From Calditrichia bacterium (GTDB taxonomy: Bacteria > Calditrichota > Calditrichia > RBG-13-44-9 > J075), in NCBI GenBank assembly GCA_020635015.1, contig JACKAP010000011.1, forward strand, positions 39,025 through 103,024: a stretch of DNA of 64,000 nucleotides, in the 5' to 3' direction. Shown in pieces: positions 1 to 64,000 of this stretch (positions are counted from its first letter, which is position 1; every line of letters begins with the position of its first letter). A program made the position numbers and the translations under genes. The notes beneath the pieces were generated by a model that saw nothing but the letters and a program-made list of their open reading frames with translations, had not been told where the DNA came from and did no database searches.

Positions 1-710
1 ATGCCGCGGATGACCAGATCGGCGGTGTCGGCACAAAAAGTCTCGTCTTCCACCTCGCCGGCGGTACCGCCATCGATGGTGTAGGCATATTTAGCACCAA
101 AGGCTTTCACGTCAAAATGTTTGACGCCAGCACCCACTTCTTCATCCACTGTAAAAGCGATCTTTATCTCCCCGTGGGGCACCTCCGGATGCGCCTGCCA
201 ATACGCCACCGCGCTCATGATCTCCGCCACGCCGGCCTTGTTGTCCGCTCCCAGCAGGGTGGTGCCGTCGCTGGTGATGATGTCATGGCCGATGCAGTCG
301 CGCAGCTCGGGATTTTCCTCCGGATCGATCACCTGCTGCGTGTCGCCGGGCAGCACGATGTTTCCTCCGTCGTAGTTGCGGTGAATTACCGGCTTGACAC
401 CGGCACCGCTGACGTCCGGCGAGGTGTCGACATGGGCGATCAACCCGACCGCCGGCACCGCCACCGGGTGATCCGCGGGAAGGTTCGAAGGCAGGCTTGC
501 AAAGACATAGCCGTGCTCGGTCAGATGAGCGTTGTCGATTCCCAGCGCCTTCAACTCTTCCACCAGCAGGCGACTGAGGTCGAGCTGTTTGAGGGTGCTG
601 GGATAGGTGTCGGAGGGATCCTGCGACTGGGTGTCGATGCGCACATAGCGCTGGAAACGATCTACCAGATTCTCGCGGGAGATGGAGATCTTTTTCAGAG
701 TGTCGTTCAT
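1..710 (-). CDS. pepT: Peptidase T (tripeptide aminopeptidase, M20B), N-terminal ~236 codons; the gene continues past the left window edge
   Basis: Absent from the ORF track because it is open at the window edge. My own translation of the minus strand from ATG 710-708 gives MNDTLKKISISRENLVDRFQRYVRIDTQSQ...VGLIAHVDTSPD...TTLLGADNKAGVAEIM...KIAFTVDEEVGAGVKHFDV. This is colinear with E. coli PepT motifs (HVDTSPD, LGADDKAG, DEEVG). GGAG lies just upstream of the ATG. Confidence 0.85.
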   Translation of the reverse strand, partial: MNDTLKKISISRENLVDRFQRYVRIDTQSQDPSDTYPSTLKQLDLSRLLVEELKALGIDNAHLTEHGYVFASLPSNLPADHPVAVPAVGLIAHVDTSPDVSGAGVKPVIHRNYDGGNIVLPGDTQQVIDPEENPELRDCIGHDIITSDGTTLLGADNKAGVAEIMSAVAYWQAHPEVPHGEIKIAFTVDEEVGAGVKHFDVKAFGAKYAYTIDGGTAGEVEDETFCADTADLVIRG

Positions 711-760
711 CCAAAGCTCCTTTCGGATCTAAGACTTAAGGTTGTATGATGACGATTGAT

Positions 761-836
761 GCCCACGAAACACTCGAAAGGATACGAAACGTAACGATTG
801 ATCATTTTTTAGTGCGCTTTCGTGTATTTCGTGGGC
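761..836. repeat. Short inverted-repeat element with arms built from ~9-nt units (CACGAAACA / CTCGAAAGG / ATACGAAAC)
   Basis: The left arm gcccacgaaacactcgaaaggatacgaaacg (761-791) and the right arm gcgctttcgtgtatttcgtgggc (814-836) are reverse-complementary at the outer ~11 nt and partly further in. The element lies in the pepT/protease intergenic region. Confidence 0.8.
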
Positions 837-965
837 TACTTTTGAAGTCTTTATATCGAACTAAGGCAAAGATAAGATTTCTGAGGGTGAATTGCCAATT
901 GATTGTTTTTCGGGATAAGCCTGCGTATTTTGGCGCGTATATGAAAGGATCGTCAGATTTTTTTT

Positions 966-1038
966 ACATCCCCCCTGTCCCCCCTTCGAAGGGGGGAAGT
1001 GCAGAATCCCCCTTTCGAAGGGGGGACGGGGGGGATGT
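966..1038. repeat. Nested palindrome rich in C6/G6 runs
   Basis: acatcccccctgtccccccttcgaagggggg (966-996) and ccccctttcgaaggggggacgggggggatgt (1008-1038) are near-perfect reverse complements. The left arm contains the perfect 18-bp palindrome CCCCCCTTCGAAGGGGGG (979-996); the right arm has an imperfect copy. Both strands translate to IPPVPPSKGG in the ORF track, a symptom of the symmetry. Confidence 0.9.
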
Positions 1039-1054
1039 TCGCAATTATAAATAT

Positions 1055-3286
1055 TTGATATTGTTCATTTTTTTGATGACCTTCCCCTTGTACCTGCCCG
1101 CTCAGGGACTGCCGGACCGTGCCGCGCCCGCCCGGCTGTGTGCCACCCCGTTTACCGGGGGCGAAGGGCCGGTAAACGCTTGGAAAATCCTTCACCGTAA
1201 TCGCCCGGCCTTTTACCGGCAATTGCTTGCCGATGACGCTCTACTACAGCGGCAGAATTCTGCTCGCAGTGACGTCCGCACCTTCTGGGCGGTGAAGGTG
1301 GGCGACCTCAGTCAGCCAATCGAACCGGAAGATTTTTACCGCGTGGAAGCCACCCGGCGGGCGGAAGGGGAGGGGGTGGTGATCTGGGTGGAGGATGAGA
1401 GCTGGGCACAGGAATACGTCACCCAGGTTGAGGTCGACCGGATCTTCGACGCCCTCACTCGGGAGACCGGCGCCGGCAGCCTCGATCCCGGAGAAGGTAT
1501 TATCGCGATCGAGCGTTCGGTCTTCGGCGAGACGCCCAATAAAGGGGACGACGGGCTGATCCATTTCCTGATCCTGGATATTCAGGACACCTATGATCCC
1601 GATAACAACGTGAGCACTTTCATCGCCGGCTATTTTTTTGCCAATGATCAGGGCGACGGCCCGCGCAGCAACCGCCTCGACCTGCTGTATATCGATGCCT
1701 ACCCGGGCATCTACCGCAAGGAAGGGGACCGCCGCACCGGCACCGTGCTGGCTACCACCGCTCATGAGTTGCAGCATCTGATCCACTACCGCCAGGATCG
1801 CGACGAGGCGACCTGGGTTAACGAAGGCCTTTCCGAACTGGCGGCCTCACTGTGCGGCTACGGCATCGGCCGCCCGCAGCGTTACCTGGAGGATACCGCT
1901 CCGGCGCTGGACGGTTGGGCAAACACCCTGGCCGACTACAGCCGGGCGGGCCTGTGGACGCTCTACCTGGAGGAGCAGTTCGGCACGGAATTCATCCGGG
2001 CGCTCACCGCTGATCCTGCCAACGGCATTGCCGGGATTGAAGCGGCGTTGGCCGTTAGTGGCTTCGGCGAGACATTTAGCAGTGTGTTTGCCGATTGGAA
2101 CATTGCCAACTATCTCAACAATAGCAGCATCAGCGGAGGCCGTTTCGGCTACCGCTCGCCGGATCTGCACGGGCTGCGCGCGAGGGTCCGGGAAGAAACC
2201 GATCGCTTTCCGGCGCGACTGAATGTCGATCTGGAGGAAAACAGCGCGGCCTACTACCGCCTCAGCGGGCGCGATTCCCTGGTACTGGATTTCCAGGGGT
2301 TCTATCACCGTGGTACGCTGATCCGACAAAGGGCTGATACAGCAGAAGTGCTGGATGCATCGGGCGATATGTTCCAACTGCACGGTATTGCTGAAGATGA
2401 CCGGCTCACTCTGGTGCTGAACAACACGTCCGGCGCATCGCAATATGATCTGTGCGCCTACGCCCCATTTGCCCTGCCGCTCCGCCGGGTGGCGTATGAT
2501 GACGGTGAATTCACATCAGGCATTACCGGCCGGGCGCAGGCGGCGCAGCGCTTTGCGGTGCCGGCAGAAGGGGCGGCGCTCACCCGGATCGAATTTTTTA
2601 GCCTGCAGCGCCGCCGGCGGGTGCGGGTGCAGGTGTTTGGAGAGGAGAACGGTCTTCCCGGCCCGGCACTGTACGTACCGCTCGACACCCTTTTTGCCGC
2701 CCGCCGCAGTTGGGTGGAATTGGACCTTCGCCAACCGTTGACCGGCCTTAGTGCCGGGCAGACGCTGTATGTGGCGGTGGAAGCGGACACCCTGGCTTAC
2801 GCCGGCAGCCCATCCGGCAGCGGCATCGCTTACTATCGCCCGGAAGGAGAAGATTGGCGCCCTCTGGAAAATGAAACCAACAGCGCCGGCGAACCGCTGC
2901 GCGGGGTATGGATGATCCGGGCGGTCTTTGCCGGCCCGGCGACCGCTGCTTCCGCTCCCGGCTGCGATCCCGACACCCCGCTGCGTTTTGTCCCGGAAGC
3001 CCTCTATCCCAACCCCTCTCGCGGCGAGCTGACCCTGGAACTGCCCGTCACCGCTGCCGGCGAGGTGCGCCTGACCCTCTACAATCTGCTTGGTCAGCCA
3101 GTTAGCGAATTTCGCCGGGAAGTGCCCGGCGCCGCCCGTCTGATCCGCATTACCTGGCCGAACATCCGCTCCAGCAACGGCCAAACCCTTCCCAGCGGCA
3201 TCTATTTCCTGCGCGCGAAATTCATCGACCGCGCCAGCGGTGCCACCCAAATGGCCGATCCGCAAAAACTGGTGTTGATCCGGTAG
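1055..3286 (+). CDS. Secreted HEXXH zinc metalloprotease (gluzincin-like) with a T9SS C-terminal sorting domain
   Basis: Part of ORF 746..3286. It has HEXXH in TAHELQHLIH followed by NEGLSE, a candidate third zinc ligand. The last ~80 aa look like a T9SS type-A sorting domain (LYPNPSRGELTLEL...SGIYFLRAKF...KLVLIR). Codons 746-1054 read through two palindromic repeat elements, so I moved the start to TTG 1055, which gives the signal-like MILFIFLMTFPLYLPAQG. ATG 1076 is an alternative start. Confidence 0.7.
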   Translation: MILFIFLMTFPLYLPAQGLPDRAAPARLCATPFTGGEGPVNAWKILHRNRPAFYRQLLADDALLQRQNSARSDVRTFWAVKVGDLSQPIEPEDFYRVEATRRAEGEGVVIWVEDESWAQEYVTQVEVDRIFDALTRETGAGSLDPGEGIIAIERSVFGETPNKGDDGLIHFLILDIQDTYDPDNNVSTFIAGYFFANDQGDGPRSNRLDLLYIDAYPGIYRKEGDRRTGTVLATTAHELQHLIHYRQDRDEATWVNEGLSELAASLCGYGIGRPQRYLEDTAPALDGWANTLADYSRAGLWTLYLEEQFGTEFIRALTADPANGIAGIEAALAVSGFGETFSSVFADWNIANYLNNSSISGGRFGYRSPDLHGLRARVREETDRFPARLNVDLEENSAAYYRLSGRDSLVLDFQGFYHRGTLIRQRADTAEVLDASGDMFQLHGIAEDDRLTLVLNNTSGASQYDLCAYAPFALPLRRVAYDDGEFTSGITGRAQAAQRFAVPAEGAALTRIEFFSLQRRRRVRVQVFGEENGLPGPALYVPLDTLFAARRSWVELDLRQPLTGLSAGQTLYVAVEADTLAYAGSPSGSGIAYYRPEGEDWRPLENETNSAGEPLRGVWMIRAVFAGPATAASAPGCDPDTPLRFVPEALYPNPSRGELTLELPVTAAGEVRLTLYNLLGQPVSEFRREVPGAARLIRITWPNIRSSNGQTLPSGIYFLRAKFIDRASGATQMADPQKLVLIR

Positions 3287-3295
3287 GAAAATTAT

Positions 3296-3419
3296 CTGCG
3301 CTTTGCGCGATGTTTGTTCGCTTCGCTCCGGTAGCGCGATGTTTTTCGCTCATCTTAATTTGCGTTTTGCGCCCGATGAAACATCGAACAAACATCGAGG
3401 CAGCGAACAAACATCGAGG
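3296..3419. repeat. GATGTTTG(Y)TCGC-family units in inverted arrangement (relative of the 23-bp array at 12575)
   Basis: Forward units are gcgcgatgtttgttcgcttcgctc (3305-3328) and gcgcgatgtttttcgctcatc (3334-3354). Reverse-orientation units lie in gaaacatcgaacaaacatcgaggcagcgaacaaacatcgagg (3378-3419). cgatgtttgttcg and cgaacaaacatcg are exact reverse complements. Confidence 0.85.
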
Positions 3420-3424
3420 TCTTT

Positions 3425-4039
3425 ATGCCTTTCCCCAAACCCTTTTACCGCTGGCGGCCCCATCCCTGGCACGGGCTGGATACCGGAAGCAATCCTCCGG
3501 AGATCGTGCACGCCTATATCGAGATCACCCCCTTCGATTCCATTAAATATGAAGTCGATAAAGCGACCGGCTATATCCGGGTCGACCGCCCTCAGCGCAG
3601 CTCTTCGCAGCCGCCGGCATTGTACGGCTTCATTCCCCGAACCTATTGCGGCCCCCGGGTGGGTGCGCTCTCACCCAAAGCCAAGCAAGGCGACGGCGAT
3701 CCCCTGGATATCTGCGTGGTCAGCGAACGTCCGATCAACCGGGTGGAGGTGATCCTTAACGCCCGGGTAGTGGGCTGCCTGCAGGTGCTCGACGGCGGTG
3801 AGGCCGATGATAAGATCGTGGCGGTGCTGGAAAATGACAACATCTGGGGGGCGGCGCGTGACATCTCCGACCTGCCCGACGTGCTGGTAGAGCGCCTGCG
3901 CCACTACTTCAGCACCTACAAGCTGGTGCCGGGGCAGCCTCACAATACCATTTCGGTAGAGGCCATCCTGGGCGCCGAGCATGCCCAGAAGGTGGTGAAG
4001 GCGTCGATGCTGGATTATGAGGATGAGTTTGGGGGGTGA
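3425..4039 (+). CDS. ppa: Inorganic pyrophosphatase, family I
   Basis: ORF of 204 aa with [30 protein letters not shown] and [12 protein letters not shown], the classic family I PPase acidic motifs. Confidence 0.93.
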
Positions 4040-4042
4040 TTT

Positions 4043-4091
4043 GAATGCGGAATGCGGATTTCGGAGTGCGGAGTGCGGAATGAAAATCTGC
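4043..4091. repeat. Tandem degenerate heptamers GA(A/G)TGCG x7
   Basis: gaatgcg gaatgcg gatttcg gagtgcg gagtgcg gaatgaa aatctgc fills the gap between the convergent ppa and GH1 stop codons. The reverse complement of the same heptamers recurs at 21075-21109. Confidence 0.85.
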
Positions 4092-4099
4092 GTGCCATT

Positions 4100-5404
4100 T
4101 TACCCCGAAAAATACCGCTGAAGCATCTCGTCCGTCACCCCGCCTTCCTTGCAGATCTCCCCGTAAAACTGCCCACTGGAGCGGATAGTGCGCTGCTGGG
4201 TAGCGAAATCGACCTCGATCAGACCGAAGCGGGCGCTGAGGCCTTCCGCCCACTCGAAGTTGTCCATCAGCGTCCAGTGGTAGTAACGCTGAATGTCGAT
4301 GCCCGTTTCGATCGCCCGGTTGACCTGGGCGAGGTGGTCGTAGATGTAGCGGGTACGGAAGGCGTCGCGGGCGTCGCAAGTGCCGTTCTCGGTGATGTAG
4401 ATCGGGATCCGGTAGCGCCGGTAATATTTTTTGCAGAGCCGGAAGAGTCCCTCGGGATAGATCTCCCAGCCCAGATCGTTGACTGCTGCCCCTTCCTTCA
4501 CACTCAGCGATCCGAAGAGGGTAAGCGGATTAAGCCGGGCGCTGACCATGTCCCGCGAGTAGTAGTTGATCCCGAAGAAATCCTGGTAACGCCCCCGCCC
4601 CAGCGGTGCGCCGATGCCGGCGGGAGGCAGCAGGATGCCCTCACCCATGCCGTGTATAAAGATCTCCTGAAAAAGCCTCTCGTGCAGGGCGGCACTGCGC
4701 TTTTCCCGCCAACGGCCACGCTTTGGCTCGAAGATGCGCAGGTGATAGGCTACCCCCACCTGGGTATCGCTTCTGCCCATCCGCTCCCGCACCGCGTGCA
4801 GGGTGCGGTAGGCGCGGATGTGGGCCAGAATCATGTTCCGGGCTCCCTTGAAATAGTCGATCATGCGATTCTGCTTTCCCGGGGGCCAGATCCCGGCGAT
4901 GTAGCCGAAGGTCAGGTAGACATTCGGCTCGTTGATGGTGATCCAGTCCGAGACCAGGTCGCCTAACTGTTCTGCGGTATAGGCGACATAGCGCTCAAAC
5001 CAGTCTCCGGCTTTGGGATTCAACCAAGCTCCCCGGTCTTCCAGCCAGAGCGGATTGGAAAAATGATGCAGGGTCACCAGCGGGCGGATACCGGTGGCCA
5101 GCAGGCGGGAAATCTCATCGCGGTAGTGGGCGATGGCGGCAGAATTAAACTTTCCTGCCTCCGGCTCGATACGGCTCCACTCCAGCCCCAGCCGGTAGGT
5201 GCGGCAGTTCAACGCCTGCATCAACGCCATATCCTCCTCCATCCGGTTCCAGTGATCGCAGGCGGTGATGCAATGACTGCCATCCTGGATATGCCCCTGT
5301 TCCGCCCAGCGGAACCAGCTGTTATTGCGGTCACCGCCTTCGATCTGCAAGGCCGCAGTGGCGGTGCCGAGGAGGAAGTTCTTGGGTAGCTTGAATGATT
5401 TCAT
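4100..5404 (-). CDS. GH1 beta-glucosidase
   Basis: Part of ORF 4100..5434. It shows FLLGTATAALQIEGG, TLHHFSNPLWL, ITINEPNVY (acid/base NEP) and YITENG (nucleophile). I set the start at ATG 5404 (MKSFKLPKNF) because AAGAGG sits 6 nt upstream. Confidence 0.9.
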   Translation of the reverse strand: MKSFKLPKNFLLGTATAALQIEGGDRNNSWFRWAEQGHIQDGSHCITACDHWNRMEEDMALMQALNCRTYRLGLEWSRIEPEAGKFNSAAIAHYRDEISRLLATGIRPLVTLHHFSNPLWLEDRGAWLNPKAGDWFERYVAYTAEQLGDLVSDWITINEPNVYLTFGYIAGIWPPGKQNRMIDYFKGARNMILAHIRAYRTLHAVRERMGRSDTQVGVAYHLRIFEPKRGRWREKRSAALHERLFQEIFIHGMGEGILLPPAGIGAPLGRGRYQDFFGINYYSRDMVSARLNPLTLFGSLSVKEGAAVNDLGWEIYPEGLFRLCKKYYRRYRIPIYITENGTCDARDAFRTRYIYDHLAQVNRAIETGIDIQRYYHWTLMDNFEWAEGLSARFGLIEVDFATQQRTIRSSGQFYGEICKEGGVTDEMLQRYFSG

Positions 5405-5414
5405 AAGGCCTCTT

Positions 5415-5638
5415 AATAGAACACGGATGACCATTAGAATAAAAAAGGTGTCTATTCAATCTTGCGGATTCTCGCGGATTACTGATTCAGTTAAAAGACA
5501 AAAACAAAGACAAATGAAAGTTTCATGGTCATTTCATTCGTTTTACTACCTGTGTAATAAATCTTCGATAAGACCACGCGAAGCACATCAAAATAAATCA
5601 GCGGGAATCCGCGTCATCCGCGTCATCCGCGTTCTATT
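5415..5638. repeat. MITE-like element with AATAGAAC(A/G)CGGATGAC terminal inverted repeats (ACGCGGATG 9-mer family), copy 1
   Basis: The left end is aatagaacacggatgacc. The right end gaatccgcgtcatccgcgtcatccgcgttctatt is its reverse complement. Interior blocks gttaaaagacaaa and gataagaccacgcgaagca are shared with the copy at 31939-32123. Confidence 0.75.
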
Positions 5639-7442
5639 CCCTCTCCGCTTGCATTTCATTTCTAAAAAAGACTTCTGTCTCCTCTAATACCTGCTTCTCA
5701 TTATAGCGCAGGAAGTAGAGCCCGGCGAGGAGGCAGAGCAGGGCGCCGCACAGGCCGCTGAGGCGGACGCCCAGATCATGTCCCGGGTCTTTGCCCAGGG
5801 TGGTGAGGGCGGCGAAGAGCAGCACCCCGAAGGTCTGGCCGAACTTCTGCATCAGGGTGCGGGCGGCGAAGAACATTCCCTCCTGCTTGATCCCGCTGGC
5901 CAGGGCGTCGTGCTCGGCGATGTCGGCCAGGATGGCATTGGGGAGAATGCCCAGGAACGAGAGCGGCAGGGCAAAGCAGATCACGATCAGGTAGGCTTGC
6001 AACTGCGAGTCTAACGGCAAGCGGCCCAGGAAGTAGATCATCAGAAAAATACCGCTCATAAATAGGAACGATACCACCACCAGCACTTTTTTGCCGGTTT
6101 TTTTCGCCAGCACATTCACCAGGGGATAAAACAGGAAGGAGGCGATCACCAGCAACGGCAGCAGCACCCCCATCAGGGCCGCCTCCAGACGTAACAGCAC
6201 GGTGATGTAATAAAGCAGGCCGGTCATGATGATGGTCAGCCCCATGAAGTAGGTAAAATCAGCCGCTACGTAATAGATGAAGTGGCGGTTATGGAAGGTG
6301 CGGCGCAGTGCCTCCCGCAGCGGGATTTCTGCCCGGCCGCTCTGGCAGTAAGTCTTCTCGTCGATAAACCATACCGGAAAGAACATGAACAGGGCCGCAA
6401 CCAGGGCGATTAGACCGATGGTCAGTTGCAGGGCGGGCACCTTGCCGCCCAGCACCAGGCTTCTCTGCAGTACCTCAGCCAGCAGTGGCACCTGAGAGGC
6501 GAGGATGATCCCCAGGGCGTAGGTGATGGAGATCCAGGTGGAGAGGTTAAGCCGCTCCTCTGCAGTATGCCCCAGCTCCGGCAGCAGGGCGAAGTAGGGC
6601 GTGACGTAGATGGTCAGGAAGAGGTAGAACAGTAATTGCATCAGCACCAGCCAGTCGCCGATCGCCTGCTGGTACCCGTCGTCGATCTGGAAGAAGTCGA
6701 GCGGAATTTGCCGCTCTTGGAAAGCATGCAGATTCTCCAGAATGATCGTCTCGCTGATCCCGGTATAATAACGATACCAGCTGGTCCAGCCGCATGCCGC
6801 TGTTGCGCGCGGCCGGGGAATGCCCATCGAATCAAAATATTCAGTAGCAATAGTTTCCACGGCACCATAGCCGATAAAAAGATCGAACAGCCGATAGGAT
6901 TGGTCGATTTCCAGGCGGGCGCAGTCCTTGCGAATGGTCAGCGTTTTTTGCCGGGTGTCATGTTCGAAAATGGTAAACCCTTCTTTTTCCGACAGTGAAC
7001 CGAGCCATTCCGCCTGTGTGCCTCGCCGGATATAAGTGTAGGTATGACTGTGCAGCACCCCCGGTTTTGCCGGATAAGGATAGAAGTATTCATCGCCATA
7101 ATCGGCCAGGTGATAGCGCCGTGTCACCGGTTTGAACAGCGGGCGCAGACCGGGCAGGCGCTCATCAATGCGATATTCCCGGCTTTCGCTCCAGCTCTGG
7201 TAGCCGTTGATCATCAAGCGCTCATCCGGGTGATAATTTCTGGTTGCCGTGATGATGCAACTCTCCAGCTTCAACATGGCTTTGGGATGGATAAAAAGGG
7301 TGAGCCGCTCCCCGCCGGTAACCGCGGTTATGTCTGAGGTAAGGGTAAATTCTACGCAGGCTGCATTTGATTGTAGGGCAACTGCGAAACGATAGAGATC
7401 GCGATCGGTACGGATGGTGAGTTGCTGGAAAATTGAGCCCAT
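5634..7442 (-). CDS. Chimeric ORF: N-terminal ~260 aa of a GH36-type alpha-galactosidase fused in frame to the C-terminal ~340 aa of a GPH/MFS sugar:cation symporter (probable deletion product)
   Basis: The N-terminal part reads ...[15 protein letters not shown]...[18 protein letters not shown] and stops inside the GH36 catalytic barrel. It then switches to multi-TM transporter sequence ([28 protein letters not shown]...[18 protein letters not shown]...) that lacks the first helices of the transporter. The junction is near nt 6640-6655. Confidence 0.6.
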
Positions 7443-7534
7443 AAATTAAACCGTTCAGCAGAAATTCCTCGGAAAATTTGAATTTGTCCCTCCAATTGTG
7501 GTAAATTCTCCCGGGCTTAATGTATGAGGCAACC

Positions 7535-8461
7535 ATGACAAAGACAATCCTTTTCCAACGGGGAAAACTCGGAATGCTCCTGGCGATGTTGATACTGGCG
7601 ATATCCTTTCCAGGCGCGGGTCAGGAATCGGCTGCGACCGTAGTGACTCCCAATTCATCCGGCAGCGAGTTGCGAACGATGTCGTTCAATATTCGCTACG
7701 ATAATCCCGGCGACAGCGTTAACGCCTGGCCGTACCGCATTCGCCGGGTGGCGGGGATCTTTCGCCTGTTTGAGCCGGATGTGGTGGGTGTTCAGGAGGC
7801 ATTGAAGTCGCAAATCAACGGACTTCAGGCAGAGATCCCGGAATATGACTGGTATGGCGTCGGCCGTGATGACGGGGAGGATGGCGGGGAATTTTGTCCT
7901 GTTTTTTACCGCCGCGAACGCCTGGAATTGCTGGAGAAAGCCACCTTCTGGCTTTCTGAAACCCCCGACACCCCTGGTAGCCGGGGCTGGGATGCGGTCT
8001 GCAACCGGGTGGTGAGCTGGGGGAAATTTCGAGATAAAGCCACCGAAAACGAATTCTATTTTTTCAACACCCATTTCGACCATGCCGGCCCCAAGGCTCG
8101 GCTGGAGAGCGCAAAATTGCTCCGGAGGGAAATCGGCAAGATTGCCGGCCGCACCCCGGTGATCCTGACCGGGGATCTGAACTGCCGCGACACCAGCGTG
8201 GTTTACAGAACTTTGCTGGAAAATCCAGGTGAGGAGAGTATGCCCTTGCTGGACGCCATCGCCCGCACCCTCACCCCCCATCACGGCCCCACCGGCACCT
8301 TTCACGGATTTACCGGGGTGACCGAGCCGGGCGGGCGGATCGATTATATTTTTGTCACTCCGGCCTGGCAGGTGCGCCAGCATGCCATCCTGGCCGACCA
8401 CTGGGACGGCCGCTATCCCTCCGACCACCTGCCGGTGCTGGCCGTGTTACGCCTGGAGTGA
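7535..8461 (+). CDS. Endonuclease/exonuclease/phosphatase (EEP) family secreted protein
   Basis: Part of ORF 7520..8461. It has a signal-like MTKTILFQRGKLGMLLAMLILAISFPGAGQ, then MSFNIRYDN, VVGVQE, FNTHFDH, LTGDLN, GRIDYIF and PSDHLPV. I prefer ATG 7535 because GAGG lies 8 nt upstream. Confidence 0.85.
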   Translation: MTKTILFQRGKLGMLLAMLILAISFPGAGQESAATVVTPNSSGSELRTMSFNIRYDNPGDSVNAWPYRIRRVAGIFRLFEPDVVGVQEALKSQINGLQAEIPEYDWYGVGRDDGEDGGEFCPVFYRRERLELLEKATFWLSETPDTPGSRGWDAVCNRVVSWGKFRDKATENEFYFFNTHFDHAGPKARLESAKLLRREIGKIAGRTPVILTGDLNCRDTSVVYRTLLENPGEESMPLLDAIARTLTPHHGPTGTFHGFTGVTEPGGRIDYIFVTPAWQVRQHAILADHWDGRYPSDHLPVLAVLRLE

Positions 8462-8477
8462 TGGTCACGATTGTTTA

Positions 8478-8637
8478 TTGCACGCAGATTCCACAGATTC
8501 AGCAGATTTTCACAGATCATTCCGTGACATTATAGCATGTGAAGCATCAGTGATGGTCGTATAAACAATGAAATCAATAAACTGATTCTAAAGTCGTATC
8601 TGCGGAAATCTGTTGAATCTGTGAAATCTGCGTGCAA
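8478..8637. repeat. TIR hairpin element of the C(A/G)CAGATT 9-mer type
   Basis: The left arm is ttgcacgcagattccacagattcagcagattttcacagatc. The reverse complement of the right arm is ttgcacgcagatttcacagattcaacagatttccgcagatac. The element sits between the convergent EEP and helicase stop codons. Confidence 0.85.
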
Positions 8638-8645
8638 TTAAGCTT

Positions 8646-11600
8646 TTAAAACAGCTTCAACTGCGAATCATCCTTCGGTTTGGCGGGTTTGTGCGGAGGG
8701 GCTTTTTTGAGCTCTTTGAGGGCGGTTTCGATGTTGCCGAGATAGCGCGAGGGGGTGGGGGCGTGTTTCTTGCCGGCCATGGTGCGCGATTGGGCATGGG
8801 TCAGGATCAGGTGCTCCTGCGCCCGGGTCATACCGACATAGAACAAACGCCGCTCTTCCGCTTCATCGATTTTCATGCCCGGGCGGCGGAAGGGAATCAG
8901 CCCCTCCTCGCAACCCACAATGAATACCACCGGAAATTCCAGCCCCTTGGAGGCGTGCAGGGTCATCAGTGTCACCCGGTCGGCCCGGGGATCATATTGA
9001 TCGATCGCGGTTTGCAGGGCGATATCCTCTAAAAAATCGCCCAGGCGTTTCTCGAAGGGGCGGGCGTGCTGCACCAGGCGGCGGATGAGATAAAGCTCAT
9101 CCCCATCTACCGCTCGCGACTGATCCAGCAGGATAAAAGAGTGGATCTTTGAGATCAACTCGGCCAGCGGCAACTCCATCCGCGCTGCCTGATACTGCTG
9201 CAGGGCCGGCACGATGGTGCTCAGGCGCTTTTCCTGCCCGGCACTGAACAACTGATGCGCTCGGCAATGTTGTACCGCCTCGCGAAAGCCCACGCCGTCC
9301 TGTGCCTGGAAAAGCCCGCCCTGCCGGTCGATCCTTTCCTGCACCTGCGGCAGTGCTTCTCCCAAGATCGTCTCCAGATGAAACAGCGCCGTGGGATTAT
9401 GCAGCAACTGCAGGTAGGCCAGCAGTTCCCGTACCGGCTTTTGTTCAAATATCGGCAATTGTCCAACACTCTGGTAGGGGATGCCGGAGCGCTGGAATGC
9501 CTCGCTGAGCAGTGCATTCTGCGCGCTGAGCCGGTAGAGCACCGCCACATCGCCAAAGCCGCGCTGCGGGGGTTGCCTCATCGGGATCGACCCGCCCGGA
9601 GTCGTGGGAAAAATAGCTGGTGCCGCCAACCATCCGCTCTACCTGATGTACCGCATATTCCGCTTCTGCCCGGTCGGTTGGCGCTTGATAGATCTCCACC
9701 TTGTAGCGCCCGGCAATCCCGGTCCAGATATCCTGCCCCGGGAGGCCGCTGCCGGCGTCGATCACCTGGCGAGAGGCGCTGAGGATCGGCCGGCTGGAGC
9801 GGTAGTTCTGGCGCAGGCGGATTTCCCGGGCAGCGGGATAATCTTCCTGAAACTTCAGGAAATAACTGCGATCCGCTCCCCGGAAGCCGTAGATGGCCTG
9901 ATCCGGATCGCCGATGACACATAGATTCACTTCCGGTGGAGTGAGCAGGCGCAGCAGGCGGTACTGGGCGTAGTTGACATCCTGGTATTCATCCACCGAG
10001 ATCCAGCGGAAGCGGGCCTGGATGCGCTGAAGTATCTCTGGATGGCTCTCCAGCATGGTGGCCGGGAGCAGCAGCAGATCGTCATAGTCGAGCATCTCCC
10101 TTGCTGTCAGGGCGGCCTGATAGGCGTGGTAAACTTCAGGAAAATTTTCCGGAGCGGATATCTGAGCGTTCAATTCCGGATGGCCCGGTGGGAGCAGCAA
10201 ATTCTTGGCTTCGGAAATGGAGGCGAGAAGCCGTCTGGATTTGCGTTCGCCGAGATTCGGGAAGCAGCGTTGGAAAAAGGATTCCCGGTTCCGCTCCCGG
10301 AGGATGGTGAAATTGGGCCCCATGCCGATGACGCCGCCCTCCTCGCGCAGCAGTAATGCGCCGAAGGCGTGGAAGGTGCGGATAACCATTTGCGCCGCAA
10401 TTTCCTCGCCGGTGAGGGCTGCCAGTCGTTCGCGCATTTCCCGGGCGGCCTTGTTGGTGAAAGTGATGGCCAGGATCGCATCCGCTGTGGCTTTGCCGTC
10501 AGCCAGCAGCAGCGCAATCCAGTGGGTGAGTGTGCGGGTTTTGCCGGTTCCCGGCCCGGCGAGAATGAGCAGGTTTTGCTCGTGGCATAGCGCCGCCGCC
10601 TGCTGCTCGGGATTCAAACCGGCCAGCAGCGCTTCGGCGGTTATGCTCGATTGATCCGGCAGCGCTGCTGGAGATCCGGCGAGCATGTTTTGGGGCTTCT
10701 GCGTTTGTTTGCGCCTTGCCGCGTCTACATTCGCCTTCGCAGATTTCTTCGGAAAAGCGGCGGTGGTTTCGGCTGCCGGCGGCGGTTGATCCATCCCGGC
10801 CGGCCGGGTTTTTCCAAACAGATCCAGTTGGGGAGTGAAGATGTCTCTTTCGGATTTTTCGAACAGCTTGATGATCCCAAACTCTCCGTCATAGCCGGCG
10901 TCAATATGCACTTCGCCCCGGCGCATGCGGCGGATCGCTTCTTTGAGCCGGGCACCGCCCAGCCGTTCCAGCTCTTCCAGGGGGGCGTCTTGCAGAATGC
11001 TTAACTCCGGGCCGAGTTTGGCCAGCAGATTGGCATGCAGCCGGCGAACCCCTTTTCGAAGCGGGCCCGACGCCGAGCACCTCCGCCAGCACTTCCGGCA
11101 AGGGTATCAGGCTGACATAAGGATGCCAGCGCTCCGGTTTGACGCCTTCCGGACGGTCGGCCAACTCTGCCACCCGGTGCATCACTCCAACCGTCACCGG
11201 CCGTCCGCAGACCGGGCAGCGGCTATCGTGATCGCGAGTGGTCTGCGGAGCCCAGCGAATGCCGCATTTGCGGTGTCCGTCAAAGTGATATTTCCCTCCT
11301 CCGGAAAAACTCGATCGTGCCCTTGAAACGATCCGGATCGCCGTTTTTCAAAGCATCAAAAATCGCCGGGTAGGAGAGCTCGGTCTCAAAATGGTTTGCC
11401 TCCCGGGCCAGCTTGGGTGGGGAGTGGGCATCGGAATTGGAAACCAGGGTGAAGCGGTCGAGTGCGGAAAGCTGCCAGTTCATCGGCGGATCGGAGGAAA
11501 GGCCGGTCTCCAGGGCAAAAATGTGCGGGGTGAGGTCTTCGAAACATTCCTCGATCCGGTCAAACCCGGATTTGGAGCCAAAGAGAGAAAACCAGGGGTC

Positions 11601-12097
11601 CAAATATGAGCCGGGATCAGGTAGGCCTGGGGATCGGTTTCCAATACGATCTCGAACAGATCGCGGGCGTCCAGCCCCAGGATGGGGCGGCCGTCGGAAC
11701 GGATGTTGCCGATTTTTTCCAGCTCGATCTGGAATGTCTCCACCGCTTCCAGGGAGGGGAGGAACACCACATTGTGGATCTTGCGGACTTTATCGAATTT
11801 CTTGTAGATATTGCTGATCTCGCCGGCCAGCATAAAGCGCACTTCTCCCCGGCAGGCCGGCGGGATTTCCGGATCGACGTCGGCCGCAACCTCCGCTTTG
11901 AGGCGGAACAGCCCGGCCTCCGCCGGTTCCAGCTTTTCGCGCATCTCCTCCAGCCAGCCGGGATGGGCGATGTCGCCGCTGCCCACCACTTGCACTCCCT
12001 TCAGTTGCGCCCATTTGTAAAGCTGCTCAAAATTGAGATCCTTGCTGGTCGCCCGCGAATAATGGGAGTGGATGTGCAGATCGGCGATAATCTTCAT
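8646..12097 (-). pseudogene. EndoQ-like PHP-domain endonuclease fused to a UvrD/PcrA-type SF1 helicase (~1,150 aa if repaired), interrupted by four frameshifts
   Basis: Five ORF-track pieces are colinear with one protein. 11480..12097 carries MKIIADLHIHSHYS...IPAHIWTP. 11280..11603 carries PWFSLFGSKSGFD...ALETGLSSDP...VSNSDAHSP...GTIEFF. 10901..11197 carries a zinc-finger region and VGVMHRVAEL. 9445..10926 carries RMRRGEVHIDAGYDGEFG then LILAGPGTGKT...VDEYQD...IGDPDQAIYGFRGA. 8646..9629 carries FGDVAVLYR...LMTLHASKGLEFP...LFYVGMTRA. Frame changes map to homopolymer runs at 11595-11598, 11294-11304, 11049-11052 and about 9568-9572. Confidence 0.8.
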
Positions 12098-12117
12098 CGG
12101 TTATCCCTAACCCTTGT

Positions 12118-12513
12118 TTAATCTTTGATCAGCATTCCCAGCGCCGCGCCGGCCGCGGTCGCTTCGATCATGGTGCCCAGAAACCAGACCAGGGCCATGT
12201 AATAGTCGATCGGCATGGTGGCGTAGGTGCCGTAACCCATTGAAATGCCGGCACCGACGCCGAAAACCAGCCCGTAAATTACCCCCGGCATCATCCCTTT
12301 ATCTTTGAGCAGTTGAGCGTAAATATAGACGAAAGTAAAGGCTGAGACCAGCCGCACAAAATTCAGCAGCCCCATCTTCATGTCTTCCATGGTGCGGTAG
12401 AGTTCCGGATGATTGGCATAACTGCTTCCCAGGATCATCCCATGTATCACATAATCCAGCACAAACCAGATGATAAACACCACAACGGTACCCAATGCAA
12501 GCTTTTTGGCCAT
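12118..12513 (-). CDS. Small integral membrane protein (about 4 TM; possibly DUF1761-like)
   Basis: ORF of 131 aa with clear hydrophobic helices (LGTVVVFIIWFVLDYVIHGMIL, FVRLVSAFTFVYIYAQ, GVIYGLVFGVGAGISMG, YYMALVWFLGTMIEA). The family assignment is tentative. Confidence 0.6.
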   Translation of the reverse strand: MAKKLALGTVVVFIIWFVLDYVIHGMILGSSYANHPELYRTMEDMKMGLLNFVRLVSAFTFVYIYAQLLKDKGMMPGVIYGLVFGVGAGISMGYGTYATMPIDYYMALVWFLGTMIEATAAGAALGMLIKD

Positions 12514-12574
12514 GATTAACCTCCAATATTGGTTAGTGGGAGAATGTAGTAAACTCGGGGGAAATATGAAAGGA

Positions 12575-12956
12575 CGATGTTAGCTCGCTGTCGCTCGCGA
12601 TGTTAGCTCGCTGTCGCTCGCGATGTTAGCTCGCTGTCGCTCGCGATGTTAGCTCGCTGTCGCTCGCGATGTTAGCTCGCTGTCGCTCGCGATGTCGCTG
12701 TCGCGATGTTAGCTCGCTGTCGCTCGCGATGTTAGCTCGCTGTCGCTCGCGATGTTAGCTCGCTGTCGCTCGCGATGTTAGCTCGCTGTCGCTCGCGATG
12801 TTAGCTCGCTGTCGCTCGCGATGTTAGCTCGCTGTCGCTCGCGATGTTAGCTCGCTGTCGCTCGCGATGTTAGCTCGCTGTCGCTCGCGATGTTAGCTCG
12901 CTGTCGCTCGCGATGTTAGCTCGCTGTCGCTCGCGATGTTAGCTCGCTGTCGCTCG
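12575..12956. repeat. Tandem array of 16 identical 23-bp units CGATGTTAGCTCGCTGTCGCTCG plus one 14-nt truncated unit
   Basis: Counted by hand. Units start at 12575 and repeat every 23 nt. One short unit cgatgtcgctgtcg lies at 12690-12703, and the array resumes at 12704 and ends at 12956. There are no spacers, and the period is not divisible by 3. Confidence 0.95.
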
Positions 12957-13124
12957 CGTTCATAATGATCGCCGAAGGCAAATATCGTCGGCGTAGCCGA
13001 CAAACATCGTGAGCGAAGCGAGCAAATATCGCGCGCAGCGCAAACATCGTGAGCGAAGCGAACAAACATCGCGCGCAGCGCAAACATCGTGAGCGAAGCG
13101 AGCAAACATCGCCGGCTACGCCGG
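12957..13124. repeat. Block of degenerate, opposite-orientation relatives of the 23-bp unit (18- and 22-nt units forming a ~40-nt higher-order repeat)
   Basis: The block contains tgagcgaagcgagcaaatatcg cgcgcagcgcaaacatcg tgagcgaagcgaacaaacatcg cgcgcagcgcaaacatcg tgagcgaagcgagcaaacatcg gccggctacgccggc. The reverse complement of a 22-nt unit matches the 23-bp unit at about 20 of 23 positions. The block ends exactly at the ggt stop codon. Confidence 0.9.
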
Positions 13125-14837
13125 CTAATACCCCACCGCCGCCCCATCCGCGCTGCGCGGGTCGCAGCCGCCGGTTCGCAGATTGCTTTCCGGGTCGATA
13201 TAAATGCCCATCGCCTGGCCCTGGGCACGGCGCCAGCGGATGTGGTGACCTCTGGCTTCCAGCTTCTCCACCGAGTCGTTGGTCGTGCCCCATTTTTCGA
13301 TCCTGGTAACATCGGGCAGCCATTGGTGGTGAAAGCGCGGTGCGTTGACTGCCTCGAAAATATTCATGTCAAAATCGACCACGTTGAGGATGCATTGCAG
13401 CACTGTGTTGATGATGGTGCGCCCGCCCGGCGTGCCGATCAGCATAATCGTCTTGCCGTCCTTCGCCAGAATGCTTGGGGTCATCGAGGAAAGCATCCGC
13501 TTATCCGGCTGCACCAGGTTGGGTTGGGTGCCGATCAAACCAGTCGAATCGGTATGGCCGGGCCAGGGATTGAAATCGCCCATCTCATTGTTGAGCAGGA
13601 AGCCGGCGCCGTTGAGCACGATCCGCGAGCCATAGCTGTATTCCAGGGTATAGGTGTTGGAAACGGCGTTGCCGTCTTTATCCACTACCGAAAAATGGGT
13701 GGTCTCTTCCGATTCCTCTCCCCAGTCGAAAGATGCCGGGTCGCTGACCGAGGTTTTTTCCATGCTGATGGTGCGGCGCAGCGCCTCGGCATAGGATTTG
13801 TCGAGCAGTTTTTCCAACGGCAGGTCGGGATTAAAATCCGGATCGCCCAGGTGCTCGGCGCGGTCGGCGTAGGCCCGGCGCATCGCTTCGGTGACCACAT
13901 GAATATAGTCGGCGGAATTATGCCCCATCTTTTCCAGATTATATCCTTCCAAAATATTAAGCATGATCGACAGGGTGATGCCGCCGGAACTGGGTGGCGC
14001 CATGGAATAGAGGGTATAGCCGCGGTAACTGTTTTCTACCGGTTTCCGCTCCACCGCCTGGTAGGCGGCGAGATCCGCGCGAGTGATCAACCCCCCGTTC
14101 GCTTTCATCTCAGTTTCAAATATTTCCGCAGTTTTGCCTTTGTAAAATCCGTCGCGACCTTTTTCGGCAATACGCCGCAGGGTAGCGGCCAGATCAGGCT
14201 GCTGCCAGATCTCATCCATCTCGTAGAAGCTGCCGTCCGGTTTGGAGAACTTCTTTACCGACCCGGGATAATCGGCAAATTGCGGGGCGAGGTATTGAAA
14301 ATCGCGCACCAGGTTGTAGGAGAGCACAAAGCCGTTTTCGGCGAGTTCAATTGCGGGCTGCAGCACCTCCGCCAGCGTCATGGTGCCATATTTTTCCAGG
14401 GCCGCGGCGAAGCCGGCCACGGTGCCGGGCACGCCCACCGCCAGGTAGCCGTCGTGGTTGAGATTGCGGACCAGTTGGCCATTCTCATCCAAATACATCT
14501 TCTCATGGGCGGCTTTGGGCGCTTTTTCCCGGTAGTCGAAAGTGGTGCAGGTGCCGTCGGCCAGGCGGATGACCATGAACCCGCCGCCTCCGATGTTCCC
14601 GGCGCTGGGATGCACCACTGCCAGGGCAAAGCCGGTCGCCACCGCTGCGTCCACCGCATTGCCGCCACGCTTGAGGATTTCCGTTCCGACCTCCGAGGCG
14701 ATACGGTTGGTGGAAACCACCATGCCGTGTTTGGCATACACCGGCCATTTCTGAGCCTGAAGTGTAGTTACAGAAAATAATGTCAGGATAACAAATAGTG
14801 TAATCCGGAAAAGCAAATCGGTAAATCGACGACTCAT
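13125..14837 (-). CDS. ggt: Gamma-glutamyltranspeptidase
   Basis: Part of ORF 13125..14936. It shows GGNAVDAAVATGFALAVVHPSAGNIGGGGFMV, the autoprocessing-site context ETTHFSVVDKDGNAVS, and GTPGGRTIINTV. I set the start at ATG 14837 (MSRRFTDLLFRITLFVILTLFSVTTLQA signal peptide). Confidence 0.92.
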   Translation of the reverse strand: MSRRFTDLLFRITLFVILTLFSVTTLQAQKWPVYAKHGMVVSTNRIASEVGTEILKRGGNAVDAAVATGFALAVVHPSAGNIGGGGFMVIRLADGTCTTFDYREKAPKAAHEKMYLDENGQLVRNLNHDGYLAVGVPGTVAGFAAALEKYGTMTLAEVLQPAIELAENGFVLSYNLVRDFQYLAPQFADYPGSVKKFSKPDGSFYEMDEIWQQPDLAATLRRIAEKGRDGFYKGKTAEIFETEMKANGGLITRADLAAYQAVERKPVENSYRGYTLYSMAPPSSGGITLSIMLNILEGYNLEKMGHNSADYIHVVTEAMRRAYADRAEHLGDPDFNPDLPLEKLLDKSYAEALRRTISMEKTSVSDPASFDWGEESEETTHFSVVDKDGNAVSNTYTLEYSYGSRIVLNGAGFLLNNEMGDFNPWPGHTDSTGLIGTQPNLVQPDKRMLSSMTPSILAKDGKTIMLIGTPGGRTIINTVLQCILNVVDFDMNIFEAVNAPRFHHQWLPDVTRIEKWGTTNDSVEKLEARGHHIRWRRAQGQAMGIYIDPESNLRTGGCDPRSADGAAVGY

Positions 14838-14938
14838 ATTGCCCAAAATTATCCTCCATTCTGCCGTGATAAGGCGTGAATTGATCGTTGATGGGAAGCG
14901 TGATAAATGAAAGAGCGCTCTGCGTACCATCTGCATAT

Positions 14939-14979
14939 AAATAATCCTACCCGGCGCCGTTTGCCGGGTAGGATTATTT
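14939..14979 (-). terminator. Candidate intrinsic terminator hairpin downstream of the TonB-dependent receptor gene
   Basis: A 17-bp perfect stem, aaataatcctacccggc (14939-14955) paired with gccgggtaggattattt (14963-14979), encloses a 7-nt loop. The stem ends are A/T rich. It lies 40 nt after the stop at 15019 on the minus strand. Confidence 0.6.
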
Positions 14980-15018
14980 AATGATTCAAAAGCTCAAAAT
15001 CAAGCTTTACCACAGGAA

Positions 15019-17823
15019 TCAGCGGCTGAAATTCAAGCGGGCATAAATGCTCCGGCCAAAGAAGCCGAAGGGGGAGAGGCCGTCATAGGGGAAAATCCCG
15101 TTGAAGCTGTTCGCTTTAATCTGCTTGTCCGGGTAGACGTCGAAAAGGTTCTCCACTCCCAGGGCGATGGAGAGGTTCTGCACCAGCTTGTAGCCGGCTT
15201 CGAAGTCGGTGACCCACTTGGCGCCGAAAGTTTCATCCAATGGATTCACACCGGTGGACGGATCGGGATCGGAGGAGTTCAGGTCGGTCACTTCGCCGTA
15301 GAACTGGGTGCGCAGCATGAATTTGAAGTTGTTGAGGTCATAGTTGCCGGTGAAGTTGAATTTCTGCTTCGGCTGACCTACTTCAAAACGGCCCTGCTCC
15401 ACTCGGCCGAACAGCGGAATGTCGGTTACGGCCTGAATTTCCGCCGGGGTTTCGATCTCATCTTTGTTGGTGATCTCGGTTTCGTTGAAGTTCAGTGCAG
15501 CGGTGAAGTGGAAGGTGCCCGGGCCTAAAGGCAGAGCGACCCGGCCGGTAATATCCAGACCCTGGGTGCGGGTGTCGACCGCATTGGTGAAGTAGCGACC
15601 GCCGTTGGCGTTGATCCCCCGGTCGGACAGGAATTGGGCAATGCCGCTGCCGGTGAAGTTCTCGGTGAAGACCACCCGGTCCTTGATATCGATCTGGTAG
15701 GCGTCGATCGTCATGGAGACGTTGTTTTTGGAGAAGGTAATGCCGGCGCTCAGGTTAATCGACTTCTCGGCATCGAGGTCTTTGGCGCCGAGGGCTCGGG
15801 CTACCGGGCTGTTGACCGGGAAAGTGCCGACTTCGAAAGGCACACCGTTGATGAAGTTGGTGGCGATAGAGGAGTAGTAAGCCTGAGCCAGCGAGGGAGC
15901 GCGGAAACCGCTGCTGACCCCGCCGCGCAGCGCCAATTCCGGAGTTAATTCGAAGCGCCCGGTCGCTTTTCCGGTGACCGTCGAACCGAAGTCGCTGTAG
16001 TTTTCAAAACGTCCCGCAACCCCAACCAGGAATTTACTGGTGAGATTGTTTTCCAGATCAACATAAACCCCGATATTGGTGCGGGAGGTGTCGGTTTCGT
16101 TGCGGGGAGAATATCCCGGGAAGCACTGGGCGCCGGCCGCAGCGGCATCACCGGCATTGGGGCCGTCGAGCACCGGCACTTCGCCGTTGAGGTAAGAGGC
16201 TTCTTCTCCGGGTTCGATCTTGTAGTTATCATAGCGGAATTCCGCGCCGATGGCCACATTCAGCGGCGAGGCGCTGCCGATATCCATGCTGCGGAAGAAG
16301 TCCAGATTAGTGGTCGCCTGGGCGAACTTCAGGGTGCCGGCATCGAATTCCGTGGGACTGTCGTCGCCCATGGAGGTGTTGTTGCTCTGGATGACGCCCC
16401 AGTCAAAACTATTGGTGCCGAAAGTCTCACTGAAGTCATACGCCCACGCCCCGACGGTACCCTTAACGCCGGCGGCGGCAGAGACGTCCTGTAAGGTATT
16501 TTCCAGGATGGGCAGGAAGCCGTCGGGGTGGATGGAACGCACGGTGCGGTTGTCGTTGGCCCGGCGAAAGAAGCAGCCGCTCTGCCCCAGGCGGTGATTG
16601 TAGCCGCCGAAGGTGTAAAATTGGGTGCCGGAAGTACCCAACGGGAAGTTGCCGTTGAAGAAGAAGCTGGCGTTGTCGAACTCGCCGTTACCGTAGCGGT
16701 GGTTCAGGCGGTCGAAGCTGTCTTCCCGGGGATCGTTGTCAAAATACTGCTGGCGGGGATCGAGGCCGGCGCGGTTGGCGTAACCGCTGCTGCGCAGTTG
16801 GGCGGAGAGATAGAGGTTGCCGCCGCCCAGAGGAACCCCGTACCCGAGGTGCAGATTGACCGCTTTGCCATCTTTATAAGTTACATCTTCCGGACCGCCG
16901 AGACCGCTGCCGTCCCAGTCGTAAGCGCCGGCGTCATTGCCGTCGGGGCGATTGCCCTCATCTTCCGTGTACCCACGGTCGACAGAGCTATAGTATTGCG
17001 AATAGGTGGCAGTGACATCGAGGCCGGCCTTTTCTTTCAGCACGATGTTGATCACCCCGGAGATGGCATCAGAGCCGTACTGGGCTGCCGCGCCATCGCG
17101 CAGCACTTCGATCTTGGCGATTGCCGAGGCCGGGATGGCGTTCAGGTCGACGCCAGTCGAGCCACGCCCCACCGAGCCGTTGACATGCACCAGGGCGCTG
17201 GTATGGCGGCGTTTGCCGTTGACCAGGATCAGCACCTGGTCCGGTCCCAGACCGCGCAAGGTGGCCGGGCGCATGTGGTCGGAACCGTCGGTAATGGAGG
17301 GGCGGGGTGCATTATAAGAAGGGATCAGTTGTTGTAGAATCTGGGTCGTTTCAGACATCCCGGATGCGCGAATCTCCTCTTCGCTGATCACATCGATCGG
17401 CACCGGCGATTCCACCACAGTGCGTCCGGAGCGTCGGGTACCGAGCACCACCACTTCGTTGGCGCCGATGTAGTCGGTGCGGAGGGTAACGTCATTGGTC
17501 GCGGTTTCCCCGGCACTTACCGTCACTTCCGTGGTAACCGTCTTGTATGAGATATAATTGATGCGTACTTGATATTTGCCGGGGGGCAGCTTGAGACTGT
17601 AAAAGCCGTCCAGGTCGGTGGAAGTGCCCATAATCGTGCCCAGGATAAACACGTTGGCACCGGGCAGGGGATCGCCGGACTTGGCATCGGTGACCCGCCC
17701 GGCCAGGGTGCCGGTGCTTTGGGCCAGCGCCGGGGACAAACCGAAAGCCGTGGTTAAAACCAAAATTAGCAAACCCCGAAACATGCTGCGGGTGGGGCAA
17801 AGCATTTTAGCGATACATTGCAT
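15019..17823 (-). CDS. TonB-dependent receptor with an N-terminal CarboxypepD_reg domain
   Basis: Part of ORF 15019..17865. It shows GRVTDAKSGDPLPGANVFILGT..TDLDGFYSLKLPPGKYQVRINYISYK, a plug region (VVLGTRR...IDVISEEEI...LRGLGPDQVLILVNG), and a long beta-barrel. I set the start at ATG 17823, which is preceded by AGGAGG. Confidence 0.88.
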   Translation of the reverse strand: MQCIAKMLCPTRSMFRGLLILVLTTAFGLSPALAQSTGTLAGRVTDAKSGDPLPGANVFILGTIMGTSTDLDGFYSLKLPPGKYQVRINYISYKTVTTEVTVSAGETATNDVTLRTDYIGANEVVVLGTRRSGRTVVESPVPIDVISEEEIRASGMSETTQILQQLIPSYNAPRPSITDGSDHMRPATLRGLGPDQVLILVNGKRRHTSALVHVNGSVGRGSTGVDLNAIPASAIAKIEVLRDGAAAQYGSDAISGVINIVLKEKAGLDVTATYSQYYSSVDRGYTEDEGNRPDGNDAGAYDWDGSGLGGPEDVTYKDGKAVNLHLGYGVPLGGGNLYLSAQLRSSGYANRAGLDPRQQYFDNDPREDSFDRLNHRYGNGEFDNASFFFNGNFPLGTSGTQFYTFGGYNHRLGQSGCFFRRANDNRTVRSIHPDGFLPILENTLQDVSAAAGVKGTVGAWAYDFSETFGTNSFDWGVIQSNNTSMGDDSPTEFDAGTLKFAQATTNLDFFRSMDIGSASPLNVAIGAEFRYDNYKIEPGEEASYLNGEVPVLDGPNAGDAAAAGAQCFPGYSPRNETDTSRTNIGVYVDLENNLTSKFLVGVAGRFENYSDFGSTVTGKATGRFELTPELALRGGVSSGFRAPSLAQAYYSSIATNFINGVPFEVGTFPVNSPVARALGAKDLDAEKSINLSAGITFSKNNVSMTIDAYQIDIKDRVVFTENFTGSGIAQFLSDRGINANGGRYFTNAVDTRTQGLDITGRVALPLGPGTFHFTAALNFNETEITNKDEIETPAEIQAVTDIPLFGRVEQGRFEVGQPKQKFNFTGNYDLNNFKFMLRTQFYGEVTDLNSSDPDPSTGVNPLDETFGAKWVTDFEAGYKLVQNLSIALGVENLFDVYPDKQIKANSFNGIFPYDGLSPFGFFGRSIYARLNFSR

Positions 17824-17938
17824 AAAGCCTCCTGAATAATTGATGGCGTCTTTTTCAGCGTTCATTGAAAAATAAACGCAATCGGAATGAAATAACCAAA
17901 TTTTCTAACGATTTTTTTTTCACCTGCGGATGGGGGAG

Positions 17939-19069
17939 TTATTGGCGGTGGTTCAGCAGGTTGTGCCGGCGAAGAATTTCCTTCACTTTCTCATGGGGTA
18001 ATGCTTTGATATCTCCGCGGTGGCCGCGCATATCTTCCGCCGCAAACAAGGAATGGTAGATCGCTTCCTCAGTCGCTTCCGCGGCTGCTAAAAAGAGGGG
18101 AGATAGATGATCGTCGCGGAGAATCTTTCTGGAAACTGTGCTGGCATCCGATTGATAGGGGTATCGAAGGTCCGGCGTGGTGGAAAAAGCAATCACATAA
18201 TCACCGCTGCCATGGGTGGAGACGCCTCCGGCTTTCACCAGGCCGTAGAGCGCCCGCCGGGCCAGGCGCTTGAGTTGGCGGGCATCCAGCGGGGCATCGG
18301 TCGCCACGATGATCATGCAGGAGCCGTCATGGATTGCTTCAAGGGTTTCGCGCAGGTAGTATTGCTGCAGTTCCTGTCCGACCGGCGCGCCGTTGATCTG
18401 CAGGATCCCGCCAAAATTGGTCTGCACCAGCACTCCCACGGTATACCCTCCCAACTTGTCGGGCAGTTGTCGTGAGGCAGTGCCGATCCCGCCCTTGAAA
18501 CCGAAACAGATCGTACCGGTGCCGGCGCCGACATTGCCCTCCGAAACCGGCCCTCCGGCCGCAGCTTGCAGTGCCTGCAGCACATGTGTTTCCTTCACGT
18601 AGCCGGCGCGGATGTTGTTGAGATAGCCGTCGTTGGTCTCTCCCACCAGCGGATTGACCGAACGAACCGCCTCGTTTCCGGGTAGATTCAGGGTATAATC
18701 GATCAGCGCTTTGGCGGCGACCGGCACGCTGAGTGTATTGGTGAGAACGATCGGCGTCTCCAGATTTCCCAATTCTTCTATCTGGGTCGATCCGGCCAAC
18801 TTGCCGAAACCATTGGCGACATAGATTGCAGCGGGCACTTTTTCCTGGAAAATGTTACCCGGGTGAGGCACAATCGCGGTGACGCCGGTGCGGCAATCAT
18901 TTCCTTCGATCAGGGTGACCTGCCCCACGGTCACCCCGGCCACATCGGTGATGCTGTTGAGCGGCCCCGGCGGCAGCACTCCGGTCTTCAGTTGCCGCCA
19001 CCAGGGTGCTCCCCCCTGGGCATTCACAACAATCGACATAATTAATACCAACCAAATACATTTAGCCAC
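17939..19069 (-). CDS. P1-family peptidase (DmpA / L-aminopeptidase D-esterase-like, S58)
   Basis: Part of ORF 17939..19246. It shows GPLNSITDVAGVTVGQVTL, GETNDGYLNNIRAGYV and GAGTGTICFGFKGGIGTASR. The long ORF overlaps nhaC and reads through a repeat element. I propose GTG 19069, which gives the signal-like AKCIWLVLIMSIVVNAQG. ATG 19039 is an alternative. Confidence 0.75.
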   Translation of the reverse strand: MAKCIWLVLIMSIVVNAQGGAPWWRQLKTGVLPPGPLNSITDVAGVTVGQVTLIEGNDCRTGVTAIVPHPGNIFQEKVPAAIYVANGFGKLAGSTQIEELGNLETPIVLTNTLSVPVAAKALIDYTLNLPGNEAVRSVNPLVGETNDGYLNNIRAGYVKETHVLQALQAAAGGPVSEGNVGAGTGTICFGFKGGIGTASRQLPDKLGGYTVGVLVQTNFGGILQINGAPVGQELQQYYLRETLEAIHDGSCMIIVATDAPLDARQLKRLARRALYGLVKAGGVSTHGSGDYVIAFSTTPDLRYPYQSDASTVSRKILRDDHLSPLFLAAAEATEEAIYHSLFAAEDMRGHRGDIKALPHEKVKEILRRHNLLNHRQ

Positions 19070-19159
19070 GGATTCACACGGATTTACACTGATTCTGTTG
19101 TTTCCTGGGAACAAGATCATGCTTTCATCCGTGTTTCTCTGGTTAAATCCGTGGCTAAA
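19061..19159. repeat. TIR hairpin element of the CCACGGATT 9-mer type
   Basis: The left arm is tttagccacggattcacacggatttacactgatt. The right arm is catccgtgtttctctggttaaatccgtggctaaa. The right terminus plus flank, aaatccgtggctaaaattcaa, is almost identical to that of the copy at 23426-23519. Confidence 0.8.
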
Positions 19160-19192
19160 ATTCAATATGTCATTGCATTGATAACTTAAAAC

Positions 19193-19226
19193 ACTCTGTG
19201 CTCTCTGTGGCTCTGTGGCAAAAATC
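19193..19226. repeat. Solo arm of the GCCACAGAG 9-mer type
   Basis: cactctgtgctctctgtggctctgtggcaaaaa directly abuts the nhaC stop codon. It has the same motif and the same ttttgccacagag terminus as the arms at 53141-53251. Confidence 0.75.
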
Positions 19227-19229
19227 TGG

Positions 19230-20747
19230 TCACATAAAATGCACATACGAGATCACCACATACAATCCCGCTGAGATCCCCGCCGCCAGCAGGGCCATCG
19301 GCAGCTGGGTCAGCACATGATCCATCAGGTCCGCTCCACAGGCCATGGCGGAAAGGATGGTGGTGTCCGAGATCGGCGAGCACTGGTCGCCAAATACTGA
19401 GCCGCCTAAAATTGCACCGAAGTTCAGGGTGAAATAGAATGAATCCGGACTGAGGGCATAGGCCAGGGGCAGGGCAATGGGGTACATCACCGCGTAGGTG
19501 CCCCAGGAGGAACCGATGGAAAAGGCGATGAACATGCAGATGAACATCAGCGCGCCAGGGAGGATGTAGGGCACTTGCTGCAGAAAGCCGGAGGTGGATT
19601 CGATAATATAATGGGAAGTGCCCAGGGATTCGGAGACATTGCCCAAAGTGACCGCCAGCCCGAGAATGATTGCCCCGACGGTGACCCCCTTGATGCCGTC
19701 GATCACCCCGTCGAAAATATTGTCAAGTGACATGCCGCGGATGCGCGAGGTAATCATTGCTGCCAGCACCGAAAGGCCAAAGGCTTCGAAGATCATCGGC
19801 GAGCCTGCCAGCAGCCAGGGCACGATTGAGAAGCCCAGCAGCACCCCGATCGGCACCAGAAAGTCGATCATGCCCGGCCGGTAGCCTTCCGGCACCCGGG
19901 TCTGGTTCAGTTCTTTGGCCAGCATGGGCTGGGCCTCGTCGCGGTCGAGTTTGCCGGTTTGTTTGACCCGCTCGATGGCCGAACGCATGCGCTTGCCCAC
20001 AAAAAACATCTTGTCGAGAGAGAATAGCAGGGTAAAGAACACCGCGATCCAGCCGTAAAAGTTGAAGGGAATCGCCCGGAAAAACCAGTTGACCGCGGTG
20101 TCGGCATCGACGATGATCCCGCTGAGCGATTCGATGGCGATCAACCCGCCGATATAAGCCGGCCAGGCGTTGAAGGGAATGATCGTCGCCACCGGGGACG
20201 CGGTGGAGTCGACAATATAGGAGAGCTCCTCATGGGAGACATTCTCGCGGTCGGCCACCGGTTTGACGGTGGTGCCGGTGAGCACGGTGCTGATGGTGCC
20301 GCCCTGGTGGAAGATTACTCCCATGATCCAGGTAAACAGTTTTGCCGAACGTCGCGAACTAACGAAGCGCCCGGCCATATAATTGGCAAAATGCAGCGCT
20401 CCGCCGTTTTTGTTCCACATCCCGATCAGGCCGCCGAGGGCCCAGAGGTAGACCAGCAGGATCTGGGCATACTTGCTGCTGCCCAGGCTGGGGATCAGGT
20501 AGGCATTGATGATGTTGTACTGGGCGGTGATCAGCCCGCCCATCAGTACCCCGACGAACAATGCCAGGATGACGTTGCGGGTGTAGAAGCAGATGAACAG
20601 GGTTACCAGCGCCGGAAGCAGGGAGAAAAAATCGTAGTGTTTGGGCGCTTCCCCTGCCGTATCAATCTGCGAAATACCGTGCCAGAGCGCTGCCCCGATC
20701 ATTAATACGATCGGCAGCCACAGCCAGCCGCTTACCTTTTTGCGCAT
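19230..20747 (-). CDS. nhaC: Na+/H+ antiporter NhaC-family transporter
   Basis: ORF of 505 aa, polytopic. The C-terminal region ...FSIGSSWGTYAVMYPIALPLA...FGDQCSPISDTTILSAMACG is typical of the NhaC family. Confidence 0.8.
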   Translation of the reverse strand: MRKKVSGWLWLPIVLMIGAALWHGISQIDTAGEAPKHYDFFSLLPALVTLFICFYTRNVILALFVGVLMGGLITAQYNIINAYLIPSLGSSKYAQILLVYLWALGGLIGMWNKNGGALHFANYMAGRFVSSRRSAKLFTWIMGVIFHQGGTISTVLTGTTVKPVADRENVSHEELSYIVDSTASPVATIIPFNAWPAYIGGLIAIESLSGIIVDADTAVNWFFRAIPFNFYGWIAVFFTLLFSLDKMFFVGKRMRSAIERVKQTGKLDRDEAQPMLAKELNQTRVPEGYRPGMIDFLVPIGVLLGFSIVPWLLAGSPMIFEAFGLSVLAAMITSRIRGMSLDNIFDGVIDGIKGVTVGAIILGLAVTLGNVSESLGTSHYIIESTSGFLQQVPYILPGALMFICMFIAFSIGSSWGTYAVMYPIALPLAYALSPDSFYFTLNFGAILGGSVFGDQCSPISDTTILSAMACGADLMDHVLTQLPMALLAAGISAGLYVVISYVHFM

Positions 20748-20823
20748 ATCCCGATCCCCGCCGGTTAAGTGTCACTGTCTGATCCTCTCCGCAGACATTA
20801 TAACACCCGGAAGGGAGATGTGC

Positions 20824-20990
20824 AAGTTTGTTCGCTGTCGCTCACGATGTTTGCTCGCAGTTGCTCGCGATATTCGTTCGCTGTCGCTCACGATGTTTGC
20901 TCGCAGTTGCTCGCGATATTTGTTCGCTGTCGCTCACGATGTTTGCTCGCAGTTGCTCGCGATATTTGTTCGCTGTCGCTCACGATGTTG
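20824..20990. repeat. About 3.5 copies of a 46-bp (2 x 23) higher-order repeat of the GATGTTTGCTCGC family
   Basis: The unit (gatatttgttcgctgtcgctcac gatgtttgctcgcagttgctcgc) is repeated. It gives rise to the spurious overlapping ORFs 20641-21340 in the track. Confidence 0.9.
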
Positions 20991-21018
20991 ATTTTAGATC
21001 CAATATCAATTACCTTTT

Positions 21019-21067
21019 CCCTTCGCCCTTCGCCCTTCGCCCTTCGCCCTTCGCCCTTCGCCCTTCG
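21019..21067. repeat. Perfect heptamer array (CCCTTCG) x7
   Basis: Counted by hand from 21019 to 21067. Confidence 0.95.
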
Positions 21068-21073
21068 CGCCTT

Positions 21074-21286
21074 TCATTCCGCACTCCGCATTCCGCACTC
21101 CGCATTCGCCTCATCCCTCACCCAGATCCGGCAGAATTTTACCCCGCTGCGGGAATTGATTTGAACATCCGGCGTGCCCGGTGGGATGTCCGAGCCGCAG
21201 ACCATGATCCGTTTGTAACCGTTGCAGCATTTATCGGCGTCGTTGGGCGATTTCCATACATGACGCTTGGTTCGGCAGAAGAACAT
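21074..21286 (-). CDS. Small cysteine-rich protein (70 aa), function unknown
   Basis: ORF MFFCRTKRHVWKSPNDADKCCNGYKRIMVCGSD... The ATG lies 2 nt after the stop of the upstream 4-TM gene (GTC TGA GC ATG), suggesting translational coupling. The C-terminal ~12 codons are encoded by a heptamer repeat, so the native end is uncertain. Confidence 0.4.
   Translation of the reverse strand: MFFCRTKRHVWKSPNDADKCCNGYKRIMVCGSDIPPGTPDVQINSRSGVKFCRIWVRDEANAECGMRSAE
21075..21109. repeat. Heptamers CATTCCG/CACTCCG x5 (reverse complement of the 4043-4091 array)
   Basis: The sequence is cattccg cactccg cattccg cactccg cattcgc. It overlaps the last codons of the small ORF 21074..21286. Confidence 0.9.
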
Positions 21287-21288
21287 GC

Positions 21289-21888
21289 TCAGACCTCCTC
21301 AACCTTATCGGCCGCTTTTACCTTCATCGTGGCCGGTTGAGGTGCGGGGCGAGACGGGGCGGATTTACGGGGCGCCGGCTGCTTCCGCGCCGGGCGGGCG
21401 GCCGGTTTGCGCGTGCCACTGCCACTGCTCTTCTCGCCTTGCTGCCGCAGCGCAATCAAATTCCGCGTGCCAATGGTATCGCACATAACGTATGCCAGGA
21501 TCGGAAAGATCACCGTTCCCGCCAGCCATTGCACCCAGGTAAGGGGATCCAGCGCGCTGAGGGTGTCAAAGGTGAGCTGAATGCCGTAAGCCGACTTGAA
21601 TCCCTCCGACATGTTGGCGATCCCGGAGGCGAAGAGCACGATGCTGGTCACCACCCGCACCATCCAGGCCAGCTCCCCGTCGCGGAGCAGCTCGTCCTTA
21701 AAGATCGACATCGCCACCACCCCGGCATCGATTGCCAGCGCGGCGATACCCCCCAGGATGATGCTCTGGTAAAAAAACTGGCTCATGAACGTGGTGGTAT
21801 GCAGATAAGTCGATGCCAGAATGCCGATCAGGCACAGCGCCCCCGCGCGGTATTTGATCAATTCCCTGAATCTGATAGTCTTGCCCAT
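21289..21888 (-). CDS. Membrane protein with 4 predicted TM helices and a basic Pro/Ala/Arg-rich C-terminal tail; function unknown
   Basis: ORF of 199 aa. The hydrophobic segments are GALCLIGILASTYL, IILGGIAALAIDAGVVAMSI, VRVVTSIVLFASGIANM and WLAGTVIFPILAYVM. The tail reads GTRKPAARPARKQPAPRKSAPSRPAPQP. Confidence 0.6.
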   Translation of the reverse strand: MGKTIRFRELIKYRAGALCLIGILASTYLHTTTFMSQFFYQSIILGGIAALAIDAGVVAMSIFKDELLRDGELAWMVRVVTSIVLFASGIANMSEGFKSAYGIQLTFDTLSALDPLTWVQWLAGTVIFPILAYVMCDTIGTRNLIALRQQGEKSSGSGTRKPAARPARKQPAPRKSAPSRPAPQPATMKVKAADKVEEV

Positions 21889-22169
21889 ACACTTGCCTCC
21901 TTGTGCAGTTGAATTTACGATAAATAGTGAACAAATTTACACTAAATAATGCAACATGAAAATCGAAATGTCAAGCACTTTTGTGAGATATTTTCGGGAG
22001 ACTAATGGCACGCAGATTAAAACCTATCCGCTATAGAAAATTTGATTTCCCGGCCGATATGACGTATATTGTCACGATTTTTTAAAAACCAACTTTTTCT
22101 CGCCGGGACGGTATTTCTATCAGCAATCCAATTTGGCAGTTCACATAAACTTATGCAGAAGGAGCAGGC

Positions 22170-23399
22170 ATGATCTCATTAGGCAAATTCGATCCGGGGA
22201 TTCCCCAGGAGGCGATCCGTAAGTATTTGGAGATAGTCAAGCAGTTGACCGGCTTTACCGGCAGTGATGATGCCGGCAAACTGCGCGGCGATCAGAATAA
22301 TGAAGTGGTCGCTTTCGAGCCGGTCACTCCGGATCAGAGCAAGGGCGAGCTGAGTGTGGCCGAGGTGCAGGGCGTGCTGAAGAATGCCGGCTTCTTCCCC
22401 TTTGGGCAGATCGACGGGATCTGCGGCTACCGCACCACCGCGGCGATCCGTTTTTTCCAGGAGTATGTGCGTACGGTGGAGAAAGATGAAAGCATCGGAA
22501 GCCCGGACGGGATGCTGGGACCGAAAGCCTTTGGCCACATCCGCCGCTGGCGCGACGGCGGCAAGAAAGCCGACTGGGTCGGCGCCGCCAGCGAGCGCCA
22601 TCAGCAGGGGATCGCGCTGCTCAACGCCGTCAAGCAGCGCTGCCTGCAGAGCCCCAACCGCATGCTCCAGATGGTCAATGCCTATAGCGGTAAAGCCGAT
22701 ACCCTGAAAGTGGCGGAGTGGGATTTCAACCCCGACCACATCCACCTGATCGGCATCCGCAAGAATACCCCGGACAGCGAGGGGAAATTCAACGACGTGT
22801 TCTTTCTGCTGATCCGCGGGCTGGTCTATGCCTTCAACGGCTCCACCGATCCCGGCGCCACCTCCGATCCCCGCGGTTTTCCTTTCCTGACCAACGGGCA
22901 ACATCTTTACCGTTTCGGCTGGCACGGATTTAAACATAAGGACCGGATCTATCAGGCGCTGAAACCCCGGGCGCATGGGGTGCTGGTGGTGCGCTCGAAA
23001 AACCGCATCTTAGACGACAGCGACCTGGCCAGCGGCCTGGAGGCCAACGGCAGCATTAACGTGCACTGGGGCGGGGAAGGCTTCAGCGCCGATATCGGCA
23101 CCTGGTCGGAAGGCTGCCAGGTGATTACCGGCAAGGCCTATATCAATCACAAAAACGAGCTGGTCGACCTCGCGAAATACGCCGCAGTTAACTCCGGCGG
23201 GCTGGGAAAATATGTCAATGGAAACTACCAGACCAAAGGAGCCTATACGGTGCTTTCCGATGTGGTGGCAGCCCTCTCCGGCAGTGAAAACATCGTACGA
23301 TATATGCTGCTGACCGAGGAAGACCTGGCGATGAGTCCCGAGGTGGTGGGCATGGTGGAGGGAGCACGCAAGATGTTTGCCGGCATCCGCTGGGCTTAG
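22170..23399 (+). CDS. Peptidoglycan-binding (PG_binding_1-like) domain protein with a C-terminal His...Cys motif resembling YkuD-fold L,D-transpeptidases; no visible signal peptide
   Basis: ORF of 409 aa. LSVAEVQGVLKNAGFFPFGQIDGICGYRTTAAIRFFQEYV fits the PG_binding_1 pattern. INVHWGGEGFSADIGTWSEGCQVITG has a His-to-Cys spacing of 17 residues, like HG...SxGC(I/V)R. GGAG lies upstream of the ATG. Confidence 0.7.
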   Translation: MISLGKFDPGIPQEAIRKYLEIVKQLTGFTGSDDAGKLRGDQNNEVVAFEPVTPDQSKGELSVAEVQGVLKNAGFFPFGQIDGICGYRTTAAIRFFQEYVRTVEKDESIGSPDGMLGPKAFGHIRRWRDGGKKADWVGAASERHQQGIALLNAVKQRCLQSPNRMLQMVNAYSGKADTLKVAEWDFNPDHIHLIGIRKNTPDSEGKFNDVFFLLIRGLVYAFNGSTDPGATSDPRGFPFLTNGQHLYRFGWHGFKHKDRIYQALKPRAHGVLVVRSKNRILDDSDLASGLEANGSINVHWGGEGFSADIGTWSEGCQVITGKAYINHKNELVDLAKYAAVNSGGLGKYVNGNYQTKGAYTVLSDVVAALSGSENIVRYMLLTEEDLAMSPEVVGMVEGARKMFAGIRWA

Positions 23400-23425
23400 G
23401 ATGATTTTGGAGAGAATTTACTGAT

Positions 23426-23519
23426 TTGGCCACGGATTTTCACAGATAAACACGGATTAAAACCTTTTTATTGTTAATAAACGAAAAATCCGTGAGAATC
23501 CGTGTAAATCCGTGGCTAA
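23426..23519. repeat. TIR hairpin element of the CCACGGATT 9-mer type
   Basis: The left arm is ttggccacggattttcacagataaacacggatt. The reverse complement of the right arm is ttagccacggatttacacggattctcacggatt. It occupies most of the gap between the PG-binding gene and the caspase gene. Confidence 0.85.
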
Positions 23520-23539
23520 AAATTCAATTGGAGAACCGG

Positions 23540-26500
23540 ATGCCGGAACGAAAACCTACTCCCCAATTCCCCTTCGAGCGCAGCTTTGCCTTTATTGTGG
23601 GGATCGATGATTACGACCAGCAAGGCGACGCCCCGCCGCTGCAAACCGCGGTGAGCGACGCCCGCGCCCTGGCCCGGGTGCTGAAGCAGAAGCCCCATGA
23701 ATTTTCGGTGACCCTGCTGGAAAATCCCAACGGCGCGCAGCTGCGCGAGTTGCTGGATGTGACGATCCCGGAATTGAACATCGGGGCAAGCGACCGGGTG
23801 CTGTTCTACTTCGCCGGTCACGGCATCGCTGATGACGCCGAGGGCCGCCCGGAGGGCTACCTGCTGCCCGCCGACGCCCGGCTGGATGCGGTGGATTCGT
23901 TCCTGCCGATGAAGCGCCTCTACGAAGCGCTGCGCCCCCTGGAATGCCCCCACCTGCTGCTGGTGCTCGATTGCTGCTTTGCCGGGGCCTTCCGCTGGGC
24001 CACCAAAGAACGCGCCGCCCGCCCGCGGGTGCCCCAGCGCATCACCGAATACCGCCTGCGCCGCTTCTGCGAGGACCACGCCTGGCAGGTGATCACCTCC
24101 ACTTCCTACTATCAGAAAGCGCAGGATGTCTCCAGCCTGAAGACCCGCGCCCTGGGCAAGCGCGAGCAACTGCTGCAGGCCAAAACCGACGGCGCCGCCG
24201 AACACTCGCCCTTCGCCAAAGCCCTGCTGGAAGGCCTGGCCGGGCTGGCTGACGCCCGGGTGGGGGAACGGGGCGACGGGGTGATCACCGGCAGCGAGCT
24301 CTACAGCTTTATCCGCGACCGGATCTCGGAAGACGCCGCGCCAGGAAGCGGGGGCGAGGCCCAGAAACCGAATCATATCTTCCTGGAAAAGGATAAGGGC
24401 GGGGAATTCATCTTCCTGCATCCCAAACATCCCCTTAATCCATTGCCCGATGTGGAGCGAAATCCCTACAAAGGCCTGGCCTCCTACGATGAGAGCGACC
24501 AGGAGCTGTTCTTCGGCCGCTCGGCAGCGATTGAAAAACTGCAGCAACTGGCGGCGCAGCAACAGTTCTTGGTGATCAGCGGGGTCTCCGGCAGCGGCAA
24601 GTCTTCCCTGATCAAGGCCGGGCTGCTGCCGGAACTGCGCGAGGCCGGCTGGCGCATCCTGCCGGTGCTGCGCCCGGGGGCCCATCCGCTGCGCTCCCTG
24701 GGAAAAAGGTTTCGGGAGTGGCAGGTTTTCTCTCTGAGTGAAGCTTCCCTGGCAGCGCTGGATAAGGAGGAACTTCCGGAAGATGCGCTGGCAAATTTAC
24801 AGGCAATCGTGGGACAGGAAGCGGTAGGCGAACACGCCTTCGCCCTGCTGCTGAAGCAGGCGCTGGCGGATGTGCGCGGGATGCCGCTCTGCCTCAGCAC
24901 CGCAGCGCATCGGGCGCTCCAAAGCGCCGGAATTTCCCCCAATCTGCTGGAAAAGCTGACCGGTTTGATCGATCGCCGCTTTGCCCAGGAAGCGGATTTC
25001 TGGTCGGCGGTAAGTGAAGCGACCGGAAAGCAGCCGGAGCGGGAGGACCAGTTGATCATCCTGGCCTACGCCGCCGCCGGGCTGGTCTGGCAGCATGCCG
25101 AAGCAGCGCCGCTTTTCCCGGCCCTCTCATCACTAAATCCGCAAAACCTGTCGCCGCTGTTGAATGAGCTGAAGCAGCAGAAAACCGTTTTGCTGATCGA
25201 TCAATATGAAGAGTTGATTACCCGCTGCCAGGATAAGCAGGAGCGCCAGCAGTACGAGGAACTTCTGCAAGCCCTGCTTGAAGGCACCGCCAGCGATGAC
25301 TTCAAGCTAATCCTCACCGTGCGGGCCGATTTCGAGCCGCTGCTGGACAAAGGGCCGCTGGAGGATGCCTGGGAGGCGGGGCGCTTCCTGGTGACGGCGC
25401 TTTCTCCCGATGAATTGAAGGAAGTGATCGAGATGCCCGCCTACCAGGAGGTGCTGGATTTCGAGCCGGGTCTGGTGGAGGAGATCGTCAACGAGGTCAG
25501 CCAATCGCCCGGTGCCCTGCCGCTGCTCTCCTACACCCTGAGCCAGCTTTACGAAGCCTTCCGCGCTCGCCCGGCCAAAGGAGGCCAGCGCACCCTCAGC
25601 CGGGCGGATTACGAGGCCCTGGGCAAGGTGCGCGGCGCCCTGAGCAGCGGGGCCGACCGCCTCTATCGCCAGCTCGACGCGCCCCATCAGGCCACCTTGA
25701 AGAAGATCATGCTGCGCCTGGTCTCTCTGGAAGGGGGCGAGCCGGCCAGCCGGCGGGCGCTGCTGGAGGAGCTGGAATATCCCGATGACGCCGAAAATCT
25801 CCGGGTGGCGCACATCCTGGAACAGTTCCTGGAGGCGCGCCTGCTGGTGCGGGGCCGCGACAGCAGCGGCGAGGTCTACGTGGAGCCGGCCCACGATGCT
25901 CTGGTGAAAGCCTGGCAGACCTTGAGCGACTGGATCGAGGCCGACGGCCAGGACACCATCCTGCTGCAGCGCCGCCTCAGCCGGGCGGTGCGGGAGTATC
26001 ACCATCCCACCCTGCCGGTGGAAGCGCAGCAGGACGAAAAGCAGTTGCGCGACTATCGCAAGCGCTCTCTCTGGAACGACAATCCCCGCCTGGCCCAACT
26101 GGTGGAGATCCAGCGCAGCAAAGATCCTAATGACAACTGGCTCAACCGCCAGGAGCTGGATTTCGTGACCGAGAGCGACAACCGCAAGAAGTTCCGCAGC
26201 CGGGTGCTGCGTGCCACCGTGATCGCGGTGCTGGCGCTCCTGACCGTCCTGTCGGTGTGGGCGCTGCTGAAGTCGGCGGAAGCGCTGGACAACTCCCGCA
26301 AGAATCTCGCCAGCAGCCTCGCCGCTAATGCCCGCCTGACCCTCTCCGAAGACCGCACCCGCGCCATCCGTCTGGCCCAGGCCGCCTACGCCATCCCGGA
26401 GGCGGAGCCGGGCAGTAGGGCGATTGCCGCCAAGGTGATGAGCGAGGCGATGCTGCCGTTCCAGCAAGCGCAGCAGCCGTTTTATGCCGCCCGTCTGAAA

Positions 26501-29467
26501 TATGTGAATTATATAAGCCAGGTTCGATTTTCTCCCGACGGAGGGATACTGGTGTTTGCCGGACGCGGGCATCGTACGGAAAATGTGCAAATGGCGGCGC
26601 TTTGGAATATTCACCGTCAGGCGTTGTCGGAAATGATTTTATCCAAGTATGATAATACCAATTTTGTTTTTTCGAAGGATGATACGAAACTGTTGAGCCT
26701 TGACGGCAAAATCCGCGACCTGAAAGGCCGCATTGAATTTGACCCCTTCCGTTTTTACCTCGCCAACATTTTCGGAAGCGCGGACAACCAGGTAGAATAT
26801 TCGGATATCATCGATCCTTTCGATTTCGAGTGCGGTATCTCGCCGGCAAGGGACCTTTTGCTGACATATTACCGGGAAGCCAGAGATGACACCGTGGTGC
26901 GGATCTGGAACCTGCAGGGAGAACCAGTGGCCGATTTGCCCCATGCGGAAGGGATCGCCTTTGCGACCTTCTCTCCGGATGGGCGGGCGGTATTGACCCG
27001 GGGAGAAGACGATTATCGTAGCGGCCTGCTACGGGTGTGGGATTTGCAGGGCCGCCCGGCCGACAGTCTTCTGCGTTTCCAACTGTATCGAGAGGATGAA
27101 TACCGAAGCGACATGGCGGTAATGAAAGGGGTCAGCATATCGCCGGACCGCCGGCGCACCCTGGTTTGGGTGGATGATACGCTACGCCTGGTGCAGTCCT
27201 GGATACCCCTGCGCATGAAAGACCTGACCTCGGAAGCAGATTATCGGCTGTTTTCCCCTGCCGGCGGGATCATCCTGACCGCCGCCGACAGCAGCGCCCA
27301 ATTATGGGACAGCACCGGCATGAAGCTGGCGTCACTGAAACATCCGGCGCCGATCGATTCCCTGCTGTTTTCTCCTGACGGCGCAACCATCCTGGTGGTG
27401 AGCGATAGCGCCTGCCGCTTCTGGGATGTGCAGGGAAATCCACGCAGTCCGCTGATGACGCCCGATTCCGCCCTGAAATCACTCCATTTCTTCCCGGACG
27501 GAAAGCGGGTTCTGGCGCGATTCGAGCGTGACGTGCAACTATGGAATATCGCCGGTCAAGTCGTGTTGGACGGCCTTCAACCGGCAGATTCCTCCACCCA
27601 GGCAGCAGCAGATCCGCAGTTGGCCCAGCCGGAGGCGCCAACGAGCAAAGCAGCCTTCGATGAAATATTCAATTCCTCCATGACAGAGCCCGATTCCATT
27701 TCGACTGCCACTGCCACTGCCACTGCCACTGCCACTGCCACTGCCACTGCTACTATGCCACCGACCCCGCTCCTGCCTCGCATAAACCAGGCCCGTATCC
27801 TCCCCGGCGGCGACCGTTTCCTGACCATCAGCGACAGCACCGCCCAAATCTGGGACCTGCAGGGCAGGCCGCTCGGCGCGCAAATGACCCACCGGGAATT
27901 TGACTCCGATGGCCCGTCGGTATTTATCTCACCCGGGGGAGACCGGATCATTACCGTGGAGATCCGGCAGGGACTCAATCGCGCCGCCCTGGCCGAGCTC
28001 CCCGCTGAACTGAAGGAAAATCTGCCGGTCGACAGCCGGGTATCGGTCGACCGCCAGACCCTTCACGGCCGTTACGAGCTGTGGGACCGGAACGGTCAAC
28101 GGCTGGCGCTGTTGTATGACGGCTGGGTCAGCGAGAGAATTGCGCGCTACGAGGGGAACAAAATCATTTTTTTCCCGGATGGAGAAAGGTTCCTCACGAT
28201 AGCCCCGGATCATACCGTTTATATGTGGGACTTGCAGCCGGAGGAACTGGCTACTTTCTACCGGGAGGGCGAATCGCCTTTCGGGACGTACGACCGGGCG
28301 GTGCTCTCCCCCGACGGGCGGAAGCTGGCGACTCTCACGGAAGCGCGCCTCGAGCGGGAGCTGAAGATCTGGGATACGGTTAATGGAGAACTGCTGGCAC
28401 AACGGCGCCTGGCCTTCGATTTTCCGGATTTTGCTCAGCCTTCAACCATCTATATGAAAGGCCCGGACTACTTCGGGTTTGATGCCGGCGGCGGGCATGT
28501 CCTGGTGACCGGGTATTTTTTTGCAGACCAACACTATATGCTAAAAGGCGTTCAAGCCGACAATGTTTTGAACCTGGAAGGAGAACCGGTATGGCGCGAT
28601 ACCAGCAACCAAGATGGCCTGATCGGAACCGCTTCTCCGCCGGCAATCTCTCCTGACGGCGCTAAGTTGTTCCGGGTACTGCCTGAGAAAATGCCGGAGA
28701 TCATCGATTTGGCCGGGGAAACTGCGCCGGTCAAATTTGCTTTGAAACGCGATACGACCCGGTTTGATCGCAGTGAGTTCCAGGCCGCCTGTGTTTCGGA
28801 TGATTTTACCCGGGTGTTGACCGCAATGGAAATGGCTGACGGTGATCTTAAGGTCATATTATGGTCGGGAGAAACCGGCGATTCTCTCCGTGCCTACTCG
28901 CTCGGCCTGGCGTTGAAAGCCGTCGAACGCATCTGTTTCCTGCCCGACGGCGAGCATTTTCTGACGGTGTATCACGATTCTACTGTGATCAAGCTTTGGG
29001 ATCTGAAAGGCAAACACCTGGCCAATCTTTCCGGGCATAGCGGCCAGATCCGCGCCCTGATCTTCTCCCCGGATCAAACCCGGCTGCTCAGCGCCTCGCT
29101 GGACGGCAGCGCCCGGCTGTGGGATCTGCAGGGGCGGCCGCTGGCCGTGATGCCGATGGGCGGCGCGGTAACCGCCGCAACTTTCTCCCCGGACGGGCGG
29201 ACGATCCTGACCGCCTCGCAGCTCGATCCCGGCCGAACTCTGGCCGCTGGCAACAACCTGGCAATCTTATGGGATCTCCACGGCAATCGTTTGAGCGAGA
29301 TCCAAACTCTCAATCCCAATGCGGTGGTCTTTTCCCACGACAGCAAATATATCTTCACCGCAGAAGGCAAGCGCTATTGGACGCCGGATGCGATCAACGA
29401 ATGGCTGCAGGATGCCCCGGTGTATAATTTCAGCCCGGAGGAGCGGGCGGGGTTGGGGATAGATTAG
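23540..29467 (+). CDS. Giant multidomain protein: caspase-like C14 peptidase - STAND P-loop NTPase - single TM helix - two WD40-like beta-propellers
   Basis: Part of ORF 23471..29467; I set the start at ATG 23540 (GGAGAA upstream). The caspase dyad is YFAGHGIADD / LLLVLDCCFAGAF. The NTPase shows NPYKGLASYDESDQELFFGR, Walker A GVSGSGKSS and Walker B LLIDQYEEL. The TM helix is ATVIAVLALLTVLSVWALL. There are many (F/I)SPDG...(L/I)WD(L/V)QG blades, ending in the canonical LSGHSGQIRALIFSPDQTRLLSASLDGSARLWDLQG. Confidence 0.9.
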   Translation: MPERKPTPQFPFERSFAFIVGIDDYDQQGDAPPLQTAVSDARALARVLKQKPHEFSVTLLENPNGAQLRELLDVTIPELNIGASDRVLFYFAGHGIADDAEGRPEGYLLPADARLDAVDSFLPMKRLYEALRPLECPHLLLVLDCCFAGAFRWATKERAARPRVPQRITEYRLRRFCEDHAWQVITSTSYYQKAQDVSSLKTRALGKREQLLQAKTDGAAEHSPFAKALLEGLAGLADARVGERGDGVITGSELYSFIRDRISEDAAPGSGGEAQKPNHIFLEKDKGGEFIFLHPKHPLNPLPDVERNPYKGLASYDESDQELFFGRSAAIEKLQQLAAQQQFLVISGVSGSGKSSLIKAGLLPELREAGWRILPVLRPGAHPLRSLGKRFREWQVFSLSEASLAALDKEELPEDALANLQAIVGQEAVGEHAFALLLKQALADVRGMPLCLSTAAHRALQSAGISPNLLEKLTGLIDRRFAQEADFWSAVSEATGKQPEREDQLIILAYAAAGLVWQHAEAAPLFPALSSLNPQNLSPLLNELKQQKTVLLIDQYEELITRCQDKQERQQYEELLQALLEGTASDDFKLILTVRADFEPLLDKGPLEDAWEAGRFLVTALSPDELKEVIEMPAYQEVLDFEPGLVEEIVNEVSQSPGALPLLSYTLSQLYEAFRARPAKGGQRTLSRADYEALGKVRGALSSGADRLYRQLDAPHQATLKKIMLRLVSLEGGEPASRRALLEELEYPDDAENLRVAHILEQFLEARLLVRGRDSSGEVYVEPAHDALVKAWQTLSDWIEADGQDTILLQRRLSRAVREYHHPTLPVEAQQDEKQLRDYRKRSLWNDNPRLAQLVEIQRSKDPNDNWLNRQELDFVTESDNRKKFRSRVLRATVIAVLALLTVLSVWALLKSAEALDNSRKNLASSLAANARLTLSEDRTRAIRLAQAAYAIPEAEPGSRAIAAKVMSEAMLPFQQAQQPFYAARLKYVNYISQVRFSPDGGILVFAGRGHRTENVQMAALWNIHRQALSEMILSKYDNTNFVFSKDDTKLLSLDGKIRDLKGRIEFDPFRFYLANIFGSADNQVEYSDIIDPFDFECGISPARDLLLTYYREARDDTVVRIWNLQGEPVADLPHAEGIAFATFSPDGRAVLTRGEDDYRSGLLRVWDLQGRPADSLLRFQLYREDEYRSDMAVMKGVSISPDRRRTLVWVDDTLRLVQSWIPLRMKDLTSEADYRLFSPAGGIILTAADSSAQLWDSTGMKLASLKHPAPIDSLLFSPDGATILVVSDSACRFWDVQGNPRSPLMTPDSALKSLHFFPDGKRVLARFERDVQLWNIAGQVVLDGLQPADSSTQAAADPQLAQPEAPTSKAAFDEIFNSSMTEPDSISTATATATATATATATATMPPTPLLPRINQARILPGGDRFLTISDSTAQIWDLQGRPLGAQMTHREFDSDGPSVFISPGGDRIITVEIRQGLNRAALAELPAELKENLPVDSRVSVDRQTLHGRYELWDRNGQRLALLYDGWVSERIARYEGNKIIFFPDGERFLTIAPDHTVYMWDLQPEELATFYREGESPFGTYDRAVLSPDGRKLATLTEARLERELKIWDTVNGELLAQRRLAFDFPDFAQPSTIYMKGPDYFGFDAGGGHVLVTGYFFADQHYMLKGVQADNVLNLEGEPVWRDTSNQDGLIGTASPPAISPDGAKLFRVLPEKMPEIIDLAGETAPVKFALKRDTTRFDRSEFQAACVSDDFTRVLTAMEMADGDLKVILWSGETGDSLRAYSLGLALKAVERICFLPDGEHFLTVYHDSTVIKLWDLKGKHLANLSGHSGQIRALIFSPDQTRLLSASLDGSARLWDLQGRPLAVMPMGGAVTAATFSPDGRTILTASQLDPGRTLAAGNNLAILWDLHGNRLSEIQTLNPNAVVFSHDSKYIFTAEGKRYWTPDAINEWLQDAPVYNFSPEERAGLGID
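27704..27754 (+). repeat. In-frame hexanucleotide microsatellite (ACTGCC)x7 + ACTGCT + ACT encoding a (Thr-Ala)n linker
   Basis: Counted by hand. It lies inside the giant ORF between the two propeller regions. The opposite-strand frames give the (Ser-Gly)n and (Val-Ala)n artefacts seen in the ORF track. Confidence 0.95.
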
Positions 29468-29478
29468 AGGGTGCTTAG

Positions 29479-29552
29479 CGCCTCCTTTGCATTAAAAACA
29501 GCTACTGAAAACCGCAAAGGGCGCAAAGGAGGCGCAGAGAACCGCAGAGAAG
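29479..29552. repeat. Left flanking hairpin/arm of the GxxExxY unit (GCGCAAAGG / CCGCAGAGA 9-10-mers)
   Basis: gcgcctcctttgc (29479-29491) pairs with gcaaaggaggcgc (about 29523-29535). The arm ccgcaaagggcgcaaaggaggcgcagag is the reverse complement of the right-flank sequence at 29946-29982. The direct repeat ggcgcagagaaccgcagagaa is also present at 30013-30035. Confidence 0.85.
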
Positions 29553-29562
29553 GAAATGAAAA

Positions 29563-29940
29563 ATGGATGAAAATCGAATATCACAGGAAGTTCTCGGGGC
29601 TGCAATCGAGGTTCATAGAATATTAGGCCCCGGACTTTTAGAATCGGCTTATGAAACAAGTCTGGAGAGGGAGTTGCAGATTCGGGAATTGAACGTGCAG
29701 CGACAGGTGGGACTCCCGCTGATTTATAAGGATATAAAATGTGATATGGGTTATCGAGTCGATCTCTTGGTTGAAAATCGTGTTATCGTCGAAATAAAAT
29801 CGGTTGATGCATTAAATGATATTCATGTCGCACAGGTTTTGACCTATTTGAAACTGAGTAATCTCAAATTGGGTTTACTTCTCAATTTCAATGTTACGCT
29901 TTTGAAAAACGGAATCAAAAGATTGGTAAATAAACTCTAA
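29563..29940 (+). CDS. GxxExxY protein (PD-(D/E)XK nuclease superfamily, TIGR04256-like)
   Basis: ORF of 125 aa with GPGLLESAYE (the GxxExxY signature), RVDLLVENRVIVEIKS (a D...E.K nuclease core) and AQVLTYLKLSNLKLGLLLNF. Confidence 0.9.
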   Translation: MDENRISQEVLGAAIEVHRILGPGLLESAYETSLERELQIRELNVQRQVGLPLIYKDIKCDMGYRVDLLVENRVIVEIKSVDALNDIHVAQVLTYLKLSNLKLGLLLNFNVTLLKNGIKRLVNKL

Positions 29941-29945
29941 AAAAA

Positions 29946-30035
29946 CTCTGCGCCCTTTGCGCCTCCTTCGCGCCCTTTGCGGTAAAAAAGCAGAACCGCA
30001 AGTTCGCAAAGTAGGCGCAGAGAACCGCAGAGAAC
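29946..30035. repeat. Right flanking hairpin/arm of the GxxExxY unit
   Basis: ctctgcgccctttgcgcctccttcgcgccctttgcgg (29946-29982) is followed by cgcaaagtaggcgcagagaaccgcagagaa. The region is self-complementary and also complementary to the left flank. Confidence 0.85.
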
Positions 30036-30055
30036 AACTTACATGTTTCAATGAC

Positions 30056-30238
30056 TTATTTGAGCAGCTGTATTTTCCCCGCCAGCAGCGCCTCTCCAAA
30101 ATCAAGCACGCAGACGTAAAATCCGGAAGCCGCCAGCGCGCCGCTTTGATCCCGCCGTCCCAGGTGATCTGGTATTCGCCGGGGCCGCTCACCTGCAGGA
30201 TCAGCGCCCGCACCAACTGGCCGAGGGCGCAGCAGGTC
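30056..30238 (-). pseudogene. Orphan fragment of a T9SS C-terminal sorting domain (last ~60 codons of a lost secreted-protein gene), with one frameshift
   Basis: Two minus-strand frames join to give LGQLVRALILQVSGPGEYQITWDG / RDQSGALAASGFYVCVLDFGEALLAGKIQLLK*. This matches the usual ...G.H.I.WDG.D..G..(L/V)ASG(I/V)YF..L......(K)(M/I).LLK tail. The upstream part is replaced by the IR element at 30245-30309. Confidence 0.6.
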
Positions 30239-30244
30239 CGTTTT

Positions 30245-30309
30245 TTGTCCACGGATTACACGGATTAACACTGATGTTCAAAATCAGTGTTAATCCGTGT
30301 AATCCGTGG
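30245..30309. repeat. Compact perfect hairpin of the CCACGGATT 9-mer type
   Basis: The sequence is ttgt ccacggattacacggattaacactgat gttcaaa atcagtgttaatccgtgtaatccgtgg, a 27-bp perfect stem with a 7-nt loop. The arms are nearly identical to the termini of the 140-bp element at 41427-41566. Confidence 0.95.
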
Positions 30310-30347
30310 TTCATCAGTTCAAAGCGTCATATAGCTTAAACAGATAT

Positions 30348-30399
30348 CGCTCAAAACGCTCATTTTGTTTGCATCCCGGCGAATTTACAGTTATATTTG
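30348..30399 (+). promoter_or_regulatory. Candidate promoter with an upstream direct repeat: CGCTCAAAACGCTCA - TTTG(-33) - TATATTTG(-7)
   Basis: The region reads atatCGCTCAAAACGCTCAttttgTTTGcatcccggcgaatttacagtTATATTTGaat. It is almost superimposable on 37874-37926 upstream of the CarH-like gene. TAnnTTTG and TTTG about 20 nt upstream fit the Bacteroidetes-type promoter consensus. Confidence 0.55.
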
Positions 30400-30442
30400 A
30401 ATAAATGTCTGTTGAATTGTTTATTTTTGGTAAGGAATGATC

Positions 30443-31168
30443 ATGGAGAATTTTCGCAATAAAAACATCCTGGTCGTCGGGGGCAGCTCCGGGATCGGGC
30501 TGGCGCTGGTTAAGCAGTTGCTGGCCCGGGAGGCTAATGTGTTCACGGTTTCCCGCCGTGAGGCGCCGGAGGACCTGCCGCCGGCCGCAAAACATCTTTC
30601 CCTGGATATCACCTCCGATAATGTGACCCCACTACAGAATTTTTTGCCGGAAGTGCTGCATGGGCTGGCCTATTGTCCCGGCACCATCACCCTCAAGCCG
30701 TTTCACCGGTTGCAGATTCGCGATTTTCAGCATGATCTGGAGGTAAACTTGCTCGGCGCAGTAAGATCGATCCAGTGCGCTCTGCCGCCCCTGAAGCAAA
30801 GCGGCGGCGCCGGGGTGATCCTGTTCAGTACCGTGGCCTCCCGGGTCGGGATGAATTTTCATGCCTCGATCGCGGCCGCCAAGGCAGCGGTGCAGGGGCT
30901 TGCGGTTTCCCTGGCGGCGGAATTGGCGCCCCAGCATATTCGCGTCAACGTGATTGCGCCGTCGATTACCATGACCCCCCTGGCCGGGCAGTTGCTCTCC
31001 AGCGAGCAAAAGCAGGACGCTTCGGCTCAGCGCCATCCCTTGAAGCAGATCGGGCAGCCCGGGGAGATGGCCGCCATGGCAGTACATTTGCTCTCGCCGG
31101 ATGCCGGCTGGATCACCGGCCAGGTGATCGGCGTTGACGGCGGCATGTCAACTTTGCGACCAATATAA
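30443..31168 (+). CDS. Short-chain dehydrogenase/reductase (SDR) family oxidoreductase
   Basis: Part of ORF 30437..31168. It shows NILVVGGSSGIGLALVKQL, a catalytic region ...ASIAAAKAAVQGL..., and TGQVIGVDGGMS. I prefer ATG 30443 because AAGGA lies 7 nt upstream. Confidence 0.85.
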   Translation: MENFRNKNILVVGGSSGIGLALVKQLLAREANVFTVSRREAPEDLPPAAKHLSLDITSDNVTPLQNFLPEVLHGLAYCPGTITLKPFHRLQIRDFQHDLEVNLLGAVRSIQCALPPLKQSGGAGVILFSTVASRVGMNFHASIAAAKAAVQGLAVSLAAELAPQHIRVNVIAPSITMTPLAGQLLSSEQKQDASAQRHPLKQIGQPGEMAAMAVHLLSPDAGWITGQVIGVDGGMSTLRPI

Positions 31169-31183
31169 CGAGAGGAACTATTT

Positions 31184-31933
31184 ATGACCCGTGCCATCCT
31201 TAATCTTGTAGCGCTGGCCGTCACCATCCTGATCAATTTCCTGGCCAACGCCCTGCCGCTGAACGGGAAAACCACTGGAGAGATTTCCGACAGCTTTGCG
31301 GTCTTTTTCGTCCCGGCCGGATATGCGTTTTCTATCTGGGGCCTGATCTACCTCGGGCTGCTGGCGTATGCGGTTTATCAACTCCTTCCGCCGCAACGGA
31401 ATGACCCTGCCCTGCGCAGCATCGATACTTTTTTCCTGGTTAGCTGCGCCGCCAATATCCTCTGGCTTTTCCTGTGGCATTACGAACTGTTCGTGCTGAC
31501 CCTCCTGGCGATGATTGTTCTGTTACTGTCGCTGATTGCAATCTATTTGCGCCTGGATATCAACCGGGCACCGGTATCCGGCACCTTTAAATGGCTGGTT
31601 CACCGCCCCTTCAGCATCTACCTGGGATGGATCACGGTGGCGACCATTGTCAATGTCACCGTTGTATTGGATGATCTCAAATGGGGAGGCTGGGGAGTGA
31701 GCCCGGAAGTGTGGACGGTAATCGTACTTATTACCGGTGCGGCGATTGCCGGGGTGGTGCTCTTCCAGCGCAGGGATCTGGCCTACGGGCTGGTGATCCT
31801 CTGGGCCTATATCGCCGTAGCCATAAAGAATACCGGCGTGCCGCTGGTGGGAACGGCTACAGTGATCGCGTCGGTGTTGGTCGCGGCGCTGCTGCTCGGC
31901 ACCCTGCTGCGGCCGGGGGTTGCAAAGCTATGA
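31184..31933 (+). CDS. TspO/MBR-related (tryptophan-rich sensory protein-like) membrane protein
   Basis: ORF of 249 aa, polytopic. The N-terminal LINFLANALPLNGKTTGEISDSFAVFFVPAGYAFSIWGLIYLGLLAYAVYQLLP matches proteins I recall being annotated as tryptophan-rich sensory protein. It starts 15 nt after the SDR stop, so it is probably co-transcribed. Confidence 0.6.
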   Translation: MTRAILNLVALAVTILINFLANALPLNGKTTGEISDSFAVFFVPAGYAFSIWGLIYLGLLAYAVYQLLPPQRNDPALRSIDTFFLVSCAANILWLFLWHYELFVLTLLAMIVLLLSLIAIYLRLDINRAPVSGTFKWLVHRPFSIYLGWITVATIVNVTVVLDDLKWGGWGVSPEVWTVIVLITGAAIAGVVLFQRRDLAYGLVILWAYIAVAIKNTGVPLVGTATVIASVLVAALLLGTLLRPGVAKL

Positions 31934-31938
31934 AAGCT

Positions 31939-32123
31939 GAATAGAACGCGGATGACGCGGATGGTGCGGATTTACGCGGATGACTGCTTATGTTAAAAGA
32001 CAAAGACTAAAGGATACTTTGTGGCCTATGCATTTGTTTGCGACGTTTTCGGTAAATTTTTGATAACACCACGCGAAGCATCATAAAAAATCCGTGAGAA
32101 TCCGCGTCATCCGCGTTCTATTC
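31939..32123. repeat. MITE-like element with GAATAGAACGCGGATGACGCGGATG TIRs, copy 2
   Basis: The left end is gaatagaacgcggatgacgcggatggtgcggatttacgcggatgac. The reverse complement of the right end is gaatagaacgcggatgacgcggattctcacggatt. The interior shares gttaaaagacaaa and gataacaccacgcgaagca with copy 1. It lies between the convergent TspO-like and LOV genes. Confidence 0.85.
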
Positions 32124-32145
32124 GCCCCAGCGAGCGGGCAGGATT

Positions 32146-33408
32146 TTAATGTACTTCCAGGGCCATCAGCGATAGATCATCGGCAAAATCGCTATGCCCA
32201 TGCCACTCCTCCAGGCTGGCCAGGATGTTAACCAGGCTCTCCCGTAGAGAAACGTCGCGGGAGCGCTCGATTTCCTGCATCAACCGTTCCCGGCCAAAAT
32301 GTTCGAAATCTGCATTACGTGCCTCGACAACCCCGTCGGTATACATGTAGAGGCGGTCGCCGGGATGCAGTTTGATGCAATGCTGCTTATAAGACGGATG
32401 GTCGACGAAACCGATCGGGTAGGCCGGAAATTGCAGCGCCTTGCCCTGGCGGGCCCGGGGCAATAGCATCGGCCCGGGATGCCCGGCCACGCTGAAGCAG
32501 AATTCGCGCTGAACCGTATCGAGGATCCCGTAGAGAATGGTAAAATATTGCAAGGTGTGGGAGCTCATCGGAAAACGGGCGTTGAGCTTTTCCACTACTT
32601 CCCGGGGCGTAGACAGGGAAAATTCGCCGCTGCCGTTGGCCGCCGGCTTGTAAAGCGAAGAGTGTGCCGGCAGCGGGGAAAGCCAGTGGTTGAGGGTCAC
32701 CGAGAGCAGCGCCGCCGGCACTCCGTGTCCGCTGACGTCTAAAATATAGATACCGTAATGGGTCTCATCGAGTGAAACGATGTTCAGGGTATCGCCGGCC
32801 AGTTCGCTGCAGGGGCGCAGGGTCCAATAAATTTCGATGCCCTCGATCGCCGGCACCTGGCGGGGCAGCAGGGCCTGCTGAATATTCGCCGCCGTTTCCA
32901 GGTCGCGCGTCATGCGGCGATTGACCGTCTCCAACTGCTCTTTGGCCCGGGCCAGGGCCTCTTCGGCGCGCTTGCGCTCGCTGATGTCCGATTGAATCCC
33001 GATAAAATGCGTCACCTTATTGTCGGCATCGCGCACCGGAGTGATGGTCAGGCGGTTCCAGAAGGCGCTGCCATCCTTGCGGTAATTGAGGATGTCTACC
33101 GTGCACTCCCGTTCTTCAGCGATGGCGCTACGGATCTCGGCCACGGTCTGGGGATCGGTATCCGGTCCCTGGAGAAAGCGGCAGTTGTAGCCGATAATCT
33201 CCGCGTCGCTATAGCCGGTCAAACGCTTGAATCCCTCGTTGGCAAAAATGATCGGGTTGTCCGGGAGTGAAACATCGGTGATCGTAATACCTTCCGAGGT
33301 AGCGGCCAGGGCGCGGTTTTTCAGGGCTAACTCATCGGCCAGGCGTTCCCATTCGCTCTGTTCTTCCGGGGAAGGGGGTATTAGCGGCGAAATATGCTTG
33401 GGATCCAT
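32146..33408 (-). CDS. LOV-domain (FMN, blue-light) sensor fused to a PP2C/SpoIIE-type serine phosphatase
   Basis: ORF of 420 aa. The LOV core reads ITITDVSLPDNPIIFANEGFKRLTGYSDAEIIGYNCRFLQGPDTDPQTV, including the photoactive-cysteine motif NCRFLQG. A coiled linker follows, then SpoIIE/PP2C motifs (AGDTLNIV, YILDVSGHGVPAALL, LYMYTDGVVEA). Confidence 0.88.
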   Translation of the reverse strand: MDPKHISPLIPPSPEEQSEWERLADELALKNRALAATSEGITITDVSLPDNPIIFANEGFKRLTGYSDAEIIGYNCRFLQGPDTDPQTVAEIRSAIAEERECTVDILNYRKDGSAFWNRLTITPVRDADNKVTHFIGIQSDISERKRAEEALARAKEQLETVNRRMTRDLETAANIQQALLPRQVPAIEGIEIYWTLRPCSELAGDTLNIVSLDETHYGIYILDVSGHGVPAALLSVTLNHWLSPLPAHSSLYKPAANGSGEFSLSTPREVVEKLNARFPMSSHTLQYFTILYGILDTVQREFCFSVAGHPGPMLLPRARQGKALQFPAYPIGFVDHPSYKQHCIKLHPGDRLYMYTDGVVEARNADFEHFGRERLMQEIERSRDVSLRESLVNILASLEEWHGHSDFADDLSLMALEVH

Positions 33409-33526
33409 AACTTATCCGGTCTGCATCTTCCAATACTTGCTACGGACTTTATACAGCTTTTTGGATAATACGCAACCCGTTCGGTATATGCAAATAAAAA
33501 TCTGGGTGGAAATCGCTTCGAAGAGT

Positions 33527-34972
33527 TTATTCCGGCCGATACGCGATTATCTGCTTTATCATCTTTCCAAAGACGATGAAGTGAAACGGCAGCACCGCAT
33601 ACCAATAAAGCCGCCCGCTCAGACCATTGGGGCGGAAGGTGGCGATCTGGTGCAGCACGCCGCCATTTTCGCTCGGGGTGATGCGAAACTCCAGCCAGGC
33701 CTCTCCGGGAAGCTTCATTTCTGCATAGAGCAGCAGACGTTTCTTTTCAGGGTCAGCCAGCAGCACCCGCCAAAAATCCAGGGCGTCGCCCGGCTCCAAA
33801 TGATCCCGGTTGGTGCGCCCGCGGCGCAGGCCGACACCGCCGACCAGTTTATCAAGAAAGCCGCGGATACGCCACAGCCAGTTCGATCCGTACCAGCCCC
33901 GCTCTCCACCGATCGCCCAGATGTTTTCCAACACCTTCTCCGGATCACAGGCAAAGGCGCGATTGCGCCGATCGGTCAGGCAGCCGTGCTCCGGCACCTG
34001 TACAAAATCGCTGTATTTACCGTGGACGGTGCCGCTGACCCAGGCATCTTTCCAACTGGAAATGACCGCATTCTCGGCAATCTTGGAAAAAGCCCGCTTC
34101 ACTGCTGCCTCGTAGGGCAGGCATTGATGCGGGATGATCTGGTGAATGTCATGATTCTTACAAATTACCTCATTGCGCAGGCTGTCCACCAGACTGCGCG
34201 CCAGGGAGAAGGAGGTGGCGGTGACAAAATACAGCCAATACGAGGATAACTGCGGGGTCAGCACCGGTACGTTGATGACATAACGCCGGAGCCGGCGCAC
34301 TTTCGCGAACCGGAGCATCATCTCTTTGTAAGTGAGAATATCCGGACCGCCGATATCAAAGCTGCGATTGAGACACTCGGGATGGCCGATCACCTGGCGC
34401 AGGTAATAGATCACGTCATGAATCGCGATCGGCTGGCTGCGGTTGTTGACCCAGCGCGGCGCGATCATCAGCGGCAGCTTTTCGACCAGGTCGCGGATGA
34501 TCTCGAAGGAAGCACTGCCGGAACCGATGATAATCCCGGCGCGCAGCACCGTCAGGGGAATCCCGGCGCTACCGAGGATTTTTTCCACATTGTGACGCGA
34601 TTTCAGATGGGGAGAGAGATCACGGTCATTGACGATACCGCTCAAGTAAAAGGTCTGTTTCAGGGAGGTATCGCGCATGCGCCGCATGAAATTTTCCGCG
34701 CAGCGCTGCTCCATCTCGGCAAAGTCGCTGGCGGTGTTGCTCATCGAATGCACCAGGTAAAAAGCGGTGTCGATATCGGCGGGAACTTTCTCGAGAGAAG
34801 CGTAATCGAGCAGATCCCCACCGATCACGCTTACCCGACCGCGCAGCCCCTCCGGAACGTTCAGCCGCCGGGGATCGCGCACCAGGCACACCACCTCGTG
34901 CCCGTCCTCCACCAGCACCGGCAGCAGCCGCTTTCCGATGTAGCCGTTGGCGCCGGTCAGTAAAATTTTCAT
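33527..34972 (-). CDS. NAD(P)-binding atypical SDR (NmrA/epimerase-like) fused to a DUF2867-like C-terminal domain
   Basis: ORF of 481 aa with MKILLTGANGYIGKRLLPVLVEDGHEVVCLVRDP (Rossmann GxxGxxG) and a C-terminal ~170 aa of SRPBCC-like character. Confidence 0.8.
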   Translation of the reverse strand: MKILLTGANGYIGKRLLPVLVEDGHEVVCLVRDPRRLNVPEGLRGRVSVIGGDLLDYASLEKVPADIDTAFYLVHSMSNTASDFAEMEQRCAENFMRRMRDTSLKQTFYLSGIVNDRDLSPHLKSRHNVEKILGSAGIPLTVLRAGIIIGSGSASFEIIRDLVEKLPLMIAPRWVNNRSQPIAIHDVIYYLRQVIGHPECLNRSFDIGGPDILTYKEMMLRFAKVRRLRRYVINVPVLTPQLSSYWLYFVTATSFSLARSLVDSLRNEVICKNHDIHQIIPHQCLPYEAAVKRAFSKIAENAVISSWKDAWVSGTVHGKYSDFVQVPEHGCLTDRRNRAFACDPEKVLENIWAIGGERGWYGSNWLWRIRGFLDKLVGGVGLRRGRTNRDHLEPGDALDFWRVLLADPEKKRLLLYAEMKLPGEAWLEFRITPSENGGVLHQIATFRPNGLSGRLYWYAVLPFHFIVFGKMIKQIIAYRPE

Positions 34973-34982
34973 GGGTTACCTT

Positions 34983-35038
34983 TGGGTGTATGGGTTAATG
35001 GGTGTATGGGTTAATGGGTGTATGGGTGTATGGGTGTA
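34983..35038. repeat. Octamer array TGGGT(G/T)(T/A)A x7
   Basis: The array reads tgggtgta tgggttaa tgggtgta tgggttaa tgggtgta tgggtgta tgggtgta. It begins 11 nt upstream of the SDR/DUF2867 start codon (minus strand). A related array lies at 50574-50605. Confidence 0.9.
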
Positions 35039-35039
35039 G

Positions 35040-35059
35040 GGTCGAGTCGCGACTCGACC
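35040..35059. repeat. Perfect 20-bp palindrome GGTCGAGTCGCGACTCGACC
   Basis: All 10 base pairs were checked by hand. It lies between the octamer array and the 14-mer array, inside a putative operon. Confidence 0.95.
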
Positions 35060-35083
35060 TCACGGTGCCAAATTCGACCGTCA

Positions 35084-35125
35084 ACCATTGCGCATTTACC
35101 ATTGCGCATCTACCATTACCCATTA
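35084..35125. repeat. 14-mer array ACCATTGCGCAT(T/C)T x3 (last unit degenerate)
   Basis: The array reads accattgcgcattt accattgcgcatct accattacccatta. The last unit overlaps the stop codon of the SRPBCC gene. A related sequence lies at 50640-50681. Confidence 0.85.
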
Positions 35126-35556
35126 TTTAGCCATCGCCGGTACACCGGCCGGCGATATAAGAACTGTAGTTTCAAAACCGGATAAAGCAGGTAGTCCAAC
35201 AGTTTTATCCGGCCTTGATAGGTAATGTCGTCCACAATCAAGGTCTGTTCCCCCTGGCGGATCAGGCGGTGCCGGTGCCGCCAGGAACGGAACATGAAGG
35301 GCAACTGCCGCCCTTCATCGACAAAATAAATTTCATCTTCTGTCTCCACCAATTCGGTGATGACGCTGATCCAGATCTCTTTGCGGAAGAGAAAATTCAG
35401 CTCCAGGTGCACCTCGTCTCCGGGCTGCATGCCGTCAAAGCGCAGCAGCCGCACCGGCGGGAATGGGGGATTCAGTTGGAGGAACAGATCTCTCCCGAAC
35501 CGGGAAAAAGACCGGCGAAACTCTTGATTGACGCGGGTGGTGACTTGCAGGCGCAT
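35116..35556 (-). CDS. SRPBCC-superfamily (polyketide cyclase/START-like) small protein
   Basis: ORF of 146 aa. Its start ATG immediately follows the photolyase stop (TAA ATG). The family call is from general sequence character only. Confidence 0.55.
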   Translation of the reverse strand: MRLQVTTRVNQEFRRSFSRFGRDLFLQLNPPFPPVRLLRFDGMQPGDEVHLELNFLFRKEIWISVITELVETEDEIYFVDEGRQLPFMFRSWRHRHRLIRQGEQTLIVDDITYQGRIKLLDYLLYPVLKLQFLYRRPVYRRWLNNG

Positions 35557-37089
35557 TTACAAGGTGTCCTGGTTTTCTTGATAATAACGGGCCTGTTGGC
35601 GGATGTTATCTAATTCCTCCGGATCCATCCGATCGAGATTGCGGTAAGCCATGCCCACCCGGGGATTGTTTCCCAGCAACGCCCGGTGACGGTCGAAAAA
35701 GTCCCAATACAAGCTGTTGAAAGGGCAGGCCCCCTCGCCGTAGCGCTTCTGCCGGTCGTAGTGGCAGCCCCGGCAGTAGTTGCTCATCTTGTGAATGTAA
35801 TTCGCCGAGGAGACGTAGGGCTTGGTGGCGGCAATCCCGCCATCGGCGTACTGGCTCATGCCCCGGGTGTTGGTGATCTCTACCCACTGGATGGCGTCGA
35901 TGTAGATTCCCAGATACCAGGCATCGACCGCATCGGGATGCACGCCCAGCAAGTTGGCGAAATTCCCGGTGATCATCAGCCGCTGGATGTGATGGGCGTA
36001 GGCCAGGTCGAGCGACTGGGTAATAGCGTGGCGCAGGCAGTTCATGCGGGTGTCGCCGGTCCAGTAAAATGCCGGCAGCGGGCGCCGGTGATCGAAATAG
36101 TTTAATTGCTCGTATTCCGGCATGGTATCCCAGTAAATGCCGCGCATAAATTCCCGCCAGCCGATGATCTGGCGGATGAAGCCTTCCACCTGGGCGATGT
36201 CGACGGCTTCCGGATGGGCTTGCCAGTAATCGAGCGTCTTCTGCACGATTTCCCGGGGATGGAGCAGCTTGAGGTTCATGGCAAAGGAAAGGCGCGAATG
36301 ATACAGGTAGGGAGACCCGGTATCCATTGCATCCTGGTAGGTGCCGAAGTTCGCCAGGCCGTTGGCCAGAAAGTGGTCAAGCAGTTGCTGCGCTTCATGA
36401 TGATCGAGGGGCCAGGGGAAATGCGCCGCATCGATCCGGCCGATGGTGTCAATCTCCAGCGAGCGGATCAGGTCGACGATCTCGGAGACGTCGTGATCGA
36501 AATTGAGCGGTGCCGGCGGGGTAAGACGCTGCGGAAGCGCTTTGCGGTTCTCCGCATCGTAGTTCCAGCGACCGCTCAAAGGCCGCTCACCGTCCATCAG
36601 AATATCCCACTTGCGGCGCATGTGGCGGTAGAATGCCTCCATCACGAATGTCTTGCGGCCGCGGAAAAATGCGCCGACTTCCTCCCGGGATGAAAGGAAG
36701 TGCTCGCTATCCGCTGCGGCGACCGGGATATCACTCTCAGCTGCAAACTGCTTCAACAGCTGGTCGAGACGGTATTCGTCGGGAAGCAGGTATTCGAATC
36801 GTTCGATCCGGCGCGCATCGATCAGCCGGGTCAGGTTGGCCGGAAAGCTTTGGAGATTTTCCGGATCATTCAGGCGTAGGTAAACAAAATCATGCCCGGC
36901 TTCGGACATTGCCTCAGCAAAGCGGCGCATGGCGGCAAAGAAACCGGCAATTTTCTGAATATGATGGGTTACATAGCGCGTTTCCGGAAGCACTTCCATC
37001 ATGAGGTAAGTGATTTCCGGATCGACCCGGGCAAACCAGCTGTGCCGGTCGTTCAGCTGGTCGCCCAATATTAAACGCAGTTTTCGCAT
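35557..37089 (-). CDS. phrB: Fe-S cluster-containing bacterial cryptochrome/(6-4) photolyase (FeS-BCP; PhrB/CryB type)
   Basis: ORF of 510 aa with long colinear identity to Agrobacterium PhrB as I recall it: LILGDQL, GRWNYDAENR, VEGFIRQIIGWREFMRGIYW, FYWTGDTRMNCLRH, AYAHHIQRLMITGNFA, MSQYADGG, MSNYCRGCHYD...GACPFNSLYWDF. The four Fe-S cysteines are conserved. Confidence 0.9.
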   Translation of the reverse strand: MRKLRLILGDQLNDRHSWFARVDPEITYLMMEVLPETRYVTHHIQKIAGFFAAMRRFAEAMSEAGHDFVYLRLNDPENLQSFPANLTRLIDARRIERFEYLLPDEYRLDQLLKQFAAESDIPVAAADSEHFLSSREEVGAFFRGRKTFVMEAFYRHMRRKWDILMDGERPLSGRWNYDAENRKALPQRLTPPAPLNFDHDVSEIVDLIRSLEIDTIGRIDAAHFPWPLDHHEAQQLLDHFLANGLANFGTYQDAMDTGSPYLYHSRLSFAMNLKLLHPREIVQKTLDYWQAHPEAVDIAQVEGFIRQIIGWREFMRGIYWDTMPEYEQLNYFDHRRPLPAFYWTGDTRMNCLRHAITQSLDLAYAHHIQRLMITGNFANLLGVHPDAVDAWYLGIYIDAIQWVEITNTRGMSQYADGGIAATKPYVSSANYIHKMSNYCRGCHYDRQKRYGEGACPFNSLYWDFFDRHRALLGNNPRVGMAYRNLDRMDPEELDNIRQQARYYQENQDTL

Positions 37090-37104
37090 CGCTTCACCGG
37101 CGGG

Positions 37105-37767
37105 TTATTGAATGATCGAGGACCACTCGTTCAACTGTTTCGACTTCTCGGCCAGATCGTTTAAATCGAGCAGATGGCCGGATTTTTTTGCCTTGGTGAA
37201 CAGGTAGAACTGGTTTGCCGGGTTGGGATCGATCTGCAAGGGGATGCGATTCACCACCGGAATGCCGGCCGCTTTCAGGCCTTCGATCTTTTGGGGATTG
37301 TTGGTGAGGAGGTCGACGGTCTTAACGCCGAGCAGCTTCAGCATCTCCGCGGCAACGTCGTAATTGCGCAGGTCATCGGGGAAGCCCAGGGCATGGTTCG
37401 CTTCCACCGTATCGTAGCCGGCTTCCTGAAGGGCATAGGCGCGGATCTTGTTGCCCAGCCCGATGCCCCGGCCTTCCTGGCGCATATAGAGCACAATGCC
37501 TTTACCGGCCCGGGCCACATGCTTCAACGCGGCGTGCAGTTGCTCCCGGCAGTCGCACTTTAAAGAGCCCAATACTTCACTGGTCAGGCACTCCGAGTGA
37601 ATGCGGGTCGGAATGTTTTCGCCATTACGCACATCACCCTGCACAATCGCCAGGTGTTCTTTATAATCGATATTATTCCGGAAAACGTAGACGTCGAACG
37701 TCCCATGTAAGGTCGGGAGTTTGGTTTTGGCGTATACGAATACGTTTTCTTTGATTTCTGCCAGCAT
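37105..37767 (-). CDS. ribA: GTP cyclohydrolase II
   Basis: ORF of 220 aa with RIHSECLTSEVLGSLKCDCREQL (the zinc Cys triad), LYMRQEGRGIGLGNKIRAY and DTVEANHALGFPDDLRNY. Confidence 0.93.
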   Translation of the reverse strand: MLAEIKENVFVYAKTKLPTLHGTFDVYVFRNNIDYKEHLAIVQGDVRNGENIPTRIHSECLTSEVLGSLKCDCREQLHAALKHVARAGKGIVLYMRQEGRGIGLGNKIRAYALQEAGYDTVEANHALGFPDDLRNYDVAAEMLKLLGVKTVDLLTNNPQKIEGLKAAGIPVVNRIPLQIDPNPANQFYLFTKAKKSGHLLDLNDLAEKSKQLNEWSSIIQ

Positions 37768-37811
37768 GATTGTTCCCTTCAGTTTAGAGATATTGTTTGC
37801 ATGTTTTGCAT

Positions 37812-37829
37812 GCGCGTTTTGAGCGTTTT
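37812..37829 (-). promoter_or_regulatory. Direct-repeat motif AAAACGCTCAAAACGCGC facing ribA (candidate operator)
   Basis: The minus strand reads aaaACGCTCAAAACGCGCAtgcaaaacatgcaaacaatatctctaaactgaagggaacaatcATG(ribA). This is a mirror-image partner of the motif at 37874-37888. Confidence 0.45.
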
Positions 37830-37873
37830 AATGATAGCGAATCAAAAGCCCATAATCAAGTAAAATAAAAAAA

Positions 37874-37926
37874 CGCTCAAAACGCTCATTTTTGGTTGAC
37901 TACCTCCGCGCGGTATGTTATATTTG
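37874..37926 (+). promoter_or_regulatory. Candidate promoter/operator of the CarH-like gene: CGCTCAAAACGCTCA - TTGACT - 17 nt - TATATTTG
   Basis: The region reads aaaaCGCTCAAAACGCTCAtttttggTTGACTacctccgcgcggtatgtTATATTTGaat. The -10/-7 box ends about 40 nt before ATG 37968. It has the same architecture as 30348-30399. Confidence 0.6.
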
Positions 37927-37967
37927 AATGTTCGCAAATTAAGCAATTGTAATAGAAAGGATAGCGT

Positions 37968-38834
37968 ATGGAAGGAATTCGTCACTTTAATAGCATCGAA
38001 GTCGCCCGGATTCTCGGGGTGAATGTTTCGACTGTGAAACGCTGGACCGAAGAGGGCAAGCTGGAATGCATCAAAACCGCCGGCGGCCACCGCAAATTTC
38101 TGATGGCCCATCTCGGCGATTATGTCAAGAATTACAAGAAGAAGCATACGATTATCAATTTATTCCCGATGGAGGATGAGAATGATCTGCAAATCAGCTA
38201 TCGAATTCTGAAACACGACTATCCTTTTTTGATCGATTACGTGGTTACCCAGGCGCTGGAATCCCGCCTGGAGAAGGTGCAGCAGGTGCTTAACGGCCTT
38301 TACCTGGGGCAGCATCCCCTGCACAAGATTTACGACCGCCTGATCACCCCGGCGCTCCACCGCCTGGGACAGATGTGGCATAATGACGAGCTTTCGATTA
38401 TCGAAGAGCATTTCGGCTCCCAGACCATCCGCGATAGCCTGATCCGCCTGCAGGGGATCATCAGCATCCCCTCGGAAAAAATCGGGCGGGCGATCTGTCT
38501 CAATCTCTCGACAGAATTGCACGATATTGCCTTGAAAATGGTGGCGAATATCCTGGAGCTGCGCGGCTATCAGGTCTATTTCAGCGGACAGTTTACCGAC
38601 ATCTTCAAGATCGAATATGCCTTTGAGAAATTCCGCCCGGAGCGGATCTATCTGTCCTGCACCTGGGTGGAAGATCTGGAAAAGACTCAGGCCGAGCTGG
38701 AGAAGATCTTGAAAAATTGCGATATTTACAACACGTCGATGTATCTCGGCGGGCAGGGGGTACGGCTGCTAAAGCTCGACCATCCCCGCATTGCCCGGGT
38801 GATCGATTCTTTCGAGGATGTGCAGCGTTATTAA
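37968..38834 (+). CDS. CarH/LitR-type regulator: MerR/excisionase-type HTH plus a cobalamin-binding domain
   Basis: ORF of 288 aa. The HTH is IEVARILGVNVSTVKRWTEEGKLECIKTAGGHRKF. The B12 module has W-x9-EH (MWHNDELSIIEEH) and ELHDIALKM, with His at the lower-ligand position. A Rossmann-like remainder follows. Confidence 0.8.
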   Translation: MEGIRHFNSIEVARILGVNVSTVKRWTEEGKLECIKTAGGHRKFLMAHLGDYVKNYKKKHTIINLFPMEDENDLQISYRILKHDYPFLIDYVVTQALESRLEKVQQVLNGLYLGQHPLHKIYDRLITPALHRLGQMWHNDELSIIEEHFGSQTIRDSLIRLQGIISIPSEKIGRAICLNLSTELHDIALKMVANILELRGYQVYFSGQFTDIFKIEYAFEKFRPERIYLSCTWVEDLEKTQAELEKILKNCDIYNTSMYLGGQGVRLLKLDHPRIARVIDSFEDVQRY

Positions 38835-38859
38835 CCGTTACATTGCAATAATCTTGCAG

Positions 38860-38935
38860 TTATAGATTTCTCACAAACGACGTTCGAAATGACTGCGTTG
38901 TGTCATTCCGAAGGCGCTAGCCGAGGAATCTATAA
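38860..38935. repeat. Long imperfect hairpin (possible terminator of the CarH-like gene)
   Basis: ttatagatttctc...cgttcgaaatgac tgcgttgt gtcattccgaagg...gaggaatctataa. The outer 13-nt and inner 13-nt segments are each complementary with 1-2 mismatches. Confidence 0.5.
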
Positions 38936-38998
38936 TTCTAAAAGACTCAATAGATAGTGCACCAAATACTACAAATACTAAATGAAAGTAGATTCACA

Positions 38999-41341
38999 AT
39001 GAAACAACATAATCTTCACTTCTACCGCTTTATCGTGCTGGTGATGCTCCTGATGCTGGCCCAGGGCATGTTGGCCCAGGGCAACGGGCGCATCAGCGGG
39101 AAGGTGGTTGATGAGAAAACTCAAGAACCGCTGATCGGGGTCAACATCGAGGTGCTCGGCAGCAATACCGGCACCACGACCGACAGCGAAGGCAGCTTTT
39201 GGCTGGAACAGTTAATCCCGGGCACGTATCGCCTGCGTTTTTCCTATATCGGCTACCAGGATCTGGTGCTGACCGACATCATCGTCAATTCCGCTCGCCC
39301 GGCGATCGTCAACGCCCGGCTGCTGATCGCGCCGGTAGAAGGGGAAGCGGTGACGGTAACCTCCGGCTACTTCTCCGACGCCAGCGACAAGCCGGTCAGC
39401 AACATCACCTTCTCCCGGGAGGAGATCCGCCGCTTTCCCGGCGGTTTCGAAGATGTGGTGCGTACTGTGGCTTCGCTGCCCGGAGTGTCGGTGGTGAACG
39501 AGGGCGGGCGCAATGACCTGCTGGTGCGTGGGGGCGGGCCGAGCGAAAACCTCTACCTGGTCAACAATATCGAAGTTCCCAACATCAACCATTTCGGTTC
39601 CCAGGGCAGCAGTAGCGGATCGCTGAGTTTCGTCAATCTCGATTTTGTAGAGAACGTGGAATTCTCCACCGGCGGCTTCGGGGTGCGTTACGGCGACAAG
39701 ATGTCTTCGGTGATGGCGCTGACCCTGCGCCCGGGGCGGGAGGACCGCCTCGGCGGCAAGGCCACCATCTCCGCCACCCAGTTCGGGCTTAACCTGGAAG
39801 GGCCGCTGGGACAGAAAGGGAATTTCATCTTTTCCGCCCGCAAGAGCTACCTGGACCTGATCTTCAAAGCTGCCGGCCTGCCGTTTATTCCGACATATAC
39901 CGATTTCAACCTGGTCGGTTATTACGACCTTTCCCCCCGCGATAAGCTGACTGTACTGGGCCTGGCGGCAATCGACCGGGTCGACCGCGACCAGAGCACC
40001 CTGGAAAACCGGGTGACCAATGCCGGGATCATGGACAATACCCAGAACCAGTTCATCAGCGGGATCAATTACCGGAGATTAATGAACCGGGGCTTTGTCG
40101 ACCTGACCCTGAACAACAACTATAACGAATTCCGCTTCAGCCAGATCGACGAGCAGGAAGTAGAATACTTTAACAGCCGGGCCAACGAGATCGAGACCGG
40201 TATCAAGCTGACTGCTTACCGCAAACTTTCCGGCAGCGCCGGGCTGTTTGGCGGTTTATCGTACAAGCATATCAGCAATGATAACCGCACCGTATTTGCC
40301 GACACCATCTACAACCGCAGCGGCAACCCGGTTGCGATCAGCGGCACCGATCTGCCGCAGCGGAGCGTTGTCAATACCGCAGCCGGCAAATACGCCGCCC
40401 ATCTGGAGTTGGAAAAACAGTTGCTGAAATCCCTATCCCTCAGCCTGGGAATTCGCGGCGATTATTACAGCTTTCTCGAAGACCCCGCCTACCCGGCGGC
40501 ACGTGCCGCACTGCGCTGGCAGGCCGGGACAAGGATTAGCTTCAAGGCCAGCCTGGGGCGCTATTTTCAGGCCCCGTCCTATGTCTGGGTGGTCAATCCG
40601 GCCAACCGCGACCTGAAAGCACTGCGCAACGACATGGCCATTCTGGGCGGCAGCTACCTGTTCCGCGAGGATCTCCGCCTCTCCCTGGAAACCTATTACA
40701 AGCGCTATCGCGATCTGCCCACCGGCGCCACCCCGGAAACCGCCTACCTGGTGTTGACCAATACCGGGGTCGGCTACGGCGGCCGGGAAGATGATTTCCA
40801 GTCGTTCGGCTACATTCCCCTGACCTCCGCCGCCAGCGGCCGGGCCTACGGAGCGGAGCTGCTGCTGCAAAAGCGTTTTTCCGATCTGCCCCTTTACGGC
40901 CAGATGAGCCTGGCCTGGGGAAAGAGTGAATATACCGCCGGCAATGAGATCACCTATCCCGGCGAATTTGACCAGCGATTCATTTTCAACCTCTCCGGCG
41001 GTTATAAATTCAACCGCAGCTGGGAAGTCAGCGCCAAGTTCCGCCTCTTCAGCGGCGCGCCGTTTACCCCGGTCTACCGCCCGGCGGAAAATGGCGGCAC
41101 GATCCAGAATCTGCCCGGAGAGTATCTCGCCGAACGCCTGGAAACCGGGCACTTGCTCGACGTGCGGATCGACCGCCGCTTCAACTTCCGCGCCTGGAGC
41201 CTGATCCTGTTCGCCGACGTGCAGAATGTCTACAACAATAAGCTGCAATTGCGCCCGCGTTACGATTTCTGGGAGGATGTGGTGGATGACCGGGAAGCAT
41301 TGGGGCTGCTGCCCTCGATCGGCATCAGCGCGGAGTTTTGA
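38999..41341 (+). CDS. TonB-dependent receptor with a CarboxypepD_reg domain
   Basis: Part of ORF 38957..41341. I set the start at ATG 38999 (MKQHNLHFYRFIVLVMLLMLAQGMLAQG). It shows GKVVDEKTQEPLIGVNIEVLGS..TDSEGSFWL, a plug region, a barrel, and a terminal ...GISAEF. Confidence 0.88.
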   Translation: MKQHNLHFYRFIVLVMLLMLAQGMLAQGNGRISGKVVDEKTQEPLIGVNIEVLGSNTGTTTDSEGSFWLEQLIPGTYRLRFSYIGYQDLVLTDIIVNSARPAIVNARLLIAPVEGEAVTVTSGYFSDASDKPVSNITFSREEIRRFPGGFEDVVRTVASLPGVSVVNEGGRNDLLVRGGGPSENLYLVNNIEVPNINHFGSQGSSSGSLSFVNLDFVENVEFSTGGFGVRYGDKMSSVMALTLRPGREDRLGGKATISATQFGLNLEGPLGQKGNFIFSARKSYLDLIFKAAGLPFIPTYTDFNLVGYYDLSPRDKLTVLGLAAIDRVDRDQSTLENRVTNAGIMDNTQNQFISGINYRRLMNRGFVDLTLNNNYNEFRFSQIDEQEVEYFNSRANEIETGIKLTAYRKLSGSAGLFGGLSYKHISNDNRTVFADTIYNRSGNPVAISGTDLPQRSVVNTAAGKYAAHLELEKQLLKSLSLSLGIRGDYYSFLEDPAYPAARAALRWQAGTRISFKASLGRYFQAPSYVWVVNPANRDLKALRNDMAILGGSYLFREDLRLSLETYYKRYRDLPTGATPETAYLVLTNTGVGYGGREDDFQSFGYIPLTSAASGRAYGAELLLQKRFSDLPLYGQMSLAWGKSEYTAGNEITYPGEFDQRFIFNLSGGYKFNRSWEVSAKFRLFSGAPFTPVYRPAENGGTIQNLPGEYLAERLETGHLLDVRIDRRFNFRAWSLILFADVQNVYNNKLQLRPRYDFWEDVVDDREALGLLPSIGISAEF

Positions 41342-41426
41342 TTATGGATCTGAAGAGATCCGCCGCTTCTGGAACGATTGCAGCCGCATCACCGGCTGGA
41401 GGCCGTCAGAAAAAACGGAAATACTT

Positions 41427-41566
41427 TTGTCCACGGATTACACGGATTGACACGGATGGATTGATGGTGCGAATGATTCGGGAGTTCTTGGAAATAGGTA
41501 TAAAAAGTTTATCTTTTATTTCCGGAACAGAACAAATCAATCAGTGTTAATCCGTGTAATCCGTGG
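41427..41566. repeat. MITE-like 140-bp element of the CCACGGATT 9-mer type
   Basis: The left end is ttgtccacggattacacggattgacacggat. The right end is atcagtgttaatccgtgtaatccgtgg. The termini are nearly identical to the compact hairpin at 30245-30309 but enclose an ~85-bp AT-rich interior. Confidence 0.9.
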
Positions 41567-41595
41567 ATTCAAAAAACAGCTTTGAGGTATATGCC

Positions 41596-42004
41596 ATGCA
41601 TTCTGAAAAAGCGCATCATTGTTTGATCGTCGGAGGCGGCCTGGCCGGGTTGATGGCGGCTCGCAAATTGCATGATGCGGGTATCGGCGTTACTGTGCTC
41701 GACAAGGGGCGGGGGCTGGGAGGAAGGCTGGCGACCCGGCGCTTCAGCCATCCGGAAGTGGGAGATGGTCGCGACGACACTCCTGAAAGCCGCGGCGCCC
41801 TGGGTTAAATCGCCGGTGCTGCGCTACCAATTGCACCGCTGGCGCTACAGTCAGCCGCTCAGCGGCGGCACGCCGGAATATTACCGGACGCTGGGGGCTC
41901 CCGCACCGCTGATCCTCGCCGGAGACGGCTTCAGCGGCGGCCGGGTGGAAGGGGCCGCCTGCTCCGGCCTGGCAGCTGCGGAGGCATTGCTGGCAACGGT
42001 TTAG
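41596..42004 (+). pseudogene. Remnant of a renalase-like NAD/FAD-dependent oxidoreductase: N-terminal ~55 aa and C-terminal ~80 aa joined by an internal deletion and a frame change
   Basis: Frame 1 reads MHSEKAHHCLIVGGGLAGLMAARKLHDAGIGVTVLDKGRGLGGRLATRRF (dinucleotide-binding GxGxxG). Frame 2 (ORF 41672..42004) reads ...HRWRYSQP...LILAGDGFSGGRVEGAACSGLAAAEALL, the typical C-terminal FAD motif. The ~200 aa expected between them are absent. Confidence 0.65.
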
Positions 42005-42062
42005 CCACGAATCCACCCGAATGCTTTAACGGCAGGGAAAAGTCTTAAAGTAGAACTATACT

Positions 42063-42102
42063 CAAAAAAAATCCCCGCAGACAGGGACATGCCTACGGGG
42101 AT
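42063..42102 (-). terminator. Rho-independent terminator of the DUF4397 gene
   Basis: The stem atccccg(c)ag (42071-42080) pairs with ct(a)cggggat (42093-42102) around a 12-nt loop. On the minus-strand transcript it is followed by a U8 run (A-run 42063-42070). It lies about 40 nt after the stop at 42141. Confidence 0.75.
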
Positions 42103-42140
42103 GGGGTGTTGTGAGGGCTACTGAGGGTAAATTAGAGTGC

Positions 42141-43457
42141 TTAGTTGGCGATGATTTCCGCGCCCAGCGCTTTATTGCCGGCGCCGCTGACCAATCCCTT
42201 TGCGAATACAGTGTAAATCTTACCATCTTCCAAAACAATACCGGGCAGGTCAAGCACGACGGTCGAGGTACCGGCCAGCCGAACCTGCAGATTATAGGTA
42301 GCGGCATCCAGCGGGGTAAAGTCGGTCGCTTGCTTAAATTCGTAATTACCGAACACCACGCTGCCGTCGGTCAGGGTGATATCGACCGCCGGGGCATCGG
42401 GCGAAAGGTGGATGAAGCGCACATGGGCTTTACCGGCTGCCGGGGCGGTCAGGTCGTCTTCGAACACCAGCGGGGTGATCTTGCTGAGCACGTCAACCGC
42501 GAAGATCGAGTAGTTCTGATCAGCCGTAAATACCAGGTCGGCTTCGATCACGGTCTGGGAAGTACCGCTCGCATTTACCTTGATGTTGCGGGTGCCGGGA
42601 TTCACTTCCAGGTAGCCGGTGTTGGCGGGAAATTCCAGGGCGGCGCTGTTTACCACCGCGTCATCCAGCAGCAGGTCGACACCGGGCGCATCGGGAGAAG
42701 CATGAATCACCATCACATTGGCCCGGGCATCGGTGGTCAGATCGACGAAGGCATCACCGGCATTATTGTCGACAAACACCCGCACAGCAAAGGGATAGTT
42801 GGTGTCGGTCAGGGTGCCGTGCGCCACTACGGTGTAAACCGAGCCGTTGGTCACCGTGATCGGATCAAATACCACCACTTCGGTATCCGAACCGGTCGGC
42901 GTTACCACGAAGGTATAAGTGCCGGCATCGACTTCGATATAGTCGGTGAACTGCTCAAAGGGCACATTTGTGAACACCGCCGGGCCGCTGCCGCTATTCA
43001 GTTTCACATCCACCGCCGGGGCATCGGGAGCGGTGTGCACCAGGCGCACTTTTGCTTTGCTGCTATTGGCGCTGCGGGCATCTTCACTCACGATGGCACC
43101 GATATTGGCCAGCTCATTGACGGCATATACCGTATATTCTTTATCCTGCTCCAGCGTCAGATCCACATCGATCACGATCGGGCTGGTCGCGCCGGTAGGG
43201 GATACCTGAATGTTACGAGTGCCGGCGGGTACCTCGGCATAACCGGAAGTTTCGCCATACGCGAGGTTGGCAATCGCCACGCTTCCGTCAACCCATATAT
43301 CAACTGCCGGGGCATCGTAGCTGGTGTGAATGACACGCACCTTCGCATTGCCGTCCGGCTCATTGTTGTTTACCGGGTTGCTGTCACTATCGCACGCAGT
43401 CAGCATGATTGCGGCCATCGCGACCATCACCACACTAAAAAACTTAAAACGCTTCAT
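42141..43457 (-). CDS. Lipoprotein made of four DUF4397-like repeats
   Basis: ORF of 438 aa with the lipobox MLTAC. A repeated module, (V/L)R(V/F)IH(T/A/L)SPDAP(A/G)VD(I/V/L)...Y.E(V)..G.....V...G, occurs four times. Confidence 0.8.
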   Translation of the reverse strand: MKRFKFFSVVMVAMAAIMLTACDSDSNPVNNNEPDGNAKVRVIHTSYDAPAVDIWVDGSVAIANLAYGETSGYAEVPAGTRNIQVSPTGATSPIVIDVDLTLEQDKEYTVYAVNELANIGAIVSEDARSANSSKAKVRLVHTAPDAPAVDVKLNSGSGPAVFTNVPFEQFTDYIEVDAGTYTFVVTPTGSDTEVVVFDPITVTNGSVYTVVAHGTLTDTNYPFAVRVFVDNNAGDAFVDLTTDARANVMVIHASPDAPGVDLLLDDAVVNSAALEFPANTGYLEVNPGTRNIKVNASGTSQTVIEADLVFTADQNYSIFAVDVLSKITPLVFEDDLTAPAAGKAHVRFIHLSPDAPAVDITLTDGSVVFGNYEFKQATDFTPLDAATYNLQVRLAGTSTVVLDLPGIVLEDGKIYTVFAKGLVSGAGNKALGAEIIAN

Positions 43458-43545
43458 AGCTTGCTCCTTTGGTTTGTTTGAACAAATCGGTTGAATAAAT
43501 AGCTAAGTCCACTTACTACCTCCTTGTATGATGAAAACCCCAATA

Positions 43546-43642
43546 TGAGCGTTTTGAGCGTTTTCGAAAGCAATAATATAACGGTGGAGTTCAAATGTCA
43601 AGCAAAAAATCAAAAATATCGCTCAAATCGCTCAAATTTGAG
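43546..43642. repeat. Inverted pair of the (A)ACGCTCAA 9-mer direct repeat
   Basis: The left arm tgagcgttttgagcgtttt (43546-43564) is the reverse complement of AAAACGCTCAAAACGCTCA. The right arm is atcgctcaaatcgctcaaa (43618-43636), followed by tttgag. The motif is the same as at 30348, 37812 and 37874. Confidence 0.85.
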
Positions 43643-43837
43643 TTTTTGGGGCACTCACACCATCGGAAGCAGTGCCGGTTTGAGCAGGCGCATTTTCACC
43701 ATCGTCATAAAAAAAAATCTGCCAGAGTGGAATTTAAAAATCATGGGAACGATCTAGGCGTGTTGACATTTAGCCGGTCGGATTGGTGGTGGAGAAGGGC
43801 AGGGGGAGGGGCGGGCTGTGGGCGTGTATTTTTGAAA

Positions 43838-43914
43838 GGATGAAGGATGAAGGATAAAGGATGAAGGATGAAGGATGAAGGATAAAGGATGAAGGATGAA
43901 GGATGAAGGATGAA
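43838..43914. repeat. Heptamer array (GGATGAA / GGATAAA) x11
   Basis: Counted by hand: 2 x ggatgaa, ggataaa, 3 x ggatgaa, ggataaa, 4 x ggatgaa. Confidence 0.95.
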
Positions 43915-43967
43915 GAAAATCTTGCGAAAAGTGCTTGGTCATGGAAATAGATTTCGTTTTGTTCTAA

Positions 43968-44037
43968 CATCCAACATCCAACATCCAATATCCAACATCC
44001 AACATCCAACATCCAACATCCAACATCCAACATCCAG
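43968..44037. repeat. Heptamer array (CATCCAA) x10, partly complementary to the GGATGAA array
   Basis: Counted by hand; the variants are tatccaa and catccag. It ends 6 nt from the aminotransferase stop codon. GGATG pairs with CATCC in every unit (5 of 7 positions). Confidence 0.95.
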
Positions 44038-44043
44038 CATCTG

Positions 44044-45339
44044 CTACAACTGCTTCAAATGCTTCTTCAGCAGATTTCCCATTATCTCAATACCTTCAAA
44101 TATCCGCTCTTTCGGCACTGCGGAGAAGGAAAGACGCATGCCGTTGGTATGCGGTTTGGCCGACACCAATTTGCCCCGCGCATCGACCACCAGCCCTTCC
44201 GGCGGGAAGAAAGCATGGGAGGGCACAAAGAGCAGATTGTTTGGTATCGCCACCTTCTCATTGAAGGTCTTCGAGTCAAAATTAACCCCGGGCAGGGTTT
44301 CCCACCAGACGAAGAAGCCCCCGGTGGGCCGGGTCATGATGCCTTTCGGGAAAAAGCTTCCCAGCGCTTCCAGCATCGCCCCGCAGCGTTCCCGGTAGAT
44401 GCCCAGCACTTCCCCGAGGATCTGGTCGAGGTCCAGGGAATAGTAGCGCTCGGCAATGACCTGGTTGAGTACCGGGCTGCACAGGTCGTAATAGCCCTTG
44501 GCTTTTTCCACCATATCACCGATCTCTGCCGGATATACCCCATAGCCGATGCGCAGCACCCCGGCTTCTTTGCTGGTGGAGGCGAGATATACCACCACCC
44601 GGTTCTCGGTGTCGTAGGCTTTAATCGGATTGAGACGCTTCTTGCCGAATTGGATTTCCTTGTAGGCGCCGTCCTCTACAATCAGGATGTTTTCCCGTTG
44701 CGCGATCTCGAAAAAGGCTTTGCGGCGGTCTTGCGGCAGGGTGGTGCCGGAGGGATTGTCGCTATCGGAGACGATATAGAGAATCTTCGGCACCGTTCCG
44801 GCTTCGCGCTTGACCGCGGCGATGGCTTTCTCTACTCCCTCCACCGTCAAGCCGTTCTCATCGCTAGGGCAGCAGACCACATTCCCGCCCAACTTGACCG
44901 CCGGCGTGACGAAGCCAAGGTAGCTCGGCGCGGCGCTGAGGATGTAATCGCCGGGGTTGATGATGCTGTCGAGCAGCCCGTAGAGCGCCTGTTGAGCGCC
45001 GTTCGTCACCAGCACCCGGTGATAATCGGTTTCCGGATCAAACGGCAGGTGCTGGCGTTCCACCAGCCGCTTCAGAAAAAGCTTCCGCAGGCTGTCCAGA
45101 CCAGGAGTTTTATTGTAGTTGAAGAGTTGCAGCGAGGATGCCTTATTGCCTTCCCCGATATCGCTCAGCAATTCCCGGCCAATCTCTTCGATGATGCCGG
45201 CCAACTGGCGGATCGGCAGCGCACCGGGCAGTCCGCCGCCGAAATAATACTTCACCTGGTACTTCAACAGCCTCCGGATTTCACCTTCCGGGATTCGATA
45301 GGTCCATTCGGCATAAGGCAGCGTTTCTCTTTTTAACAT
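44044..45339 (-). CDS. PLP-dependent aminotransferase (class I/II fold)
   Basis: ORF of 431 aa with VTNGAQQALYGLLDSIINPGDYIL, SDSDNPSGTTL, ILIVEDGAYKEIQF and YLASTSKEAGVLRIGYG (Lys in the SxSK context). Confidence 0.85.
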   Translation of the reverse strand: MLKRETLPYAEWTYRIPEGEIRRLLKYQVKYYFGGGLPGALPIRQLAGIIEEIGRELLSDIGEGNKASSLQLFNYNKTPGLDSLRKLFLKRLVERQHLPFDPETDYHRVLVTNGAQQALYGLLDSIINPGDYILSAAPSYLGFVTPAVKLGGNVVCCPSDENGLTVEGVEKAIAAVKREAGTVPKILYIVSDSDNPSGTTLPQDRRKAFFEIAQRENILIVEDGAYKEIQFGKKRLNPIKAYDTENRVVVYLASTSKEAGVLRIGYGVYPAEIGDMVEKAKGYYDLCSPVLNQVIAERYYSLDLDQILGEVLGIYRERCGAMLEALGSFFPKGIMTRPTGGFFVWWETLPGVNFDSKTFNEKVAIPNNLLFVPSHAFFPPEGLVVDARGKLVSAKPHTNGMRLSFSAVPKERIFEGIEIMGNLLKKHLKQL

Positions 45340-45453
45340 CGGTCACCTCCATTCGATAATCCCGCCACGGGGGTGACAGCGGCAATCGCTACCTGAAAGC
45401 TCCTGCGTTCAGTGTGAGAACCTCCTGCTAACTCCGGTGAATGCCCGCCATCA

Positions 45454-45921
45454 TCATACGCCGTCCGGCGTTTTGATCTCTACCTCGAACGACACTTCCG
45501 TCGTAATCGAATTGGTGATCAGGCATTGCTGATGCGCACGTTCCAGCGTTTGACGGGCTAAGGCAACTGCTTCAGGCGTTTCGACAATGATCGTAGGCGA
45601 TATGATAACTTTGGTAAAACGATAGCTGCCGTCAACAAACTCCAGGATTCCCCGGGCACGGCTGGTATATGATTTTACCGGAAGCGACTTCCGCTCGGCA
45701 AATGCCGAAAAGGTCAATAGCATGCACATATCTATTGAACCGACAAAGAGATCCTCCGGCGTCCATACCCCGGGTTCACCTTTGAATTCCGGCGGACTGG
45801 CGAAGCGGATTTCCGGCTTTTCTGTTCCGCGGATCGTACCGGTCTTACCACCGTTCCAATGCAGGCTGGTTTCGAATGAGAAGGATTTGTGCTTGATGGT
45901 TGGTTTTGCGTCGGATGGCAT
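45454..45921 (-). CDS. OsmC/Ohr-family peroxiredoxin-like protein
   Basis: ORF of 155 aa with WTPEDLFVGSIDMCMLLTF and ERAHQQCLITNSI, the two conserved Cys contexts of the OsmC family. Confidence 0.82.
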   Translation of the reverse strand: MPSDAKPTIKHKSFSFETSLHWNGGKTGTIRGTEKPEIRFASPPEFKGEPGVWTPEDLFVGSIDMCMLLTFSAFAERKSLPVKSYTSRARGILEFVDGSYRFTKVIISPTIIVETPEAVALARQTLERAHQQCLITNSITTEVSFEVEIKTPDGV

Positions 45922-46045
45922 CTGCTAACTCCCTTTTATAACTATATGAACTAGCGTTTCAAGCTTGTTCTATGTTATGACAAATCCCCAATCCAAACCA
46001 TGAGATCGGTTAGCCGGAAATATGATTTTTGTCAGATGCAACATC

Positions 46046-46939
46046 TCAGCGGGATTTGAGTTCGCTGAGCTTATCGATGGCGGGCATGTATAATGGTTCG
46101 ATTCGCAATACCGTCTCATAGTAGCGGATTGCGGTATTGCGCGACTGTCGGGCAACCGCCTGATCGCCCTGCTCCATGTAGAATTTGATGATTTTTTGCT
46201 TCATCTTGAGGATGTAGTTGTTCTCCGGATCGATCGCCAGAATTTCTTCGATATACATCAGCGCATTATTGTCTTCCGGTGTGAGGTAATTTCCCCCCTG
46301 GAAAGCTTGAATCGCTTTGTCGACCAGTTCCGGAAGCCTTTTCTGAAGCATCAGGTGCCGCGCTTCCACCGCCAGGAGGGAGTCCTGAATCTCTGCCGTG
46401 CGCAGCAGCGACAGGGAGGCGAAGTCACCTTCCGGATATTGCCGGAGGTAATCCTGATATACCTGCTTGGCATCGCTGTATTTGCCTTGCTGATATAGCA
46501 TCTCCCCTTTGCTGAACAGGGATTTGCTTTCCTGAAATTCGAACCAGTCGATCATATACCACACGCCGCTGACCAGCAGGGCGGTGGTGACCAATGCCAC
46601 CAGCAGCACGAAACGGCGTTTCTCTTTTGTCACGGTGGGAATCGTCGATGCGCCATAGGCTTCAGGCGCGGCCGGTCTTGCGGTATTGGGCCGCCTATCC
46701 GCCGTCTGTTGCGGTCGGCTGGAAAGCGGTGACGACTGCCGGGGCGAGATTGTCTCCGGCGGCTGCTGCCGCACAGCGGGATTGACCGGTAGATCCGGTC
46801 GGCTCTCGCCGATCACCCGTAACGGGGTCTGCACCACCTCAGGATCACCGGAAATTGATTCGCTCAACGTCTGTTTACAGCGGATGCATGTCACGCGGCT
46901 ATTGCTGTTAATTGCACCGCAATGATTGCAGACAATCAT
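46046..46939 (-). CDS. Zinc-ribbon / Pro-rich linker / single-TM / TPR-repeat protein
   Basis: ORF of 297 aa. It starts MIVCNHCGAINSNSRVTCIRCKQTL (CxxC...CxxC), has the TM helix FVLLVALVTTALLVSGVWYMI, and then shows TPR-like helices (YQQGKYSDAKQVYQDYL..., AIRYYETVLRIEP). Confidence 0.7.
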   Translation of the reverse strand: MIVCNHCGAINSNSRVTCIRCKQTLSESISGDPEVVQTPLRVIGESRPDLPVNPAVRQQPPETISPRQSSPLSSRPQQTADRRPNTARPAAPEAYGASTIPTVTKEKRRFVLLVALVTTALLVSGVWYMIDWFEFQESKSLFSKGEMLYQQGKYSDAKQVYQDYLRQYPEGDFASLSLLRTAEIQDSLLAVEARHLMLQKRLPELVDKAIQAFQGGNYLTPEDNNALMYIEEILAIDPENNYILKMKQKIIKFYMEQGDQAVARQSRNTAIRYYETVLRIEPLYMPAIDKLSELKSR

Positions 46940-47206
46940 GTATCATCCTTTTTGAATTCTCTCCTCAAAACTGCTCAAGCCCCCGGTGATGGATGTTGCT
47001 TTGGGGTGGTGGTGTTTGAAATGAGCCGGGCGGCATACTCCCCTATATACTGACAGGCACACATACGACAAAAACCGGAGGATGGGCAGGTCGCAGTATC
47101 GCCGCCAAGAATGCCCTAAAGTTCACGAACTTCCAGTGAATCATCGTGATATCGGTCAATAGAATCAGGATTAATTGTATAATTCTCTCACACGCTGTGA
47201 GGCGGG

Positions 47207-48283
47207 TTACTGGCCAATATATCGCCCAATTGCCCGCTCTTTCAGGCTGCCGAGATACAGGGTGTCGCCGTCCGCCTGCACGCTGGTGATCATGCCATAG
47301 GGTTTGCCGTCCGGCGATTGCAGATTGTCGGTGATTCGCCCTTCCATATCCAGGCCGATGACAAAACCGTAAGGTATCGCATCGGGCTGCAGCGCATCCG
47401 GCAGGCGGGCGATCATTTTACGCAGGAAAGGCTGTTGCGCCAGCTTGTCGACCAGCGGATTGCGCGGGGAGGCCAGGGCCAGCCAGAAACGGTCTTTGCC
47501 GTTGCAGGAGATGCCGTCGGGAAAGCCGGGGAGCCGGTCGATGAAAATATCGCTCTGCCCGGCCCGATCTCCGGCCAGCCAGTAGCGCCGTACCCGGTAT
47601 TTCCAGGTTTCATTGACCAGCACAAACTGCTGGTCCGGGCTGACCGCCACCCCGTTGGCAAAGTAGAGGCTGTCGAGCAGGATGCGGGTCTGACCGGTGG
47701 TGGGATCGTAGACCAGCAGGCGGCCGTTGGGACGGTGCTCAAGCGCATCCAGCCGGTATTCCGCCTGGGAAAATTTGTGGGAGGCGTCGCTGAAGTAGAT
47801 CTTGCCATCGCGGGCGATATCGACATCATCGGTAAAGCGGAAGGGCACCCCGCCGGCGGAGTTGACCAGCAAAGCAATCTTGCCATCCGGATGCACCGCC
47901 AGCAGGCCGCGGTAAGCATCGGCAACAATCAGGTTGCCGCGGCGGTCGAAATGCAGTCCCAGCGGCCGCCCGCCGGTGTTAGCAAATACTTCCGCACCGC
48001 TGCCGTCCGGTTGGAAGCGGTAGATCCGCCCATCCTGCACACCGCCGTAAATGCGCCCCAGCGAATCGAGCGCGACATCCTCCGGACCGTGCCCGTCGGG
48101 CAGTTCCAGGCGCTCTACCACTGCCAACCGCTCGTTGGGGGTCAGCAGGCCGGTCAGCGGAACGGCCGGGTCAGGTGTCCAGGCCGCCGGATCGACCCGC
48201 ACCGGCCAGAGCAGGAGGTAGAGAATGCCGGCCAGCAATATCGCCAGAATTGTATAAATCGATTTGTAAGTGAATTTTGTCAT
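47207..48283 (-). CDS. Strictosidine synthase-like / SMP-30-gluconolactonase family beta-propeller protein, N-terminally membrane anchored
   Basis: Part of ORF 47207..48307. It shows GPEDVALDSLGRIYGG, GRPLGLHFDRRGNLIVADA, FTDDVDIARDGKIYFSDAS, NGVAVSPDQQFVLVNET and GFPDGISCNG. I set the start at ATG 48283 (MTKFTYKSIYTILAILLAGILYLLLW) because the first 8 tracked codons lie in a heptamer repeat. Confidence 0.85.
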   Translation of the reverse strand: MTKFTYKSIYTILAILLAGILYLLLWPVRVDPAAWTPDPAVPLTGLLTPNERLAVVERLELPDGHGPEDVALDSLGRIYGGVQDGRIYRFQPDGSGAEVFANTGGRPLGLHFDRRGNLIVADAYRGLLAVHPDGKIALLVNSAGGVPFRFTDDVDIARDGKIYFSDASHKFSQAEYRLDALEHRPNGRLLVYDPTTGQTRILLDSLYFANGVAVSPDQQFVLVNETWKYRVRRYWLAGDRAGQSDIFIDRLPGFPDGISCNGKDRFWLALASPRNPLVDKLAQQPFLRKMIARLPDALQPDAIPYGFVIGLDMEGRITDNLQSPDGKPYGMITSVQADGDTLYLGSLKERAIGRYIGQ

Positions 48284-48290
48284 AATGCTC

Positions 48291-48318
48291 CATCCTTCAT
48301 CCTTCATCCTTTATCCTT
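48291..48318. repeat. Heptamers CATCCTT x3-4 (reverse complement AAGGATG; same family as 43838-43914)
   Basis: The array reads catcctt catcctt catcctt tatcctt. It encodes the last codons and the TGA stop of the NAD(P)-binding gene (…GKKEKDKG*). Confidence 0.9.
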
Positions 48319-48975
48319 TTCCTTTTTGCCATGCCCCTGAATTTCATCCGACTCATAGATCCGCACTCCGCTGGGTGCTTTTTGCGCGGCAGCCAGAATT
48401 GCCGCCGCCACCGTTCCGGCGTGGATGGGGCGGTAGCGGGCCGGGATCAAAGGATTGAACAGGCTGGCCAGGGGTTTGAACAGTTCCTCCTTCCAGCGGA
48501 ATTCCTGCCGTTCGCCGAGCAGCAGGGAGGGGCGGAAGATGCTCACGGCAGGGTAGCCCAGCGACTGAACCGCTGCCTCGATCTCCCCCTTCACCCGGCT
48601 GTAGAAGATGCGTGATGTTGCATCCGCACCGCTGGAGGAAACCAGCAGGAAATGTTCTGCTCCGTTCTCCCGGGCGGCCCGTGCCATCTCCAGGGGGTAG
48701 GTATAATCGACCCGGTAGAATGCCTCCTGCGAACCGGCTTTTGCAATGGTGGTGCCCAGGGCGCAAATCACTTGATCCACCGCCGTGTAGGCGCGATAGC
48801 TTTCCGGGCGGTCAAAATCGACCATCCGGATCTCCAGGCGGGGATGGGGAGCGATCACCCCCTCCCGGCGGGTGAACACCACGATGCGCTCATACCCCGG
48901 TTCCACCAGCAGCCGGCGCAAACACTCTCCCCCCACCAACCCGCTGGCTCCAAGCAATAGTACGGATTTCTTCAT
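48304..48975 (-). CDS. NAD(P)H-binding atypical SDR (HTATIP2/NmrA-like)
   Basis: ORF of 223 aa starting MKKSVLLLGASGLVGGECLRRLL (a Rossmann fold), with VSSSGADATSRIFYSRVKGE. Confidence 0.8.
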   Translation of the reverse strand: MKKSVLLLGASGLVGGECLRRLLVEPGYERIVVFTRREGVIAPHPRLEIRMVDFDRPESYRAYTAVDQVICALGTTIAKAGSQEAFYRVDYTYPLEMARAARENGAEHFLLVSSSGADATSRIFYSRVKGEIEAAVQSLGYPAVSIFRPSLLLGERQEFRWKEELFKPLASLFNPLIPARYRPIHAGTVAAAILAAAQKAPSGVRIYESDEIQGHGKKEKDKG

Positions 48976-49001
48976 GACATTTTCTCTTGTCGAAACAATT
49001 T

Positions 49002-49178
49002 AAATAGAACGCGGATGACGCGGATGACACGGATTCTCGCAGATAAGAGTTGGTTACATTGTTAACTGTCACATTGCTAAGCTTTCGTTTGTATTCCACT
49101 TAATGTGGTTGAAATACGACAAGCAATGTAAACATGTAATCTTTCATCTGTGTAAATCCGCGTCATCCGCGTTCTATT
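49002..49178. repeat. Element with AATAGAACGCGGATGACGCGGAT TIRs, copy 3 (different interior)
   Basis: The left end is aaatagaacgcggatgacgcggatgacacggattctcgcagat. The reverse complement of the right end is aatagaacgcggatgacgcggatttacacagatg. The interior is unrelated to copies 1 and 2. Confidence 0.85.
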
Positions 49179-49194
49179 GTAGTAAACCACGATA

Positions 49195-50508
49195 CTACAA
49201 AAACGCCTCCAACGCATCCGACAGATCCGGCTTGCCGATTTCCTGCACCTCATAGCGCACCTGCACCGCCGGCTTGTTGATCTTGAGCAGTTTGCGCAGG
49301 TCGATCGGGGTGCCGATGATCACCGCATCGCACTCGGTGGCGTTGATGGTCGCTTCCAGGTCGGCGATTTGTTGATCGCCATACCCCATCGCCGGCAACA
49401 GGGTGCCGATGTCGGGATATTTCTCGAAGGTCTCGCTGATGCTGCCGACGGTGTAAGGCCGGGGATCGACGATCTCCGCCGCGGCGAATTTTTCCGCCGC
49501 CACTACCCCGGCGCCGTAGGTCATCTCGCCGTGGGTGAGGGTGGGACCGTCTTCGATCACCAGCACCCGGCGATTGCGGATCAGGTTGAAGTCATCGACG
49601 AAGATCGGCGAGGCGGCATCGATCACCAGCGCCTCCGGATTGACTTCCTGGATCGATTCCCGCACCTGATTGATGCCATCGGGTTCGGCGGTGTCGATCT
49701 TATTGATCAGCACCACGTCGGCCATGCGCAGGTTGGCTTCACCGGGATAATAAAACAGCTCGTCTCCCGGGCGGTGGGGATCGACCACCGTGATGTGCAG
49801 GTCGGTTTGGTAGAAGGGCAGGTCGTTATTGCCGCCGTCCCATACGATCACATCGGCTTCCTTCTCCGCCTCACGCATGATTGCCTCATAATCCACCCCG
49901 GCATAGATCACGTTGCCGCGCACGATATGCGGCTCATATTCCTCCCGCTCCTCGATGGTGCATTTGTGGCGGTCGAGATCGGCCAATTCGGCGAAGCGCT
50001 GCACCCGCTGGGCCACCAGGTTGCCGTAGGGCATCGGATGGCGGATGGCGGCGACCTTTTTGCCCGCAGCCTTGAGCAGCTCCACCACCCGGCGGGTCAC
50101 CTGGCTCTTGCCGCATCCGGTGCGCACCGCACAGACTGCGATCACCGGTTTGCTCGATTTAATCATGGTGCGCTCCGGGCCCATCAGCTTAAAGTCCGCC
50201 CCGGCGGCATTGACCCGCGCCGCCAGCGACATCACATAGTCGTAAGGCACGTCGGAGTAAGCGAACACCGCCTCCTCCACACCCAGATCACGGATCAGGT
50301 CTTCCAGTTCGCTTTCCGGATAGATCTTAATCCCTTCCGGATAGAGGTTGCCGGCCAGCTCGGCGGGATATTTTCGTCCGTCAATATTGGGAATCTGGGT
50401 AGCGGTAAAAGCCACCACATTATAGGCCTCATTATCGCGGTAAAACGTGTTGAAATTATGAAAATCCCGACCCGCCGCGCCAAGGATGAGGGTGTTGATA
50501 GCTGACAT
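49195..50508 (-). CDS. COG2403-type P-loop GTPase (family often annotated as cyclic 2,3-diphosphoglycerate synthase-like)
   Basis: ORF of 437 aa with ILGAAGRDFHNFN, VVAFTATQIPNIDGRKYP, CAVRTGCGKSQVTR (P-loop), IRHPMPYG, CTIEEREEYEPH, WDGGNNDLPF, IEDGPTLTHGEM and LPAMGYG. Confidence 0.78.
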   Translation of the reverse strand: MSAINTLILGAAGRDFHNFNTFYRDNEAYNVVAFTATQIPNIDGRKYPAELAGNLYPEGIKIYPESELEDLIRDLGVEEAVFAYSDVPYDYVMSLAARVNAAGADFKLMGPERTMIKSSKPVIAVCAVRTGCGKSQVTRRVVELLKAAGKKVAAIRHPMPYGNLVAQRVQRFAELADLDRHKCTIEEREEYEPHIVRGNVIYAGVDYEAIMREAEKEADVIVWDGGNNDLPFYQTDLHITVVDPHRPGDELFYYPGEANLRMADVVLINKIDTAEPDGINQVRESIQEVNPEALVIDAASPIFVDDFNLIRNRRVLVIEDGPTLTHGEMTYGAGVVAAEKFAAAEIVDPRPYTVGSISETFEKYPDIGTLLPAMGYGDQQIADLEATINATECDAVIIGTPIDLRKLLKINKPAVQVRYEVQEIGKPDLSDALEAFL

Positions 50509-50573
50509 GAGATTACCTCCTGAAGTGATTAAAAATGTGTGATTGAGAAATCCGTATTCGTTTTAATGTCGTG

Positions 50574-50605
50574 TTAATGGGTGAATGGGTTGATGGGTTA
50601 ATGGG
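50574..50605. repeat. Octamer array T(T/G)(A/G)ATGGG x4
   Basis: The array reads ttaatggg tgaatggg ttgatggg ttaatggg and is related to the array at 34983-35038. Confidence 0.85.
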
Positions 50606-50639
50606 TAAATACAATTTCAAAGATCGATAATCTACCCCA

Positions 50640-50681
50640 CCAATTTACCATTGCGCAATGACCATTAAGCATTTACCATTA
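50640..50681. repeat. ACCATTGCGCA-type units (relative of 35084-35125)
   Basis: ccaatttaccattgcgcaatgaccattaagcatttaccatta. It has the same left/right pairing with an octamer array as in the 34983-35125 intergenic region. Confidence 0.75.
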
Positions 50682-50793
50682 TAATCCCCTTCCGGCAACT
50701 GTGCCCGCCGTATACCGGAAAGGTTCCCCAAATTAATCTCCGGAGGTTGTGGAAACAATGAGTAAGTTCAGCAGGTGTGATGACTTTTGTCAT

Positions 50794-50980
50794 GATGTTT
50801 GCTCGCCGGCGCAGCCAGCAAATATCACGAGTGACGCGAGTAAACATCGCCGAAGGCAAACATCGTGAGCGAAGCGAACCAACATCGCTGGCGCAGTCAG
50901 CAAATATCGCCGCAGGCAAATATCACGAGCGCAGCGAGTAAACATCGCGCGGAGCGCAAACATCGCCGGCGCCGCCGGCA
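50794..50980. repeat. Degenerate array of the GATGTTTGCTCGC / GCGAGCAAACATCG family ending at the glgX stop codon
   Basis: One forward unit (gatgtttgctcgcc) is followed by about 8 reverse-orientation units ending in (a/t)atc(g/a). The terminal aaacatcgccggcgccgccggcaCTA parallels aaacatcgccggctacgccggCTA at the ggt stop. Confidence 0.85.
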
Positions 50981-53110
50981 CTACCCCGCAATCAACACCA
51001 CCACAGATCGCGGAGCGGCGGTATAACGCGAGGGATCGGGCAGGCGCTCCTCCCGGCCCGGCTCGACGATATCGCGCGGGGCATCGAAGGCGGTGTCGAG
51101 CACCCGGAGCCACTGCTGGCGGAAGAGAAGGCGGGGAAGCTGGAAGGTGAGGGGACCGTGGTAGGCATTGACGATGATGTAAATATCGCGGTCGGCGGGA
51201 TTGCCGTAGAGCTCCAGGGCCAGGGAGCGGGAGTGCTCCGACCAATCCGGCTGGTTAGCCTGAATCCCGTGCCAGCGGATGTGGGGGTGGTTCTCTCCGT
51301 GATGGTAGTCGAAGCTGGAGCGGCGCAGGTTGGGATGCTGCTTGCGGAACTCGATCAGCCGCTTGAAGAAGCGCAGCAGATCCTGCGATTCCCGGGTGGG
51401 CTGCCAGTTAATCCAACTGATGGGATTGTCGTGGCAGTAAGCGTTGTTGTTGCCGCCCTGGGTGCGGCCGAATTCATCGCCGGCCAGGATCATCGGCACC
51501 CCATGGGAGAGCAGCAGCAGGGCGGCATGATTTTTCATCTGCCGCCGGCGCAGGGCGTTGATCTCCGGATCGTCGCTCGGGCCCTCCTCGCCGCAGTTCC
51601 AACTGAAATTGGCATCGCTGCCGTCGCGGTTTTCTTCCCCGTTCTCCCAGTTATGCTTTTCGTTATAAGATACCAGGTCGCGCAAAGTAAAGCCATCGTG
51701 ACTGGTAATAAAGTTGATGCTGTGATAAGGCGCCCGCCCGCTGCCCTGGTAGAGATCGGCGCTGCCGCTCAGGCGAGTGGCCAGGGCGGAGACCAGCCCG
51801 TCTTCACCGCGCAGGAAGCGGCGGACGTCATCGCGGAAATGACCGTTCCATTCCGCCCAGCGCCCCCAGGCCGGGAAGCGCCCCACCTGGTAGAGCCCGG
51901 CGGCGTCCCAGGCCTCGGCGATCAGCTTGGTGTTGGCCAGGATCGGATCGTGGGCGATGCGTTCGATCAGCGGGGGATCGGCCAGCACCGATCCGTCGCG
52001 TCCCCGCCCCAGGATGGCGGCGAGATCGAAACGGAAGCCGTCGACGTGCATCTCGGTGACCCAATAATGCAGACACTCCAGGATCAGATCGCGCACGTTG
52101 GGATGGTTACAGTTAACGGTGTTGCCGCAGCCGGAATAGTTGTGATACATGCCGGTCACCGGATCGATGATGTAATAAATCGAATTGTCCAACCCTCGGA
52201 AGGAATAAGTCGTGCCGCGCTCATCCCCTTCGCCGGTGTGGTTGAAGACGATATCCAGAATCACCTCGATGCCGGCTTTGTGCAGGGCTTTGACCATCTC
52301 CTTGAACTCCCGCACCGGATTGCTGTCGCGGTTGCGGCTGGCGTAGGAAGCCTTGGGCGCAAAGAAGCCGATGGTGTTGTACCCCCAGAAATTGAGCAGC
52401 GGGGCACCGGAGTCGGGATGGAAGCGGTCGCTGTCCATCTCGTCAAATTCGTTGATCGGCAACAGTTCCACTGCCGTCACGCCCAGCTCTTTCAGGTAGG
52501 GAATCTTCTCGATCACTCCCCGGTAGGTGCCGGGGTGGGCCACTCCGGAGGAGGGATCGATGGTAAAGCCGCGCACGTGCATCTCGTAGATCACCGCATC
52601 GTGCAGCGGCAGGTTCAGCGGCTGATCGTATTCCCAGTCAAACGCATCGTTTACCACGATGGAGCGGCGATGATTGCGGGTAGGCGGGGTGCCGTTCTCT
52701 CCATTGCGCCGGTAAAGCTGTCCCCACTCCGGCGCGCCGGTATACGCTTTGGCGTAGGGGTCCAACAACACGATCTCCGGCTGGTAGCGGTGCACCAGCG
52801 GCTGCAGGTTGGGCTGACGGTCGACCCGGTAGCCGTAGCGGATCTCCCGGGAGATGCCCTGAATGAACATATGCCAGATGTCGCCGGTCTTATTGAAACG
52901 GGGATCGAAGGGCAATTCCAGCACCGATTCATTCTCCATCGGAAGATAGATCACCAGCGTCACCGCAGTGGCGTGTTTGGAGAGGAGTGCAAAATTGATT
53001 CCGTTCTCCCGGATTTCGCTGCCAAACGGCCGCGGCGATCCGCGCATGATCTGAAAATCGCTGCCGATGATGGTGTCGAGTTTTTCCTGCTTTGGCGTGC
53101 TTTCCCGCAT
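50981..53110 (-). CDS. glgX: Glycogen debranching enzyme (GH13 subfamily, GlgX type)
   Basis: Part of ORF 50981..53275. It shows GYNTIGFFAPKASYAS, VILDIVFNHTGEG, GFRFDLAAILGR, LIAEAWD and NFITSHDGFTLRDL. I set the start at ATG 53110 (MRESTPKQ...) because the upstream tracked codons read through a repeat element. Confidence 0.92.
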   Translation of the reverse strand: MRESTPKQEKLDTIIGSDFQIMRGSPRPFGSEIRENGINFALLSKHATAVTLVIYLPMENESVLELPFDPRFNKTGDIWHMFIQGISREIRYGYRVDRQPNLQPLVHRYQPEIVLLDPYAKAYTGAPEWGQLYRRNGENGTPPTRNHRRSIVVNDAFDWEYDQPLNLPLHDAVIYEMHVRGFTIDPSSGVAHPGTYRGVIEKIPYLKELGVTAVELLPINEFDEMDSDRFHPDSGAPLLNFWGYNTIGFFAPKASYASRNRDSNPVREFKEMVKALHKAGIEVILDIVFNHTGEGDERGTTYSFRGLDNSIYYIIDPVTGMYHNYSGCGNTVNCNHPNVRDLILECLHYWVTEMHVDGFRFDLAAILGRGRDGSVLADPPLIERIAHDPILANTKLIAEAWDAAGLYQVGRFPAWGRWAEWNGHFRDDVRRFLRGEDGLVSALATRLSGSADLYQGSGRAPYHSINFITSHDGFTLRDLVSYNEKHNWENGEENRDGSDANFSWNCGEEGPSDDPEINALRRRQMKNHAALLLLSHGVPMILAGDEFGRTQGGNNNAYCHDNPISWINWQPTRESQDLLRFFKRLIEFRKQHPNLRRSSFDYHHGENHPHIRWHGIQANQPDWSEHSRSLALELYGNPADRDIYIIVNAYHGPLTFQLPRLLFRQQWLRVLDTAFDAPRDIVEPGREERLPDPSRYTAAPRSVVVLIAG

Positions 53111-53140
53111 TATCGATCCGTTCCCTCTGTTTAAGGTCTT

Positions 53141-53251
53141 TTGCCACAGAGGCACAGAGAACACAGAGAGCTGACAAATGACAACGAACAACTGACAACT
53201 GACAACTGACAACTGATAACTAACTCTGTGATCTCTGTGCCTCTGTGGCAA
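53141..53251. repeat. Inverted repeat of GCCACAGAG 9-mers enclosing a CAACTGA heptamer array
   Basis: The left arm is ttgccacagaggcacagagaacacagaga. The reverse complement of the right arm is ttgccacagaggcacagagatcacagagtta. The loop contains caactga x4 plus variants. It lies in the divergent glgX/amylase region. Confidence 0.9.
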
Positions 53252-53431
53252 AGTTGTTTTACAGATTTTCAACACCGCTAAAGCGGATATTATAATTGTA
53301 GAAGCGGCTGAAAAAAAGAGCGATTATTTTTTTGCCTGATGAAAAAAGCTTGCTTTGTTTTTCCGGGATTGGTATGTTCCTGTCTTTTTTGAGAGGAATG
53401 AGGAAACCCGGATTGAGAACGGAGGCCTGAG

Positions 53432-55315
53432 ATGAGTAGAGGCACGATCCTTGGCATTTTTATGTTTCTGGTCCTGGTGTATAGCTTTAAACGGCTGCCC
53501 AATGACACCGATACCCCGCCGGAATGGGCCAGGCAGGCGGTATGGTACCAGATCTTCCCGGAACGCTTTTGGAACGGGGATACCCGTAATGACCCGCAAC
53601 TGCGCGACATGGAAGGCGGCTGGCCGTATTTTTTTCCGGCAAATTGGCAGGTCAGCCCCTGGACCAGCGACTGGTATGAGCTGCAGCCCTGGGAAAAGGG
53701 AATCGACTGGCACGAGCATTTCGACTGGGCTCAGCCCGGCGAAGCGAATTTTAACGCAGTGGCCGGCTTGCGCCGCTATGGAGGCGACCTGCAGGGGGTG
53801 ATCGACCGCCTGGATTACCTTCAAGACCTCGGCATTACCGCGATTTATTTCAATCCTCTGTTCGAAGCGGCTTCGCTGCATAAGTACGATGCCAGCATGT
53901 TCCACCATATCGACAACAATTTCGGGCCCGATCCGGAAAAGGATCGGGAGATCTGGGCCGCCGAGAACCCCGGCGATCCGGCCACCTGGCGCTGGACCAC
54001 CGCCGACAGCCTTTTCCTGAATTTGATCGATCAATGCCACCGGCGCGGTATCCGGGTGATCATCGACGGGGTGTTTAACCACACCGGCCGCGCTTTCTGG
54101 GCGTTTCAGGATCTGCTGAAGCACCAGCAGGATTCTCCCTATAAGGACTGGTACACGGTGCTTTCCTGGGACGATCCCAAAACCCCTGAGAACGAATTCG
54201 ATTACGCCGGCTGGGCCGGGGTGAAGGATCTGCCGGAAATTCGCGAAGATGAAAACGGCTTGCTGGAAGGGCCGCGCCGGCACATCAAGGCGGTGGTGCA
54301 TCGCTGGATGGATCCCAACGGCGACGGCGATCCCTCCGACGGAATCGACGGCTGGCGGCTGGATGTGGCGGAGAAGGTCAGCATCCATTTCTGGAAAGAT
54401 TTTTACCGCTGGGTGAAGGAGGTCAATCCCGAAGGGTATATCACCGGGGAGCTGTGGTGGGAAGACTGGGGGAAAAACAAAATGTATAATGCCGCCCCCT
54501 GGTTTGAAGGCGCATTCGATGCAGTGATGAACTACCGCTTTGCCCGGGCGGTCAAGAAGTTTGTGATCGATCAGAAAGATCAGATCCCGGCCTCTGCCTT
54601 TGCCGATTCCCTGCGGGCCCAGTACCGGGATTATGAGTGGAGCAATCTGCTGGTGTGTCAAAATCTCATGGGAAGCCATGATGTAGACCGGGTGGCTTCC
54701 CAGGTGGTCAATCCCGACCGCTGGTACGATCACGACGCCAATCCCATGCAAAATCCCGCGTACGATCCCCGCAAACCGAATGCGGAGGAATACCGCCGGC
54801 TGCGCCTGATCAGCGGCCTGCAGATGACCCTGCCTGGTGCGCCGATGATCTATTACGGTGACGAGGCCGGGATGTGGGGCGGGGATGACCCCGATCCGCG
54901 CAAGCCGATGGTCTGGCCGGAGCTGGAATACCAGCCGGAAAAGAACCATCCCCTGGGCCGCCCGCGTGATCCCGATCCGGTAACGTTCGACCGGGAATTG
55001 TTTGAGTGGCACCGCCGGCTGATCGCCCTGCGTAAAGCCCATCCGGCCCTTTCCCTGGGAGCAGTCGATTTCTTCCTGACCGATGATGAAAACCGGGTGC
55101 TGGGGTATCGGCGCTATCTGGATGGACAGGACCTTTTTGTGGTGGTGAACAACTCAGCGGAGACTGTATCGCTTCATCTAAACCTGGAGGCTTATGTTTC
55201 CGGCGATGTCCGTCTGACCAATTTGCTGGATGATCACCCGTTCCAGGGGCCGGGTGTTTCGCTGCCGGTTCAGTGCGAACCATATGAGATTCTGGTGCTG
55301 AAAGTCCAACCCTAA
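53432..55315 (+). CDS. Secreted GH13 alpha-amylase-family enzyme (neopullulanase/cyclomaltodextrinase-like)
   Basis: ORF of 627 aa with a signal-like MSRGTILGIFMFLVLVYSF, then GGDLQGVIDRLDYLQDLGITAIYFNPLF, RVIIDGVFNHTG, DGWRLDVAEKV, GELWWED and LMGSHDVDR. Confidence 0.9.
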   Translation: MSRGTILGIFMFLVLVYSFKRLPNDTDTPPEWARQAVWYQIFPERFWNGDTRNDPQLRDMEGGWPYFFPANWQVSPWTSDWYELQPWEKGIDWHEHFDWAQPGEANFNAVAGLRRYGGDLQGVIDRLDYLQDLGITAIYFNPLFEAASLHKYDASMFHHIDNNFGPDPEKDREIWAAENPGDPATWRWTTADSLFLNLIDQCHRRGIRVIIDGVFNHTGRAFWAFQDLLKHQQDSPYKDWYTVLSWDDPKTPENEFDYAGWAGVKDLPEIREDENGLLEGPRRHIKAVVHRWMDPNGDGDPSDGIDGWRLDVAEKVSIHFWKDFYRWVKEVNPEGYITGELWWEDWGKNKMYNAAPWFEGAFDAVMNYRFARAVKKFVIDQKDQIPASAFADSLRAQYRDYEWSNLLVCQNLMGSHDVDRVASQVVNPDRWYDHDANPMQNPAYDPRKPNAEEYRRLRLISGLQMTLPGAPMIYYGDEAGMWGGDDPDPRKPMVWPELEYQPEKNHPLGRPRDPDPVTFDRELFEWHRRLIALRKAHPALSLGAVDFFLTDDENRVLGYRRYLDGQDLFVVVNNSAETVSLHLNLEAYVSGDVRLTNLLDDHPFQGPGVSLPVQCEPYEILVLKVQP

Positions 55316-55331
55316 TCCGGACGCCGCTCCG

Positions 55332-57401
55332 ATGAAAGCACAAGCTGCATCCTCCAATGGGCCAAACTTGACACCGCGCCGGCGCCGCTGGTTCACCGTG
55401 GTGATGTTCCTGCTGCCGCTGCTGGCGCTGGCGCTGGCCGAAGCGTTGCTGCGCCTGGGCGGATACGGCGACCGCTATCCGCTGGTGTTCCAGGAAGAAC
55501 GTTTCGGCCGGGAAAAATACGTGGTCAACTCGCTGGTTACCCGGCGTTATTTTTCGCTTTCCGATGACCTGATCCCGGAGGCCGCCGACGAGGCGTTCGA
55601 TTTTGAAAAACGTCCCGGCGCACTGCGGGTCTTCTGCCTGGGCGGGTCCACTACCGCCGGTTTCCCCTTCGAGGTCAATGCCACTTTCCCTTTTCAATTG
55701 CAATACCGTCTGCGAGAGGCGCTGCAAAATAATTATGTCGAGGTGGTCAACCTCGGCATTTCCGCGATCAACAGCTACACCGTCTTGGACCTGATGCCGG
55801 AAATTCTGGCGCTGGCGCCGGATGTGCTGATCATCTATATGGGGCATAATGAGTTTTACGGCGCCCTCGGCAGTGCTTCCACCCAACGGTTGATTGGTGG
55901 GAGCCGGGGATTTATCCGCTTTTACCTGACCCTGCGCAAATTCCGCCTGGTGCAGCTATTGGAGTCGCTGATCGCGCAGATCTCGTCCGCCGGTTCAACT
56001 GCGCCGGATGCCCCGAACCGCTCCCTGATGCAAACCCTGGCCGGTGAAAACACGATATCCTATGATTCGGATCTCTACCGCACTACCGTCGAAAATTTCC
56101 GGGAGAACCTGAGCGAAATCCTGCTAATGGCTCGAAAGCAAGGAATCGCGGTATTGACCTCGACCCTGGTAAGCAACCTGCGCGATTTCCGCCCGTTTGT
56201 TTCGTCTTTTAGTGCTGCCGACACGCTGACCCGCAACCGCTGTGAGGCCCTTCTGCTGAAGGGGCGCAGCCTTCAGCAGCAGGGGGCATACGGCCCGGCA
56301 CTGGAGGTTTTTGCGCAGATCGCGCAACTCGACAGCACCGCCGCCGACCTGTCTTATTTCCAGGCCCGCTCCCTGGCTGCGCTGGGGGATACCCTGGCAG
56401 CACGTCGGGCGTATGAGCGGGCGCGCGACCTCGACAAGTTGCGTTTCCGTGCCGGCAGCGATTTTAACCGGGTGATCCGCGAAGTATCGCAGGCTGCCGA
56501 CATGCCGCTGGTCGATCTGGAAGCCGTTTTCCGCGCCGCCAGCCCGCAGGGAATCCCGGGCAGCAATCTTTTCGTGGAGCATCTCCATCCGAACTTCCCC
56601 GGATACCAGTTGATGGCCGAGGCGTTTTTCGAAGCGTTGAAGACCCTGCAGGTGATCAATCCGCCTGAGCCGATCGGTTGGCAAGATCCGCTGCTCGGCG
56701 TGCCGCAGGTGCGGGATGTCATCGCCCGCTACCGGGAAAAAAATGGGGGGGTGACCGAGCTGGACCTGGAGTTCGGACGGATGCGTAGCTTTTTCCTGAT
56801 GCACCGCTGGCCGTTCAGCGATTATCCGATGGGGATCGACGATTATATTACTGCAGCCTCCGATACGGTCAAAATGCTGGCGTCCCGCCATCTCAAAGGC
56901 GAACTCTTCTGGGACGGCGCACATTACAAACTGGCCACGCATTATGCCGGGCAGGAAGCGTTTGAGAAAGCCTTTGAAGAATACCTGGCGGTATACCAGG
57001 CGTTTCACGAAAATTACTTCCCGGCGATGAAGCTGGGGGATTTGTATTTCCGCCAGCAGAATTTTGCCGCTGCTCTGACCTGGTATGAACGGGCGCTCCG
57101 GGCCGATCCGGAGAATCCCCATCTTCTGGCCAAAGCCGGCAATGTGCAGGTGATGCGCAGCCGCCTGCCGGAGGCGATTGAATATCTGAGCCGGGCACTG
57201 CAAATCGATGCCGCACATCCGGTGCTTGACAACCCGCAAAAAACCACGGCCTACTACCTCCTCGGAATCAGCTATGCCAACCTGAAAGACTGGGCCGGCG
57301 CCGACCGTGCACTCGATCAGGCATTGGCAATTACGCCGAATTTTCCCCCTGCCCACCAACTGAAGGATCAGATTCGCAATTTTCAATCACAGAAGAAATA
57401 G
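55332..57401 (+). CDS. Membrane-anchored SGNH/GDSL-like hydrolase domain fused to C-terminal TPR repeats
   Basis: ORF of 689 aa. The N-terminal anchor is WFTVVMFLLPLLALALA. It shows RVFCLGGSTTAGFPF (a block-I-like motif) and IIYMGHNEFYG, and the C-terminal half consists of TPR-like helices. Confidence 0.72.
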   Translation: MKAQAASSNGPNLTPRRRRWFTVVMFLLPLLALALAEALLRLGGYGDRYPLVFQEERFGREKYVVNSLVTRRYFSLSDDLIPEAADEAFDFEKRPGALRVFCLGGSTTAGFPFEVNATFPFQLQYRLREALQNNYVEVVNLGISAINSYTVLDLMPEILALAPDVLIIYMGHNEFYGALGSASTQRLIGGSRGFIRFYLTLRKFRLVQLLESLIAQISSAGSTAPDAPNRSLMQTLAGENTISYDSDLYRTTVENFRENLSEILLMARKQGIAVLTSTLVSNLRDFRPFVSSFSAADTLTRNRCEALLLKGRSLQQQGAYGPALEVFAQIAQLDSTAADLSYFQARSLAALGDTLAARRAYERARDLDKLRFRAGSDFNRVIREVSQAADMPLVDLEAVFRAASPQGIPGSNLFVEHLHPNFPGYQLMAEAFFEALKTLQVINPPEPIGWQDPLLGVPQVRDVIARYREKNGGVTELDLEFGRMRSFFLMHRWPFSDYPMGIDDYITAASDTVKMLASRHLKGELFWDGAHYKLATHYAGQEAFEKAFEEYLAVYQAFHENYFPAMKLGDLYFRQQNFAAALTWYERALRADPENPHLLAKAGNVQVMRSRLPEAIEYLSRALQIDAAHPVLDNPQKTTAYYLLGISYANLKDWAGADRALDQALAITPNFPPAHQLKDQIRNFQSQKK

Positions 57402-57514
57402 AGTTAACTATAGATATTGTTGGATTTAAGCCCTGTTTGTTAAGGGGCCGGTAACGCCGGGTTTGGAAAAATGCCATTAATTGTTCATGAAAATGTTACA
57501 ATTAAAATTTTCTC

Positions 57515-57543
57515 TTGACTAATTCGTAATAATTTGTAAATTT
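57515..57543 (+). promoter_or_regulatory. Weak candidate promoter TTGACT - 16/17 nt - TAAATT
   Basis: tctcTTGACTaattcgtaataatttgTAAATTt lies in the AT-rich spacer upstream of the PPIase gene. It is followed by the hairpin gtcactct atgt agagtgac and a GC hairpin plus T-run near 57612-57635. Confidence 0.3.
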
Positions 57544-57703
57544 TTAGTCACTCTATGTAGAGTGACGCTTTGATTCCGGAGGAAAAGTCAGTGAGGTCTG
57601 CCACGATGTCCCGTCCCCGCGGCGGGGGTTCTTTTTCCTTTTGCTGGATCGGCTTCCTTCCTATTCCCGGGCGGGACCCTATAATGGGAAGGAACGATCG
57701 CGG

Positions 57704-59401
57704 ATGAGATGCTTTCCGGCCCAAATAATAGCGCTTGCCGGTTTATTGCTGCTATTTGCCTGTGGGGGAGATGACACTGCACATACCGCACTGGCAACAG
57801 TTGATGGTGCGACAATTGATGCGGATGAGTTCCGACCCCGGCTGCAGGAATTCCTCAACAGTTCCGGCCTGGAAGATTCACCGCAAGTACGTAGCCGTAT
57901 TCTTGATAATGTCGTCAATGAGTATGTGCTGGAAGACTACGTCGATGCATCCGGCTTGAAGCGCGATCCCAAATTACAGGCATTACTCGACTATCACCGC
58001 AAGAAAACCATCCTGGCTGCCTGGAAACAGGCGGAAATCAAAGATAAAATCGACTTAAGTGACGCCGATATTCGCGCCGAATTTCAGAAATCCCGGACTC
58101 GAATTCGGGCCCGTCACCTTTTTGCGCCGACTGAAAAAGCCGCCGACAGCCTGCGGCAGCTACTGCTGAACGGCGCTGCCTTCGAGGACCTGGCCCGCCA
58201 GGTATTCCGCGATCCCCGGCTTTCCCTGAACGGCGGGGACCTGGGCTACTTTACGGCCGGCGAAATGGATCCAGCCTTCGAGGAAGCGGCGTTTAACCTC
58301 CCACCTGGTGAGGTCTCCGTCCCGGTTCAAACTGAAAACGGCTACAGCATCATCCGGGTGGAGGATCGCCAGGTTGCCCCGCTGGTTACCGAAACCGAAT
58401 ATGCCAATCAGAAGAAAATCATCCGCCGCTACCTGCGTTGGAAGCGGGAAAAGCTGGGGGAGCGCGGCTATATCCGGGACGTTTTGAAAACCGCCGATCC
58501 CCGCTTTGACCGATCGGGGCTGTCGGCGCTTTTGGCGATCATCAAAGATCTCCAGGCCAACCCCTCCAGTCTGGATACCCTTTATATCAATCTTCCCCGG
58601 GATGTGCAGGATCAGTACGGCAGCCTATCCTGCGTTCAATTTGAGAACGAGAAATGGGATGTGCAGGCGGTTGTTGCCCGGTTAGCCCAGGTAGCGCCTA
58701 AACATCTCCAATTGGTGCAGGACGAAGCCAGCCTGAAAATGCTGCTGCAGGGCCTGGTAGCCCGGGAACTGCTCTACCAACGGGCGCTGGACATGGGCGT
58801 TGATGACCTGAAATCCACCCGGGAAGCGCTGGCGAAGGCGCAGCGTTATGCCAAATCCCGTTATATGCGCCTCATGGTGTACGATACGGTCGCGGTTCCG
58901 GAAGCTGAACTCCGCGAAGCTTATGAAAAGCGGCGTCATGAATACTACTTCCCGGAAGAAGTCCGGGTGCAGGTGCTGATTGCCGGCGATTCCCTGACGG
59001 CGCTACGTTTGCGCAAAATGGCGCTGGAGGGCAGCGATTTCACCGCACTGGTTCACCAACATTCGCTAGGAATAGGGGAGCGGAACCCCGATGGTATTTT
59101 TGACTGGTCGCCGCGCGGAAAATTTGGTACATTCGCCGATCAGATCTTTGAATTAAAGGTGGCGCAAATAACCGCTCCGGTGAAGGGGGAAGGATATTAT
59201 CTGCTGTTTAAGCTTCTTGACCGCCGGCCCCGGCGCGACAAGACCTTCTCGGAAGCCCGGGGTCAGATAGAAGCTGAATTGCTGCCACCGCGGCAGCGCG
59301 ACCGTTTTCTGGAATTTATCCGCCGCGAGCGCCGGCAGCGCCAGATCGTCAAAGATCCGGATGCACTGGCAAAAATGCCGCTGATAAAATCGGCTGCTTG
59401 A
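57704..59401 (+). CDS. Parvulin-type peptidyl-prolyl isomerase lipoprotein (SurA/PrsA-like)
   Basis: Part of ORF 57641..59401. I set the start at ATG 57704 (MRCFPAQIIALAGLLLLFACGG lipobox). The parvulin core is RARHLFAP...GGDLGYFTAGEMDPAFEEAAFNLPPGEVSVPVQTENGYSIIRV. Confidence 0.85.
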   Translation: MRCFPAQIIALAGLLLLFACGGDDTAHTALATVDGATIDADEFRPRLQEFLNSSGLEDSPQVRSRILDNVVNEYVLEDYVDASGLKRDPKLQALLDYHRKKTILAAWKQAEIKDKIDLSDADIRAEFQKSRTRIRARHLFAPTEKAADSLRQLLLNGAAFEDLARQVFRDPRLSLNGGDLGYFTAGEMDPAFEEAAFNLPPGEVSVPVQTENGYSIIRVEDRQVAPLVTETEYANQKKIIRRYLRWKREKLGERGYIRDVLKTADPRFDRSGLSALLAIIKDLQANPSSLDTLYINLPRDVQDQYGSLSCVQFENEKWDVQAVVARLAQVAPKHLQLVQDEASLKMLLQGLVARELLYQRALDMGVDDLKSTREALAKAQRYAKSRYMRLMVYDTVAVPEAELREAYEKRRHEYYFPEEVRVQVLIAGDSLTALRLRKMALEGSDFTALVHQHSLGIGERNPDGIFDWSPRGKFGTFADQIFELKVAQITAPVKGEGYYLLFKLLDRRPRRDKTFSEARGQIEAELLPPRQRDRFLEFIRRERRQRQIVKDPDALAKMPLIKSAA

Positions 59402-59471
59402 GCGTGCTTCTCGAACATGTTCTTGAATCGAGATATGTTATTGTAAAAGCTAAATTAACAGGAGAGATTTT

Positions 59472-62216
59472 ATGCAGACACGCGTTATCGGCTTGATGTT
59501 GCTGGTCCTGACGCTTTTGGTAAACGGCCTGTTTTCCGGTACTACCGGGAAAATTGCCGGTGTCGTGAAGGATAAGGAGAATGGCGAGCCCCTGATTGGT
59601 GCGAATATCATTCTCGATGGCCATCCCCTCGGCGCTACGACGGATCTGGACGGCAGTTACTTCATTCTGAACGTGCCTCCTGGCACTTATGATGTCGTTG
59701 TGCAATACATCGGCTACCAGGACGTGCGGGTAAATGGTGTTAGTGTATCGATCGACCTGACCACCCGGCAGAATTTCGAACTCTCCTCCGCCACGATTGA
59801 ATTGGGGGATGAAGTGGTGGTGGTGGCCGACCGCGACGTGGTGCAGAAAGACCTTACTTCATCGGAATCCCGGGTTTCCAGCGAAAAGATCGAATCGCTG
59901 CCGGTGGAAGAAATCGATGACGTGCTGCAGATTCAGTCCGGCGTAACCCGCGGGGCGGACGGCAGCTTTCACATCCGCGGCGGCCGCTCGTCGGAAATCG
60001 CCTATTGGGTAAACGGCTCTTCCATCACCGACGGTTTTGATAATTCCCGGGGTCTGAATATTGAGAACGAGTCGATCCAGGAGCTGCAGGTGATCAGCGG
60101 AACGTTCAATGCGGAGTTCGGCAACGCCATGTCCGGGATCGTCAATGTGGTCACTAAAGAAGGCGGCAGCGATTTTCACGGCAGCATCAAAGCCTATACC
60201 GGCGACTATGTTACGAACGATGATGATATTTTCTATAATCTGGATCAGGTGCAGCCGAAAGATAATTACAGCGTGCAGGCCTCACTCAGTGGGCCGGTGC
60301 CGCTGCTGGGCAGCAAGCTGCGCTTCTTCGCCACCGGCCGGCATAATTATGATGACGGCTACTTCTATGGCCGGCGGGTGTTCAATCCCGACGGCAGCTT
60401 TTTCGTGGATGAATATAATCAGGATTCTACCTTTAACGCCGACCGCCCCGTGGATGTGCTACGCAGCCAGGAATTCCTTGACCAATACCAGGCGGTCTCC
60501 ATGAACTGGCGCCGTCGCTGGAGCGGTCAATCGAAGTTGACCTTCCAGGCCACACCGACCTTGAAGTTTAATCTGGAAGGCATCGCCAGCACCGAGCATT
60601 ATCGCGATTACAACCACGGCTGGAAATATAATCCCGACGGTGACGTGGAAAAATTCTTCGACAATCGCAGCCTGGACTTCCTGGTCAACCATACCCTCTC
60701 CGGGCGCACATTTTATACTTTCAAGCTGAGCTACCTCAACCGGGAGTTTAACGAATATGCCTTCAAGGATATTAACGATCCCCGCTACCAGATCGATGTC
60801 TTTAATATTCCCACCATCGAACCGGGCAACTTTTCCCAGGGCGGCCTGAATCTGCACCGCTATGAACGATCGACCAATAATTATATCGCCAAGTTTGATC
60901 TGAGTAGTCAGGTGCATAATGCCCACCTGATCAAGGCCGGTGTGGAATTCCAGTATTCCGAGCTGTCGCAGGATGATTATAACCTGATCCCGGCGGACCC
61001 GGGGGTTGCTGGAGCCACGATACCGGATTTGACCACACCGGGGCGCGACCGCTTTAGCCGCGATCCGGTGCAATATGCAGTTTATATTCAGGATAAGATC
61101 GAACTGGATAATGTGATTATTAACGCCGGCCTGCGGTTTGATTACTTCTATTCCAAGGGGCTGGTGTTGGAAGATCCGCGCGATCCGGATATCTACCGTC
61201 CGCTGCTGCCGGCGCATCAGGCGATGACTTTCGAAGAGCGGCAGTCAATCTGGTACCGTAAAGCCGATCCCAAATACCAGATCAGCCCGCGTCTGGGAGT
61301 TGCCTATCCGATCAGTCAGACCGGGGTAATCCACTTCAGCTTCGGACAGTTTTTGCAGATTCCCCCCCTGCGCCTGCTCTACCAGCATTCCGAGTACAAG
61401 ATCTCTACGGTGAGCGGCGCCTCCAGCCCCTTCGGCAACCCCGATCTGGATGCGCAAAACACGGTTCAGTATGAGTTGGGCCTTCAGCAGCAATTGACCG
61501 ACGACGTTAAAATTGATGTCACCGGTTTCTACCGGGATATCCGCGACTGGGTCTCCACCGGCCCGCAAATCGATACCTATCTGGCCGGTACCCGCTATAA
61601 TCAATACACCAATAAAGACTATGCCAATGTGCGCGGCATTGCCCTCTCGTTGACCAAGCGGATGAGCAATCATTTTGCCGCCGACTTCGTGTATCAATTC
61701 CAGGTGGCAGAAGGGACCAACTCCAGTGCCGAGGAGGAATTCTTCCAGCAGAACAGCGGCTATGAGCCGACCATTCAGCTCTCGCCCCTGGATTGGGACC
61801 AGTCGCATAATGTGAACGCCTCCCTGACCTACGGAGGTAATACCTGGAACGCCAGCGTTTTGGGACGTTTCAATACCGGCCTGCCTTATACGCCGGCGAC
61901 CAATATCGACGAAGCGGTGGTGATCGGTCCCAACGCCACCAACGATTCGCCCAAGAACAGCCGCCGCCGGCCGACCAACTTTGTAGTCGACTTGCGCGCA
62001 CACAAATCGATGCGGGTTCATGACTTTAATTTTATCCTTTTTGCCCGGGTATTTAATCTGCTCGACCGCCGTAACGAAGTCAATGTATTTTCCGATACCG
62101 GCCGGTCTGATGTGACGTTGACGGCCGCAGCCACCACCGATCCGCAGTTCCTGATCCGCCCGGATTTCTACGACCGCCCGCGGGAAGTGCAGGTTGGTCT
62201 CGAATTTGAATTTTAA
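59472..62216 (+). CDS. TonB-dependent receptor with a CarboxypepD_reg domain
   Basis: ORF of 914 aa. It has a signal peptide, then GKIAGVVKDKENGEPLIGANIILDG..TDLDGSYFILNVPPGTYDVVVQYIGY, a plug region (...IRGGRSSEIAYWVNG), a barrel, and a terminal ...QVGLEFEF. Confidence 0.9.
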   Translation: MQTRVIGLMLLVLTLLVNGLFSGTTGKIAGVVKDKENGEPLIGANIILDGHPLGATTDLDGSYFILNVPPGTYDVVVQYIGYQDVRVNGVSVSIDLTTRQNFELSSATIELGDEVVVVADRDVVQKDLTSSESRVSSEKIESLPVEEIDDVLQIQSGVTRGADGSFHIRGGRSSEIAYWVNGSSITDGFDNSRGLNIENESIQELQVISGTFNAEFGNAMSGIVNVVTKEGGSDFHGSIKAYTGDYVTNDDDIFYNLDQVQPKDNYSVQASLSGPVPLLGSKLRFFATGRHNYDDGYFYGRRVFNPDGSFFVDEYNQDSTFNADRPVDVLRSQEFLDQYQAVSMNWRRRWSGQSKLTFQATPTLKFNLEGIASTEHYRDYNHGWKYNPDGDVEKFFDNRSLDFLVNHTLSGRTFYTFKLSYLNREFNEYAFKDINDPRYQIDVFNIPTIEPGNFSQGGLNLHRYERSTNNYIAKFDLSSQVHNAHLIKAGVEFQYSELSQDDYNLIPADPGVAGATIPDLTTPGRDRFSRDPVQYAVYIQDKIELDNVIINAGLRFDYFYSKGLVLEDPRDPDIYRPLLPAHQAMTFEERQSIWYRKADPKYQISPRLGVAYPISQTGVIHFSFGQFLQIPPLRLLYQHSEYKISTVSGASSPFGNPDLDAQNTVQYELGLQQQLTDDVKIDVTGFYRDIRDWVSTGPQIDTYLAGTRYNQYTNKDYANVRGIALSLTKRMSNHFAADFVYQFQVAEGTNSSAEEEFFQQNSGYEPTIQLSPLDWDQSHNVNASLTYGGNTWNASVLGRFNTGLPYTPATNIDEAVVIGPNATNDSPKNSRRRPTNFVVDLRAHKSMRVHDFNFILFARVFNLLDRRNEVNVFSDTGRSDVTLTAAATTDPQFLIRPDFYDRPREVQVGLEFEF

Positions 62217-62245
62217 TGATACCTAAATCTGAAGAGGTCTCTCTT

Positions 62246-64000
62246 ATGTGGAACTCACATTTTCTTAGATTTACGTTGATTCTGTTGTGGTGCGCGACCG
62301 GCGGACTGTTGGCGCAGCATGTGCCCAGTAAGGAACGGGCGGATGAATCCCTGCGCCGCAAGACCGATATCGACGGCAACAACGTTCGTGCGACCACTTT
62401 CAATACCGGCCTGACCGGCCGCACCGGAGGCACTGCAACCGATGAGATTGCTTATGAATGGCCCAAGAACAGCGACCATGAACACGTCGCTTTGACCGCA
62501 GTGTGGGTCGGTGCGGAATTTCCCGACATCATGGATCTCGACGGCGATCCGCTGCGTATCCTGGATGCAATCCAATATCGCGAATCCCCCGATGGCGAAT
62601 CCTGGAATTTCGAACCGGTGCCCGGTTACAACAATGCCAGCTATCTGGAAGAACTGGATGTGGATGGCGTGCCCACCGGCAATAAAAAAGTCGGTATCGC
62701 CAAGAGCACCGACCCCAACAGCTGGCCTTCCGGTGGCTGGGCGGATAAATTCGAGGATGATAACGATCCAGGTTGGATCGGCTCCTGGAACGGGTTCTTC
62801 GGCAAAAACGTGTTTAATGCCGACCAGGAATTATTCTACAAAATGGGGGATGATCTCTACGATCGCAAACTGGGCATCTTTCAGCCGGATTCGACCGACC
62901 TGACCCGGGGCGGCCTGGGAATTCTCGGGGAAGTACGCATCATGTCCTGGTCGCAGATCTTGATCAACGATGTGGTCTTCGTGATCACCAACTACCAGAA
63001 TGACGGCACCACCGATATCGGAAAGATGTCCTTTACCATCTGGCTGGCCGATGTGATCGGCAATAACACCCAGAATGACCGGATGAACTATGACCTGCTC
63101 AACGACCTTGCCACCATGGATGACGATGAACAGGGCTGGGGGTCGGTCGGGGTGGCCTTCCTGGAAACACCCGGCAATAACGAAGACCGGATCGATAATG
63201 ACGGCGACGGAGAAGTCGGACCGATCGTTACCGAATCGATGTTGGTGGGTGAAATTCGCGGTAATTACATCGATGATAACGGCAATGGCCTGATCGATGA
63301 AGACACCACCCACATTGCCTTCTCCAGCTCCAGCGGTACTGCCGAGGGGGTTACCTACGCCGACCGGATCGACAATGACGGCAATGGGGAAGCCAACAGC
63401 CCGCTGATCACCAGCACCATGATCTCCCAGGCCAGCATCGACGTGTGGAAGCGCTGGCCCCCCAATCCGGCGGGCGATCCGCTGCAGAACGGCGCGATCC
63501 ATCTGTTGCTGGTTGAAGAAGATGATGAAGGCTTTGCCTTTAAGGATTTTATCGATAATGACGGCAATGGGGAAGACAGCAGCAATGTGGTCACCCAGGC
63601 GATGATCGATGAAGCCGCCGGCGATTTCTACCGCCGCTATAAGGTGCCCGGCACCAACATCATTCTCTATGACCTTGGCCAGGAAGACCTGGGCCATATC
63701 TATGCCGACGGGATCGATAACGATCACGATGGCGCGATCGATGAAGGCATCGACGAAGGTATCGACGAGATGGTCGACGAGTCGCGCGATGACGGCGTCG
63801 ACAACGACGGCGACTGGGATCCGGTCACCGATGACGTCGGTCTCGACGGGGTGGCCGATACCGGCGATCGCGGCGAAGGCGACGGCATACCGACCAGCGG
63901 TTCCGGAACCCCTTTCCCCGGTGAACCGAATGTAGATAAAACCGACGTGTCCGAATCGGATCAATTGGGGATCACCAACGTGCAGCGTTTCCCTGCGGGC
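62246..64000 (+). CDS. Secreted protein with multiple DxDxDG-type (IDNDGNG) calcium-binding repeats; partial, continues past the right window edge
   Basis: Not in the ORF track because it is open at the window edge. My own translation from ATG 62246 (GAAGAGG upstream) gives MWNSHFLRFTLILLWCATGGLLAQ (a signal peptide) ...DRIDNDGDGEV...YIDDNGNGLIDED...DRIDNDGNGEA...FIDNDGNGED...DGIDNDHDGAIDEGIDEGIDE...DGVDNDGDWDP... It starts 29 nt after the TBDR stop. Confidence 0.75.
   Translation, partial: MWNSHFLRFTLILLWCATGGLLAQHVPSKERADESLRRKTDIDGNNVRATTFNTGLTGRTGGTATDEIAYEWPKNSDHEHVALTAVWVGAEFPDIMDLDGDPLRILDAIQYRESPDGESWNFEPVPGYNNASYLEELDVDGVPTGNKKVGIAKSTDPNSWPSGGWADKFEDDNDPGWIGSWNGFFGKNVFNADQELFYKMGDDLYDRKLGIFQPDSTDLTRGGLGILGEVRIMSWSQILINDVVFVITNYQNDGTTDIGKMSFTIWLADVIGNNTQNDRMNYDLLNDLATMDDDEQGWGSVGVAFLETPGNNEDRIDNDGDGEVGPIVTESMLVGEIRGNYIDDNGNGLIDEDTTHIAFSSSSGTAEGVTYADRIDNDGNGEANSPLITSTMISQASIDVWKRWPPNPAGDPLQNGAIHLLLVEEDDEGFAFKDFIDNDGNGEDSSNVVTQAMIDEAAGDFYRRYKVPGTNIILYDLGQEDLGHIYADGIDNDHDGAIDEGIDEGIDEMVDESRDDGVDNDGDWDPVTDDVGLDGVADTGDRGEGDGIPTSGSGTPFPGEPNVDKTDVSESDQLGITNVQRFPAG

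Follow-up and report, generated by a model that had tools for sequence, protein, structure and literature searches.

Our analysis indicates, with a probability of about 0.68 for the explanation as a whole, that the locus belongs to a light regulon of the CarH/LitR (AdoCbl) type, in a metagenome-assembled genome of the Calditrichaceae. The results support the view that the minus-strand gene series and the divergent B12 regulator gene, carH2, form a light-response unit. Within the window, that is, the whole 64,000-nt stretch of DNA analysed, a candidate operator is common to carH2, ribA-phrB, an SDR/TspO-like gene pair and one DUF4397 gene, and outside it the operator is also found at the crt operon and a second photolyase operon. 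Coupling of the neighbouring LOV-PP2C gene to the rest of the locus is plausible but unproven.

Results

Gene content of the locus

An open reading frame, Pfam and motif check of the window recovered every gene and motif named in the first-pass annotation where it had placed them (Table 1), and the coordinates bear out its minus-strand series, divergent from the B12 regulator and convergent with an SDR/TspO-like pair. The source bacterium is uncultured and is known from metagenomes only. carH2 is divergent from ribA-phrB-SRPBCC-SDR/DUF2867, at 200 nt from ribA. The gene phrB follows ribA after 15 nt, as first described, and the start of the 146-aa gene abuts the phrB stop (0 nt). Gaps of 143 and 118 nt separate the 146-aa gene from SDR/DUF2867 and the latter from LOV-PP2C, which converges with the SDR/TspO-like pair across 212 nt. 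The two intergenic gaps on the way from ribA to the LOV gene yielded no terminator-like site.

Table 1. Coordinates of genes and candidate regulatory elements in the window.
Feature	Position	Strand	Remarks
Single operator arm TGAGCGTTTTGAGCGATA	30345..30362	-	6 nt upstream of SDR/TspO-like promoter -35
SDR/TspO-like operon promoter-like site	30368-30397		
SDR (SDR243), 243 aa	30437..31168	+	Pfam adh_short_C2 1.7e-39
Trp-rich multi-pass membrane protein, weakly TspO/MBR-like, 249 aa	31184..31933	+	
LOV-PP2C (SpoIIE-type), putative blue-light phosphatase, 420 aa	32146..33408	-	PAS_9 1.1e-23, SpoIIE 1.1e-40
Sigma-70-like promoter candidate TTTGCA-18-TATTAT	33465..33494	-	In gap before LOV-PP2C; without operator
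Atypical SDR (NmrA/NAD_binding_10) fused to DUF2867, 481 aa	33527..34972	-	DUF2867 3.1e-36
REP-like intergenic element	34973..35115	.	Octamer array, 20-bp palindrome GGTCGAGTCGCGACTCGACC, 14-mer array
SRPBCC-like protein, 146 aa	35116..35556	-	Homologue names and paralogue match
phrB, Fe-S bacterial cryptochrome/photolyase (PhrB/CryB type), 510 aa	35557..37089	-	DPRP 1.8e-77
ribA, monofunctional GTP cyclohydrolase II	37105..37767	-	Pfam GTP_cyclohydro2 2.1e-66
Operator arm ATGCGCGTTTTGAGCGTTTT	37810..37829	+	1 nt downstream of ribA promoter -10; covers ribA start region
ribA-operon promoter candidate TTGATT-17-TATCAT	37831..37859	-	Between two operator arms
Operator arm AAAACGCTCAAAACGCTCAT	37870..37889	+	6 nt upstream of carH2 -35
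carH2 promoter candidate TTGACT-17-TATATT	37896..37924	+	TG extension
carH2, CarH/LitR-type regulator	37968..38834	+	MerR/HTH_17, B12-binding_2 and B12-binding (Pfam)
TonB-dependent receptor with CarboxypepD_reg domain	38957..41341	+	122 nt downstream of carH2
DUF4397 protein	42141..43457	-	Promoter between operator arms
Operator pair	43546..43634		Arms 43546-43563 and 43617-43634; brackets TTGACA-17-TATATT promoter facing DUF4397 gene

RibA scores 263 bits against NCBIfam RibA (cut-off 148) and 243 bits against TIGR00505 (cut-off 205.85), and the zinc-binding cysteine triad is present (C60/C71/C73). The genome holds three GTP cyclohydrolase II genes, one bifunctional ribBA and two monofunctional genes that both adjoin a carH; the ribA of this locus is an extra copy beside the housekeeping ribBA. 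No FMN riboswitch was found at ribA. The assignment of PhrB as an Fe-S photolyase was upheld: its four cluster cysteines (Cys351, Cys439, Cys442 and Cys455, in MNCLRH, YCRGCHYD and GACPFNSLYW) all align with cysteines of the solved Fe-S (6-4) photolyase 7YKN (E 9.6e-156). The protein is probably a (6-4) photolyase.

Two of the original labels are less secure. "SRPBCC" comes from the source names of homologues ("ligand-binding SRPBCC") and from a 30% match to a paralogue with a Polyketide_cyc hit; Pfam and NCBIfam gave no match for the 146-aa protein. "TspO-like" reflects a weak TspO_MBR match (2.2e-4), whose 21.4 bits fall short of the cut-off (24); this membrane protein has about seven hydrophobic segments and nine Trp residues, and orthologs in three relatives (G001, G011 and G013). 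Whether the TonB-dependent receptor belongs to the unit is uncertain; in G003, ribA is followed by a homologous N-terminus. The REP-like element, whose palindrome occurs in 56 copies genome-wide (<=2 mismatches), interrupts the operon upstream of the LOV-PP2C gene, in a region rich in REP-like repeats.

The CarH2 regulator and a candidate operator

CarH2 comprises a BldC-like wHTH (residues 9-46), a four-helix bundle (W137-x9-EH) and a Rossmann B12 domain (His185). Its best solved relative is CtMerR (8JBS, E 1.4e-27), an AdoCbl green-light receptor shown experimentally to be such. W137-x9-E147-H148 and His185 in STELHDIAL align with the W, EH and His of this homologue, in agreement with the CarH/LitR-type motifs reported at first. 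Judged by its sequence, the AdoCbl dependence of CarH2 is not certain, because the protein differs from the published signature at two of its four elements (TELH for GxxH, GQFTD for GxxxP) and scores 42 bits against NCBIfam CarH, far below the cut-off of 400. The proline of GxxxP is missing in CarH2 as well as in its g10 orthologs, and CarH2 is without the glycine of GxxH too.

In the promoter region shared by carH2 and ribA, tandem 9-nt repeats stand on either side of the ribA promoter in inverted orientation (TGAGCGTTT twice and AAACGCTCA twice), as a 20-nt inverted repeat with 95% complementarity. Each candidate operator arm consists of two tandem 9-nt repeats of the unit AAAACGCTC. The same arms are located between the carotenoid operon and the second carH (crt<>carH1), before SDR243 of the SDR/TspO-like operon, before two DUF4397 genes, before a NUDIX-RudS-SRPBCC-photolyase operon (the second photolyase operon) and near DUF1295-DUF2878. 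Genome-wide, nine near-perfect arms (<=2 mismatches) were counted, compared with 0, 1 and 0 in three simulated genomes. Moreover, arms are kept at orthologous genes in G001, G003, G005 and genus g10, the last of which has the same arrangement of a DUF4397 gene with an operator-bracketed promoter. The genome operator scan found none near STAS, RsbW or sigma genes.

Known CarH operators are tandem 11-bp TnnACA repeats, and the element described here differs from every characterised one. BldC protomers bind head-to-tail to direct repeats of 9 bp with the pattern AATTxxxx(C) (PMC5859096). The unit AAAACGCTC matches this pattern, and its 9-nt layout fits the BldC-like DNA-binding domain of CarH2 (NCBIfam HTH_BldC 3.3e-11; PDB 6AMA 6e-6), which is almost identical to that of CarH1. 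Co-location and this BldC analogy make the element a candidate CarH operator.

Conservation in relatives

At least four other Calditrichaceae genera share the ribA-phrB linkage. The gene pair occurs in G001, g10 and G003, carH2<>ribA-phrB in g10, and phrB-SRPBCC-SDR/DUF2867 in G005. An SRPBCC-like gene follows phrB in G005 (63% identity) and G038 (43%). SDR/DUF2867 orthologs in relatives are 59-72% identical; the gene comes after phrB-SRPBCC in G005 and adjoins carH in G025, and in G001 it is served by a perfect operator of its own at 3 nt from a -35. The membership of both genes in the regulon of relatives is thus supported, because there they occur in linkage with phrB or with an operator of their own. 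By comparison, ribA lies within 1.5 kb of an Fe-S photolyase gene in none of 18 cases sampled in other phyla, and the ribA-phrB supply link is lineage-specific.

The LOV-PP2C protein

The fusion of a LOV domain to a SpoIIE/PP2C phosphatase was confirmed. The protein comprises an A'alpha helix (14-36), a LOV core (40-141) with the motif GYNCRFLQG at residue 73 and containing Cys76, a linker helix (143-179) and a PP2C domain (191-419). It is intact, with Cys76, the FMN residues, the linker helix of 37 residues and the catalytic Asp residues in place, and Cys76 and the FMN- and metal-binding residues are invariant in 26 homologues. The AlphaFold model (mean pLDDT 90.2) predicts an unbroken helix 143-179, which agrees with the published control of PPM phosphatases by coiled-coil linkers (PMC12143880). 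As had been stated, such proteins are known from genome censuses, LOV-SpoIIE being a recognised architecture (PMC4844311); the family has thousands of members, mostly orphan genes. No photolyase, ribA or carH was found near homologues elsewhere. In our tree the protein nests among Acidobacteria- and Planctomycetota-type sequences, apart from the LOV-PP2Cs of its own genus and class, which cluster with Balneolales and Bacteroidota. Its identity to cross-phylum homologues is 50-55%, versus 37-39% to the in-genus protein, which belongs to a different subfamily.

The gene has no operator (the best match has 8 mismatches in 18 positions), and none of 40 relatives has an ortholog at the same position; adjacency to the locus is limited to this species and its 99%-identical twin contig. 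Elsewhere, a homologue adjoins an SDR/DUF2867 gene in a Fibrobacteraceae genome, and a Vicinamibacteria genome has a LOV-PP2C gene at 1 kb from a 51% identical SDR243 homologue. In the sister species G001, the gene for a LOV-PP2C of another subfamily is preceded by an operator arm with 1 mismatch, located in an upstream region of 341 nt. The partner-switching target is absent from the locus, as first noted: the window contains no STAS or RsbW gene, and the nearest STAS gene lies about 68 kb past its end. A genome search matched 24 SpoIIE-type, 20 STAS and about 5 RsbW-type proteins.

Discussion

The first-pass annotation proposed one integrated light module. This proposal is supported for carH2, ribA-phrB, SRPBCC, SDR/DUF2867 and the SDR/TspO-like pair. 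The LOV-PP2C gene has no operator, a promoter-like site of its own, no positional orthologs among 40 relatives, a different subfamily from that of its own genus and orphan homologues; the idea of "three inputs, one module" is therefore based on adjacency in one species. If LOV-PP2C were a functional member, CarH (green/UV) would set its amount and blue light its activity, and its partner-switching output would control a sigma factor acting on the same photoprotective genes. This full integration we consider doubtful. It would fit the co-orientation with the operon across two gaps without a terminator-like site, the arm upstream of the G001 gene, the homologues near SDR/DUF2867 and SDR243-like genes and the joint action of LOV proteins and LitR in Pseudomonas. 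However, the gene has its own promoter-like site and no operator, the adjacency is confined to one species and its twin contig, the G001 arm may serve a divergent TetR-like gene instead, and STAS, RsbW and sigma genes have no operator nearby. A serious contender, if short of an even chance, is that LOV-PP2C is an unrelated passenger, gained horizontally, transcribed independently and a neighbour by chance, so that the unit comprises the CarH-controlled genes only. Its tree placement apart from its own genus and class, the higher cross-phylum than in-genus identity, orphan homologues in unrelated contexts, its own promoter-like site and the repeat-rich (REP-like) surroundings agree with this. 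Yet the gene is co-oriented and 118 nt from SDR/DUF2867, two independent LOV-PP2C links involve SDR genes of the same types, and insertion exactly within a light locus would be a notable coincidence.

Two further alternatives concern the core itself. The repeat may not be a CarH operator, or CarH2 may be a B12-independent, CarA-like paralogue, with another regulator or signal (singlet oxygen, redox) in charge. Motif and 9-nt period are unlike known CarH operators, the signature proline and glycine are missing, and there is a precedent in Myxococcus CarA, a B12-independent CarH paralogue. We nevertheless find this improbable: the motif sits at both carH genes in an autoregulatory position and travels with carH or its targets across genera, 9-nt direct repeats suit a BldC-type domain, and CarH2 keeps W, E, H and the His ligand. 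We likewise give little credence to PhrB being mainly a CryB-type signalling cryptochrome, with ribA supporting signalling and not repair. PhrB is related to Rhodobacter CryB (3ZXS, E 1.7e-129), and CryB influences gene expression. However, the nearest solved relatives (7YKN/8A1H and 4DJA) are demonstrated (6-4) photolyases, the gene appears to share its control with classical photoprotection genes, and the G001 Fe-S photolyase gene is followed by one for a CPD-type photolyase.

In the CarH/LitR-type regulon that we favour, only the B12-controlled core recurs in relatives, and such light regulons are known already. Pseudomonas LitR/CarH loci combine a LOV protein, phrB, cryB and the chromophore-supply gene folE (PMC9758184); the locus is therefore less unusual than first implied. 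In the dark, CarH2, and probably its paralogue CarH1, would occupy the operator arms as AdoCbl-held oligomers. With two inverted arms bracketing the ribA -35/-10 and one abutting the carH2 -35, ribA-phrB-SRPBCC-SDR/DUF2867 and carH2 would be kept off. Light would photolyse AdoCbl, the oligomer would disassemble and transcription would begin. The same switch would govern the SDR/TspO-like operon, the DUF4397 surface proteins, the carotenoid operon and the second photolyase operon. LOV-PP2C, gained horizontally and now at the 3' end of the operon, would probably be transcribed both by read-through and from its own promoter; its LOV domain would gate the PPM phosphatase with blue light through the long helical linker, and its target is most likely an anti-sigma antagonist of the STAS type that another part of the genome encodes. 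Finally, the extra ribA, co-induced with the Fe-S photolyase, most likely increases flux through the riboflavin pathway, which would provide lumazine antenna and FAD for newly made photolyase and FMN for flavoproteins.

RESULTS

Layout of the locus

The window (C3:39025-103024) belongs to a 5.7-Mb Calditrichaceae assembly with a completeness of 84%, and a 99%-identical metagenome contig (L116) has the same order of genes. ORF and domain searches recovered all the ORFs and domains named by the first-pass annotation (Table). The motifs it had reported (GYNCRFLQG in the LOV domain, the cluster cysteines of the photolyase, W-x9-EH and the B12-loop histidine of the regulator) are also present and align to solved proteins. 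The observation is real, and its interpretation as an integrated light module is partly supported. Two of the gene labels, "SRPBCC" and "TspO", are weak, while all others stand. The 146-aa protein has no Pfam or NCBIfam match; its homologues carry the source name SRPBCC, and a paralogue matching Polyketide_cyc shares 30% identity with it over 69 residues. The TspO-like product scores 21.4 bits against Pfam TspO_MBR (gathering cut-off 24) and is a multi-pass, Trp-rich protein of 249 aa, typical TspO proteins being shorter.

Table. Genes of the light-related locus, and predicted operator arms in the window, elsewhere in its genome (G000) and in relatives.
Feature	Position or genome	Strand	Match or sequence
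Single arm before SDR243 promoter	30345-30362		
SDR (SDR243)	30437-31168	+	adh_short_C2 1.7e-39
Membrane protein, TspO-like	31184-31933	+	TspO_MBR 2.2e-4, under threshold
LOV-PP2C	32146-33408	-	PAS_9 1.1e-23; SpoIIE 1.1e-40
SDR + DUF2867	33527-34972	-	DUF2867 3.1e-36
146-aa protein (SRPBCC-like)	35116-35556	-	no Pfam match
Fe-S photolyase/cryptochrome (phrB)	35557-37089	-	DPRP 1.8e-77
GTP cyclohydrolase II (ribA)	37105-37767	-	2.1e-66
Arm, left	37810-37829		ATGCGCGTTTTGAGCGTTTT
Arm, right	37870-37889		AAAACGCTCAAAACGCTCAT
MerR-HTH + B12-binding regulator (carH2)	37968-38834	+	domain search
Arm pair around TTGACA-17-TATATT promoter facing DUF4397 gene	43546-43634		
Arm pair between crtI-crtI-crtB operon and second carH	contig C54		
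One site 5' of operon NUDIX/IspA, RudS (DUF523/DUF1722), SRPBCC, photolyase	C1:461657-466082		
One site before a further DUF4397 gene	G000		
One pair alongside DUF1295-DUF2878	C5:18944-19033		
Element at ribA-phrB-photolyase + SDR/DUF2867	relative G001		
Element at phrB	relative G005		
Element at ribA	relative G003		
Element at carH2 + DUF4397	genus g10		

Intergenic distances along the minus-strand series, from ribA to LOV-PP2C, are 15, 0, 143 and 118 nt. A spacing of 200 nt separates ribA from the divergent carH2, and the LOV-PP2C gene converges with the TspO-like gene across 212 nt. This convergent gap is occupied by a long-range, CGCGGAT-rich inverted repeat (31941-31965 and 32100-32125), which may act as a bidirectional terminator or represent a further family of repeat elements. 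The 143-nt gap (34973-35115) holds one copy of the palindrome GGTCGAGTCGCGACTCGACC, which occurs, with close variants, about 56 times in the genome. The copies, most often placed directly 3' of a stop codon and bordered by short tandem arrays (GGGTTAATGGGT..., CAGTTGTCAGTT...), look like a REP-like intergenic family. The copy in the gap lacks a T-run; being compatible with termination or with none, it neither proves nor excludes an operon boundary.

A search of the complete window with Rfam gave no match, and thus neither an FMN riboswitch at ribA nor a cobalamin riboswitch at the TonB receptor. This CarboxypepD_reg-type receptor lies 3' of carH2 (38957-41341), and a homologous receptor lies 3' of ribA in G003 (L123:3-377). 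Between it and the DUF4397 gene, an 81-aa ORF (41563-41808) matches just the N-terminal FAD/NAD-binding part of amine-oxidase/phytoene-desaturase-type enzymes and is probably a gene remnant.

A predicted operator built from 9-nt repeats

The ribA-carH2 intergenic region contains a 20-nt inverted repeat, 95% complementary, each arm of which consists of two tandem 9-nt units. The two arms flank a minus-strand promoter candidate (TTGATT-17-TATCAT), and the right arm stops 6 nt short of a strong candidate for the carH2 promoter (TTGACT-17-TATATT). At two mismatches or fewer, the genome holds nine arms, against 0, 1 and 0 in three genomes simulated with a first-order Markov model. A predicted operator at the LOV-PP2C or SDR/DUF2867 gene of the window is ruled out, as the best matches found 5' of them carry 8-9 mismatches in 18 positions.

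BldC protomers bind head-to-tail on 9-bp direct repeats with the consensus AATTxxxx(C) (PMC5859096). The arm unit AAAACGCTC fits this form of an AT-rich tetranucleotide followed by four variable bases and then C, and the DNA-binding domain of CarH2 is itself BldC-like (NCBIfam HTH_BldC, 3.3e-11; PDB 6AMA, E 6e-6). Domain and unit together give an independent reason to consider CarH the likely binder of the arms. The CarH operators that have been characterised consist of 11-bp TnnACA repeats in tandem (PMC9304148). In place of tandem 11-bp nnnnTnnACAn repeats over the promoter, we found a 9-nt period, the unit TGAGCGTTT and inverted pairs flanking the promoter.

DUF4397 proteins with a CarH-type predicted operator are encoded in the window's genome (42141-43457; C1:472728-475787) and in genus g10 (L118:14470-15795), and one of them, 1019 aa long, bears a type IX secretion tail. 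A fasciclin gene adjoins a third arm in G001. Given these DUF4397 and fasciclin genes at predicted operators, exported proteins of unknown function seem to be light-regulated. The arm pair on C5 flanks a TTGACA-17-TATCTT promoter aimed into the 3' end of the opposite-strand DUF1295-DUF2878 operon; no plausible ORF was found 3' of this promoter, which could drive an antisense or small RNA. In the C1 operon, RudS is a tRNA 4-thiouridine desulfidase (DUF523+DUF1722), NUDIX/IspA is a fusion and the photolyase is classical; a peroxiredoxin-like gene is divergent from this operon.

The CarH2 regulator

The W137-x9-E147-H148 motif of CarH2 and His185, at the position of the lower axial ligand, align to the motifs of Thermus thermophilus CarH (5C8D) and of CtMerR (8JBS), its closest solved relative. 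AdoCbl binding and a green-light response have been demonstrated experimentally for CtMerR, and the full light-responsive signature comprises GxxW, EH, GxxH and GxxxP (PMC11796333). CarH2 keeps the first two elements (GQMW and EEH), but has TELH for GxxH and GQFTD for GxxxP. It also scores 42.4 bits against the NCBIfam CarH equivalog NF052513, whose cut-off is 400. The proline is absent throughout the CarH2 clade (GQYTS in the g10 orthologs, L118:12041-12907), whereas the glycine of GxxH is missing in CarH2 itself. In CtMerR this proline touches the adenosyl group of the adjacent subunit, and its absence may affect oligomerisation or photochemistry.

A second carH paralogue, 57% identical, lies on contig C54 (C54:94000-113000). 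Its product, CarH1, keeps the signature proline (GQITP) and has a DNA-binding domain near-identical to that of CarH2. The gene is divergent from crtI-crtI-crtB-acyltransferase, has the same type of predicted operator as carH2, and precedes a second monofunctional ribA with 73% identity to that of the window.

Photolyase, RibA and the neighbouring genes

The PhrB-like protein matches DPRP (PF04244, 260.6 bits) and, over its full length, 7YKN (E 9.6e-156) and 4DJA (E 6.1e-135). In the alignment to the Vibrio (6-4) FeS-BCP 7YKN, its Cys351, 439, 442 and 455 all coincide with cysteines. Judged by its family, it would carry a DMRL antenna and have (6-4) repair activity. RibA scores 263 bits against NF001591 (cut-off 148) and 243 bits against TIGR00505 (cut-off 205.85), and keeps the Zn-binding cysteine triad C60-x10-C71-x-C73. 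The ribA-phrB pair is kept in G001, G003 and three genomes of genus g10, where carH2 is divergent from it. A general ribA/Fe-S photolyase linkage outside Calditrichaceae is ruled out, as ribA lies within 1.5 kb of the Fe-S photolyase gene at none of 18 loci from other phyla.

Besides a housekeeping bifunctional ribBA on contig C53, the genome has two monofunctional ribA genes, each adjoining a carH paralogue. The riboflavin pathway leads to the lumazine antenna, FAD and FMN, and ribA of E. coli responds to oxidative stress. It is reasonable to view ribA as a putative chromophore supply for the light genes, the nearest precedent being the light-induced folE of the Pseudomonas LitR regulon (PMC9758184).

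The order operator-phrB-SRPBCC-SDR/DUF2867 is retained with short gaps in G005. In G001, 3 nt separate a perfect arm from a -35 at the SDR/DUF2867 ortholog (72% identity), and in G025 the ortholog adjoins a carH gene. Because of these arrangements, we consider the SRPBCC-like and SDR/DUF2867 genes to be native members of the predicted regulon. An SRPBCC/photolyase linkage in Bacteroidota was rejected, with no photolyase near the homologues in three contexts.

The LOV-PP2C protein

The LOV domain, with adduct-cysteine Cys76, matches solved LOV domains at E 3.8e-40. Among 26 homologues, there is no variation at Cys76 or at R77, Q80, R93, N108 and N118, and Q139 shows conservation of 90% or more; we take the last six residues to contact FMN. 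The SpoIIE domain scores 140 bits (Pfam cut-off 25), and the metal-binding residues D206, D224, D358, D410 and D411 are invariant in the same 26 sequences. An AlphaFold model (pLDDT 90.2) has an A'alpha helix, the LOV core, a single unbroken helix (143-179) and the phosphatase. LOV-PP2C is thus intact as judged from residues and model. A layout of sensor, helical linker and PPM domain has been discussed for RsbP and RsbU (PMC12143880), and the LOV-PP2C architecture appears in LOV censuses (PMC4844311). We found neither a characterised member nor a biochemical study of it in the searched literature.

The family is large, with 3623 matches among 8000 scored candidates and a typical identity of about 50%. 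None of the relatives has an ortholog at the window position, and the window's own genome, which is incomplete, yielded no second LOV gene. G001, G037 and G039 encode a different LOV-PP2C of 398 aa, 37-39% identical to ours (L125:9211-10407, L126:9425-10621, L127:8880-10076). This subfamily has the motif GKNCRFLQ or GNNCRFLQ and clusters with a Fodinibius protein and Bacteroidota LOV-PP2Cs. In a mafft and FastTree phylogeny, displayed without branch support values, these proteins group with Balneolales and Bacteroidota, and that of the window falls among Acidobacteria- and Planctomycetota-type sequences. This placement indicates that the window gene was acquired horizontally.

DISCUSSION

The first-pass annotation had joined three photoreceptors and a chromophore-supply gene into one integrated module. 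Synteny or operators in relatives bear this out for ribA-phrB and the SRPBCC-like and SDR/DUF2867 genes, but not for LOV-PP2C, whose membership in the unit is doubtful. Several features speak for a link to its neighbours: no terminator-like site turned up in the 118-nt or the 143-nt gap, one homologue (Fibrobacteraceae) adjoins an SDR/DUF2867 gene, and another, from Vicinamibacteria, has an SDR243 homologue of 51% identity at a distance of 1 kb. In G001, an operator arm lies in the upstream region of the LOV-PP2C gene, with a divergent TetR-like gene as an equally possible user. Against membership, the 118-nt gap 5' of the window gene contains a promoter-like site and no operator-like sequence. 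Moreover, at 80 LOV-PP2C loci from named genomes (10-kb flanks; tblastn anchors for genes in the high-GC loci L037 and L042), an SDR/DUF2867 gene and a close SDR243 homologue were found once each, and PhrB, RibA and CarH never. Together with the unrelated neighbours on two long contigs, this rules out a general linkage of LOV-PP2C to PhrB, RibA or CarH.

From the genes and residues, the statistics and conservation of the predicted operator and the synteny reported here, we infer the binding, induction and enzymology as follows. In the dark, AdoCbl-CarH oligomers on the arms would block the bracketed promoters. Light would release them, and with them the photolyase, the extra RibA, the SRPBCC and SDR/DUF2867 proteins, the SDR/TspO-like pair and the DUF4397 proteins, as well as the carotenoid genes, the second photolyase operon and CarH itself. 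LOV-PP2C would separately feed a blue-light signal, at the post-translational level, into a partner-switching pathway, and its amount may additionally rise through read-through. As the annotation had stated, the partner-switching target is not encoded here: no STAS or RsbW-type kinase adjoins the gene or occurs in the window. The search for partners that it had proposed yielded 24 SpoIIE-type, 20 STAS and about five RsbW-type matches in the genome, with STAS/RsbW/PP2C triads on contigs C6 and C8. Roughly 14 of the STAS proteins have a single domain, and the RsbW-type kinases are encoded on C6, C8, C1 and C34.

A bolder reading is a two-colour, two-tier circuit. In it, a BldC-type CarH on a 9-nt-repeat operator licenses, by green/UV light, an operon ending in a blue-light-gated LOV-PP2C that feeds a sigma cascade, and a dedicated ribA raises flavin and lumazine for photolyase and LOV. 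We give this reading a probability of roughly 0.2. Within it, the predicted operator could be a previously undescribed one, and blue-light signalling to the partner-switching sigma cascade would be possible only once the B12 sensor licenses it.

The system would operate like the regulons of class I LitR/CarH proteins (Thermus thermophilus CarH, 5C8D/3WHP; Bacillus megaterium LitR; Myxococcus CarH). CarH2 has the domain order of these proteins and of CtMerR: an N-terminal MerR-type HTH, a four-helix bundle with W-x9-EH and a Rossmann B12 domain with its histidine. As in those regulons, carH2 is divergent from photoprotective genes with a predicted operator at its own promoter, and a carH paralogue adjoins crtI/crtB. 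Unlike them, CarH2 has a BldC-like DNA-binding domain and lacks the GxxxP proline and GxxH glycine, and two paralogues with near-identical DNA-binding domains coexist. The predicted operator is an inverted 9-nt-repeat pair flanking the promoter instead of 3-4 tandem 11-bp TnnACA repeats over -35/-10, and the predicted targets include ribA, the Fe-S photolyase, SDR/DUF2867 and DUF4397. Streptomyces BldC (6AMA) resembles CarH2 in its wHTH over 40 residues, and its 9-bp direct-repeat form matches AAAACGCTC. However, BldC is a stand-alone protein of 68 residues without a sensor domain, whereas CarH2 joins the BldC-like domain to a B12 light-sensing module.

The class II LitR loci of Pseudomonas putida and P. 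mendocina (PplR/PmlR) likewise unite a LitR-family regulator with LOV, phrB, CryB-type and SDR/oxidoreductase genes and a GTP cyclohydrolase feeding the photolyase chromophore pathway (PMC9758184). Those regulators lack the B12 Rossmann domain and are controlled by a directly bound short LOV protein, and the loci encode FolE as their cyclohydrolase (type I, pterin pathway) (PMC9758184). Here, CarH2 keeps the B12 residues, the LOV domain and a PP2C phosphatase form one protein, and the enzyme is RibA (type II, flavin/lumazine). The photolyase is collinear over its full length with Agrobacterium PhrB (4DJA), Rhodobacter CryB (3ZXS) and Vibrio cholerae FeS-BCP (7YKN) (E 1e-130 to 1e-155), sharing the DPRP N-terminal domain and four equivalently placed cluster cysteines. 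Unlike the Fe-S photolyase genes at the 18 loci sampled from other phyla, the Calditrichaceae gene is predicted to be co-transcribed with a dedicated ribA. LOV-PP2C shares with RsbP and RsbU of B. subtilis a sensor, a long helical linker and a SpoIIE-type PP2C with all metal-binding aspartates, in a genome similarly rich in STAS and RsbW partners. YtvA, the LOV input to sigma-B, acts via the stressosome, whereas the window sensor is fused straight to the phosphatase. Unlike in the RsbP, RsbU and YtvA pathways, no cognate STAS, kinase or sigma gene adjoins LOV-PP2C.

The combination of a B12 repressor with genes for photolyase, carotenoids and cofactors, in some cases also with LOV, is already known in Thermus, Myxococcus, Bacillus and Pseudomonas, and the locus does not overturn present understanding. 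It differs in the BldC-type domain, the inverted 9-nt predicted operator, the signature deviations of CarH2, ribA in place of folE and the LOV-phosphatase fusion. LOV-PP2C is a concrete, apparently intact candidate for the study of an architecture abundant in metagenomes, and could be used as an optogenetic phosphatase; the compact predicted operator with its repressor could serve as a green-light switch. If confirmed, the system would provide a CarH type with a BldC-like mode of reading DNA, via 9-bp direct repeats in inverted pairs, and a natural example of a chromophore-pathway gene, ribA, co-induced with a photolyase using lumazine and FAD. It would also add Calditrichota, mostly regarded as a phylum of sediment heterotrophs, to the lineages with CarH/LitR light regulons.
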